Shown: positions 1-41,040 of the stretch, piece by piece
How positions within the stretch are numbered: position 1 is the first letter of the stretch
How the letters are laid out: every line of letters starts with the position of its first letter
Origin: Methylomarinum sp.
GTDB lineage: Bacteria; Pseudomonadota; Gammaproteobacteria; Methylococcales; Methylomonadaceae
Length of the DNA stretch: 41,040 bases
Direction of reading: 5' to 3'
Assembly: GCA_030636915.1 (NCBI GenBank)
Contig: DAOVVZ010000001.1
Location: 1 to 41,040 of the forward strand
Notes under the pieces: generated by a model
What the model was told of the DNA's origin: nothing
Databases searched by the model: none
What the model saw: only the letters and a program-made list of their open reading frames with translations
Position numbers and translations under genes: made by a program

Positions 1-141
1 CTATATTCTTTACCAACCTTTAACTCACTCATTCTTATTCGCCTTATGTGTTATTGATAACTACTTAATAGAGCTTTTAATTTGAGCTTCAATAACTTTT
101 AAATCTTTTTTGTGATCCTTTAACTCTCCATTCAAAAAAGC
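1..141. repeat. Terminal overlap copy A (identical to 40900-41040)
   Basis: Read base by base: ctatattctttaccaacc...ccattcaaaaaagc occurs at both ends, 141/141 identical. Confidence 0.97.
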
Positions 142-327
142 TACATAAGATGTTGGTCGTACATTTGCGTATCTATATGAACAAAATACAACTTCATCAG
201 TCCTTAATAAAATACGCCCTTTAACTGAGCCGTCATTTAAACCCTGCTCAATAATCTCAATACTGTTTTCAATTTGCTTGATATCTTCAATTATTTTTAC
301 AGCCTCTTTATATAGATCTATATTCAT
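61..327 (-). CDS. Hypothetical protein (leftward small-gene cluster)
   Basis: 88-aa ORF. GGAGAG Shine-Dalgarno about 6 nt upstream of the ATG (rc of 332-339). No recognisable motif. Confidence 0.65.
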   Translation of the reverse strand: MNIDLYKEAVKIIEDIKQIENSIEIIEQGLNDGSVKGRILLRTDEVVFCSYRYANVRPTSYVAFLNGELKDHKKDLKVIEAQIKSSIK

Positions 328-662
328 TATTACTCTCCGTTATTTCGATTAATTACTTTATTTTAAATATAAGGGTCATTAGATATGTTTGTCATGGATG
401 GGTTACTTATACCTCCAAGAACTAAACTATCTTTATAGTACTCAAATTGAGCTAAATAATAAAAATCGGTATCAGCGTAACTTTTCACATCCTTGTTGGT
501 AGTCCACACCATATAACCATGACATAACCGCTGTTTATCCGCATATCTAAACGTTAATCTTTATTAAGTATTCTTAATTGCTTGTTTTTAGGCTTAGCTA
601 GCACTTAGGTTTTTTACGATAACCGATAGAATTCGGCAGTTAGTGAGGAGCTTTGAAAGGGG

Positions 663-720
663 TTGTGTCTGCAATCTGGATTGAGCGCTATTAAGCTATT
701 TTCTCAAACTACAGACACAA
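663..720. other. Long-stem hairpin (9-bp stem TTGTGTCTG/CAGACACAA, 40-nt loop with an inner TTGAG/CTCAA stem)
   Basis: 663-671 is the exact reverse complement of 712-720. An inner 5-bp pairing lies inside the loop. On the minus strand a small AGGCT/AGCCT hairpin plus a T7 run (719-747) sits directly upstream. Confidence 0.4.
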
Positions 721-744
721 AAAAAGGCTATCTACATAAAGCCC

Positions 745-854
745 TAGAACATTTCAGGAGTGGTATAGAACGTGTGAGAGTTAACCCTACGCGTTCTAAG
801 CCTTTATATAAATAACCCTTGATGTTCTATACCGTTAACAAACAGCTCTCACAC
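745..854. promoter_or_regulatory. Cluster of four TAGAAC/GTTCTA sites plus swapped inverted repeats (candidate operator, iteron or origin region)
   Basis: TAGAAC at 745-750 and 766-771. GTTCTA at 793-798 and 824-829. AACCCT-n4-GTTCTA repeats at 783-798 and 814-829 (31-bp spacing). GGTATAGAAC (762-771) is complementary to 824-833, and GTGTGAGAG (772-780) to 846-854. Confidence 0.45.
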
Positions 855-902
855 TGCAATAACTATTGTACTATTTATCTACTTTTTCTTCAAGTTATCG
901 TG

Positions 903-1208
903 TTACTTATCTTTCGCCTCGTTACTTAAACACGCTGCATACCAGTTGTTAGCAAACTCATTTATAATTCTATCTTGGATGCTTTTAGTGTTATACCGGG
1001 ACTCTTCGAAAGCCTTCTTTATAAGTAGCCTAGAAACAGCAATCTCTGATAACTTCATCATCTTAAGTAACGATGCGCCTTTCTGACGTTGTGTCATTAT
1101 AGTTCTCGCTAGGCCTTCTACACTTTCACACATATCACCACTTTTACTTTCTTCTGCTTGTATTGATGTACTTAATGTTAATGCTGCTATCAATGTTAAT
1201 ACTTTCAT
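903..1208 (-). CDS. Small secreted/periplasmic protein (signal peptide)
   Basis: 101-aa ORF. The N-terminus MKVLTLIAALTLSTSIQA|EE has n-, h- and c-regions and an AxA-like cleavage site. It is the first gene after the leftward promoter at 1241-1269. Confidence 0.7.
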   Translation of the reverse strand: MKVLTLIAALTLSTSIQAEESKSGDMCESVEGLARTIMTQRQKGASLLKMMKLSEIAVSRLLIKKAFEESRYNTKSIQDRIINEFANNWYAACLSNEAKDK

Positions 1209-1240
1209 TTTTATTTACTCGGTTGTTGTTGATGAAATTA

Positions 1241-1269
1241 ATATTAATACAAAAGATTTGACATAGCAA
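1241..1269 (-). promoter_or_regulatory. Leftward sigma70-like promoter
   Basis: On the minus strand: TTGCTA (rc of 1264-1269), 17-nt spacer, TAATAT (rc of 1241-1246). About 30 nt upstream of the 903..1208 start. Confidence 0.5.
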
Positions 1270-1285
1270 CAATTAATGTTATTAT
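1258..1285 (+). promoter_or_regulatory. Rightward sigma70-like promoter of the early operon
   Basis: TTGACA (1258-1263), 16-nt spacer, TATTAT (1280-1285). AAGGAA RBS at 1308-1313, ATG at 1323. Its -35 abuts the -35 of the leftward promoter. Confidence 0.6.
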
Positions 1286-1322
1286 TTGTACAAGAAATAT
1301 TAATCATAAGGAAAACAAACAA

Positions 1323-1754
1323 ATGAGTAGAAGTTCACGAGTAACAGCAGATATAACACTAGAGGCTCACAACCTACTTAGAGGGTTAGTGAGTAAGCAT
1401 GAGCGCTCTAAAGGTTACCTATTAGAGAAGATGATTCGCACTTATTGTAAAGAGCCTGATAAGGGTAGTGAGGCTCCTATTGAATCAACTGAGATTGTGA
1501 TAACTGAAAAGCCTAAGCCGAAAACTAAGCGTAAAGTATTTAAAGCACCAACAGTTGAAGAAGTCAGAGAGTATTGTGATTCACGTTGTAATAATGTTGA
1601 TCCTGAAAAATTCGTTTCTCATTACAATACTAACGGATGGGTTAGAGGTAAGGCAGAAACTAAAATCAAGTGTTGGAAGTCATGCGTTCAAACATGGGAA
1701 GGTAACAACAAACCAGTAGCTAAACAAACTGAAACTTTAAGGGGTAATTGGTAA
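1323..1754 (+). CDS. Putative replication-associated DNA-binding protein (RHH-like N-terminus, phage replication-protein C-terminal motif)
   Basis: 143 aa. The N-terminus RVTADITLEAHNLLRGLV is ribbon-helix-helix-like. The C-terminus VEEVREYCDSRCNNVDPEKFVSHYNTNGWVRGK..IKCWKSCVQTWE matches a motif I recall from phage DnaD-like and replication-initiator C-termini. Confidence 0.5.
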   Translation: MSRSSRVTADITLEAHNLLRGLVSKHERSKGYLLEKMIRTYCKEPDKGSEAPIESTEIVITEKPKPKTKRKVFKAPTVEEVREYCDSRCNNVDPEKFVSHYNTNGWVRGKAETKIKCWKSCVQTWEGNNKPVAKQTETLRGNW

Positions 1755-2341
1755 TGATAGATTCAGATAAAGCAGACTTTGAAGTGTTGCTTCGTGGGAT
1801 AGCTGGCGTATTCAGCACTACAAAAACAATCAATGTTGACCGACCTATGTTGCAAGTTTATTTTATGTCACTTAATGATTACAGTTACGACCAAGTTGAG
1901 TGGGCGCTCGGTGAACACTTAAAAGATCCTGTTGATGGCAGGTTCTTTCCTAAGCCTGCAAATATAATTAAACATCTCACAGTTGACGAAATAAGCAACG
2001 AAGAGTTAGCCGAGCTAGCATGGGCGCAAGTAATACGAGAAATGCGCCGTACTGGCTCATATGGCACCTTAAAGCTAGATGATAAGCAAGCAATAGCCGC
2101 TGTTAAGTCTCTAGGTTCATGGTCACAGCTTTGTGCATCAACTGAAAGCGAAATGACATGGAAGAAAAAAGAGTTTATATCAATGTATGAAACTTATAGT
2201 CGTACACCTATTGAAATGTTGCCAAGCTCATTGCCGGGAAGAATAGGCTTAGTTGAGCACAAAAAAGAATCAATAGATGCCTTTGCTAATATTGAAGCGG
2301 GTATCAAGGCTTATCGAATTAAAAACAAGTTAACTGATTAA
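1754..2341 (+). CDS. Putative helicase-loader-like protein (G39P-like N-terminal domain)
   Basis: I prefer the ATG at 1754, which forms a TAATG overlap with the upstream stop, over the TTG at 1748 in the ORF track. MLQVYFMSLNDYSYDQVEWALGEHLKD...FFPKPANIIKHL resembles the SPP1 G39P pattern (W..L.D...e.v..Al..h....yPPt.aeI). Confidence 0.45.
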   Translation: MIDSDKADFEVLLRGIAGVFSTTKTINVDRPMLQVYFMSLNDYSYDQVEWALGEHLKDPVDGRFFPKPANIIKHLTVDEISNEELAELAWAQVIREMRRTGSYGTLKLDDKQAIAAVKSLGSWSQLCASTESEMTWKKKEFISMYETYSRTPIEMLPSSLPGRIGLVEHKKESIDAFANIEAGIKAYRIKNKLTD

Positions 2342-2350
2342 GGAATAGTT

Positions 2351-2515
2351 ATGAGATTAAGGTTTGCATTATTTAAATTTTACATGAGTCGGTTATGGTT
2401 TGTTTTTACTCAAAAAGAAAAGGCTCTATATGTATTGCATCTTTACGAGAAACGAGGCGATGAGTTAATTAAACTAGCTGAAAAAGCTAATGGATTATGT
2501 ATAAGAGATTTTTAA
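2351..2515 (+). CDS. Small hypothetical protein (54 aa)
   Basis: Below the ORF-track cutoff. ATG at 2351 preceded by AAGGAA (2340-2345). It fills an otherwise empty gap in a tightly packed operon. Confidence 0.45.
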   Translation: MRLRFALFKFYMSRLWFVFTQKEKALYVLHLYEKRGDELIKLAEKANGLCIRDF

Positions 2516-2535
2516 ATAGCTAATAACAGAAAGGA

Positions 2536-2694
2536 ATGATTGTGGATATTAAAATATATGTAACAAAAGAAGAGTTGGAAGAAATGGATTTTAACTCATT
2601 CGAACTTATTGATCATGTAATTGAAACTTTAAATGGCGACATAAAAGAATTGGTTGCCTACAACGTACACGTAAATGATTGTATATGCAGTTGA
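2536..2694 (+). CDS. Small acidic hypothetical protein (52 aa; the start may be GTG 2542)
   Basis: ORF read by hand, MIVDIKIYVTKEELEEMDFNSFELIDH... An AAAGGA RBS lies just upstream; its spacing favours the in-frame GTG at 2542. Confidence 0.4.
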   Translation: MIVDIKIYVTKEELEEMDFNSFELIDHVIETLNGDIKELVAYNVHVNDCICS

Positions 2695-2720
2695 ATAATT
2701 AATTTAGATAAGGATAAGAG

Positions 2721-2849
2721 ATGATGAAAGATACGTTATTAGGTTCTATGTGTTTAGTTGGCATGATGTTTTTTGCACTGTACGTGAATAGTGAAGTGCT
2801 TGCTGGTGCTGCATTGGTATCTGTCGCCATATTTTATAAGGATAAGTAA
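2721..2849 (+). CDS. Small membrane protein (42 aa, one TM)
   Basis: MMKDTLLGSMCLVGMMFFALYVNSEVLAGAALVSVAIFYKDK. AAGGATAAGAG lies upstream. The stop is 2 nt before the next ATG (2852). Confidence 0.45.
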   Translation: MMKDTLLGSMCLVGMMFFALYVNSEVLAGAALVSVAIFYKDK

Positions 2850-2851
2850 AG

Positions 2852-3133
2852 ATGAATTACGAAGAAACTTATAAAGACCACAAATACTTATTTGATATAG
2901 GTCCAGCTAGTGATATGACGGGCGGTTATGTTGATAGTGAAGATTTAGGTTACATGCTTAAAAACCCAAGTAAAAAAGGCGCTGTCAGATGTTTGAGTAG
3001 ACAAATAGATTATTGGTTTCAAGTTGGGACTGAAAACGGTGTTGGATTTAACGATGGTAAAATGCCTTGTGAGTTGGTTGATGAATACCCATTAATTAAG
3101 GAGATAGCAGATAGGCATTGTTGTGAATTTTAG
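2852..3133 (+). CDS. Hypothetical protein
   Basis: 93-aa ORF, translationally packed behind the preceding small ORF and followed by a terminator hairpin. Confidence 0.65.
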   Translation: MNYEETYKDHKYLFDIGPASDMTGGYVDSEDLGYMLKNPSKKGAVRCLSRQIDYWFQVGTENGVGFNDGKMPCELVDEYPLIKEIADRHCCEF

Positions 3134-3150
3134 TTAATTTAAATAGCAAC

Positions 3151-3176
3151 AAGGGCATTACGCCCTTTTATTTTTT
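3151..3176. terminator. Rho-independent terminator between convergent genes
   Basis: AAGGGC (3151-3156), loop ATTAC, GCCCTT (3162-3167), then a TTATTTTTT run. It lies between the end of 2852..3133 (+) and the end of 3168..3581 (-). Confidence 0.6.
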
Positions 3177-3581
3177 AGATTCGTTATTTCTGGCTATACC
3201 GTGACTACCAAAGAAAAATATAATTATCGCGGTTGTTCCAGTTATCATTAAAGTACTAGTTGCTAAGTCCATATAGAATTTAGCTAGAGGCATATTCCAT
3301 GGAGCGGTTATACAGCACATCAGCACGATAGCAAGCTGTGATTTAATCCAAAGAACGGCAACACTACGCCTAGTTTTTGATCTCCCCGTAGATTCGCTTA
3401 GAGTGGCTTTAACGAATTCTTGAACAGAACCAACAGTTTTAGCGTTCTGCTCCATGACTTCTTCTTCGGTTAGATTCATGTTACCAATCCAACCGCCGAC
3501 CTGAGCTAGTAATCCGTTATCTTTATCCATTACATCATCTACGGTTTTAGATGAAGACGTGAACCAACTAAATAGACTCAT
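3168..3581 (-). CDS. Holin-like membrane protein (resembles the GTA-type 3-TM holin family, DUF3154)
   Basis: 137 aa. It has a soluble N-terminus with an LTEEEV motif, then hydrophobic segments (AVLWIKSQLAIVLMCCITAPW; TSTLMITGTTAIIIFFFGSHG). From memory, the layout and the T.EE and FFFG strings resemble the R. capsulatus GTA holin family. It is the only minus-strand gene inside the rightward operon. Confidence 0.45.
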   Translation of the reverse strand: MSLFSWFTSSSKTVDDVMDKDNGLLAQVGGWIGNMNLTEEEVMEQNAKTVGSVQEFVKATLSESTGRSKTRRSVAVLWIKSQLAIVLMCCITAPWNMPLAKFYMDLATSTLMITGTTAIIIFFFGSHGIARNNESKK

Positions 3582-3604
3582 ATTTATTACCTCTCTGTTA
3601 ACTC

Positions 3605-3610
3605 ATTATA
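3605..3610 (-). promoter_or_regulatory. Perfect TATAAT -10 element for the reverse-oriented holin-like gene
   Basis: The minus strand reads ...cactgtgaTATAATgagttaacagagaggtaataaatATG. The -10 is about 25 nt upstream of the start and an AGAGAGG RBS lies between. No good -35 was found. Confidence 0.35.
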
Positions 3611-3710
3611 TCACAGTGAATTATTATTACGATTTACCAACTGGTCTAATCTGTTAGGTGGGTTTTGTGGTGTATAGTTATTTCAACTTAAACGGAGAGG
3701 AAGAATAAAC

Positions 3711-4217
3711 ATGGGAACAAGACATTTAATTAATGTAATAAAAGATAATAAACCAGTTATTGCGCAATATGGTCAATGGGATGGTTATCCATCAGGGCAA
3801 GGACTAGGTATCTTGGAATTTTTAAAGTCTGGATTACTAGGTAAGTTAAAAGATAATTTAAGCAAGGTTAGGTTTTTAGATATAAAGGGTAAGGATGCTG
3901 AATTTGTTAAAAGGTTTGATTCAGGTGATAAGACTGAAAAAGACAAGGCTTGGTTTAAGGTTTTTGTTAGTAGGGATGTAGGCTCTGATATTCTTAAAAA
4001 TGTAGCAGAGGCTGAATTGGATGAAATAATTCTTAATGATGATTACGATTTTGGTAACAACACTATTTCTTGTGAGTATATTTACTCAATAAACATTGAT
4101 AAAAATACCCTTACGATTCAACCAGACTTTAAAAGCGATATAATGAAAGTTTATGATCTTGATAAACTACCAAGTAAAGAGCAATTTATTTCCGACTTAG
4201 AATCTGAAGAGGAATAG
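3711..4217 (+). CDS. Hypothetical protein (conserved-looking N-terminus RHLINVI...AQYGQWDGYPSGQG)
   Basis: 168-aa ORF with a GGAGAGG RBS 8-9 nt upstream. I cannot name the family. Confidence 0.7.
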   Translation: MGTRHLINVIKDNKPVIAQYGQWDGYPSGQGLGILEFLKSGLLGKLKDNLSKVRFLDIKGKDAEFVKRFDSGDKTEKDKAWFKVFVSRDVGSDILKNVAEAELDEIILNDDYDFGNNTISCEYIYSINIDKNTLTIQPDFKSDIMKVYDLDKLPSKEQFISDLESEEE

Positions 4218-4225
4218 TAAGCATC

Positions 4226-4381
4226 ATGTCAACTACATCAAGAGCAATCAGGGAGCTACTAGAGCGTAAAGGTGTAGTTCCAACTGGTGACAGAGATAAG
4301 GATTTAGAATTAGCTAAGTCCGTGATGCCTAAGCCTTACAGTAAGGATAAATCACATGGAAGCAAATCAAACAACGAATAG
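4226..4381 (+). CDS. Small hypothetical protein (51 aa)
   Basis: Hand-read ORF MSTTSRAIRELLERKGVVPTGDRDKDLELAKSVMPKPYSKDKSHGSKSNNE. It overlaps the next ORF by 26 nt. Confidence 0.35.
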   Translation: MSTTSRAIRELLERKGVVPTGDRDKDLELAKSVMPKPYSKDKSHGSKSNNE

Positions 4382-4583
4382 CTATTTACTCATTAGAAAT
4401 GGTCAGTTAGAAAAAGCTAATAAAGATATAGATAGACTGCTGGCTCAGGTTAAAGAGCTACAAAATACCATGAGTGAGAATAATAACTTTTATCATGGTC
4501 AGTTAGTGGTGGCAGCAAAAGAAGTTGAACGGCTTACGCAAGAAAATAAAGAGCTTAAATTAAATAATCGGAGGGTTAGTTAG
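4356..4583 (+). CDS. Coiled-coil hypothetical protein
   Basis: 75 aa with heptad-like Leu/Gln/Glu content. AAGGA RBS 8 nt upstream. Confidence 0.55.
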   Translation: MEANQTTNSYLLIRNGQLEKANKDIDRLLAQVKELQNTMSENNNFYHGQLVVAAKEVERLTQENKELKLNNRRVS

Positions 4584-4685
4584 ATGAAACCATTAACTAA
4601 ACTACAGCAGTTAAAGCCTTTACTAATATCATTAGTGGCTATGGGTCTTATTTATTATATATATGCTGAAATGGTGACAAGATGA
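4584..4685 (+). CDS. Small membrane protein (33 aa)
   Basis: MKPLTKLQQLKPLLISLVAMGLIYYIYAEMVTR. The ATG lies directly after the upstream stop. ATGA overlap with the next gene at 4682. Confidence 0.4.
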   Translation: MKPLTKLQQLKPLLISLVAMGLIYYIYAEMVTR

Positions 4686-5011
4686 ATATCGGCGAGTTTA
4701 TGTCTCAGAAGGATGAGATAGAGCGGTTAAATAATCAGATTAGTGTGCTTGCTGGTTTTTATCATGGGTTTTATAGCAAACAAATTAAAAAACTTAAAAC
4801 CATAGTTGGAACACAAAAGATAATGAGAAGCAGGGCTTTGGCGAGAAATCAAAGTATAAAAGACAGTGCTCAAAGGTCTGTTGATGTATTAATAAAATTA
4901 AAGATGGATAAAAAAATAACAATTATTGATAGTGAAATAGCTAAGGCTTGCTTTGTAAGTAAAAGGTCAGTTATAGATGCTAGATGCAGAATTAAAAAGG
5001 GTAGATTATGA
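4682..5011 (+). CDS. Hypothetical protein with a C-terminal HTH-like segment
   Basis: 109 aa. The C-terminus ITIIDSEIAKACFVSKRSVIDARCRI looks like a helix-turn-helix. Confidence 0.55.
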   Translation: MNIGEFMSQKDEIERLNNQISVLAGFYHGFYSKQIKKLKTIVGTQKIMRSRALARNQSIKDSAQRSVDVLIKLKMDKKITIIDSEIAKACFVSKRSVIDARCRIKKGRL

Positions 5012-5460
5012 TTTCAATGATGGCAGCTTACAGATCAATTCAACGAGTACCGGGCGATATTATTGTTCCAGCAAAGAAAGTAACACCGGTGTTAAGCGCT
5101 GGTAGAGCTAAAATATTAAGTCTTTATAGTACTGGTATGCGAAATGTTAACAAGATAGCAAAGGCGGCAGGATTGTCGTATTCAGGCACTACAAACTCAT
5201 TACGCTGGTTACGTACTGAAGGCTATATAACTGATGAGCCAGTTAAAAAAGGTAATATGGCGTTAATCATAGCTAAAGAATCGAATAAGTTACTTTGCTT
5301 GGATGCGCTAAAAGACGGCCCAAAAGAAACTAAGGAGTTATGTGATCTTCTTAAAGTGTCGCGCAATACTCTTTATCAATACTTAAGAGAGTTAATGTCA
5401 ACTAATGAGGTTAATTATCAGCCGGGTAAAAAGGTTCGGTTGATTAGGTTGGTTGTGTAG
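5008..5460 (+). CDS. Winged-helix DNA-binding protein (two wHTH-like segments)
   Basis: 150 aa. NVNKIAKAAGLSYSGTTNSLRWLRTEGYI and TKELCDLLKVSRNTLYQYLRELMSTNEV are MarR/ArsR-like recognition-helix patterns. Confidence 0.55.
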   Translation: MISMMAAYRSIQRVPGDIIVPAKKVTPVLSAGRAKILSLYSTGMRNVNKIAKAAGLSYSGTTNSLRWLRTEGYITDEPVKKGNMALIIAKESNKLLCLDALKDGPKETKELCDLLKVSRNTLYQYLRELMSTNEVNYQPGKKVRLIRLVV

Positions 5461-5900
5461 TGAAAGATTTTAAGCTTACAGTTAACTCTATTGGCATGTT
5501 AATACAGGCCTTGTGGAAGTTAGATTTAACTAAAGCTTATCGAGTTAATGTTGTGTTGTGGCGTGAAAAAAGAAGTATGAACCAGAATGCATTTCAACAT
5601 GTTATCTATAGTGAGATAGCTAAATTCTTGATGAAAAATGGCCGTCCAGACTGGAATGAAAAGAAAGTTAAATTTAATATGAAGAATAACTTTCTTGGCT
5701 GGGTTGAAACTGAATGCGTTGATGTATTTACGGGTGAGGTAATAACAAAAGAAACATTAAAAGAATCATCAAGCTTAGATGTTGGTGAGGCATACTTTTA
5801 TACAACTCAATTACTTGATTGGTGTGTAGGTATGGATATTGATATCAAAATACCTGAAAAGTGTGATTACAGAGCGTTAAGAGATGAACAAAATGTTTAG
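5460..5900 (+). CDS. NinB/Orf-like recombination mediator (putative)
   Basis: 146 aa, the same length as lambda NinB. KRSMNQNAFQHVIYSEIAK parallels the lambda NinB NRSLDQNRKLWACLGDVSRQ motif. GTG start overlaps the upstream stop. Confidence 0.45.
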   Translation: MKDFKLTVNSIGMLIQALWKLDLTKAYRVNVVLWREKRSMNQNAFQHVIYSEIAKFLMKNGRPDWNEKKVKFNMKNNFLGWVETECVDVFTGEVITKETLKESSSLDVGEAYFYTTQLLDWCVGMDIDIKIPEKCDYRALRDEQNV

Positions 5901-6123
5901 GATTATTATATTACCCGCTGATGTGCTAGAGGATAAACGAGTGAAACTAATCAAGGCAACTAAGCCTCACAAGTGCAAGAAAGGCTGTAGCATATGGTCG
6001 GGAGACGAGTACTATCCTCAAAGACGCGATAAAGCTTTATGTTTAACGCATGGTAGCCCGAGTAATTTATTATTACGGTGGGCGTTTAATAAGGTAAAGG
6101 TGATGAATGATGAAACAAGCTAA
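5884..6123 (+). CDS. Hypothetical Cys/His-containing small protein
   Basis: 79-aa ORF within the packed operon. No family recognised. Confidence 0.5.
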   Translation: MNKMFRIIILPADVLEDKRVKLIKATKPHKCKKGCSIWSGDEYYPQRRDKALCLTHGSPSNLLLRWAFNKVKVMNDETS

Positions 6124-6481
6124 TGCAGCACAAAAGAAGTGGATGAGTGATATTACTAAATTCATAAACGAGGAAAGTTTAGGTATTTTATATACTGATT
6201 ACGAGGGTAGATTTGAAATGCAGCGACACCATGTTCTAGGTAGGTCAGCAAAGCATAACAAGGTTGAGATAGGTCACTGGTTTATAATCCCCGTACCTTT
6301 TGAATTACACGATCCAAACATGAAACATAAACATCATGTAGGTCATTGTAAAAAGGCATTCGTTAAAAAACATGGTGATCAACGCGGTATATTTCAGTGC
6401 CTAGTTAGCTGTATGGACCAGTGGGGATATAAAACACCACCAATGGAAGTCTATCACGCCATTATGGATACAAGCGCATGA
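6107..6481 (+). CDS. Putative Ref-like (RecA-dependent) HNH-type nuclease
   Basis: 124 aa. AQKKWMSDI...QRHHVLGRS..HNKVEIGHWFIIPVPFELHD....HHVGHCKKAFVKKHGDQ resembles the P1 Ref family layout as I recall it (QkaW...HH..G....H...iPLc..HH....F....G). Confidence 0.4.
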   Translation: MMKQANAAQKKWMSDITKFINEESLGILYTDYEGRFEMQRHHVLGRSAKHNKVEIGHWFIIPVPFELHDPNMKHKHHVGHCKKAFVKKHGDQRGIFQCLVSCMDQWGYKTPPMEVYHAIMDTSA

Positions 6482-6783
6482 GTTTTCGTAGAGCGGCTAA
6501 AGTCGATGATAACCAAAAAGAAGTCGTAGCACTATTTAGAAAGCTAGGTTGGTATGTATTAATTATCAGTCAACTTAAAAACTGCTGTGACATCATGGTT
6601 AGCAAGAACGGACACACTATCGCTATAGAGATTAAGGACGGTAAAAAGCCTCCATCACAACGTAAGTTATCAACAGGAGAATTAAAGTTCGAGTATGAAT
6701 GGAAAGGAGCTTATGAGCTAGTTATATGTGATGAAGATGTTATTGCGATAGATAAAAAAATACCTCACATAAGCGAGGCATAA
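6478..6783 (+). CDS. PD-(D/E)XK (VRR-NUC-like) nuclease, putative Holliday-junction resolvase
   Basis: 101 aa. DDNQKEVVALFRKLGWYV...CDIMVSKNGHTIAIEIKDGK...LSTGELKF matches the D...(D/E)xK core and the DxNQ..iv..l...G leader typical of small phage resolvase-like nucleases. Confidence 0.6.
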   Translation: MSFRRAAKVDDNQKEVVALFRKLGWYVLIISQLKNCCDIMVSKNGHTIAIEIKDGKKPPSQRKLSTGELKFEYEWKGAYELVICDEDVIAIDKKIPHISEA

Positions 6784-6902
6784 AACAAACAATACGGGTT
6801 GTTTAAAAGTATGAAGCTAGAAATCTAGTTTCATGAAACAAATGAAGTATAGGTTAAGCAATTAAGTTTAGCCAACTTTCTTTTTATAATTATTTTATGG
6901 TA

Positions 6903-7031
6903 TTAATTATCATTATACTGTTTTTTAATTATTGTATTTCCTATAGTAAATCTAGCCCACTCGCCATCAACAGGCGGTCTTTCAGGTGTTACTGCTGTAT
7001 CGGTGTCTTTATTCCATGCGATAATAATCAT
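6903..7031 (-). CDS. Small hypothetical protein (42 aa), last gene of the leftward structural operon
   Basis: Hand-read ORF MIIIAWNKDTDTAVTPERPPVDGEWARFTIGNTIIKKQYNDN. AGAGGGA RBS upstream; the ATG lies 1 nt after the upstream stop. It replaces the implausible plus-strand ORF 6897..7142. Confidence 0.4.
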   Translation of the reverse strand: MIIIAWNKDTDTAVTPERPPVDGEWARFTIGNTIIKKQYNDN

Positions 7032-7032
7032 T

Positions 7033-7656
7033 TTATAATCCCTCTGGTAAAGATAATGTGTAACCTACTGCGCACTTATGAGATGACGCTCCAGCAGTTA
7101 AGCTTACAGAGCCTTGGATTGTTACAGTTAAAGATGAATTAAAGGGCATCCCTACACCTCCTCGCTCCACTACCTGTATAGGCGTTAACATTTGTATAAC
7201 AGTTGCCAGCATGTACCCTGTATCAGACTCAGAGCCATAACTGGCTGATGGTCCTGATGCTGTTTGTGGCGTCACACTCCTATAACCACCGATCAATATC
7301 TTTGTGCCACTTCCTGAAATCGTCCTTGTTATAGTTGTTAGTTCTCCATCGATGGTAATTCTTATGGTCATATCACCACTAGAATCTAAAGTACAAGATA
7401 AAATATTAGTTAATACTCCTGAACCTGATACATTAACGATAGTTTGCTCTAACGTATTTGATACTTGCTGTAGTGTTGCTACGTCAAATTCAACAGCAGC
7501 GTAATTTATTTCTAAAGCTGTATAAAACCCCGTAACGTTAGATGCTAATGATGTTGCTCCCGCTGTTTTTATTTTTATATCTCCCGGAGCTAGTCGAGTC
7601 GATGGAAAAACCAAACCACCACCACCACCGCTAAATAAATCATTCCAGTTAGCCAT
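7033..7656 (-). CDS. Distal tail fibre / receptor-binding tip protein (putative)
   Basis: I prefer the start at MANWNDLFSGGGGG (ATG 7656) because of the GGAGA RBS and because it lies 1 nt after the upstream stop at 7658. The sequence is Gly/Ser/Thr-rich and beta-strand-like, and it is the last large structural gene. Confidence 0.55.
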   Translation of the reverse strand: MANWNDLFSGGGGGLVFPSTRLAPGDIKIKTAGATSLASNVTGFYTALEINYAAVEFDVATLQQVSNTLEQTIVNVSGSGVLTNILSCTLDSSGDMTIRITIDGELTTITRTISGSGTKILIGGYRSVTPQTASGPSASYGSESDTGYMLATVIQMLTPIQVVERGGVGMPFNSSLTVTIQGSVSLTAGASSHKCAVGYTLSLPEGL

Positions 7657-7657
7657 G

Positions 7658-8518
7658 TTATTTAATCTCCCATTCTGTACCATTATCAATCAATGTTAAT
7701 GTTTGTATGAAGTTTTGAAACACCCATGTAGTGTCGGTTATTTTCGTACTAGTTGTTACGCTAATATTTGAAACTGATGTTAATGTCATTATCGTACCAT
7801 CAAGCCATGTTATTTTAATTGGTGCTCCACCACTTGCAGCAGGTACAACATGTGAGGCTGTAGCAGTGCTTGTATATGATTTACCAGCAACTAAGTTTGT
7901 AGCCGTTGCGATATCAGTTGGCAGTTGGTTAATTGCAGGAAGCCAATTAACACCTGTGTCAGCTGATGGATCGTTACCTGCTGTAGCCGTTAAGGCTTTC
8001 CATAAGTTTCCGCCAGTGGTTTGAACAACGTCTGCAATCGAATATGTTATCTTGTTATTCCACACACCTCTAAGCTTGAATTCTTCCCAAAAAGAATTGT
8101 CTCCTGCATCTTCTATTGGGTTATTTCCAAGATTGTTTTCAGTAAGCGAACGGTAATAAAGACCATTATCTGGTGAAACAACAAATGCTGGTATCCCATA
8201 AAGTATTGTCGAATTCCAATCACTAAAAGCAGATCTTGATCCTGATTGACCACCAACATTGTCAAGTAAGTTTATCTGAACATTATCTTTTGTTCTTAGC
8301 TCGACACTGTAAACGCCATCACCAAATACATCAAAAGGCAAGCGACCCTCACCATTTAAAGTGACAGGGTTTGGGTTTTCATCATTCAAACCTGCATCTG
8401 AGTATGTAATCTTCTTTGTTGAATAGTCGGTGTTCTCGTAGAACGTAACAACACCTGAAGCTAATGGATCACCATTATCATCGAATAGTTGCTCAAAAAT
8501 TGGGAATATTCTTGCCAT
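7658..8518 (-). CDS. Tail fibre protein
   Basis: ATG at 8518 with AAGGAG 7 nt upstream; the track start at 8524 is a TTG. The N-terminus FDDNGDPLASGVVTFYENTDYSTKKITYSD...NPNPVTLNGEGR is the common phage fibre/tailspike N-terminal motif (F.D.nG.PL.gG...fY..gT....tY.d....NP..ld..G). Confidence 0.7.
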   Translation of the reverse strand: MARIFPIFEQLFDDNGDPLASGVVTFYENTDYSTKKITYSDAGLNDENPNPVTLNGEGRLPFDVFGDGVYSVELRTKDNVQINLLDNVGGQSGSRSAFSDWNSTILYGIPAFVVSPDNGLYYRSLTENNLGNNPIEDAGDNSFWEEFKLRGVWNNKITYSIADVVQTTGGNLWKALTATAGNDPSADTGVNWLPAINQLPTDIATATNLVAGKSYTSTATASHVVPAASGGAPIKITWLDGTIMTLTSVSNISVTTSTKITDTTWVFQNFIQTLTLIDNGTEWEIK

Positions 8519-8613
8519 TTGCAATCTCCTTGTTTTATACTTCGTTTAATTATACATCAAACGGACTTTAATAATGAAAAATGATATGAGCGACACAAAC
8601 AGGACTTTATTTT

Positions 8614-10203
8614 TTATTTTGTGCGTAGCTCTTGGTTATCTCCTTGCTTTATAGCGGAGCCAGATAAAGCGCCCATAGCATAATTAATTGCTCGCTGGCC
8701 TTTAGCTAAATCAAGTGCATCTTTAAAGGTCTCATTGCCTATCATCTTAATAGTATCTAAATCAACACTAGGATCAGAAAGTAAATCAGCTAAATCTTGC
8801 GCGCTTCTTTTTGCCTTTGGAACTGTCTGTAAATAAGCTCTTGTTATATCAGTTCCGTCTTTACCTGCAAGAGTCATTTTTTTGGCAAAGTCTGCCTTTC
8901 CTCTTGTTAGTTTTTGAGCAATAGCTTTTGAAACTGTACCTATAATTGGTACGGCTAAAGCACCAGTTGCACCACCACCAAGAAAACCAATACCACCACC
9001 ACCAACAATTGATTGAAAAACGTTAGGTGACCTATCAAGTGACAGTCCAAACTTACCAACCATTCTTGTAAAATTAGATTTAAAATCACCTTTAACAACA
9101 TCACGCATCAACTGTTGATCAGCTTCAGGAATGTATTTTGATTGCTTTTTGCTCCTTAGAATACGGTTGAATTCGTTTCTTATACCGCTCTCTGCACCAG
9201 CTGCGACATCATTACCACGTGTAATAGCTTCTTCTAATAACTCACCACGTTTAGCGCGACCCCATAGTTTACGAGCTGTTTTAAATTTCTTGCCGACTCC
9301 TGCCTTTGCTTCAGTCCCGCCGACTAATTCAGATGGCTTTAAGTTATCAAGAAAATCATCAATTTCATTAAGCATTAAATTACCAATAGCTTTCTCAGTA
9401 TCATCTAATGATTTTGTTGTTCTGCTTGCTATCTCCCTTAACGAATCAATCTCTGTTAAAGGCTGGTTAACTCCTTTTGATTCTTTGATAATCTTCATAG
9501 CCCTAGCAGTTTTATCTGTCAATCTCGGGTCAAGACCTACCTTTTTAGCATTAGTTTCAATGTTATTAATAAGTCTATCAACATTAGAAGATTTAACTGT
9601 TACACCTGAATCATCTATTTCTTTGTAAATAGCCCTAGATGCACTTTTTATAGCCTCTATTTCAGGAGCAGACTCTAACATTGATTTTTGAATTAACTTG
9701 TCTGATGGTGCGTTTGGAGTCCTTAGTGACTTAGTTCCTTTAACACCTAGTATTTCAAGTGCTGCTGTCGGTAAAGAATGAGCAAGTGCAGCTAGTGCAG
9801 GGCTACCTGTAATTTCAAGAACATTATCACCAAGAAATGATTCAGCACCTTGCATTACTTCACCAACTGGCGCTAAAGTTTCGCCTATATTTTGTTGGTA
9901 CTCTTTACCTGTTTCTGTGCTTGGCTCATATGTCAATAAGTCACGAACAGATTTTACTGCTTCTGAACCTGCCCCCTCATCTGCAAAAGGGTTTAATGAT
10001 TGAGCAATACCAGCAATTCCCGCTACAGGCTCGGCAACAATACCAGAAGCCATTGAAGCAACGTTTTCAGCAACACCTAGTGCCTTGTCACCAAAAGAAG
10101 ATTCTGGCTCATCAATAGTAAATCCTTCAGGCAAAGTTGAACTACCCATGGGCTGTTCAACTTTTTCATCTAGTGTAAAACCTGCTGGTAATTGTGCGCT
10201 CAT
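8614..10203 (-). CDS. Internal virion / ejection protein (large, Gly/Ala-rich patches)
   Basis: I prefer the start at ATG 10203, which forms an ATGA overlap with the upstream stop. It is 529 aa, has GGGGIGFLGGGATGALAVPIIG hydrophobic glycine-zipper-like segments, and occupies the position of P22 gp16/gp20-type proteins. Confidence 0.55.
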   Translation of the reverse strand: MSAQLPAGFTLDEKVEQPMGSSTLPEGFTIDEPESSFGDKALGVAENVASMASGIVAEPVAGIAGIAQSLNPFADEGAGSEAVKSVRDLLTYEPSTETGKEYQQNIGETLAPVGEVMQGAESFLGDNVLEITGSPALAALAHSLPTAALEILGVKGTKSLRTPNAPSDKLIQKSMLESAPEIEAIKSASRAIYKEIDDSGVTVKSSNVDRLINNIETNAKKVGLDPRLTDKTARAMKIIKESKGVNQPLTEIDSLREIASRTTKSLDDTEKAIGNLMLNEIDDFLDNLKPSELVGGTEAKAGVGKKFKTARKLWGRAKRGELLEEAITRGNDVAAGAESGIRNEFNRILRSKKQSKYIPEADQQLMRDVVKGDFKSNFTRMVGKFGLSLDRSPNVFQSIVGGGGIGFLGGGATGALAVPIIGTVSKAIAQKLTRGKADFAKKMTLAGKDGTDITRAYLQTVPKAKRSAQDLADLLSDPSVDLDTIKMIGNETFKDALDLAKGQRAINYAMGALSGSAIKQGDNQELRTK

Positions 10204-11420
10204 ATTTTCACCCATTGCCCGTTAGTGAATTTCATCTTAACACCACCCGAGCCTGTAGCAGTCACACCTTCAGTGTACTTTGATGGAGTGGTGGTTACTT
10301 CTTCAGGCTTAGCTTCTTCAAACTGTGCCATAATAGTTTTAATTTCATCAATGACGAATTGATCACCCTCAACCTCTGCCGCTTTTAAAGCTCTACGCAT
10401 TGAACGGTCAGCTATCTTCATTGTCTCTTTAAGTAATCTAATATTGCCTTCAGTTGACTTGCCAAAACCTGCTTCAATATCTGTTAAACGCTTTCCTTCC
10501 CCTTCAGTGAATGCTGAACCGAAGATTGGCTTTAATTGAGCTAATACAGCTTTACCCATGTTCGCAGAAAGTTGTGCTTCGTCTGCTGATTCTATACCAA
10601 ATAACTGTTTAGCTTTTAATGCTGCTTGGTCAAACCCACCAGTTTTAACTGTTTTTAATAGCTCAACTGAATCTCTTAGAATTCCATATGAGTCGGCAGC
10701 ATCAACACCAGAATCAATATACCCCTGCCTACGTTGAACGTTTGATTTATCAGAAACTCCAGCGGTTTTTATATCCTGCTTTTCTTGTGCAGTAGCGCCA
10801 AATTTAGCGGTTAACCTTCTGAAGTTTTCAAGCTTTTTAGTTGCGCCTTCTAATAAATCAGTATCACCTGAAGCTCTTGCTTTTTCAACTGTATCCTCTA
10901 GTGATGACATTGTTTCAAAGTTCTTTTCTGGATCGCTTAAATTCCTTTTCTTACCGCCGCCACCAATAGGTCGGCCTGTAAGATTAGACAGTGCAATCAT
11001 GTTTTGCTGAATATACTCGCTACCTGTTTTGCTATATGCAGCTTCTAGGCTTTTTATAATAATAGGGTTGTCTTTATACTGTTCGATAAGTTGAGGTATT
11101 AACTTTTTACCATCTTCTTCATCGTAAGTATTAAGCATTACTGCAATCTGAGTTAGTTCAGCTTTAGTATTTGCATTCTTCATACTTTCAACTTGCAATT
11201 GTTTCTGCTCTTGAATAATTGGATTTATAGCTTCTTGCTGCGTTGCTTGAGATCTTAAATTCTGGCCTTGTAATTGTGCATTCTGAATTTTTAAAGGATT
11301 CATTTTCTCATTGAAGGCGCGCTGTTCTTGCAAAGTTTGTGCATTCTGAAAAGCACCACCAAGGCGCAATCCAGATTGCAAAGCTTGATTTGATTGCTGT
11401 TGAAAATTTGGAATAGGCAT
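10200..11420 (-). CDS. Internal virion / ejection protein (Gln-rich N-terminus, coiled-coil)
   Basis: 406 aa. The N-terminal 90 aa are Gln/Asn-rich. Lies in the ejection-protein block. Confidence 0.5.
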   Translation of the reverse strand: MPIPNFQQQSNQALQSGLRLGGAFQNAQTLQEQRAFNEKMNPLKIQNAQLQGQNLRSQATQQEAINPIIQEQKQLQVESMKNANTKAELTQIAVMLNTYDEEDGKKLIPQLIEQYKDNPIIIKSLEAAYSKTGSEYIQQNMIALSNLTGRPIGGGGKKRNLSDPEKNFETMSSLEDTVEKARASGDTDLLEGATKKLENFRRLTAKFGATAQEKQDIKTAGVSDKSNVQRRQGYIDSGVDAADSYGILRDSVELLKTVKTGGFDQAALKAKQLFGIESADEAQLSANMGKAVLAQLKPIFGSAFTEGEGKRLTDIEAGFGKSTEGNIRLLKETMKIADRSMRRALKAAEVEGDQFVIDEIKTIMAQFEEAKPEEVTTTPSKYTEGVTATGSGGVKMKFTNGQWVKI

Positions 11421-11430
11421 TTTATTTTCC

Positions 11431-13020
11431 TTATGGCACAGGGCCAGTTGTTGAAGCTTTGTACGGAGTTGCAGGTGGTGGCGTTGTCGATGGTATCAAA
11501 GAAGTTAATAATTCAGGATTACTAGCAAGCAAACCTGTCAACGTTGAAATAGTGTTGCCTGTTGAATTGGTAACTCCTGCCGCCTGAGCATTACCTTGCT
11601 GTAAAGCTAAATTACTTTGTTGCGAACCTTGCCCTGTAGCTAAGTTAGATAAGATAGTTGCAAGCTGAGTTCTTAAGCCTGATGTTTGAGCACCGCTTTG
11701 CTCGTCAAGTCTTGCGAGTGCTGCTGATGTACCTGTATCAAGTCCCGAAAGATTAGAGCCTAAACCGCTTTGTAAATTGGCAACATTAGTACCTGTAGAG
11801 TTAATTTGATTAGCGATATCTCTGCCGGCAGCATCACGTAAACTTGAAATATTAGTTCCTGCTGTTCCGTAAATATTAGAAAGGTTAATTCCTAATTGAT
11901 TAGCAAGTTGGCCTTCGCTGACACCTAATTGATTAGCCATTGTTGCTAATTGATCGCCTTGGGTTTGGCGTAGTGACATTTCTTGTTGACCACCAGCAAC
12001 AGACATTTGTGCCAAGTCACGACCTGCTTGTGATTGAATCTGCGCTTGATTTCCTGCTGCATCTTGTCCGCGAGTAGCTAATGAACGTAAGTTACCTAAA
12101 TCAGTTTGAAAGTTTTGTGAAGCCCTTCCTGCTGCTTGCTCTTGCAATGCAGTTAAAACATTACCTGATTGACTTCCACCCGTTGACGCTTGGTTACGAA
12201 TAACGGCTTGCTCTTGCTGTTCTCTTAACCATTGTTGACCGGGAGACTCTGTATAATTAGCAAATGCTTCTTGTTGTGCCTCATATCCTAAAGCACCAGA
12301 ACGAGCTGCTTCAATATCAAATGCTTTTCCACCTGTTTCTGCATAAGGGTTAAAACGATCAATAGCGCCCTGACTAGCTTGGTTTATATCACCACGACCT
12401 GTTTCAATACCACTTCTTAAGCTTTGAACCCCTTGATCATAATAATTATTTATATCACTACGACCTTGATCAGCACCTCTATTATAAGCACCCATTGCAT
12501 CATAAGTGCCAGTAGCTAAAGCCCCAGCTTGAGCGCCTAAACCAGTAGTAATCGCTTCTTCTGCACCTGCTAAACCATAATTTCCTTCAGGAGCATATAA
12601 ACCAAAATCACCTTCAGCCATTTCAGAAGGTATAAATTCACCTTCTAATGGTTTAAGTTCTTGGTGTATAGGATCTAATTGTTGCGATGCATCTTGAAAT
12701 GGTCCCATATTAGTAGCATTAGGGTCATTTATACCTGTACGATTAAAATTATTATAATTAAAATCTTCTCCTTGCCACTCAGGTTTTTGTATAACTTGAT
12801 TTTGAGGTTGTGAATTTAATACAGGTACTTTTTGACCACCCATCATTTCAAATTGTCGCTGATTAGGATTATAAGGTGGTGTTTGTTTAACCTGCGATCC
12901 AAGTCCAGTTCTTAATGTTTGTTGTGGAGGCATCATTGCTTGCCGACCACCACCCATAGGATTGAAAGGTGGCGTTTGACCGGGCTGCTTTCTTTGCATT
13001 GGTAAATTTTGAGCTGGCAT
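11431..13020 (-). CDS. Internal virion / ejection protein (extreme Gln/Gly/Ala/Ser/Thr low complexity)
   Basis: I prefer the start at MPAQNLPMQRK (ATG 13020) because GGAGG lies 7 nt upstream. This removes the overlap with 13031..13750. About 529 aa with long Q/G/A/N-rich runs. Confidence 0.55.
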   Translation of the reverse strand: MPAQNLPMQRKQPGQTPPFNPMGGGRQAMMPPQQTLRTGLGSQVKQTPPYNPNQRQFEMMGGQKVPVLNSQPQNQVIQKPEWQGEDFNYNNFNRTGINDPNATNMGPFQDASQQLDPIHQELKPLEGEFIPSEMAEGDFGLYAPEGNYGLAGAEEAITTGLGAQAGALATGTYDAMGAYNRGADQGRSDINNYYDQGVQSLRSGIETGRGDINQASQGAIDRFNPYAETGGKAFDIEAARSGALGYEAQQEAFANYTESPGQQWLREQQEQAVIRNQASTGGSQSGNVLTALQEQAAGRASQNFQTDLGNLRSLATRGQDAAGNQAQIQSQAGRDLAQMSVAGGQQEMSLRQTQGDQLATMANQLGVSEGQLANQLGINLSNIYGTAGTNISSLRDAAGRDIANQINSTGTNVANLQSGLGSNLSGLDTGTSAALARLDEQSGAQTSGLRTQLATILSNLATGQGSQQSNLALQQGNAQAAGVTNSTGNTISTLTGLLASNPELLTSLIPSTTPPPATPYKASTTGPVP

Positions 13021-13030
13021 TTTTCGCCTC

Positions 13031-13750
13031 CTATCTAAAAGTTTGTGCGGGGTTGAACTGGAAATTTCCACCACGTAAAGAGTTATCATTAAAACTCATT
13101 TCAGGCAATGGCTGTTGTTGCTGTCTTAAGCTTGATACAGGTTGTTGTGCTTGCTGTTGTGGTATTTGATTAGCACGTAAACCACCAGAATTAGGGTCAT
13201 AATCAGGAGTCTGACCAACACGAGGCATAATATTTGGAATATCTTCCGCTGGTAAGATACGACCTGTTTGAGGAGGAAAACCGCCACCATCTTTAATGCC
13301 TTTAAGTTCTGCTAATAGTTCAGGATCAATGTTTGGTTGCGCAATCTGAACGCCGCCTTGATTTGGATCGGGTTCAGGTATTCCGGCTTGAACTTGTGGT
13401 TTTCCAGTGCCGCGACCTAAAATAGCATTGAATGCTTGTTGACCTGTTGTCTGCAAGGTTGTTGCTGCATTTAAAAAAGAAGTATTTAAAAGGTTAGCTG
13501 CTGAAGTTTTACCTTCCAGTAAGTCGCCGCGAGCTTGGTTTAAACTTGTGGTAATATCTTTAAATGATGGATTAAATAAAGCTAAAGCATCAACCCTTGC
13601 AGACCTTGCTGCTTCTGCTGATATTCGTGCAGCATTATCAATGCCTTCCGATTGTTTTTTGGCTGCATCTCTTTGTGCAGCTGAAGATTTGTTTGAAGCG
13701 TATATTGTACCCGCTCCAACAACCACTGCTGCTGTGACTACCGCTGTCAT
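13031..13750 (-). CDS. Internal virion / ejection protein with N-terminal TM segment
   Basis: 239 aa. MTAVVTAAVVVGAGTIYA is a hydrophobic anchor, followed by an Ala-rich helix and a Pro/Gln-rich tail. Confidence 0.5.
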   Translation of the reverse strand: MTAVVTAAVVVGAGTIYASNKSSAAQRDAAKKQSEGIDNAARISAEAARSARVDALALFNPSFKDITTSLNQARGDLLEGKTSAANLLNTSFLNAATTLQTTGQQAFNAILGRGTGKPQVQAGIPEPDPNQGGVQIAQPNIDPELLAELKGIKDGGGFPPQTGRILPAEDIPNIMPRVGQTPDYDPNSGGLRANQIPQQQAQQPVSSLRQQQQPLPEMSFNDNSLRGGNFQFNPAQTFR

Positions 13751-13843
13751 ATTAACCCCTTGAAATATAATAATTCATATATAATTGGCGGCTAACTCTG
13801 AACCATTGGTACATCACTCTAGTATCTATATTAACATAATTGT

Positions 13844-14434
13844 CTATATTTTTGCTATTTTGTAAACTGCTTCCCCCTCAATAAAAATATCATCATCATT
13901 TTCTGAATGAATATGCGCTTCCATTTCTTCAATGGTGTCATATGGTGCAGCATGAAACGAGCACCATTCAACATCAGTTAATGCTATACCGCATTTTTTA
14001 ACACCAACTTCACTTGTCATTGTAAAAGGGGCGTGAATTTCTTTTGTACCAGCATCTGTAACAATAATCATTGAACCTTTGGTCATGACGTCCATGTGTT
14101 TAACTTTATGAATAGCCCCGGTTAAAACTGTACCTTCTGGAACTTTCATAGTTCTTTTGTATAGGCCATCTATAAACTCGTGCTTTAGTCCAATAGTAAC
14201 TTGATCAAGCGTTGCAAGATAACGCTCTAATTTTCTCACTCGTTCATTTACAGGTAAAGCTAATGCTTGAATGGTAGGTTCAAACAAGTCATAAATATTT
14301 CTTTCATGCTCAGTAAGCAAAAAGCCATCAATAACACGACTAGAAATAACACCACCATAAGACAAGCAAACATCTGAAGGAGAATGAACAACAGGCTTAT
14401 TATTTGTTTCTTCATAATTCACTTTAATACCCAT
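13844..14434 (-). CDS. Hypothetical virion-module protein (cupin-like beta-barrel pattern)
   Basis: 196 aa. YKRTMKVPEGTVLTGAIHKVKHMDVMTKGSMIIVTDAG...GIALTDVEW looks like a double-stranded beta-helix. The function is not recognised. Confidence 0.5.
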   Translation of the reverse strand: MGIKVNYEETNNKPVVHSPSDVCLSYGGVISSRVIDGFLLTEHERNIYDLFEPTIQALALPVNERVRKLERYLATLDQVTIGLKHEFIDGLYKRTMKVPEGTVLTGAIHKVKHMDVMTKGSMIIVTDAGTKEIHAPFTMTSEVGVKKCGIALTDVEWCSFHAAPYDTIEEMEAHIHSENDDDIFIEGEAVYKIAKI

Positions 14435-14664
14435 CCAGTTGTTAAGCTTTCAATGGTGGTCTTTATATATAAATCATTTGTGTCAGTATCAATATAAAGC
14501 GATTTAAACCGACCATTCTCAATACCCTCAGGACTTCCTTCACCATCAAGTATTTCAAGATTAGTTAATGACTCAAGCAGTGTAAAAAATACAGTGGTAG
14601 GCTTACCAGCTTTATCCACTATTGCCGTTCCGTATGTTTGATTGTTTATCTGTTTATTAGCCAT
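14419..14664 (-). CDS. Small virion-module protein with a GxPEG...YxD...LYxK...GW motif
   Basis: 81 aa. DGEGSPEGIENGRFKSLYIDTDTNDLYIKTTIESLTTGW is a motif common at phage fibre and needle tips. Confidence 0.5.
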   Translation of the reverse strand: MANKQINNQTYGTAIVDKAGKPTTVFFTLLESLTNLEILDGEGSPEGIENGRFKSLYIDTDTNDLYIKTTIESLTTGWVLK

Positions 14665-16123
14665 CTACGTCAAGCACCATTTTCATAATTACCCATCGAA
14701 CATCAGCAGTACATGTAAACTTGAAGATTCTATATCTTTCAGTCATACCTAGCTGACTCCATTTTAATTTTTTATCATACTCACCTTGCGCACCTGCCGC
14801 CCTTGGCCGTGGTGAAGTGTATGTTCTACCGTTGTCTGAATACTGCATAAATAATTCAGCTTCATCAGTATTTATTAGTGATTGCCCTGAATCAATAACC
14901 GCTTCAATAGAATTAAAAAATAATGGTTCAGAATTATTTTCAAGTGTCTGTAATGAAAAAACTCTTCCTATGTAATTGCCATAGTCATTATTAATATCAT
15001 TATCAATTTCGCCAATTATCCCGCTTTCAGAGTCACTAACAAGTAAAGATTCATATGCAGTTACTAATGAATTAACACGCCACCTATCTTTTCCCTGTAA
15101 TCCTGAAGATAGTCTTGAGTGCCATACTTTAGAGCCTGATAATTCACTAGCCTTTGCATCATAAACAAGCGTCCCCTTATCACCTGAAAAACCTACGAAT
15201 ACAGCGCCACGGTATGAATAAGACCAAACAAAAGCAGTATTAGCACTATCTGAGTCTTGCTGTAGTAAGTAATCAATTGACGTTGTTGAAATAGGGGTAA
15301 CACCTGAGCCTGTGAACATGTAAACCTTTGGTGTTTCATCTACACCTTGACCGATAAAAACAAATGAACTATTAAATTCAGTAACAGTAAAAGGTGAGGA
15401 AATTCCTTTAGGTATTACAAAACCCTTGATCACTTGGAAAGCAAAGCCTGAACCCGTACCTGCTGAAGTTTGATAAACCTCTGTCGTTTCTGAACCTAAA
15501 ACAAATAACTGACTCTTGTGAACATGTAACGAACGGATTTTATCAGGGTCAGATTCAGCGCTAGTAAAATCTAAAGCGCCATAAACTAAACCGTTGTTAA
15601 CATTTGAATGAAAGAATTCTTTACTATCACGATTAATAACAAAGTAACTATCAATAAATACACCGATAACAGGTGCCGCTTTTTCAGTATCAATAAATGT
15701 TGATGAAGTAATAGGAACAAGACCACCTGCAACTGTGTAGATGTAACCGATTCTTGTATAAGGAACTATGATAAGTAATTGAGTTCCGTTGTCCGCTGTT
15801 GATACTCTTGCGTTATCTTCATCAGGATTAGCTTCGATAGTACCTAAAGGTGTTGCTGTTACCTTGTCGCTCTCCATCCTGTAAAGAGTAGTGCCGTTGA
15901 TAAAGTATGGTATTCCTGACATTACATGGGCACCACGACCAATTTCAGAAACGCCTGTATTAGTTAATTCCACCAATCCCGGCACTGGGAAAAGTTGAGC
16001 ATCAGAAATTGCACCTTGAGTTTCAGGGATGTTTACATAAAATCCCTGAATCAATTCAGAGGCAACAGGGGTTGCTTCAGATAAATATAATCCTTTACCT
16101 AATGATAGTGGTGAAGTTGCCAT
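14657..16123 (-). CDS. P22 gp10-like tail hub / packaged-DNA stabilisation protein
   Basis: 488 aa (P22 gp10 is 472 aa). I recall several collinear similarities. These are GRGAHVMSGIPYFINGTTLYRMESDKV vs SRGVEYN..AVYRVCGGKLYKGESEV; SLHVHKSQLFVLGSETTEVYQTSAGTG vs IGTWRDFIVCFGSSTIEYFSLTGATT; and the C-terminal KLKWSQLGMTERYRIFKF vs VLWKRVGRIRRLIGFKL. Confidence 0.6.
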   Translation of the reverse strand: MATSPLSLGKGLYLSEATPVASELIQGFYVNIPETQGAISDAQLFPVPGLVELTNTGVSEIGRGAHVMSGIPYFINGTTLYRMESDKVTATPLGTIEANPDEDNARVSTADNGTQLLIIVPYTRIGYIYTVAGGLVPITSSTFIDTEKAAPVIGVFIDSYFVINRDSKEFFHSNVNNGLVYGALDFTSAESDPDKIRSLHVHKSQLFVLGSETTEVYQTSAGTGSGFAFQVIKGFVIPKGISSPFTVTEFNSSFVFIGQGVDETPKVYMFTGSGVTPISTTSIDYLLQQDSDSANTAFVWSYSYRGAVFVGFSGDKGTLVYDAKASELSGSKVWHSRLSSGLQGKDRWRVNSLVTAYESLLVSDSESGIIGEIDNDINNDYGNYIGRVFSLQTLENNSEPLFFNSIEAVIDSGQSLINTDEAELFMQYSDNGRTYTSPRPRAAGAQGEYDKKLKWSQLGMTERYRIFKFTCTADVRWVIMKMVLDVDG

Positions 16124-17436
16124 TATCTACGGCCCTCATAATCAATTTCGACATTCATAAATCCATCATTATCAAAACCAAGACCCTGTTCTAATAGTTC
16201 AGCGTATTTACTTTCAACTTTTACAACTACGTCTTGAGGGACTTTGTATTCAGCTAACAACATGTTTGCAGTACCATATGTTATTAAGTCGTACCATTCA
16301 GAAGGAAAATCAATTTCATCAGCGTTGTCATCAGTTATATCTAATGGGCGAATAAAAGTAATAGGCAATAAACCTTTGTTGTTGCTTGCTGGTTGCCATA
16401 TAAATAAAACACCATCCCCAAGCTTAGGCGAGTAATACCACTTCGTAACAGTTCCTTCTGTGCGTTTGTTTGGTTGCTCTTGATATTGTGATCGAGTCCA
16501 TTCAGTGGTTGGGATGTCATTACCTGTTACTGAATTTCTAAACCGACAATTATTAATATTCATAGGGCGAGGAACAACATTTGTATAAGTATAAATAGTA
16601 TTTCCTGAAGCTGCATCATCAATTAATTCATCAGCTATTTCGAAGGGTGATAAGTAAATAACGTTAGACCACTGGATGGTGTCATCATCTAAAAATACGC
16701 CGATTTTATCACCCGTAGATTTATCAATATAATTTAGACTATTAATAGAATTTGTTACGTTTGCAGAAGAGGAGCCATTTTCAAATTTAAAAGTTGATGT
16801 TGTTTGTCTTGCTGTGAATTCAAGCCTTATTTGTGTATCTGAAAAACTAGAATCAGAAACTATTGTTCCATCAATATCTTCAATGTAAAAGTTAGCGCTT
16901 GCTGAATTTCCTTTTTCAAAATTACAAATAAGAATATAAGTAGTTCCAACCGTTGTTGTTAAATCATAAGAAGCTGAGCCTTGCGCTGTATTTGTTAAAA
17001 CTAAGCCTAAAGATGAAGCTTCAATTGTCCCGTCTGTTACTGTCCAGCCTTGAACCGTTGTTGTTGGGTCACTTGTTAGTATATCGCTTGCTGCTTTCAT
17101 ACCCGCTGAATCAGCAAGAGTTAAAATTGATTCTGTTTCAGCCGCACCTGAAGAAAGCGTTGTATCAATAAAATCATCTTCATCAAAACAATGATCACCA
17201 TCTTCACCTAGTAAATATTTGCGCTGTCCCTTAGCAAGAACAAGTAAAGCTTCAGTTTCACGCCACAAATTAAAACCTTCTGTTTGAAGAAACTTAACGA
17301 AACCATTCAGAGCTTCTAAAGCGTTGCTTCTGTGAATGCCTTCAATTGGTGTTTCTGCATCAATTACACGAATAGTCCTTAATACTCGTTTAATTATTTG
17401 TATTGTTGTGCGTCCGTAAATAGGATTAGAAGCCAT
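16123..17436 (-). CDS. P22 gp4-like head-to-tail adaptor carrying a large internal insertion (jelly-roll / carbohydrate-binding-like)
   Basis: 437 aa. The N-terminus IIKRVLRTIRVIDAETPIEGIHRSNALEALNGFVKFLQTEG parallels gp4 [43 protein letters not shown]. The C-terminus SEWYDLITYGTANMLLAEYKVPQDVVVKVESKYAELL parallels gp4 [34 protein letters not shown]. About 250 extra residues lie between them. Confidence 0.5.
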   Translation of the reverse strand: MASNPIYGRTTIQIIKRVLRTIRVIDAETPIEGIHRSNALEALNGFVKFLQTEGFNLWRETEALLVLAKGQRKYLLGEDGDHCFDEDDFIDTTLSSGAAETESILTLADSAGMKAASDILTSDPTTTVQGWTVTDGTIEASSLGLVLTNTAQGSASYDLTTTVGTTYILICNFEKGNSASANFYIEDIDGTIVSDSSFSDTQIRLEFTARQTTSTFKFENGSSSANVTNSINSLNYIDKSTGDKIGVFLDDDTIQWSNVIYLSPFEIADELIDDAASGNTIYTYTNVVPRPMNINNCRFRNSVTGNDIPTTEWTRSQYQEQPNKRTEGTVTKWYYSPKLGDGVLFIWQPASNNKGLLPITFIRPLDITDDNADEIDFPSEWYDLITYGTANMLLAEYKVPQDVVVKVESKYAELLEQGLGFDNDGFMNVEIDYEGRR

Positions 17437-17445
17437 GATTGAACC

Positions 17446-17724
17446 TTATAAGAAATTTAATTCTGAAGCTATGCCAACGCCAAAAGTAAGATCATCATCT
17501 TCTGCTATTTGTGGGCGCGGATTGTTAACTGATATTTTATCTTGTCGTGGGTAAATTATTAATTGTGGGTGCTTAGCATCGTATTCTGAAGCTATTGTCT
17601 TGTACCCTTTCCAATCAACTTTTGTGTCTGAATTCCAACAAGCAAAGCCACTTTCATCTGAAATAACTAGAAAGTCTCCTGCTCTAAATTTACCTACTTT
17701 TTGTGCATTGCGATATGCCGGCAT
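17446..17724 (-). CDS. Hypothetical head/neck-module protein
   Basis: 92-aa ORF between the coat gene region and the adaptor. No motif recognised. Confidence 0.55.
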   Translation of the reverse strand: MPAYRNAQKVGKFRAGDFLVISDESGFACWNSDTKVDWKGYKTIASEYDAKHPQLIIYPRQDKISVNNPRPQIAEDDDLTFGVGIASELNFL

Positions 17725-17735
17725 GAATCACCCCA

Positions 17736-17760
17736 AAATAAAAAGCCAGAGTTTACTGGC
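17736..17760 (-). terminator. Weak rho-independent terminator (minus strand)
   Basis: Minus-strand GCCAG-TAAACT-CTGGC followed by TTTTTATTTT (rc of 17736-17744). Confidence 0.35.
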
Positions 17761-17770
17761 GATTTAATTA

Positions 17771-17887
17771 TTAATAACCTTGGCGTTTTTGATTAGGCTT
17801 GTTATTGCCTTTGTATTTATTGCCTTGCTCATTAGGTGGAATTTGCTTTCCGCGCTGTTGTTCTTCTGTCTGTCTAGTTCTGCCCAT
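17771..17887 (-). CDS. 38-aa highly basic small protein
   Basis: Hand-read ORF MGRTRQTEEQQRGKQIPPNEQGNKYKGNNKPNQKRQGY with AAGGGG 7 nt upstream. It lies between two terminator-like hairpins, directly downstream of the coat gene. Confidence 0.35.
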   Translation of the reverse strand: MGRTRQTEEQQRGKQIPPNEQGNKYKGNNKPNQKRQGY

Positions 17888-17900
17888 GATTTGCCCCTTA

Positions 17901-17939
17901 ATTAAAATAAAAAAGCCACACTAAAAAATAGTATGGCTT
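17901..17939 (-). terminator. Rho-independent terminator immediately after the major capsid gene
   Basis: Minus-strand RNA: AAGCCAUAC (rc 17931-17939), 9-nt loop, GUGUGGCUU (rc 17913-17921). The stem is 9 bp including one G-U pair and is followed by UUUUUUAUUUU. Confidence 0.6.
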
Positions 17940-17972
17940 AATAATAACACAGTATATAAAATACCTAAATGA

Positions 17973-18896
17973 TTAGGTGTTACCTGCGTATATTGCACGT
18001 GGATCAGTCCAACCTGCCATGTAACGCTCAGAAGCCTTGTATCTTGCGTTGCCAGTGTTAAAACTGTTATCTTCACCAAACGATAATGAACGACGATTAA
18101 ACGAATTTAAACCATTGTCACAATCAGTTTTCATGAACCAAGCAGTCGGGCTTGTTAGATAAACCGAAGTCATCCAACCGTTACGAACTGAACCCATTGC
18201 ATTTACAGCATTCACCGCGTTGTTAGCCGTGTTATTTTGCAACACTGAGCCAAGTACACGTTCAAATTCAAACTGTAAATCAGGTGAACCAATAAGCGTT
18301 TCTGCCATAAGGTCGATAGGTTTAGCGCGTGAATCAGTAGCTTTTTGAATCTGAATTAATAGATCTTCAAGAGCTGCTTCAGAGAATGCCGCGCCAACAC
18401 TTAAGCGATTTGAAAACGTGCCTGAATTACTAGGGCCGTTTAAATGAGCAGTTGAAAACAACTGAACACCATCGCCGTCTGGCATAACAAAGTTAGCGTC
18501 AAAGCCGTTATTCAAAATATTATGATGAATAATTTCCTTTGTTACTCGCATTGATTTACCAAGTGATTTTGCATCGTTCAATGCAACGCTATATTGATTA
18601 TCTTCAATTGCTTCTTCAGTAACTACAAAACCTTTTGCAATGGTTGCTGCAATGTACTTAGGAGTAAAACCTTGTTGACGAGAATCAAAAGTAACGTCTT
18701 GCCCTTCAGGTTTAACAGACGCAAGACCGAAGCCTTCTACCTGAACATCAACTTCAAAAGCTTTCTGTGATTGCTTAACGTCAAAGATGCGCGACCATAA
18801 CGGATCACGTTCTTTATATGTATCACCGAAGATTTCACGAATACCCAGTTGTAAGAGGCGTGGGATATTGCCTGTAGTAATAGTTCCACCAGCCAT
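17973..18896 (-). CDS. Major capsid protein (HK97-fold type)
   Basis: 307 aa, downstream of the scaffold and followed by a strong terminator. The N-terminal pattern (RLLQLGIREIFGDTYKE..PLWSRIF......AFEVDVQVEGFG) resembles Mu gpT-like/HK97-like coat proteins as I recall them. Confidence 0.75.
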   Translation of the reverse strand: MAGGTITTGNIPRLLQLGIREIFGDTYKERDPLWSRIFDVKQSQKAFEVDVQVEGFGLASVKPEGQDVTFDSRQQGFTPKYIAATIAKGFVVTEEAIEDNQYSVALNDAKSLGKSMRVTKEIIHHNILNNGFDANFVMPDGDGVQLFSTAHLNGPSNSGTFSNRLSVGAAFSEAALEDLLIQIQKATDSRAKPIDLMAETLIGSPDLQFEFERVLGSVLQNNTANNAVNAVNAMGSVRNGWMTSVYLTSPTAWFMKTDCDNGLNSFNRRSLSFGEDNSFNTGNARYKASERYMAGWTDPRAIYAGNT

Positions 18897-18899
18897 GTT

Positions 18900-19469
18900 C
18901 TATACTCCTGCTGTGTTAGTACCTTGGGTACTGTTGTTGATACGAACACGCGCATAAGAACCGTCAAACAATCCAGTTGTAGGACTCTTTGCAATTCCGA
19001 CTACACGAAACTTAAGTGCCGCAGTGGTGGCTGCACCTGCTGAGATAACGCCCATGTTCGAGATGGTTAAACCACCTGACTTAGTGGCTGCCGAAGCGTC
19101 AACTTGTAGGTTTAATCCCACTTGAACGTTAGTTAAATCTGAATCCGTAACTGCAACAATGTAGTTGAGTTCAGGACTGATTAAAACTCGAGCCTTGCCA
19201 GCAGTTAATGCAGGAAGACCTGTTTCAGATAAGTTTTCACCGATAAACTGAGGTTCAAAACCTGCAATGATACCTGTGACCGCTGTAGTAGCACCCGCTG
19301 TTACGGCGTCAACAGTACCAACACCGTCTGCTGCAACTGAAGTACCTGTAATGATAACCGCATCACCGATTGCGAGTAATGTAGCGTGAGTAGCTAAAAC
19401 ATTAAATGTTTCAAGCTTACCGACTAAGTCTCCCGCGCCTTGTGATTGGTCTAAAGTAAAACCACCCAT
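18900..19469 (-). CDS. Putative head decoration / accessory capsid protein
   Basis: 189 aa, Gly/Ala/Thr/Val-rich and beta-like (LAIGDAVIITGTSVAADGVGTVDAVTAG). It lies immediately upstream of the coat gene. The resemblance to DUF2190-type decoration proteins is only tentative. Confidence 0.35.
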   Translation of the reverse strand: MGGFTLDQSQGAGDLVGKLETFNVLATHATLLAIGDAVIITGTSVAADGVGTVDAVTAGATTAVTGIIAGFEPQFIGENLSETGLPALTAGKARVLISPELNYIVAVTDSDLTNVQVGLNLQVDASAATKSGGLTISNMGVISAGAATTAALKFRVVGIAKSPTTGLFDGSYARVRINNSTQGTNTAGV

Positions 19470-19561
19470 GATAAATTCCTTAATAAATAAAAGTTAAAAG
19501 TTAAATTATAAAGTTTTAATCAAATAACCACGAAGGGCTGATTAAATTAGAAAGATGTTTA

Positions 19562-20095
19562 TCAACTTGTCATTAAGTCAATAGCATCATTTGGAGTCTC
19601 TTTAAAACTTAAACTAGCAACTTCACCTTTACCAAGCTCTTTACTATCTCCTGCGTACTCTCTGCCGCTGACCTGAGATATTTGAGCATGTTGGGCTACT
19701 GCTTTTTCATGTTTTATTTTTTCATCTTCTTCGAAGTACTTCTGTTCACAACGCATTAAATACAAATTACACCCTTTTGAATGCTGTATAACGTGTTGCC
19801 CTGCCAAGCTTCCGAAGCCGTGTCTAACGAAAGTATAACCCGATTCTAGCATCTGTTGCAAAGATATCGGATATCCGTCTGAATCTGTGGCCCATTGATA
19901 ATTGTATCCTTCCTCTTGATTTGACCAATCAAGTTTAAGTTTTGCGGCTAATGGGATTCGTTTACCGCCTTTAATTCTCTGCTGTGAAGCAACCTCTAGC
20001 TCGTCAAGATATGTCATCTTCTGAGCTTGTTCACCTTGATGTACTATAGGGCGCTCGCGTTTTTTGTCTTTAGTTCCTGCTTTTTGATTATTCAT
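19562..20095 (-). CDS. Hypothetical head-assembly module protein
   Basis: 177-aa ORF with a basic N-terminus, between the scaffold and the decoration-like gene. Confidence 0.55.
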   Translation of the reverse strand: MNNQKAGTKDKKRERPIVHQGEQAQKMTYLDELEVASQQRIKGGKRIPLAAKLKLDWSNQEEGYNYQWATDSDGYPISLQQMLESGYTFVRHGFGSLAGQHVIQHSKGCNLYLMRCEQKYFEEDEKIKHEKAVAQHAQISQVSGREYAGDSKELGKGEVASLSFKETPNDAIDLMTS

Positions 20096-20104
20096 ACATT
20101 ACCC

Positions 20105-20956
20105 CTATAATTTAACATCGTTAAGAATCTTGATCATTTCAGCATCAGATTTATTTGCGTATTTAACACTGACATTTTTCAGTGATTGAATTGAAGCTCT
20201 ATCTTCTGCCGTTAGATTATCAACAGTAATTTTATCGCTCTTGCTTGCTGTTGATTTCTTACCATCAGTAACAGAAGCTTTTTCGCGTCTTTCATTTTTA
20301 GCAGGTGCTTTTGTGATGTTGTATTGCTTGTTTACCTCAGCTTCAACTGCATCAACTAATTCTTGTCCCGACAAAGATTGACTGTTTATAAAGTGTGCCG
20401 CTGCTTGTTGAGCATAACCAACATGACCTTGTTTCAAGTCATTAAAGTAATTGTTTTCAATCTGCAAGTCTTCAGGTGCAGCTTGTTCAGGCTTTGCTGA
20501 TTCATTTAACTGATTAGATTGTTGCTCGTTTGCTGCAAGTTCCTTATCAATTTTCTTTACTGCTGCCTTATCAGAGTCTTCAATGGCAACTTCTTTTGCT
20601 GCTTCAAGAGATTGCTTTTGCGTTGCTAGTTGCGCTTGCCAATAAGCATTGTTATCAGATATTCTTTTATCTTGATTCTTCTGCCCATTTTTAAGCACTT
20701 GCATTTGCTTGAAGATATCACCGTTTTTATTGAAGTGAGTCGCACTAATCCATTCTTCTGGATCCTTACCTGCTGCTGTCCAATCTTCTTTTGTTTGCCA
20801 GCCTTTTTGTAAAGCCTTTGCTGCCGCTTCACTTACCTGTGGCAACTCTTTTGCTTCAGGATTTTCTTCTACTGCTTTTATAATTGGCTGATCTTCACCG
20901 CTAGTTATAATCGAAGTATCTTGTGCACTCTCTTGTGCCGCGTTTAATTCACTCAT
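20105..20956 (-). CDS. Scaffolding protein
   Basis: 283 aa, highly charged (E/K/Q/A-rich), predicted helical coiled-coil. It lies between the portal region and the coat gene, as in P22. Confidence 0.65.
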   Translation of the reverse strand: MSELNAAQESAQDTSIITSGEDQPIIKAVEENPEAKELPQVSEAAAKALQKGWQTKEDWTAAGKDPEEWISATHFNKNGDIFKQMQVLKNGQKNQDKRISDNNAYWQAQLATQKQSLEAAKEVAIEDSDKAAVKKIDKELAANEQQSNQLNESAKPEQAAPEDLQIENNYFNDLKQGHVGYAQQAAAHFINSQSLSGQELVDAVEAEVNKQYNITKAPAKNERREKASVTDGKKSTASKSDKITVDNLTAEDRASIQSLKNVSVKYANKSDAEMIKILNDVKL

Positions 20957-21300
20957 TATAAATTCACCTTAGCTTTAATGTCATAGTCTAATACATAGAC
21001 TAGGTTTGATTTTGCCCCAGCAACTTTCATGTAAACATGGCTAGGAAATTGAACATGGTCACCTATTGTAAAACCCCACTCTTCAGCACTATCAATACCT
21101 GAGTCATGGTTTTTGTAACAAGTAGGGCCAATCTTTAATACTTTACCAATTGGCATTGCTGCTTGTTCATGGTTAACATCTTTAGTAGCTAATATAATGC
21201 CACCTTTAGATTCTTCTTTGACCTCTAACAGTTCAATCAATATGTGATAACCACATGGTTCAATCTTATCTGCCGTCAAATGTAAGCTATTAATGTCCAC
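20956..21300 (-). CDS. GroES/gp31-like co-chaperonin (Cpn10 fold)
   Basis: IEPCGYHILIELLEVKEESKGGIILATKD....IGKVLKIGPT aligns with GroES [29 protein letters not shown]...GEVLAVGNG, and FTIGDHVQF with VKVGDIVIF. I chose the GTG start at 21300 (GTGGACATTAA overlap with the upstream stop). The track ORF extends to 21351. Confidence 0.65.
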   Translation of the reverse strand: MDINSLHLTADKIEPCGYHILIELLEVKEESKGGIILATKDVNHEQAAMPIGKVLKIGPTCYKNHDSGIDSAEEWGFTIGDHVQFPSHVYMKVAGAKSNLVYVLDYDIKAKVNL

Positions 21301-21580
21301 TATCTTTTTCCTTCTCTTCAAGCTCTGCTTTTGCATTAGCGAAATAATCAAGGAAGTCTTTTATTGTTCCTTGTTCACCAACTTTTCGTGCATGTGTCGC
21401 TCTTGCTTCATCATCAACAGGAATGTTTTCACTTAGAAATTCTAAGTTATCCATGTATTCTTCGATAAAGTCACAGAATAATAAACGTGTAACAGGGTGA
21501 TTTTTCCACTGCACAAGCTCCTCAACTGTTATTTCAGGGCGTTCTAAGTCATTTATTATCTTATCCAGCTTATCTAGCAT
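21290..21580 (-). CDS. Hypothetical acidic protein
   Basis: 96-aa ORF between the portal and the GroES-like gene. Confidence 0.55.
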   Translation of the reverse strand: MLDKLDKIINDLERPEITVEELVQWKNHPVTRLLFCDFIEEYMDNLEFLSENIPVDDEARATHARKVGEQGTIKDFLDYFANAKAELEEKEKDSGH

Positions 21581-21610
21581 TTAAACACTCTCTTTGTGTT
21601 ATAAGGTTAT

Positions 21611-23770
21611 TTAATTAACAACCTTTTCTTTTCTTCTATCATTACGGTCTTCATCATCGTTATCCATGTTAATTAACAATTCGATAGCTTTGATTTTCTT
21701 ATCGTGTTGATTCTTTTCATCTTCGCTTTCTGCTTTTTCTCTAGCAAGAATTGCCTGTTCGTGCATTAGTTCAAGTTCACCTTTTACTTTTGCATCTTTA
21801 CGTGTTGACTCTTTCTGAAGTTCAACAATCTTAGCAAGCGTCTCTTTCATCTTAACTTGCATCTCTTGAATCTTAGCTTCAGTTTCTTTTGCTTTGCGCT
21901 GTAAGTCCATGTTGCCCTGCTCAACTTGAGCTTTCAATAGTTCAGTTTGTAACTGCTCCATCTCTTGCTGCTGCTTCTGCATCTGCATCATTTCATCTTT
22001 CTGTTGCTGCTCTGCATCTGTCATCTGTTCAGGGAATAATTGATCGATATTAGTTGAACCTATCGCCTCATAATATGCTTTAACAACTGGAACAGGATTA
22101 CCGCCAGCCTGCATTAATAAATCAATACGATTTATCTGCGCTTCTGCTAATTGAATCCGTTGCATTTGGTTGCTGAATTGAGCATTTGCAGTTAGTGCAA
22201 TTTGAATATCATTAAAGTAGTCAACCTTCCAGTCTTCTTGACCTGTTATTGATTGATAAATTACCGGGTCAGTAAACTTCTGATTCAGGTCAAAGATAAT
22301 TTGAAACTCTTTAGACATACCATCGACAACGTTCATTAATAAACTTGAAGTAGGAATTGCCCCCTCTTGCAATACACCCAGAACTGAAGCTGCTGGAACG
22401 TTAGGACTTAATGCTTGATCTAAATTAAACTTGGAGCTCATTTCTTTTACGTCACCCTTAAGTTCAGTAGTAAGCGCATGTAATACTTGTGATGGCTCTT
22501 TGAATGGCATTGTCATGATTGAGGTTTGCAAAGATTTAGCAGAAATATTTGTTTGTTTAAATGAACCCGCTTTTGTTCTGAATGCCCCTGAAGATTTGCG
22601 ATCACGATGCTCTTTAGATAACCAACCACCTTGTAAGTTTGCCAGTTCTCCGGCATTCATCAATGAGTTAGTTGTTAGGTTAATACCTTTAACCGTAGCG
22701 CCTAGCATTTGCAAATAACCGATAGATAAGAATGCACCATCAGGAGATTCAACGAATCCATAGTAAGTAATTATTTGTGTTGGAATGATACGAGCTAAAC
22801 GAGAGTTTTTGATCACCTCATCAGTTTTTGTTTCTTTCCTTACCTCATTGAATGAAGCAACACTTGTTTCAGGTTCTTCTTTTGCTTTGGCATCAAGCAA
22901 TTCTTTTAGATTGTAAGTATTGCCATTGTAAACAACGAAAATAGTATCAACATCATAACGAGCAACAACACGAACCACCTTTTCAGTGTTCTTATGAACG
23001 GTCACAAGTAAAGGTTCAGCATAGCCATCACAATCTAAATCAAACTCGCAATACTGTTCAAGGAATTCAAAATCTTCATCTTCCATTGTTTCATCAGCAT
23101 CATCAGGAATGATTTCTTCATCCTTTGACCATAGCCCGGCTTGTTGAAGTTCCCATATATCATTGGCACGATATGTTTTTATTTCAGTGAAGCAACAATC
23201 ATCAATATCTTCACATTCATTATTCAATGAAAAGTTAGGGTATTTAATAATAGAAGATTGATTTCTTCCTTCAGTAGAATCAAAGAATGTTTTCTTGAAT
23301 ACAGCACCCTGAGCAGGTAACAAATATAAAAGCTTCTTCTGCTTTTCACGCCATGATTTCATTTCACTGTTGATCTGCCAATTCATATGGTCAGTGATAC
23401 GTTCACTTGATTGTTTCTTACTGTTATCTTCATCAACACCAACAACAGAAGTTGCAACTAAATCTTTAGCCTTCATTATCTCAGTCTTGGCCCTATCCCC
23501 AAAAGTTCTGATTGCTTCAGTGATCAAAGTGCTTTTAAAGTTTGCAGCACCTTCCCACGGGTAATCATTACCTTTAGTTTCAAACTCTGCAATCTTCATA
23601 CCTTCGTCAATTAGTTTTGACCAATCAGACATCGATGCTTGATTCTTTTCGTGTCGTTGACAAACTAAATGACCTAATTTTAAAAGTTTCTCTTTGCTTT
23701 TGTCTTTTTTGATAGCCCTATCAACAAGGTTAGCTTCATCAATTGCATCAATGTATTTTTGAATAGTCAT
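21611..23770 (-). CDS. Portal protein (P22-like, with long C-terminal coiled-coil barrel)
   Basis: 719 aa from ATG 23770, which forms a TAATG overlap with the terminase stop (P22 portal is 725 aa). It lies immediately after TerL. The C-terminal ~130 aa are Q/E/K-rich coiled coil, like the P22 portal barrel. Confidence 0.8.
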   Translation of the reverse strand: MTIQKYIDAIDEANLVDRAIKKDKSKEKLLKLGHLVCQRHEKNQASMSDWSKLIDEGMKIAEFETKGNDYPWEGAANFKSTLITEAIRTFGDRAKTEIMKAKDLVATSVVGVDEDNSKKQSSERITDHMNWQINSEMKSWREKQKKLLYLLPAQGAVFKKTFFDSTEGRNQSSIIKYPNFSLNNECEDIDDCCFTEIKTYRANDIWELQQAGLWSKDEEIIPDDADETMEDEDFEFLEQYCEFDLDCDGYAEPLLVTVHKNTEKVVRVVARYDVDTIFVVYNGNTYNLKELLDAKAKEEPETSVASFNEVRKETKTDEVIKNSRLARIIPTQIITYYGFVESPDGAFLSIGYLQMLGATVKGINLTTNSLMNAGELANLQGGWLSKEHRDRKSSGAFRTKAGSFKQTNISAKSLQTSIMTMPFKEPSQVLHALTTELKGDVKEMSSKFNLDQALSPNVPAASVLGVLQEGAIPTSSLLMNVVDGMSKEFQIIFDLNQKFTDPVIYQSITGQEDWKVDYFNDIQIALTANAQFSNQMQRIQLAEAQINRIDLLMQAGGNPVPVVKAYYEAIGSTNIDQLFPEQMTDAEQQQKDEMMQMQKQQQEMEQLQTELLKAQVEQGNMDLQRKAKETEAKIQEMQVKMKETLAKIVELQKESTRKDAKVKGELELMHEQAILAREKAESEDEKNQHDKKIKAIELLINMDNDDEDRNDRRKEKVVN

Positions 23771-25191
23771 TACCAATATCCTGTGTTGTTATCTTCTTCA
23801 ACAGGCCCATCATAAGGTTCTGTTTCTGCGTGTCTTAGTGACATTATGCCATATCTAACAGCATCAAGAAAATCATCGCGTGTTTTTACTACTTTACCAT
23901 CTTTACGATGATATAAACGAAACTCTTCAAAGAACATTTCAAGCTGTGAAAATACTTTGAACTTGCCTAGAACCATCATGTTTAGCATCATAGAAAGCCC
24001 CATTTCAACAGAGTTACCACCATCCTCAAAGGTCGCTCTATCTTCAAGCATGTTTACATCTTCTTCAGCATATAAATCACGGATAGTTTCTTTAGTATTT
24101 TTATCATGCTTAAGTGCATCATGGGGCCATGCAACAGGCACCCATTTGTGAAGCTTGTTAATTAGTACCGCCTCTTCTGCGATAGTCTTCTTGGATGCTT
24201 TCCAGCCATTGTATAAATAAACTGTTTCATTATCTCTATCGAATGCTAAGAACGCACAAGCCGATGGATGGTCATATGTACCTAAATCAAGCGCTTTAAT
24301 TCTAGGCCAATGACTTGGGATATCAAATGGTGTAACTCTGATATGGTCTTCACTAATAGGATATATTCTACCCTCACCTAATATCGGTATACCTTTACTT
24401 CGTGCTTCTCGTTCATGCTCAGGATAACTATTAACAATCTGCTCTTTCTCTGCCATCGTATAATGTTCAACGTCCATAATCGTCATCATGGTTAAGTGTT
24501 GATACTTGCTTGGCTCTGAATAGAACTCATTAACCACTGATGTCATACCTTTAAGTGGCGTAAATGTCATAAAGGAGAATTGACCGTTCTGTCCCTTGTT
24601 TGTACGTGTTAAACATTCGGTATATATATCTTGGTCTGGCTCCTCGTCATGCCAAACCCAATCAATGGTTTCACCCTGCAGCTTAGCTCTGCCTTTTTCT
24701 CTCGACTTGAAGAATATTAATGATGTGCCACCGTCAAAATGCTTTACTTTAACGTGATCTAGTAAATCCTTAACGCCATTTGATTTAACTAATCCAACCA
24801 ATTTATCAGTAGGTATTGTACCCGTTCCAATATCTTCCTCTATCTGAACACGACCACACAATAGTTTTTGAACAGTATCACGTATTAACTCACCTGACTC
24901 ACCCGTTACCCAGCCAACGTTCTTTTGTGTGAATCTTGCACCAACCCACCAATCAGGATATAAGCCAGTAGAATGATATGCTGCTTCTTGTGCGCCTGAA
25001 TATGTTTTACCTAACTGATTACCCGCACCAAAACAACGTTGTGAGAATGTTAATCCAGCAGCATGGAATTCTTTTTGTTTCTTATATGGCTCATAGAAGA
25101 ACATACCATTATTGCGCTTTGATTCTTTATATTCATTTATAGCCTGTGCTACTGCAATTGCTACATCTGCATTGTAAGATTCTTTAATCAT
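23770..25191 (-). CDS. terL: Terminase large subunit
   Basis: 473 aa. Walker A GAGNQLGKTYSG, Walker B-like IDWVWHDEEPD, RNaseH-like nuclease Asp region ALDLGTYDHPSA. ATGA overlap with TerS. Confidence 0.9.
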   Translation of the reverse strand: MIKESYNADVAIAVAQAINEYKESKRNNGMFFYEPYKKQKEFHAAGLTFSQRCFGAGNQLGKTYSGAQEAAYHSTGLYPDWWVGARFTQKNVGWVTGESGELIRDTVQKLLCGRVQIEEDIGTGTIPTDKLVGLVKSNGVKDLLDHVKVKHFDGGTSLIFFKSREKGRAKLQGETIDWVWHDEEPDQDIYTECLTRTNKGQNGQFSFMTFTPLKGMTSVVNEFYSEPSKYQHLTMMTIMDVEHYTMAEKEQIVNSYPEHEREARSKGIPILGEGRIYPISEDHIRVTPFDIPSHWPRIKALDLGTYDHPSACAFLAFDRDNETVYLYNGWKASKKTIAEEAVLINKLHKWVPVAWPHDALKHDKNTKETIRDLYAEEDVNMLEDRATFEDGGNSVEMGLSMMLNMMVLGKFKVFSQLEMFFEEFRLYHRKDGKVVKTRDDFLDAVRYGIMSLRHAETEPYDGPVEEDNNTGYW

Positions 25192-25661
25192 AAGTTTTTA
25201 ACGTCAACGCCATTATCAGATAAGAACTTCTCTAACTCTTCTTTTCTATCAACACTAAATGTTTTCTTTTCTTCTACTTCTCGCTTATCTGCTAAACCTA
25301 AATCACGTGCAATAATGTTAGGATTAAACACGCCAAATGTAGCTCCTTCGAACTTCTGATTGTATATAATTGAATCAACTGTTTTTGTGACCTCGAAAAA
25401 ATCTTCCTTTTTCTTATAGTTTCTATACGTGTCTTCTGTCATTCCAGCATGTATACAAAAGGCGTTTAACGTATATGGTCTTTGTAGTTTCTCAGTATCA
25501 TTACTTACCGCACCTTGATAAACGATAGCCTTTTTAAAAGGGTTAGCATCTACCCATTCAAAGTATTCACAAGCTAAGTTAAATAGCTCATCTGGAGACT
25601 CAAATACTAACGGTCTTCCAACCTTAAATTTTTTTGTTTTCTTATCTTTCTTAGTGATCAT
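25188..25661 (-). CDS. terS: Terminase small subunit
   Basis: 157 aa. VGRPLVFESPDELFNLACEYFEW...RPYTLNAFCIHAGMTEDTYRNY...FGVFNPNIIARDLG matches the GRP...p..l....yf....P.t..gl....g and gp3-type packaging protein pattern. It lies directly upstream of TerL. Confidence 0.8.
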   Translation of the reverse strand: MITKKDKKTKKFKVGRPLVFESPDELFNLACEYFEWVDANPFKKAIVYQGAVSNDTEKLQRPYTLNAFCIHAGMTEDTYRNYKKKEDFFEVTKTVDSIIYNQKFEGATFGVFNPNIIARDLGLADKREVEEKKTFSVDRKEELEKFLSDNGVDVKNL

Positions 25662-25829
25662 AATTAATACTCTCTGATTAATTTATTTTTTAATGTGTTT
25701 GCAGATATAGGCAAGTTGCCAAGTAATGACAACTAAACCTATCACGATTAACCAACCTAAATATTCATGTTCGCATTGCATTATCTTAATCTCTTATAAG
25801 TTAATTAATATTTTTGTTTGAATAGGCGT

Positions 25830-26018
25830 TCATCGATTAAATATCAATACATATACAACATAAAATACCGCCAAAGAAACTATAAAGCCAATTGATTTAG
25901 ATGGCTTGTAGTTTATACCCACCATAGCAGCAAACCATTCTATTCTTAACCTCATAAATGATGAACTTGTAGCGATAACAAACACCAACAACACGATTGT
26001 AAATATTGATTCAAGCAT
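25830..26018 (-). CDS. Small membrane protein (62 aa, 2 TM)
   Basis: I prefer the start at MLESIFTIVLLVFV (ATG 26018) because GGAG lies upstream and the upstream ORF's stop is 2 nt away. The longer track ORF (to 26108) would overlap the zinc-ribbon ORF. Confidence 0.5.
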   Translation of the reverse strand: MLESIFTIVLLVFVIATSSSFMRLRIEWFAAMVGINYKPSKSIGFIVSLAVFYVVYVLIFNR

Positions 26019-26020
26019 AA

Positions 26021-26191
26021 CTAACTCCAACTTGCATTCTTTCCGCATGAGTTGTTTATCATCTTTGGTGCAGATAACTGCCTTGATGCTAGCCCTGTGC
26101 ATTTGCATTCAATAACCTTAATGTTATCTTCAACAATTTGCTCAGTTGTAGCTTTGCATTCTGCACACTTAAAATGCCTAATCTTTTTCAT
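26021..26191 (-). CDS. Small CxxC...CxC zinc-ribbon-like protein (56 aa)
   Basis: Hand-read ORF MKKIRHFKCAECKATTEQIVEDNIKVIECKCTG... It overlaps the end of 26178..26603 by 14 nt. Confidence 0.4.
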   Translation of the reverse strand: MKKIRHFKCAECKATTEQIVEDNIKVIECKCTGLASRQLSAPKMINNSCGKNASWS

Positions 26192-26603
26192 TTACTTCTC
26201 CCCGCGCCGCTATAGACATTCCGTAATAAGGAATTGAGAATTTCTTATCTAATTCTTTGTAGTTAATATCAACAGAGTTTATGAATTGCTTATCTTCTTT
26301 GCTCACCAAAGGGCGTGATGAGGTTAATTCGCCTGCATCAATTTGCCTTAGCAAGAATTGATCGAAATGCATTTTTTTAGTAGGCACACCTGAAAGCTTG
26401 GTTTTTAAACAGGTAATTTCTTTATCTTTCTGGAATATTTGATTATTTAGCTCATTACAGGCAAAGGCGAATTCATCATGCTTTTTACGCCACACTGATG
26501 ATCTTCGTTGTGATTCTTTTTCTATGTATTGATTTACTGACAGTCCATTTATTGAAATGAACTTTATTAGGAAGGTGTTTAATAATTCTTTGAAGTTCGG
26601 CAT
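26178..26603 (-). CDS. Hypothetical protein
   Basis: 141-aa ORF between the giant fibre gene and the terminase genes. No motif recognised. Confidence 0.6.
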   Translation of the reverse strand: MPNFKELLNTFLIKFISINGLSVNQYIEKESQRRSSVWRKKHDEFAFACNELNNQIFQKDKEITCLKTKLSGVPTKKMHFDQFLLRQIDAGELTSSRPLVSKEDKQFINSVDINYKELDKKFSIPYYGMSIAARGEVNEKD

Positions 26604-26688
26604 ACTCTAGGCCCTAATTAGAATCAAACTCTTATGATTCTTTTCAGGGGTTAGTATAGCACTTTTTAATAACTTTTAAAGTCCATTG

Positions 26689-29600
26689 TTAAGAAATAGT
26701 TATTGTTGCATAGCTTGTTGTTACTCCGCTTGCTCCTGCATTCCTTGTTATCTGTGGTTTTATCTGATCGCCTTTGTTAGCAACTAAAGGGATATGCTTT
26801 GAAGTGCTTGAAGATTCTGAACCAATTTCAACAAGAGCTTCAACAGGGTCGGTTAAATCAACAAAACCACTTCCTGTATCATGAACAAATTTAAACCTGA
26901 ATTCTTGCGCCCCACCTGTGCTAACTGCTGTTATATCAAGAACAGCGTTACCATCAAATGGTTCATTTCCTGTGTATTCAAAAGTTCCATTTACATCGTC
27001 AATAAGCTTCCACCTTTCAGCGTTTGAAGATTGAACAATACTTGAGCCAACCGTACCAAATACCATATCTGTGAACGTATTATTTACAATTGCCCCTGTT
27101 GCTGTTGTGTTGTTGTTAACATAGCCTGAAGCTATATAATTACTATCAACAAGGTTTGGATTTGTTATAGCAAATACATGGTTACTTTTTTGATTTAATC
27201 CTGAAGTATTCCATGTACCCGTTTTGGTAACAGTAAACGATCTGTTAATCTGAAAACTGTTAGTTAGCTGATTGTAAACTTTTGCGCCTCCATCATAATC
27301 TGTTGCTAAGTCTGTATCTATTAATAATGTATCACCATCAACAAGCGTTGTTGCTGTATCGGTTAAAGTTACACTATTAGAGTAAAAACTACCTGACTCA
27401 GTAGTTCCGAATGCAATAGATGATACTTCAAAATAACTTGTGCCATCAGTGGCTGTAATTATATGTGTTCCATTATAATTAGTGTTCACTACAAAGAACT
27501 CATTCACTACTTCTTGACCTACATAAACTGTAGGGCCAGAGATACCAAACCTAGCAATTCCACCTGAATCGGTTACGCTAACAAAAGCTTGGGGTACAAA
27601 AGAGGCATCAGTAACGGCTGTAAATGTACCTGTTACACCGTTAACTTTGAAGAATTCACCTACACCATTAACAACGCAATTATTAAGGTAGAAAGGTGAT
27701 TCGGTTGAAGGGTCGATATTAAACAATGCCGCATTAACATTATTTAACTCTGCCTCGCTGTTTACTATATAAAATAGCTCTTTAGCATCAACTACATTTA
27801 CAAACCCACCACTTGCATTTACATGTGAAAATATATTTAGAGTATCAGCGTAGGATCTATCTGTATCGCTAACATTAAAACCAGTTACCCACCCCCTAGA
27901 TACAGATCTTGTCATAAAGAAGCGCGCTGAAGTCAACTGTCCTGTATCGCTTCCCGAAATACTACCCATATTCCCGCCGTTGACATGAGTAAATATAACT
28001 GATGAAAATTGAATACCTAACGAGCCGATAATATCAACGAACGTTGCGTCATCTCCTGTTAAGAAAAATGTAATGCCGGGATAAAAAACCCTTAATGCTG
28101 CCGTTGCTGTGCTTGTAATAAATGTTCCTGTTCCCTCATAAGTAATAGAATTCACAAATGAATTATCAGAATACATTTGAACAGATTGATTAGTAATATC
28201 TATTCTATTAGTACCAAAATTTATAGGAGCTTTGAAGATATAAAGGCCGCTAGTCATATTTATAACACCGCTAATTGGTGTTGGTAAATCTGCAAGTGTT
28301 CTTACTTCTGTTACCCCTTCACTAATATCAGATAACCCTACCCATCCATCATCATTAAGGCCGCTGGTTTTATTTATAAATAAGGCGTTCTCTGTGCCCT
28401 TAGCGGCATACAAATCACCACCATTAGCCTGTACATTATTTTGTGGGCTTCTATCACCAGCATAAACCGCAAAGTTAACACCGTCTGAGCCAGAATCAAC
28501 CGACCTTAAAAGCGGAGTAGTATCGCCGCCTGACGAATTAATTTTAAATACGTTAGTCGCAACATCAAACGTTACTCCGTCACCTGTAAATAACAACTCT
28601 TGTTCTGATGTAACTTGTGATTGAAATTCAGTTGCTGTAATAGCTACGTTATTAGTTCCAACTGTACTTTTAACTGTTGAGCCAGCGTTAGAAATGATTT
28701 TACCATTTGTTGATAAACCTAAATCAAATTCACGGCATATAGTCCAACCTTGATAATAAAGCTTGTCACCCATTGGGCTTATTCTTGGTGCTTGTAATAA
28801 TGTTTCACTAAAGCCAAAATCAGTTGAACCATCGAATTCAGGGCTCGTTAAATCCCAAGGAATAGGTAATATATATTCATAAAGTTTTGCACCTGCACCT
28901 GAATCTGTAATATATAAAATTCTTCCGTTTGGACTTACAAATAAACCTGAAAGCGATAGGTTGTTTGTTGGTTCTGTTGGTGTGAATGATGTTAAATCTA
29001 ATACGGCTGTTGTTATATCCCAAGCAACAGACATATCATATTTAGTAACGTTTGTTGTACTAAGTTTAATGAATGATAGACCTGAAGGATCAAATACAAC
29101 ATCAACAATAAAACCGATAACATGATCAATTAAATGAACTGCTGTTGAAATATCCCAAGGCGTTGATAATGTGAATTCACCGATAGCAACATGAGTTTGT
29201 GCAAACATTACTAAACCATCAGGCTTAAACCATACATTAAGCGCTGAACCTGCAACTACTGCAACGTTGAAGCTTTGATTTAAAACTGCTGTTGAGACAT
29301 CCCAAGCAACAGATAAATCATACTCAAAAACATCTTCAGTTGAGCCACCCATTTGATACCATTTAAAACCATCTGCTCGCCAATATTGCCCTACCATGAA
29401 AGCGTCTTGTACTGTTGAATCAAACGATGTAGAAAAGCTCTGTGAATCCGTTCTTCCTCCTACAAGATCACCTGCTGCTGTTGCTTGTGTTGAACCATCA
29501 TTAAATAGTATTGGATCGAAAATATTATTAACTAAAGAATCTGCATAACCTTTATCTACTAAAGACCTATCTATAAACGTGCTTGAATAATCGCCAGCAT

Positions 29601-31032
29601 AAAAAGCACCTACACCGCTTAAATTATCGGATATTCTCACTCCTGAAGGTTCAACACTAATAGTAGCTGCACCACCAACACCGTCTTCATAAGCAAGTTC
29701 AATTGAATCAGATATTTGATACAAATAAGTGTCGTTAGTATTTGTTTGATTACTTGCTTGAAATAGTAAGCCAAAGTTTAGCGCATCACTCACCGTTACC
29801 GTTCTATCTGCTAAAGCTGCATCTATTGAACCATCATTTGTGTATAAAGTTTCTGATACAACTTGAGAATCAACATAAGCTTTATCAGGTATCCATCTAT
29901 CACCTTTTGCTGCAATTCCATTAACAGAATAATCAGCATGATAAAATGAACCTATTCCAGCTATGCCATCAAATATTCTTAGACCATCATTAACATTAAT
30001 ATCATAGCCAACACCCTGTGTTGAGTTATGTATTCCAGCAGATATTAAATCGTTGCTTATCTCTACTTGTCCATTAGTGAGTGCTGCACCTTCTACTGCA
30101 TCAAATAAAAGACTATTATTACCTGAACCTGAATCAATTGTAACTGTTCGCTTGGTTGTTGATACGTCTGCTGTTCCATCAGAGGAATAAATGGTATTAG
30201 CATTAACAAAAGCTTGAGAAAAAATTGAACCTGTACCAGAAGAATCTGGATTTGTACTTTTTGAAGTGGCGTAATATTCATTGTCTGTAACAGTATCGAG
30301 GTAAGTTTGACCAATAAACCAAGCTGTTGTTGTTCCATCAATCGGTGCGCCTGAACCAGATAGTGATCTAAAAGATTCCGCTTTTGCTCGACTTATCGCC
30401 CCATCACTAGGATTTATAGATAAAACATCATCACCTGAATCACTATTTATTGCAGGTAAATTACCGCCGACTGTATCACCGAGCGAATAACCAACTGTTG
30501 AATCTATTTGTATTCCATTAACTGCATCAGCATTAAAAGTTGAATTATCAGTTGGACTATATGAAGTAATATCTATTCCAACATCAGATTCAAGTTCTAT
30601 TTTATTTCCTGAAGATCCATTGATATTGTGAAGATTTAACATAAATGTTGATGTGGTTGTATAAGAATTCGCTCCACCCACTAAAGTCCTACTTGCTGTT
30701 AGTGCTTGCTCTGCTGATAAAACATCATCAATGCCACCTGTAAAATTTACAATTGGATTTTCAGGATCAGTATTATCAACAGTAATATATGTTCCTGAAT
30801 TAACACTTAAAACTGCACCAACTGAAGATATTTCAATCCAAGTTGGCGTTACATCTTTAAGCATCCAAAAAGAATCATTATCAGTTTGCCAAGCTTCTTT
30901 ACCTATTGCTGAAGAAACATAACCAGCACCAGTATTAGGATCAGTTGAACTTGTTCTTGCTGATGAATCAGAAAAAATGTATGTGATGGGCGTGTGATTA
31001 TCTCCGCCCGTTATATCTGCATGTGTAGTCAT
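26689..31032 (-). CDS. Giant multi-domain fibre / tailspike-like protein (1447 aa)
   Basis: Single uninterrupted ORF, Ser/Thr/Gly/Asn-rich. It contains two ~110-aa duplicated modules (aa ~278-501), four WD(I/V/L)(S/T)(T/S) blade-like repeats (aa ~569-731) and a beta-helix-like region (aa ~900-1150). ATGA-type overlap with the upstream gene. Confidence 0.75.
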   Translation of the reverse strand: MTTHADITGGDNHTPITYIFSDSSARTSSTDPNTGAGYVSSAIGKEAWQTDNDSFWMLKDVTPTWIEISSVGAVLSVNSGTYITVDNTDPENPIVNFTGGIDDVLSAEQALTASRTLVGGANSYTTTSTFMLNLHNINGSSGNKIELESDVGIDITSYSPTDNSTFNADAVNGIQIDSTVGYSLGDTVGGNLPAINSDSGDDVLSINPSDGAISRAKAESFRSLSGSGAPIDGTTTAWFIGQTYLDTVTDNEYYATSKSTNPDSSGTGSIFSQAFVNANTIYSSDGTADVSTTKRTVTIDSGSGNNSLLFDAVEGAALTNGQVEISNDLISAGIHNSTQGVGYDINVNDGLRIFDGIAGIGSFYHADYSVNGIAAKGDRWIPDKAYVDSQVVSETLYTNDGSIDAALADRTVTVSDALNFGLLFQASNQTNTNDTYLYQISDSIELAYEDGVGGAATISVEPSGVRISDNLSGVGAFYAGDYSSTFIDRSLVDKGYADSLVNNIFDPILFNDGSTQATAAGDLVGGRTDSQSFSTSFDSTVQDAFMVGQYWRADGFKWYQMGGSTEDVFEYDLSVAWDVSTAVLNQSFNVAVVAGSALNVWFKPDGLVMFAQTHVAIGEFTLSTPWDISTAVHLIDHVIGFIVDVVFDPSGLSFIKLSTTNVTKYDMSVAWDITTAVLDLTSFTPTEPTNNLSLSGLFVSPNGRILYITDSGAGAKLYEYILPIPWDLTSPEFDGSTDFGFSETLLQAPRISPMGDKLYYQGWTICREFDLGLSTNGKIISNAGSTVKSTVGTNNVAITATEFQSQVTSEQELLFTGDGVTFDVATNVFKINSSGGDTTPLLRSVDSGSDGVNFAVYAGDRSPQNNVQANGGDLYAAKGTENALFINKTSGLNDDGWVGLSDISEGVTEVRTLADLPTPISGVINMTSGLYIFKAPINFGTNRIDITNQSVQMYSDNSFVNSITYEGTGTFITSTATAALRVFYPGITFFLTGDDATFVDIIGSLGIQFSSVIFTHVNGGNMGSISGSDTGQLTSARFFMTRSVSRGWVTGFNVSDTDRSYADTLNIFSHVNASGGFVNVVDAKELFYIVNSEAELNNVNAALFNIDPSTESPFYLNNCVVNGVGEFFKVNGVTGTFTAVTDASFVPQAFVSVTDSGGIARFGISGPTVYVGQEVVNEFFVVNTNYNGTHIITATDGTSYFEVSSIAFGTTESGSFYSNSVTLTDTATTLVDGDTLLIDTDLATDYDGGAKVYNQLTNSFQINRSFTVTKTGTWNTSGLNQKSNHVFAITNPNLVDSNYIASGYVNNNTTATGAIVNNTFTDMVFGTVGSSIVQSSNAERWKLIDDVNGTFEYTGNEPFDGNAVLDITAVSTGGAQEFRFKFVHDTGSGFVDLTDPVEALVEIGSESSSTSKHIPLVANKGDQIKPQITRNAGASGVTTSYATITIS

Positions 31033-32153
31033 AAAGTTACAATCTCGCCTGAATTATCTGTTACTAATGTTGAAGGGAATGCTAGAGGTTGCCCAAAAGC
31101 ATTAGTAAATGAATAGCCTTGTATTGCCGTGTTTCCTGTTGTAATTATCGCTCCTGAAAGATCGCTTTTAAAAGCAAGCAGTTCTTCATTAAAAAATCTA
31201 AGTTTTGATAATACCCAATGAGTGCTTGGATTAAACAAAGAAGCCCTAACTAAAAGAAGGTTTCTTGCTGCATCTTGACTGCCTTTTGCAATCTTCATTG
31301 TTGTATAAATTTGTGTTCCTGCATCGCCCACGATAGGGTTTAAAAACTCCCAATCTAGCTCATCCCCTATCTGAAGATTTATATTTGTAAGTGCCTGCTG
31401 ATAAACTGCAATACCTGTATCATCTATCCCTGAGTAAGTGGTAAAAAATAGATAATCATCAGGGCTTATAACTTCTTCCACAACAACTACTTGAGCAAAA
31501 ACAGCAACATTTGCCACTGTTACTACTGCTTCGTCATACGTAGTTACACCGCTTGGCGCTACTGGCCCTTTAGTTTCAATTGATAGCAAATCATCTGAGA
31601 ATGTTTTTACGTGCGGTGGGAATAACCCGTCAACGCCTTGGTTTTCAACTTGTGATTGATCTTTGAATCCCGTTGAAGCATGAATATAAACTTCTTTTCT
31701 TGATACGTTTTCAAAGGAAACAATTTCACCAGCTGAAGAAATTATATGTTGTTCGCCCAATTTAAACGAATCAAGTAGAGTTACTATTTCACGTGTTGCT
31801 TCAAGCTGATTTGTCGAAGGATTGTATTTAAAGTATTTTAGAGTTAAAGCATCGTCAGGAGTTAAAAACTCAACATTCACACCATCAACAATTAAATCAG
31901 GAATGTTTAATATTTTAGTGTCAATGACAACTTCAGTTACAGTTTCGTGAATTGAAGAATCAATAAAACCATCACCCGTTGCGATAGGGTAAAAAGTATT
32001 GGTAAGGTTTAATATTGAATCAACAGCGTCTTTTTCGGCAGGAGTGTATATTTCTATTTCTTTACCACGAATGCGGAATTCATCAGCTACATTTAGCTTT
32101 GTTAGCTGTGTAAATCCTTCTTCATCAACAAAAACATCCCCGATATGCGACAT
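31029..32153 (-). CDS. Structural protein of the accessory fibre module (function unknown)
   Basis: 374-aa ORF, translationally coupled to the giant fibre gene. Confidence 0.6.
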   Translation of the reverse strand: MSHIGDVFVDEEGFTQLTKLNVADEFRIRGKEIEIYTPAEKDAVDSILNLTNTFYPIATGDGFIDSSIHETVTEVVIDTKILNIPDLIVDGVNVEFLTPDDALTLKYFKYNPSTNQLEATREIVTLLDSFKLGEQHIISSAGEIVSFENVSRKEVYIHASTGFKDQSQVENQGVDGLFPPHVKTFSDDLLSIETKGPVAPSGVTTYDEAVVTVANVAVFAQVVVVEEVISPDDYLFFTTYSGIDDTGIAVYQQALTNINLQIGDELDWEFLNPIVGDAGTQIYTTMKIAKGSQDAARNLLLVRASLFNPSTHWVLSKLRFFNEELLAFKSDLSGAIITTGNTAIQGYSFTNAFGQPLAFPSTLVTDNSGEIVTL

Positions 32154-32169
32154 AGATTAACTCCGCTTT

Positions 32170-32289
32170 GTGATGGGAGTCATTAAAAAGGTAGTGCCAC
32201 GTTTTACGGTGGCATTTTTACATGATGGGCAGATGGGGGTTAAAGGTTTGACTAGCTAGCCAAGTGCCGACCCATCACTTTCGGCTTTT
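32170..32289. other. Highly structured intergenic element inside the fibre module
   Basis: GTGATGGG (32170-32177) is complementary to CCCATCAC (32271-32278). Hairpin TGCCAC/GTGGCA (32195-32214) is followed by T5. Hairpin GCCGA/TCGGC (32266-32285) is followed by T4. GATGGG occurs three times. A CTAGCTAG palindrome lies at 32252-32259. Confidence 0.5.
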
Positions 32290-32297
32290 ACAGTATA

Positions 32298-32627
32298 CTA
32301 ACAGCTAGCTATAATTGGAACCGTTGTGTCGTAAATAGGAGGCATACTTGGACTTATTGCCGTTCCCACTCTAAAAGAATGGGTATATTCACCATCTACA
32401 CCACTAACAGTAATATCAGCAGCATCAATTGTAACCTCAAAAACTGTTCCTGAAACTGCTATTCCTGAACCTAGTGTTTTTGTAACTAGGGCCACGCAAG
32501 TTCCAGTTTCATAAAGCGACCATTCCGCTTTAGTATAATCATTTGCATCTGCTGGCGTTGTTCCATCAGATTCAAATACATCAACTTGGAATACAAAATC
32601 ACTGTTTTGCCATAATGGATCAGACAT
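32298..32627 (-). CDS. Small beta-sandwich (Ig-like) structural protein, putative
   Basis: 109 aa with an alternating beta pattern (FVFQVDVFESDGTTPADANDYTKAEWSLYE...VFEVTIDAADITVSG..GEYTHSFRV), typical of Ig-like phage accessory domains. Confidence 0.45.
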   Translation of the reverse strand: MSDPLWQNSDFVFQVDVFESDGTTPADANDYTKAEWSLYETGTCVALVTKTLGSGIAVSGTVFEVTIDAADITVSGVDGEYTHSFRVGTAISPSMPPIYDTTVPIIASC

Positions 32628-32630
32628 AAT

Positions 32631-33071
32631 TTATCCCACCGTTCCAGTAACAGAGCCACCAGCATTAACAGCGTAATCAAAATCATTATTTATAACATCA
32701 ATTGCTGTATCTGTGCCGCCTGTTAAGTCTACAACTTTGTAACCGTCATCGTTTGTTGATGTGTCGTTATATATTAATGCAGTTCTTAAGTCGGTAGGAT
32801 TTGAAGCGTTCTTTAAAATAGTTGCTAAATCCGCATAATCAAGCGTTGATACAGTACCGCTTCTTACCCATGTAACACTACTTAACGTGGTTGCTGCTGA
32901 AAAGTTTCCGCCTGTTACCTGCGTAAAATCTGCAAGTTTTGGATTGACTGTATCAATATCAATAGTCGAGTAGACATCACTCAGCCATGCTATTTTAAAA
33001 ACATCTGTTGAATTGTTATATTCACCGTTACCTGCCCTAAGCGGATAATCATTAAATTGTTTAGAAGCCAT
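32631..33071 (-). CDS. Structural protein of the accessory fibre module (function unknown)
   Basis: 146-aa ORF. ATGA-type coupling to the upstream gene (33071). Confidence 0.55.
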   Translation of the reverse strand: MASKQFNDYPLRAGNGEYNNSTDVFKIAWLSDVYSTIDIDTVNPKLADFTQVTGGNFSAATTLSSVTWVRSGTVSTLDYADLATILKNASNPTDLRTALIYNDTSTNDDGYKVVDLTGGTDTAIDVINNDFDYAVNAGGSVTGTVG

Positions 33072-34399
33072 TATAAAACACCTTTGAAAGTTGAGCTTTT
33101 TATCGCACCGTTAAAACCACTTGTTTTATTCAGTATACCATTAATATTAATATTTTTTACTGTACCTGTAAATCCGCTAGTTTCTTTTATACTCCCTGAA
33201 AATAATATTTCTTTTAATACACCGCTAAAAGTTGAAGATATTATAACCTGAGAATTTATAATTGGGTTTAAAGCTGTATAGTTAGTGTTTACAGTATCTT
33301 CTGTAATTGTAATTGTGCCTGATAATATTATTACAGGATCAAGACTTGTGTAATTCGTGTTTACCGTTTCTTCGGTTATAACTATTGTATCAGTAGGCGT
33401 TAAAGTTATTGTTGGATTTAGTGCTGTATAGTTAGTGTTTACAGTATCTTCTGTAATTGTAATTGTTGCAGTTAAAGTTATCGTTGGATCTAAGCTTGTG
33501 TATGAAGTATTAACAGTATCTTCAGTTACCGTAATTGTGCCAGTTAAAGTTATAGTTGGATCAAGTACCGTGTAATTAGTGTTTACCGTATCTTCTGTTA
33601 CAGTTATTCCACTACTAACCTCTAAAAAGGCACCAATAAACCCTTGCGCGCCTGTTCCTGCTGTTGCTAGTGCTGAGGTTGATTTGGTTCTGTAATCTCC
33701 ACCTGCAAAATTAACTAACTCAGCACTAGTGAAGCCTGTTAATCCAGCATTGCCCGTTAAATCCTGAGTTGCATTTGTTATAAATACGCCTGTGTTACTG
33801 CTTATGTCATTGGTTGAGTGTCCGAAACAGAAGTTATTTTGAATTAGTACTGATGCATTTGATGCGAGTATACCCCATAAAGATGTACCTATAACCAAGC
33901 AATTCTCAACTTGATTTAAGAACGTGTTTGAGTTTGCAACAAATCCGAAATTACCCACACCATCAATAACGCAATTACGCATTATTTTATTTGTGTTTGT
34001 TGAGTTCTGGTTAGCCGCGTCACCTGTACCACTATGTGACAGAAAGCAGAATTCAACTAAAGTATCTTGCCCTGTTTGACTCATACCCTGATTAGACCCG
34101 GTGCCTATAGAGGCGATCCCAGATACAGAGCCATTAGGTGAGATAACATCAAAGCCAGCAGCTTGAGGGCATGTTAACTCGTTAGTTCCATTAAAATCCT
34201 CGCCAGACTTTGCGTAAACAGCGTAACCATGCGGGGTCGCACCTGAAAACATAGTGTTTGATACTGCTACAATTCCTGAACATACAGCCTCTATCAATGA
34301 TCCATAATCAGTGCCAGATTCGGCAGTCCACCACAATGCAAGCGTTGCATAGTCTTCACTACCGCCGTGACCCGCACCGACTAAACTAACTCTAGGCAT
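33071..34399 (-). CDS. Right-handed parallel beta-helix (pectate-lyase-like) protein, putative depolymerase/tailspike, with C-terminal tandem repeats
   Basis: 442 aa. It has repeated N-x-x-(I/V)-x-x-C/N rungs (IMRNCVIDGVGNFG, VENCLVIGTSLWG, IQNNFCFGHS). The canonical closing motif is present as LVNFAGGDYRTKSTSALATAG (compare FvD...gDyrL...SpaidaG). Then come five 24-26-aa repeats and six 9-10-aa F-x-G-x-(L/I/V)-K repeats. Confidence 0.65.
   Translation of the reverse strand: MPRVSLVGAGHGGSEDYATLALWWTAESGTDYGSLIEAVCSGIVAVSNTMFSGATPHGYAVYAKSGEDFNGTNELTCPQAAGFDVISPNGSVSGIASIGTGSNQGMSQTGQDTLVEFCFLSHSGTGDAANQNSTNTNKIMRNCVIDGVGNFGFVANSNTFLNQVENCLVIGTSLWGILASNASVLIQNNFCFGHSTNDISSNTGVFITNATQDLTGNAGLTGFTSAELVNFAGGDYRTKSTSALATAGTGAQGFIGAFLEVSSGITVTEDTVNTNYTVLDPTITLTGTITVTEDTVNTSYTSLDPTITLTATITITEDTVNTNYTALNPTITLTPTDTIVITEETVNTNYTSLDPVIILSGTITITEDTVNTNYTALNPIINSQVIISSTFSGVLKEILFSGSIKETSGFTGTVKNININGILNKTSGFNGAIKSSTFKGVL
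33257..33607 (-). repeat. In-frame tandem repeat, about 72-78 bp x 5 (ITVTEDTVNTNYT(A/S/V)L(D/N)PTITLTGT units)
   Basis: Five consecutive units are visible in the translation. At DNA level 33272-33316 and 33422-33466 are identical 45-mers 150 bp (two units) apart. Confidence 0.85.
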
Positions 34400-34697
34400 T
34401 CGTATCCTCTATGTATTGAAGTAAGGTTATTTCGTCTGCTGATATAATACCTTTCTCTAAAAGCTCAGTATAAAACGGGTTTCCTAGCGGCGGTATTGCG
34501 TATCTTTTTACACCGTTAACTAAGTCGTCATTTAACTCTTGAGATATATCAGCTATAACTCTTACATAGTCCTTATGTAACACTTTTACCTGTAAACCTT
34601 CGAATACATCAACGGGTAAAGACTCGATTACATCACCAACAACTTTACTTATGTTAGGCTTGTTAACTCTTAGTATTACGTGCTTAAAAACTGGCAT
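34392..34697 (-). CDS. Hypothetical protein (first gene of the accessory fibre module)
   Basis: 101-aa ORF overlapping the next gene by 8 nt. Confidence 0.55.
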   Translation of the reverse strand: MPVFKHVILRVNKPNISKVVGDVIESLPVDVFEGLQVKVLHKDYVRVIADISQELNDDLVNGVKRYAIPPLGNPFYTELLEKGIISADEITLLQYIEDTNA

Positions 34698-34724
34698 CCA
34701 GCCCCCTCTTATCCTTTATCTATT

Positions 34725-34937
34725 TTATTTAGTGAAGTGTTCTTTTTTAATATCTAACACATGCTTAACCATGAGAACAACGAGAATAGCCAAGCCTAGA
34801 ATGCTAGTAGTTATTTTTACAGCTGGCTCACCATAATCAAGCCACCAAACATTAGTATTCGATACCGCAGCAATAACGAGCGCTGTTTTGGGATGACTAG
34901 CTACTGCCTCTATCGCTTGTTTCGCTTCTTCTTTCAT
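34725..34937 (-). CDS. Small membrane protein, holin-like (2 hydrophobic segments)
   Basis: 70 aa. TALVIAAVSNTNVWW and ITTSILGLAILVVLMV segments, charged C-terminus KHVLDIKKEHFTK. ATGA overlap with the upstream gene. Confidence 0.4.
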   Translation of the reverse strand: MKEEAKQAIEAVASHPKTALVIAAVSNTNVWWLDYGEPAVKITTSILGLAILVVLMVKHVLDIKKEHFTK

Positions 34938-35404
34938 CGTTTTGTTTCTTTTGGCGCTTGTGTTTTATACATTGTAACACGCGTTTGAATGCCATTAAAG
35001 ATACGAGACTTAGCCATAATATGTTGTATATAACATCTAAGTCCATTTAGGAGCCTCGTAGGGAGTATTGTTATTGTCTGTAATGCAAGAATTAATAACG
35101 CTATATTATCATACAAATCAGGGTCGTAGTAGTTGTACCAAAGGAAGAACCCTAAGACGTTACACAAAACTAAGCTATAACTACATATAGCGGCATGCGT
35201 GTTTCTAGGCTGTAAGATAATTCCTACAATTAAATTCATAAATGCGGCGTATGAGTAGTAAAGGATATCTGGAGCTTTAACGATAAATGATGCATAAAAT
35301 AAATAAGCGATCACTAAAACAAAAGCGTCAATTGATGACGCCTTGTCTTTACTAAATAAAAGCAGACATATGATTGAAAATAATATCCACTGTACGGTGT
35401 TCAT
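34934..35404 (-). CDS. Polytopic membrane protein (4-5 TM)
   Basis: 156 aa with multiple hydrophobic stretches (WILFSIICLLLF, FVLVIAYLFYASFIV, AAFMNLIVGIIL, YSLVLCNVLGFFLW, IALLILALQTITIL). Confidence 0.55.
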   Translation of the reverse strand: MNTVQWILFSIICLLLFSKDKASSIDAFVLVIAYLFYASFIVKAPDILYYSYAAFMNLIVGIILQPRNTHAAICSYSLVLCNVLGFFLWYNYYDPDLYDNIALLILALQTITILPTRLLNGLRCYIQHIMAKSRIFNGIQTRVTMYKTQAPKETKR

Positions 35405-35529
35405 TATTTATTAGCCGCTCTACGTCTACGCGCTGCTGCCGCTTTTTTCCTTGCTGCTTCTGCTGCCTTTTGTTCATCTGACACAATTGGTTGTGGTGGC
35501 TTGCGCCTTCTTCCGTTTCCTGAAGTCAT
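35404..35529 (-). CDS. 41-aa Arg/Lys/Ala-rich small protein
   Basis: Hand-read ORF MTSGNGRRRKPPQPIVSDEQKAAEAARKKAAAARRRRAANK. AAGGG RBS upstream; the stop overlaps the next ATG by 1 nt. Confidence 0.35.
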   Translation of the reverse strand: MTSGNGRRRKPPQPIVSDEQKAAEAARKKAAAARRRRAANK

Positions 35530-35561
35530 AATTTACCCTTTAGTTAGTTTAGTTAATTATA

Positions 35562-35951
35562 TCACACTATCTCTATCAAGAATCTATCGGGCAATATGTC
35601 CAATAAATTACGTAATGTGTTTTTACTGTTCGTTACGTCTGGAATAGTATCGCTATCTAAAAACTTGATTGAGTCACCGACCGCAACACAGCCTTTAATT
35701 TGCCTTGTGTAGTTTGCGGAATGTATTTGTATATGAGTTCTATCCATCACGTTAATAATAGCTATACAGTTGCCGTTAGCTCTACTTGTGTACTTCTCGC
35801 CTTGATAAGCTCCTGCCGCCGGTATACAGCTAATATTAGTTTTATTATCTAACCATGGTAACTCTAATGTAAAACATTGAAAGTCACCAAAAGTTAAGCG
35901 TCCTACCGTACAATCATCAAAATATTTTCTATCTATTTTTAAAGTGTCCAT
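35562..35951 (-). CDS. DUF5675-family protein (conserved His/Cys pair; candidate peptidoglycan-active enzyme)
   Basis: 129 aa. TLELPWLDNKTNISCIPAGAYQGE and HIQIHSANYTRQIKGCVAVG match the family hallmarks I recall (ELPW.nN....SCIP.G.Y ... I.iH..N.....kGCI). Confidence 0.75.
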   Translation of the reverse strand: MDTLKIDRKYFDDCTVGRLTFGDFQCFTLELPWLDNKTNISCIPAAGAYQGEKYTSRANGNCIAIINVMDRTHIQIHSANYTRQIKGCVAVGDSIKFLDSDTIPDVTNSKNTLRNLLDILPDRFLIEIV

Positions 35952-36070
35952 ATTGAATATCCTATGCTAATTAATACGCCTATTGATATTACCAAATTTA
36001 CGACTACCCACCATTTAACAAATGAACTGCATACAGATACACTATGCTTGTTTTGATTGTGAGTAGTCAT
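35939..36070 (-). CDS. 43-aa single-TM protein
   Basis: Hand-read ORF MTTHNQNKHSVSVCSSFVKWWVVVNLVISIGVLISIGYSIWTL. AAAGGA RBS upstream. It overlaps the DUF5675 start by 13 nt. Confidence 0.35.
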   Translation of the reverse strand: MTTHNQNKHSVSVCSSFVKWWVVVNLVISIGVLISIGYSIWTL

Positions 36071-36084
36071 GATTTATCCTTTAG

Positions 36085-36399
36085 TTAACGTTGACCTTTA
36101 AAGCCGCCTGATTGTTGTCCTTGTTGAGAAAAGCCACCGCTTTGATGCCCTTGCTGTTGACCTTGTTGGCTGTTGTTTTCCTCGTAAATACCACACATTA
36201 CATTATCACGCATTTGACCGCCTTTTTTAAACTCTAATGCGTTCTGCTTTGCCAGTACACCAGCTAGGCTTACAGATGGGTCTAATAACAAAAACTCACC
36301 GTTGTCATTATTTAAAATCACACCTATTTGAACATACTCACCTTTAGTATCACTGTCTTTTTGATACTCGCCTACTTTTGCACTTAACCGTTTAGTCAT
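36085..36399 (-). CDS. Small protein with a Gly/Gln-rich C-terminal tail (possible OB-fold/ssDNA-binding partner of ERF; uncertain)
   Basis: 104 aa. A beta-rich core (KGEYVQIGVILNNDNGEFLLLDP) is followed by SQQGQQQGHQSGGFSQQGQQSGGFKGQR. The position downstream of ERF is typical for SSB genes, but the canonical acidic SSB tip is absent. Confidence 0.25.
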   Translation of the reverse strand: MTKRLSAKVGEYQKDSDTKGEYVQIGVILNNDNGEFLLLDPSVSLAGVLAKQNALEFKKGGQMRDNVMCGIYEENNSQQGQQQGHQSGGFSQQGQQSGGFKGQR

Positions 36400-36423
36400 T
36401 TTCTTTGCTCCTTATTGTTGAAT

Positions 36424-37104
36424 TTACATGTTTTTAGCTTGTTCTATTAACTCGTTAGCCTTTGCTATCAAGGCTTTCTTTTTCTCTTCTTGTTCGCTAT
36501 CAACACGAACATCGATACCGCTTATTTCTAAAAACTTATCGGCGTTAAAGTTTGGTATATTAAAAATCTTTTTGCGGTCTTCTTCGGATGCTTTACTGTA
36601 AGACTCTTTAAACGCTTCTTGGTAGCCTTTCCTTTTAAGATATCCTTCTGTGTTTCCGTATTCTGGATTTTCTTCTTTTTCTTTATCTGTCATTTCTGAC
36701 ATAGGAACCCATACAGTTAAATGAAAATAAATAAAATTAGGTTTTGAGCAGTTATTCCAATCTTCTTTGCTTGTCATTACATCAAAAATATTAACTTGAT
36801 CAGGTGTTGTTGTATTGAAGTAGCCAGTGTTCCAGTTGCCAGTGTTCCAGTTGCCAGTGTTCCAGTTGCCAGTGTTCCAGTTGCCAGTGTTCCAGTTGCC
36901 ATTGTTCAGGTTGCCAGTGTTTTGGTTGCCAGTGTTCCAGTTGCCAGTGTTCCAGTTGCCATTGTTTTGGTGGCCAGTGTTTTGGTCGCCAGCGTTACGG
37001 TTGCCAGTGTTTTTGTCGCCAGCGTTACTGTAGCCAGCGTTACGGTAGCCAGCGTTCCAGTCGCCAGTGTTTTGGTCGCCAGTGTTTTGTTTTTTAACTT
37101 TCAT
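36424..37104 (-). CDS. Pentapeptide-repeat protein (18-19 x-N-(T/A/N)-G-x units) with a ~120-aa globular C-terminal domain
   Basis: 226 aa, QNTGD QNTGD WNAGY RNAGY ... WNTGN x5. In the register (G/A)(N/D)(W/Q/R/L)(N)(T/A) it fits the A(D/N)LXX pentapeptide consensus. The C-terminus is ...FIYFHLTVWVPMSEMTDKEKEENPEYGNTEGYLKRKGYQEAF...NIPNFNADKFLEISGIDV. Confidence 0.8.
   Translation of the reverse strand: MKVKKQNTGDQNTGDWNAGYRNAGYSNAGDKNTGNRNAGDQNTGHQNNGNWNTGNWNTGNQNTGNLNNGNWNTGNWNTGNWNTGNWNTGNWNTGYFNTTTPDQVNIFDVMTSKEDWNNCSKPNFIYFHLTVWVPMSEMTDKEKEENPEYGNTEGYLKRKGYQEAFKESYSKASEEDRKKIFNIPNFNADKFLEISGIDVRVDSEQEEKKKALIAKANELIEQAKNM
36823..37092. repeat. 18 contiguous 15-bp tandem units (gccagtgttccagtt consensus), the first five identical
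   Basis: Counted unit by unit. 36823-36897 is five perfect copies and the later units diverge at 1-5 positions. In frame within CDS 36424..37104. Confidence 0.95.
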
Positions 37105-37128
37105 CTTTATTTCCTCTCTTATTAATAG

Positions 37129-37707
37129 TTAAATTGATTTAATTAAATCTCTGTACTTGTTTGAAACTTTAAACTTTTGAGCTATTTGATTTATAACTTG
37201 CTCAGGTGGTGTACCTTCTTTAATTGCTTGTGTCACACCTTCACTATCTGCTTGCCATGCTGCATCGTCATACCATGGCTTATCATCATCTTTCTTTTGA
37301 TTTGGTTTTTTATCATTACCTTGACTAGCTGCATTACCATCATCGTCTTCACTAGGAATTCCAGCGACAGCCTGTAAACTATATCGCTTGCAATATGTGA
37401 TAGCTGAGCCAGCCCCTTGCGCATCCTGCTTAGTTAACTGGACAGTAAAGCTACTACTTAACCATTCACCGCTAACGTGCATTAAAATCGTTTCTACGCC
37501 TATCCGCCCATTCTCTTCAATAGGAAACTGAACGTAACTTAAGCCGTTATTAAAAAATGGTTCTTTTACCACTTGGATTACAGAGCCTAAGTCAGCATAC
37601 GTACTCTTAAAGAATGGATTTTCAGCGCCTTTACTAGCCCCTCCCATTTCGTGTTGAGCTTTATTCATAGCAATAGCTATATTTTTAATTGATTCTGACT
37701 TATTCAC
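37129..37707 (-). CDS. erf: ERF-family single-strand annealing protein
   Basis: 192 aa. NPFFKSTYADLGSVIQVVKEPFFNNGLSYVQ and GSAITYCKRYSLQAVAGIPSEDDDG are hallmark ERF (P22 Erf family) motifs. GTG start with AAGGAG 8 nt upstream. Confidence 0.8.
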   Translation of the reverse strand: MNKSESIKNIAIAMNKAQHEMGGASKGAENPFFKSTYADLGSVIQVVKEPFFNNGLSYVQFPIEENGRIGVETILMHVSGEWLSSSFTVQLTKQDAQGAGSAITYCKRYSLQAVAGIPSEDDDGNAASQGNDKKPNQKKDDDKPWYDDAAWQADSEGVTQAIKEGTPPEQVINQIAQKFKVSNKYRDLIKSI

Positions 37708-37838
37708 TAGAATATCTCCTTTTCTTCATCTTTCTTTTTTAAAAATATGATTGCTTGCTGCTCAGGACTTGTTAAAGCATCACCATAAAAATAATATTGC
37801 TTACCTTTAATTGTTACTGCAACTGTTAACTCATCCAC
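37707..37838 (-). CDS. 43-aa small hypothetical protein
   Basis: Hand-read ORF (GTG start) VDELTVAVTIKGKQYYFYGDALTSPEQQAIIFLKKKDEEKEIF. It overlaps both neighbours (GTGGATGA and TAGTG junctions). Confidence 0.3.
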   Translation of the reverse strand: MDELTVAVTIKGKQYYFYGDALTSPEQQAIIFLKKKDEEKEIF

Positions 37839-38154
37839 GTTTACGCCCCTCATGTGCTTTAGTTGTAGTGTAAACATCTGTCGCTGTATTCGTGCTTACA
37901 GACTTATCTAATCGTTTTGCGCAATTGATCATCATTTCTTTAAGTTGCTTAGTGCAGTTTGTAACTATTAATAACTCACCGATAGCGTCTTTTTCTAAGA
38001 GATTTATATTACTCATGAAACCCTGAAGCCTAAAAAACTCTTTTTTGCAATTAGCTATTACTTGGTTACATTCTTCATCACTCGCTAGCATTATAAGTAT
38101 AGCGGGTATAGCCTTATATCCTGTGCTTAGACTCATATTAGTCTGTGTTTTCAT
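37831..38154 (-). CDS. Hypothetical early protein
   Basis: 107-aa ORF. ATGA overlap with the upstream small ORF. Confidence 0.6.
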   Translation of the reverse strand: MKTQTNMSLSTGYKAIPAILIMLASDEECNQVIANCKKEFFRLQGFMSNINLLEKDAIGELLIVTNCTKQLKEMMINCAKRLDKSVSTNTATDVYTTTKAHEGRKRG

Positions 38155-38324
38155 TTCGTATCACTCCAAAGTAAGAACCCTTCAGCTATCAACATAACAA
38201 TATTATTCTCTATTCCATGACGACCATCTAACTGAATTAATTTAGATGTACTTTTCTTTTTAACTATAATTGTTTCATCCATTAAAGGATCGATTACATC
38301 TACACTTAACCATTCAATACTCAT
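38151..38324 (-). CDS. 57-aa small early protein (first gene of the leftward transcript)
   Basis: Hand-read ORF MSIEWLSVDVIDPLMDETIIVKKKSTSKLIQLDGRHGIENNIVMLIAEGFLLWSDTK. It lies about 30 nt downstream of the leftward promoter. The RBS is weak. Confidence 0.4.
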   Translation of the reverse strand: MSIEWLSVDVIDPLMDETIIVKKKSTSKLIQLDGRHGIENNIVMLIAEGFLLWSDTK

Positions 38325-38355
38325 TTTATTAATCCATTTCGTTCCGATGTGATTA

Positions 38356-38384
38356 ATACTAGCGTACTACTTTTAATCGTGCAA
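38356..38384 (-). promoter_or_regulatory. Leftward sigma70-like promoter of the long minus-strand transcription unit
   Basis: Minus strand: TTGCAC (rc 38379-38384), 17-nt spacer, TAGTAT (rc 38356-38361). Confidence 0.5.
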
Positions 38385-38390
38385 GCGATT
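38375..38390. promoter_or_regulatory. Palindromic candidate operator AATCG-n6-CGATT
   Basis: 38375-38379 is the reverse complement of 38386-38390. The palindrome covers the -35 of the leftward promoter. Confidence 0.35.
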
Positions 38391-38419
38391 CATCAAATTA
38401 ATTTCAATCTTTCCATTAT

Positions 38420-38448
38420 TTGACAAAGATGGCACAAGCTGTTAGATT
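38420..38448 (+). promoter_or_regulatory. Rightward sigma70-like promoter
   Basis: TTGACA (38420-38425), 17-nt spacer, TAGATT (38443-38448). About 30 nt upstream of the HTH gene, which has an AGGAA RBS. Confidence 0.55.
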
Positions 38449-38477
38449 TAACACATACAAACAACTTAGGAATAAAT

Positions 38478-38678
38478 ATGGATTTAAAGACTATAGTAAG
38501 AACAGCAGCAGTAAAGAAAGACATAAACGGCGTCATGGATATGGCTAAGGCTTGCGGATTGAGCTATGAGAGAACATCTCGCGTTTGGTGTGGCAGTAAA
38601 GAGGCTAAGTTGAAAGATGTTGAGACTGTGCTCACTACGCTAGATGTTGAAATTAAATTTATTAAGAGGGCTATCTAA
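38478..38678 (+). CDS. Cro-like small HTH regulator
   Basis: 66 aa. MDMAKACGLSYERTSRVWCGSK is a typical HTH segment. First gene after the rightward promoter in a divergent-promoter region. Confidence 0.6.
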   Translation: MDLKTIVRTAAVKKDINGVMDMAKACGLSYERTSRVWCGSKEAKLKDVETVLTTLDVEIKFIKRAI

Positions 38679-39310
38679 TGAAAACAAAAGACTTAAACAA
38701 ACATATATTACTAGTCATAAAATGGTTAAACGATAAAAACTCTGTTACTCAAGATGAGTTAGTTGACAGCCGTAAAGATGCTTCTGCTGCTGCTGCTGCT
38801 TCTTATGCTGATGCTGTTGATGCTGCTGATGCTGCTGATGCTGCTGATGCTGATGCTGCTGATACTGCTGAAAAACGGGTAAATAAATATTTTGAGCGAA
38901 CAGGTAAAAACAAACAGGATTACATTGATGCTTTAAGCTTTGAATCTATACCCGTATATACAGCCGCTATGTGTGATGCAGGAGAGTTACCAAGTGTAGG
39001 TATGGAGTGTTTATTTAAAAAGCGCGGAGCATTAGAGTCAGGAACAGTAACCGCCATAACTAAGAGGTTTATTATTTTTACTGATTGGTTTGGTGATGAA
39101 CATGTAAGAAAAATAGATGAATTAACTATTGAACCACTTACTCCACCTATAAAGTTAATAGATGGTAAGGCTTATCAGTTTAAAGCTCATAAAAACAGAA
39201 AACCTGTAGATGGTTTTTATTCTGCCTATAAAGATGAGTTTGTTTATCTTCAAGGTACAGTAAGAAGCAATGATGCAATTAACATTAAACTACTTGAGGT
39301 GAAATCATAA
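38678..39310 (+). CDS. Hypothetical protein with an acidic Asp/Ala repeat tract
   Basis: 210 aa. Residues ~34-63 read DASAAAAASYADAVDAADAADAADADAADTAE. ATGA-type coupling to the HTH gene. Confidence 0.65.
   Translation: MKTKDLNKHILLVIKWLNDKNSVTQDELVDSRKDASAAAAASYADAVDAADAADAADADAADTAEKRVNKYFERTGKNKQDYIDALSFESIPVYTAAMCDAGELPSVGMECLFKKRGALESGTVTAITKRFIIFTDWFGDEHVRKIDELTIEPLTPPIKLIDGKAYQFKAHKNRKPVDGFYSAYKDEFVYLQGTVRSNDAINIKLLEVKS
38778..38870 (+). repeat. GCT/GAT trinucleotide microsatellite-like tract, including (GATGCTGCT)x3
   Basis: Read directly: gatgcttctgctgctgctgctgcttcttatgctgatgctgttgatgctgctgatgctgctgatgctgctgatgctgatgctgctgatactgctg. In frame. Confidence 0.9.
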
Positions 39311-39540
39311 TGAGCATTAATAACTACAGACCAGAAGAATTAACAACCCAACGTAAAATTATATCTGATGCAAAGAATGATACTGATGATCTTACATTTA
39401 GCAATAAAGATAAAGTTAGCAAGCGAGGTATTGCATATACTAAGGTTCGTGATATTAAAGATGATTTAGAGCTAGAGGCATTAGCTGAAAATGGTGATAG
39501 AGCTTATCTTGAGTCTTTGGAGTTTAATCATGGATACTAA
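39310..39540 (+). CDS. Hypothetical acidic protein
   Basis: 76-aa ORF. ATGA-type overlap (TAATG) with the upstream gene. Confidence 0.6.
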   Translation: MSINNYRPEELTTQRKIISDAKNDTDDLTFSNKDKVSKRGIAYTKVRDIKDDLELEALAENGDRAYLESLEFNHGY

Positions 39541-39685
39541 TGGATTAAGAGTAATAGGTTATTTAGTTACTAGCCATAAAGCTTGGAAGAATGGAGAGAG
39601 CGTCACTCATGAGGGGTTTTATTCTTACTTTAACCCTCACGGCATAGCCAATCAAGCTATAGCTAATATGATATTGAATTCTTAG
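39530..39685 (+). CDS. Small hypothetical protein (51 aa)
   Basis: I prefer the ATG at 39530 (MDTNGLRVIGYL...), which overlaps the upstream stop by 11 nt, over the longer track ORF from 39491. Confidence 0.45.
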   Translation: MDTNGLRVIGYLVTSHKAWKNGESVTHEGFYSYFNPHGIANQAIANMILNS

Positions 39686-39704
39686 TTTATAGTTGTTACC
39701 AGAT

Positions 39705-39738
39705 AAAATAAAGCCGCTTTAATTAGCGGCTTTTTATT
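39705..39738. terminator. Bidirectional rho-independent terminator
   Basis: AAGCCGCT (39711-39718), 6-nt loop, AGCGGCTT (39725-39732). An A-rich run lies upstream and TTTTATTT downstream. It sits between convergent transcription units. Confidence 0.7.
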
Positions 39739-39880
39739 TGTATTACTCTTGTAGTGGTTAAATTATTTGATATCACTAATGCAAATATGAGTTGGACTTA
39801 CTTCGTCGCAAAACTCTTCTTTATCTTTGTTAATTTTAATCATTTCTTCTTATCCTTTTGTTTAGTGTCTATATGATGGT

Positions 39881-40105
39881 TTATTTAGATAAAGACTTTT
39901 CGTATTCTCGTCCTTTATCAAACATGCTTTGTGCAAAGCTATCGAAAGCTTTTGATACTGTATCCTCTAAATTAGCTATATCAGAATGATTTGGAGATTT
40001 CTTTGTTGCCTCTACATACTCACCTTGCGCAGCAAAACAGAATAAGCTATATAGCTCTGTCTTATCTTTTGTGTTTGTTAATTTCACTAGTGTCTGTATG
40101 TTCAT
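39881..40105 (-). CDS. Hypothetical protein
   Basis: 74-aa ORF. AAGGGG RBS upstream. Confidence 0.6.
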   Translation of the reverse strand: MNIQTLVKLTNTKDKTELYSLFCFAAQGEYVEATKKSPNHSDIANLEDTVSKAFDSFAQSMFDKGREYEKSLSK

Positions 40106-40116
40106 ATTCTTACCCC

Positions 40117-40296
40117 TTATTTGTTAGTTAACTTTGGTTTCTTATCTTTGTTATTAAAGATATCTAGCGGGCTATCTGTTTTTACCCTGTAATCCCCCTG
40201 CTCAAAATCAACAAGATCATTACACCAATCTTTAATAGTTGAATGAGTCATTAACTCGCCGTGTTGCTCTCCTATGTATGATATTTTATCTTTCAT
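40117..40296 (-). CDS. Small hypothetical protein (59 aa)
   Basis: Hand-read ORF MKDKISYIGEQHGELMTHSTIKDWCNDLVDFEQGDYRVKTDSPLDIFNNKDKKPKLTNK. It fits the minus-strand gene series better than the plus-strand ORF 40239..40442. Confidence 0.45.
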   Translation of the reverse strand: MKDKISYIGEQHGELMTHSTIKDWCNDLVDFEQGDYRVKTDSPLDIFNNKDKKPKLTNK

Positions 40297-40334
40297 CTTC
40301 TTTATTCCTTGTTTATGTGATTGATTGGTTAAAC

Positions 40335-40496
40335 TTATCGCAATATTTCTCTAAACGTAATATTTTCAATGTGAGAAATATCTACATCTCTATATTTAAG
40401 CTTGGCCTCGTAGTAACTCACTTTGTATGCATATATACATGAATCTCTAAACTGTAAAATTGCTACTGATGTTATTAATACTAAAAATATAATCAT
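40335..40496 (-). CDS. Small protein with an N-terminal TM segment (53 aa)
   Basis: Hand-read ORF MIIFLVLITSVAILQFRDSCIYAYKVSYYEAKLKYRDVDISHIENITFREILR. AAAGGAGAG RBS upstream. Confidence 0.45.
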   Translation of the reverse strand: MIIFLVLITSVAILQFRDSCIYAYKVSYYEAKLKYRDVDISHIENITFREILR

Positions 40497-40523
40497 TATT
40501 ACTCTCCTTTGTTTATTTACTGG

Positions 40524-40931
40524 TTAGTTTTTAGCGGATTCATCTATTTCATAATCTGCATTAAAAGGCGATCTAGATTCAATATCCTTTTTAAACCTAC
40601 CGGTTGTGTATGTATTTAATGAGCCGCTGTTGTATTTTTTACCTTCTGGATCAATACACCATCTTTTAAATATGACTCTATCCATGTATTTACCGGGCAT
40701 CTTGGCAATTGATAATATTTGATAAATAACCTCACCTTCTGCATTGCCGTAGAAATCCCTAGTCATCCGATAACCAGAGCCGTCACATTCTTCAAACAGC
40801 CAACAACCGGGTTCCCACTGAACAACCTCATCAGTAGCAGGAAATAATCTATTTGCAGCCCTTGCTTCATGAATTATCTTTTTAAAAGGAAAAACCATCC
40901 TATATTCTTTACCAACCTTTAACTCACTCAT
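40524..40931 (-). CDS. Hypothetical protein
   Basis: 135-aa ORF. Its first 32 nt fall in the terminal overlap. No motif recognised. Confidence 0.65.
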   Translation of the reverse strand: MSELKVGKEYRMVFPFKKIIHEARAANRLFPATDEVVQWEPGCWLFEECDGSGYRMTRDFYGNAEGEVIYQILSIAKMPGKYMDRVIFKRWCIDPEGKKYNSGSLNTYTTGRFKKDIESRSPFNADYEIDESAKN

Positions 40932-41040
40932 TCTTATTCGCCTTATGTGTTATTGATAACTACTTAATAGAGCTTTTAATTTGAGCTTCAATAACTTTTA
41001 AATCTTTTTTGTGATCCTTTAACTCTCCATTCAAAAAAGC
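40900..41040. repeat. Terminal overlap copy B (identical to 1-141)
   Basis: Same 141-nt string as positions 1-141. It spans the start of ORF 40524..40931 and the 3' part of ORF 61..327. Confidence 0.97.

Follow-up and report, generated by a model that had tools for sequence, protein, structure and literature searches.

The question raised by this locus is what kind of protein is encoded by a phage gene that begins with a 15 bp tandem repeat, and whether that protein is a mimic of DNA, as the initial annotation had suggested. The gene lies on a phage contig (DAOVVZ010000001.1, assembly GCA_030636915.1, assigned to Methylomarinum sp.), and the window referred to below is the whole stretch of 41,040 nucleotides that was analysed. 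Its relevant features are the following.

36424–37104, minus strand: complete coding sequence of 226 residues (P0001); open reading frame list, PF01469 (E = 1.8e-16), PHROG 14105 (E = 2.9e-44) and 93 further homologues
36817–37086, minus strand: in-frame 15 bp tandem array of 18 units N-(T/A/N)-G-x-x, residues 7–96; TRF, unit table and Pfam PF01469 (three stretches)
36823–36900, minus strand: perfect tract, GGC and then five copies of AACTGGAACACTGGC (NWNTG × 5); sequence and unit table
36781–36831, minus strand: family-wide junction motif NTG(Y/F)FNTxTPxxxxxF(D/N), residues 92–108; alignments A1, A2 and A3
36508–36816, minus strand: conserved α/β C-domain, residues 97–199; AF2 pLDDT 85–97 and family profile
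36430–36507, minus strand: C-terminal amphipathic helix, residues 200–225; AF2 secondary structure and alignment A2, columns 120–168
37112–37118, minus strand: Shine-Dalgarno-like GAGAGGA; read from the sequence
37129–37707, minus strand: gene for an ERF-family single-strand annealing protein, immediately upstream (context); PF04404 (E = 2.4e-26) and PHROG 2324/155
36085–36399, minus strand: gene for a 104-residue protein with a Gly/Gln-rich tail, immediately downstream (context); open reading frame list and phrog_37570

From the N- to the C-terminus, P0001 consists of a six-residue leader, 18 pentapeptide units of the Pentapeptide_2 (XNXGX) type, the junction, the C-domain and the terminal helix. 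The array thus occupies the 5′ end of the gene, and the unrelated C-terminal domain noted in the initial annotation is indeed present as a nonrepetitive part of 130 residues that follows the array and is conserved among homologues. TRF places the 15 bp array at 36819–37086 (17.9 copies, 84% matches, no indels) with the highest score in the window (277), the runner-up being a 72 bp repeat (274). In the unit table, Asn and Gly are invariant in 18 of the 18 units and the XNXGX register is unbroken, again with no indels. The 18 contiguous units proposed initially, which in the x-x-N-x-G register span 37092–36823, were confirmed by TRF and the in-frame unit table, as were the five identical units (WNTGN × 5), which are free of mismatches within the perfect tract. 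This 78 bp tract, in which AACTGGAACACTGGC (NWNTG) occurs five times in succession, is the most recent expansion of the array.

The description as a tandem-repeat-encoded pentapeptide-repeat protein is upheld by the Pfam match to PF01469 (Pentapeptide_2), which scores 60.2 bits against a gathering cut-off of 26.4. Across the 2,034 units of the family, position 1 is Asn in 90% and Ser in 10%, position 2 is Thr or Ser in 87% and position 3 is Gly in 100%, and the two remaining positions are hypervariable and rich in Trp, Arg, Tyr, Phe, Asp, Asn and His. The dominant Gly codon differs from array to array (GGC in 26, GGA in 18, GGG in 18 and GGT in 14). The conservation of these positions, combined with the differing Gly codons, indicates that Asn, Thr/Ser and Gly are under purifying selection at the protein level; the reading frame is likewise supported, since more than 90 homologues conserve N-x-G in the protein with different codons. 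At the DNA level, unit identity is 0.81 within arrays versus 0.60 between arrays, and homogenization evidently operates within each array. In 66 of 76 genes, the array favours NAC codons compared with the remainder of that gene, and ∼37% of array codons are the Asn, Asp, Tyr and His codons read by queuosine-modified tRNAs.

The eighteen direct repeats and the perfect tract, located in an early region, could also be read as acting as DNA, that is as iterons, an origin or protein-binding sites, with the coding incidental; lambdoid origins lie inside genes. However, related arrays encode the same amino-acid motif with 60% unit identity in DNA, their copy number varies between 0 and 25, and the array is always in the same frame and fused to the same protein domain. 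The iteron or origin reading was rejected on these grounds, and a DNA-level role is considered extremely improbable.

Copy number changes even between proteins that are otherwise nearly the same. Within one group of proteins of >90% identity, which share the same leader and the same 130-residue C-terminal part, the array has 11, 12, 14, 16, 17 or 18 units; further groups of >90% identity, with a leader and C-terminal part shared in the same way, have 4, 9, 11, 12, 13 or 18 units and 5, 7 or 16 units. The gp041 genes of Rheinheimera Barba phage isolates are 963, 978 or 993 bp in length. Copy-number variants in multiples of 15 bp, for which the initial annotation had proposed a search among related sequences, are therefore found both in near-identical proteins and in the Barba isolates. 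As judged from these comparisons, the array gains and loses whole 15 bp units very rapidly in evolutionary terms, by slippage during replication or by unequal recombination, with homogenization within the array. Of the viral contigs, 21 out of 80 end within or beside the array.

With homogenization and perfect tracts showing that turnover at the DNA level dominates, and with homologues that lack repeats altogether, the array might be a VNTR, selfish or neutral, in an N-terminal tail that the protein can do without, the function residing in the C-domain alone. This explanation is unlikely, because N-(T/S)-G is kept in independent lineages with different codons, ∼80% of family members retain an array, array codons show the NAC bias relative to the remaining codons of their own genes and the junction NTGYFNT belongs to the conserved domain boundary.

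The initial annotation went further and proposed that the array forms a right-handed quadrilateral β-helix like that of Qnr, MfpA and AlbG (PF00805, Rfr fold), mimicking B-DNA so as to decoy gyrase, RecBCD or a restriction or defence nuclease. The five-residue periodicity is shared with these proteins, as is an Asn or Asp that is common at one position (in the register G-(N/D)-(W/R..)-N-(T/S), position i−1 is Asn or Asp in 61% of units); the gene has recombination genes beside it in an early region, and PF01469 and PF00805 belong to one Pfam clan. However, hmmscan returned PF01469 for the array and nothing else, with no match to PF00805, PF13576 or PF13599 at E ≤ 1 and no Pfam family for the C-domain. 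The claimed fit to the A(D/N)LXX consensus turns out to be reversed. The invariant Asn, Thr/Ser and Gly fall on the claimed i+1, i+2 and i−2 positions, so that the best-conserved positions are those that vary in A(D/N)LXX, and the proposed core position is hypervariable (Trp 24%, Arg 23%, Tyr 9%, Phe 9%, Cys 8%, Gly 6%, Ser 5% and His 3%; n = 2,034 units), leaving a core that is ∼40% non-hydrophobic (Arg, Gly, Ser and His) in place of a conserved hydrophobic centre.

The array is also neutral: family-wide, each unit carries on average about −0.07 net charges, and the net charge of the array in the window is −1. Residues 1–96 have a pI of 9.2, and the pI of 5.4 for the whole protein arises because the C-domain is acidic (pI 4.9). 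An array that is neutral to basic likewise sets P0001 apart from the acidic DNA-mimic anti-restriction proteins Ocr and ArdA, and neither sequence nor fold searches of the PDB gave a match. No β-helix was predicted in the array in either of two AF2 runs, and a Foldseek search of the PDB, which presumably includes the structures of Qnr, MfpA and AlbG, gave nothing below E = 5 (best E = 5.6). A PDB sequence search with the array gave nothing significant, the only hit being a designed pentapeptide protein at E = 1.2. Finally, the unit number (0–25) is not restricted to multiples of four. A Qnr/MfpA-type DNA mimic is thus disfavoured for P0001, and we consider it very improbable.

In the two AF2 runs, one of which used an in-register alignment, residues 1–91 have pLDDT values of 21–39 and no strands, a failure that is no proof that a β-helix is lacking. 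For PF01469 in PPE proteins, a family with no solved structure, AF2 predicts a thin β-solenoid with a ten-residue coil (PMC9663297). Four prediction methods concur on a solenoid for PF01469, and AF2 is reported to predict solenoids too readily when repeats are perfect (bioRxiv 10.1101/2024.10.30.621056). A weak two-unit superperiod is present at both variable positions of the family units (lag 2, z = 3.5–3.6; lag 4 is weaker) and agrees with the ten-residue coil predicted for PF01469 (PMC9663297), but it could stem from 30 bp block duplications.

The low pLDDT and the lack of predicted secondary structure would also suit a disordered low-complexity region, in which aromatic and Arg stickers separated by Asn/Thr/Gly spacers drive self-association or condensates around the C-domain. 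The array is ∼40% Asn, position 5 is Trp, Arg, Tyr or Phe in 65% of units at a strict five-residue spacing, and broad length variation is tolerated. Against this stand the concurring solenoid predictions and the invariant Asn, Thr/Ser and Gly and the exact, indel-free register across lineages with C-domains that are ∼40% identical, which point to a regular backbone geometry; a disordered array is accordingly judged improbable. A word-based protein search with the array alone as the query returned only six proteins, probably owing to its low complexity.

Among proteins with PF01469 repeats, the mycobacterial PPE-MPTR proteins share with P0001 the same HMM repeat family (60.2 bits) and the XNXGX signature. 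In the PPE-MPTR proteins, which are exported by ESX systems, the repeat pattern is looser (NxGxGNxG). P0001, in contrast, comes from a phage and its unit is a strict N-(T/S)-G-x-x; it has no PPE domain in the Pfam scan and no evident secretion signal, and the solenoid predicted for PPE-MPTR proteins was not reproduced for it by AF2.

The C-terminal part is better defined. P0001 matches PHROG 14105 over residues 57–208 (E = 2.9e-44) and, on sequence grounds, is a new member of this catalogued but uncharacterized family. Searching with only the C-domain recovers 93 further homologues, and a profile search gives a family size of at least 1,585 cluster representatives at 50% identity, with hosts among the Proteobacteria, Clostridia and spirochaetes for the phages concerned. 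The junction motif ends the array and begins the C-domain, which carries the motifs KPxFIYFxLTxW, MTxxEK, GGYLK, YKEAF and LPNFDxxxFxEISGID. Gly94, Phe96, Asn97 and Phe107 of the junction are invariant or nearly so and, together with Pro184, Asn185, Phe191, Ile194, Ser195, Gly196, Ile197 and Asp198, are invariant or at least 90% conserved. The terminal helix is a lineage-specific extension that is missing from many homologues or swapped for other tails.

Array-free members on long contigs (P0081, P0082, P0089 and P0090) show that the C-domain also occurs without repeats. It is always C-terminal, and the modules N-terminal to it are interchangeable (none, DUF7666, YopX and others), indicating that this α/β domain of ∼105–130 residues is the functional core of the family. 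The fusion partners, DUF7666, YopX and unnamed N-terminal domains, are all uncharacterized and give no functional lead. When 30 C-domains were scanned against Pfam at E ≤ 1, at most two members matched any one family. The Foldseek search of the PDB gave no fold match for the C-domain (best E = 5.6), and against BFVD it returned family members only, including the Barba28A model at a probability of 1.00. The C-domain profile gave nothing significant against PDB sequences; its best hit (E = 0.6), of the helical part to a chain of an NtrC-family transcriptional regulator, was judged to be a chance match. If that chain is the DNA-binding domain of NtrC, as it may presumably be, the would-be recognition helix is non-helical in the P0001 model.

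The closest described architecture is that of Barba gp041, which bears the label 'pentapeptide', and other PHROG 14105 members, including the 'pentapeptide repeat-containing protein' WP_009894971 of a Clostridioides difficile phage-plasmid. They share with P0001 the XNXGX array, the NTG(Y/F)FNT junction and a C-domain ending in LPNFDxxxFxEISGID, as well as the 15 bp length polymorphism of the array and an early, non-structural gene position. The Barba proteins, from 80 kb myoviruses, are longer (320–330 residues) owing to extra sequence ahead of the C-domain, which is ∼31% identical to that of P0001 by tblastn. Membership in PHROG 14105 supplies no mechanism for P0001: the Barba genome paper does not mention gp041, and a literature search on phrog_14105, DUF7666, phage Pentapeptide_2 and anti-defence pentapeptide repeats yielded nothing relevant and no family member with a described partner, target or phenotype.

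Genomic context bears on the remaining part of the initial annotation. The location in a leftward block between the ERF annealase and a small Gly/Gln-tailed protein was borne out by the open reading frames and Pfam; this block begins at a divergent region at ∼38.3–38.5 kb, a placement from which early expression of the gene is inferred. The GAGAGGA element lies 7 nt 5′ of the ATG and 24 nt past the ERF stop codon, and the gene is probably co-transcribed with ERF and translated independently. Predicted promoters and terminators in 34300–38800 were not in excess over shuffled sequences. A megablast search of the 2.7 kb region against phage records gave no match, and PDB sequence searches with the 104-residue neighbour and a DUF5675 neighbour gave nothing significant.

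Flanked by ERF and by a protein whose tail is SSB-like, the gene could be taken to encode a recombination accessory that belongs to the ERF module and in which the Trp/Arg/Tyr-studded array binds single-stranded DNA or tethers ERF or SSB; aromatic and Arg side chains would fit base stacking. Related genes are found upstream of ERF and YqaJ in one other lineage (loci L007/L008) and next to DUF2800 and Enc34 ssDNA-binding genes in locus L003, and a minority of the 92 loci have an ERF-like gene (9), SSB (6) or YqaJ (5) within 5 kb. However, none of the recombination genes is a conserved neighbour. Of the genes flanking P0001 in the window, only ERF was matched in the first 20 related loci, and in that one lineage; many loci place the gene just before terminase and portal genes or amid unrelated accessory genes, and Barba gp041 lies among small hypothetical genes. 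The link to an ERF recombination module therefore holds for the phage in the window and one other lineage but is not a family-wide property, and a role as a recombination accessory seems quite unlikely.

Neighbourhood clustering identified no conserved neighbour gene across the 92 loci, the commonest being YopX (10) and the terminase large subunit, SSB, a cell-wall hydrolase-like protein and a DNA methyltransferase (six each). Unrelated phages carry the family gene in regions of early, replication, recombination or nin-like type, and this variety, together with the lack of a conserved neighbour, suggests that it has an accessory character. A virion-component reading was considered and rejected; the relatives map to early or accessory parts of their genomes, and Barba gp041 is an early transcript. 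It peaks at the first time point (log cpm 15.0/15.7), at a level near those of DNA polymerase (15.4) and primase (15.9) (PMC9305737, Table S2). These timing data come from the Barba homologue only, with its 31% identical C-domain.

The reading that we prefer, with a probability of roughly 0.4, is that P0001 is a cytoplasmic early phage accessory protein that interacts with the host and combines the C-domain core with a fast-evolving binding array. Asn, Thr/Ser and Gly would form a regular narrow scaffold, most likely a thin β-solenoid with ∼10 residues per turn or a form that becomes ordered only on binding or oligomerization, and the two variable positions of each unit would present an exposed multivalent binding surface. 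Early in infection, P0001 could then engage a macromolecule of the host and so serve host takeover or counter-defence, and changes in array length and surface could provide a route of adaptation in an arms race. The regular-scaffold step is unproven because the array was not modelled with confidence by AF2, despite the reported tendency of AF2 to over-predict solenoids.

Further observations run against this host-interaction reading: the array is dispensable in some phages, as the repeat-less members show, and there is no PADLOC or NCBIfam match (scans of P0001, one DUF7666 homologue and two neighbours). A more specific proposal, which we regard as doubtful, is that the XNXGX array serves phages as a cytoplasmic contingency locus, an evolvable module for multivalent recognition, coupled to a C-terminal effector domain whose fold has no counterpart in the PDB so far. 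Slippage would retune the length and the two exposed positions of each unit so that a target in host defence or takeover is bound, sequestered or evaded, and the strong NAC-codon bias might tie translation of the array to the tRNA-modification state of the host.

P0001 resembles the bacterial and phage proteins with in-frame, contingency-like VNTRs in its perfect or near-perfect in-frame units, homogenized array and copy number that differs between nearly identical genomes. Most of the classical examples belong to the surface or the virion. P0001, unlike them, would be an early cytoplasmic protein, and no phenotype is tied to its array length.

For annotation, these results imply that the label 'pentapeptide repeat' on proteins of the PHROG 14105 type must not be taken to imply a Qnr-like DNA mimic, and the array measurably breaks metagenome assemblies. 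The family is large, with no Pfam model for its core domain and no structural relative, and in at least one phage the family member ranks with the early genes of strongest transcription. Its array offers a natural case in which the in-frame repeats of a non-structural phage protein turn over very fast, and since homologues are carried by cultivable phages (the Barba phages on Rheinheimera BAL341) its function is directly testable.

The product of the repeat gene belongs to an uncharacterised but catalogued phage family and consists of a six-residue leader (MKVKKQ), an array of pentapeptides and a nonrepetitive part of 130 residues. The array spans 36819–37086 by Tandem Repeats Finder (period 15 bp, 17.9 copies, 84% matches, no indels), with Asn and Gly kept in all 18 units and the final units identical in DNA (AACTGGAACACTGGC five times in succession). 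An ERF annealase gene (Pfam PF04404, E = 2.4e-26) precedes it, with 24 nt between the upstream stop codon and the start of the repeat gene. The latter has its own ribosome-binding site (GAGAGGA, as read from the sequence) and ends 24 nt ahead of a 104-residue ORF with a Gly/Gln-rich tail. Its features are as follows.

36424–37104, minus strand: repeat gene, coding sequence for 226 residues (ORF list)
37086–36817, minus strand: 18 uninterrupted units N-(T/A/N)-G-x-x, residues 7–96 (unit table)
36900–36823, minus strand: perfect tract of 78 bp (sequence and unit table)

These data bear out the initial annotation in its description of contiguous 15 bp units (given as 36823–37092, which is this array read as x-x-N-x-G), of five identical distal units, of an unrelated C-terminal part and of the placement between the annealase and a small Gly/Gln-tailed protein.

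Used as the sole query, the C-terminal 133 residues retrieved 93 other proteins, and a profile built from 30 diverse C-domains (A2) gave matches that each represent a cluster at 50% identity: 1,585 with E ≤ 1e-3 and 1,046 with E ≤ 1e-10. The C-domain lies at or near the C-terminus in nearly all of the best 150 matches, the exceptions being a few long proteins (e.g. P0143, P0210 and P0214). It is preceded by 0–25 XNXGX units, N-terminal to which some members carry DUF7666, YopX or unnamed domains. The junction NTG(Y/F)FNTxTP...F(D/N) is common to the family, and the domain itself contains the motifs KPxFIYFxLTxW, MTxxEK, GGYLK, YKEAF and LPNFDxxxFxEISGID. Long contigs carry members without repeats (P0081, P0082, P0089 and P0090); thus, the C-domain, which has no known fold and matched no Pfam family, is the family's conserved core. 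At full length the protein matches PHROG 14105, a phage family with no assigned function, for which literature searches found no function, structure or paper. Relatives in GenBank are labelled 'pentapeptide' in 115 records of Rheinheimera Barba phages and 'pentapeptide repeat-containing protein' in ∼130 kb phage-plasmids of C. difficile, and matches in genome collections come from MAGs binned to Alphaproteobacteria, Thiotrichaceae, Clostridia and Treponema. The repeat gene is a new member of this family, already in databases as PHROG 14105 and as PF01469-annotated 'pentapeptide' proteins.

A Pfam scan of the product (E ≤ 1) gave PF01469 (Pentapeptide_2), the XNXGX repeat of mycobacterial PPE-MPTR proteins, as its sole match (60.2 bits against a cut-off of 26.4), and no match to PF00805 (Qnr/MfpA/AlbG) or other pentapeptide models. 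The composition of the unit, pooled from 2,034 units in 189 family members, shows three constrained and two hypervariable positions.

Position 1: N 90%, S 10%
Position 2: T 50%, S 37%, A 5%
Position 3: G 100%
Position 4: N 31%, D 30%, Y 15%, S 6%, H 6%
Position 5: W 24%, R 23%, Y 9%, F 9%, C 8%, G 6%

In some lineages S-T-G-x-x units replace the N-type units. The consensus of Qnr/MfpA-type repeats is A(D/N)LXX (Bateman et al. 1998, as cited in PMC9663297), and the initial annotation had fitted the register G-N-W-N-T to it in proposing a DNA-mimic decoy. In that register the Trp at the 'L' position falls on position 5, the most variable of the five, where Arg, Gly or Ser are also common, and the conserved residues map onto the free positions of the consensus; the pattern is therefore the reverse of that in Qnr and MfpA. 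Nor is the array acidic: the mean net charge of the family units is −0.07, and the array in the window has a net charge of −1, with a pI of 9.2 for residues 1–96. With PF00805 unmatched, conservation inverted, charge neutral and no β-helix predicted, the decoy failed every available test, and a Qnr/MfpA-like mimic is very unlikely. Barba phages encode gp041, the PF01469-type homologue, and, two genes away, a separate PF00805-type pentapeptide protein, gp043 (5557–6534 and 7243–7755 in Rheinheimera phage Barba30A, L001), both in the early transcript class.

Structure prediction separates the two parts of the protein. In AlphaFold2 runs using either a 67-sequence family alignment (A1) or an alignment of 18 long-array members with repeats in register (A3), residues 1–91 had a pLDDT of 21–39 and no secondary structure, and the C-terminal part formed a small α/β domain followed by a long terminal helix (pLDDT 85–97). 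A Foldseek search of the model against the PDB gave a best hit of only E = 5.6, PDB sequence and profile searches were negative, and among predicted viral structures only family members were retrieved, including the Barba28A 'Pentapeptide' protein. For PF01469 of PPE proteins, AlphaFold2 and three other methods predict a novel thin β-solenoid with a 10-residue coil, a predicted fold without a solved structure (PMC9663297; bioRxiv 10.1101/2024.10.30.621056). AlphaFold2 tends to over-predict solenoids for perfect repeats (bioRxiv 10.1101/2024.10.30.621056), so that its failure on the array is informative yet not decisive. The initial annotation had taken a fold other than a β-helix or solenoid to count against its proposal; the array, having no predicted fold at all, settles this neither way. 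A disordered sticker-and-spacer tail would suit the low pLDDT but is unlikely. Both variable positions show a weak two-unit superperiod (lag 2, z = 3.5–3.6, exceeding lag 4), which fits a 10-residue coil, although duplication of 30 bp blocks could give the same signal.

Units are more alike within one array (81% mean identity) than between arrays of different loci (60%). The dominant Gly codon differs by array (GGC in 26, GGA in 18, GGG in 18 and GGT in 14) and covers on average 87% of an array's glycines, and runs of identical consecutive units occur in 52 of 76 arrays. Selection thus acts on the motif in the protein, and homogenisation and resizing of arrays occur in the DNA. That the 15 bp periodicity reflects iterons acting as DNA is extremely improbable. 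Copy number shifts very fast and in frame. Members of a cluster at ≥ 90% protein identity have the same leader of 4–6 residues and, nearly all of them, the same C-terminal part of 130 residues, but different unit numbers.

Cluster 1: 11, 12, 14, 16, 17, 18 units
Cluster 2: 3 to 19 units
Cluster 3: 4, 9, 11, 12, 13, 18 units
Cluster 4: 5, 7, 16 units

The gp041 gene is likewise 963, 978 or 993 bp long among Barba isolates. The recent expansion by slippage or recombination suggested earlier is thus well supported, and copy-number variants are seen among relatives. A neutral VNTR on a functional C-domain would accommodate this variation, but the protein-level selection of the motif makes it improbable. 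Among the IMG/VR loci (L021–L100), a contig end falls in the 700 bp upstream of the C-domain, in or beside the array, in 21 of 80 cases and in the 700 bp downstream in six (binomial p = 0.006), which suggests that the arrays break metagenome assemblies and hence that truncated gene calls are common in the family.

Codon usage also sets the arrays apart. For Asn, Asp, Tyr and His, 76% of array codons end in C, against 34% of those elsewhere in the same genes; the difference holds for 66 of the 76 genes compared, the window gene and 75 homologues (Wilcoxon p = 2e-11), and GC3 is 0.60 and 0.34, respectively. In the window, the array has 36 NAC and 2 NAT codons and the rest of the gene 10 and 16. 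These four residues, exactly the set decoded by queuosine-modified tRNAs, fill 82–90% of unit positions 1 and 4. The bias may stem from selection on translation, from founder effects as arrays expand or from another cause.

The repeat gene lies in a minus-strand block that runs from a divergent region at ∼38.3–38.5 kb through small ORFs, ERF, the repeat gene, the 104-residue protein, DUF5675 and membrane proteins, and on into terminase, head and connector genes. This leftward block (7033–38324, minus strand) is nearly unbroken over 31 kb, leading from the early region and ERF module straight into structural genes.

23770–25191, minus strand: terminase
14657–16123, minus strand: head closure
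8614–10215, minus strand: major head protein

The window, 41,040 bp, takes in the entire source contig. Rightward blocks lie at 1.3–6.8 kb and, a short one, at 38.4–39.7 kb. In the latter, ORF 38678–39310 (plus strand) encodes a 210-residue rightward early protein without a family match, in which a GCN-rich 6/9/15 bp repeat (38779–38871) encodes an Ala/Asp low-complexity stretch (AAAAASYADAVDAADAADAADADAAD). For the 104-residue protein (36085–36399, minus strand), Pfam, NCBIfam, PADLOC and PDB searches were negative, and the sole match was phrog_37570 (function unassigned); its Gly/Gln-rich tail, QQGQQQGHQSGGFSQQGQQSGGFKGQR, resembles an SSB linker, and the protein is a candidate for a new small ssDNA-binding component of the ERF module. 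A 72 bp tandem repeat (33272–33598, 4.5 copies, Tandem Repeats Finder score 274) within ORF 33071–34399 (minus strand) encodes ∼24-residue units, ITVTEDTVNTNYTxLxPTITLTG, in a 442-residue protein without a PHROG match, apparently of the fibre or spike repeat type.

The family has no fixed genomic partner. Homologues lie beside T5orf172 and ASCH-like genes with a DUF3850/ASCH gene close downstream (L002), after DUF2800 and Enc34 ssDNA-binding genes (L003), upstream of a DUF7666 paralogue, ERF and YqaJ (L007), directly ahead of terminase/portal genes (L005 and L009) or, for gp041, amid small hypothetical genes. Clustering of all ORFs from 92 loci revealed no conserved neighbour; the commonest is YopX (10 loci), followed by terminase large subunit, SSB, a cell-wall hydrolase-like protein and DNA methyltransferase (six each). 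An accessory factor of the recombination module would agree with the position behind ERF in the window, but is quite unlikely: ERF-like neighbours form two clusters of five and four of the 92 loci, YqaJ occurs in five, and in the first 20 related loci ERF is the only window neighbour matched, at L007 and L008 only. The C. difficile plasmid pCd18_2 (L101) carries its homologue at 4461–5453; in the ∼130 kb C. difficile phage-plasmids its neighbours are DUF3850/ASCH-like, RNA 2'-phosphotransferase, DUF1653, amidoligase and nucleotidyltransferase genes.

In published transcriptomes of a Barba phage (PMC9305737, Table S2), the gp041 transcript reaches its maximum in the earliest sample (log cpm 15.0 and 15.7); DNA polymerase (15.4) and primase (15.9) are at similar levels, and the genes next to gp041 lie well below. 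The Barba homologue is thus expressed early, which argues for relatives that are early, abundant and nonstructural; the concern that homologues might be virion components would then not apply.

The general mechanism that we favour, with a probability of about 40%, is a scaffold array with a multivalent surface. The N, T/S and G residues would build a narrow scaffold, either regular in itself or becoming ordered upon binding, and the positions rich in W, R, Y, F, D, N and H would present the surface; in early infection the protein would engage a macromolecule of the host, with slippage as a means of rapid adaptation. Interest in the family lies in its size, its high early expression, the unmatched fold of the C-domain and, within a cytoplasmic phage protein, repeats that turn over unusually fast.
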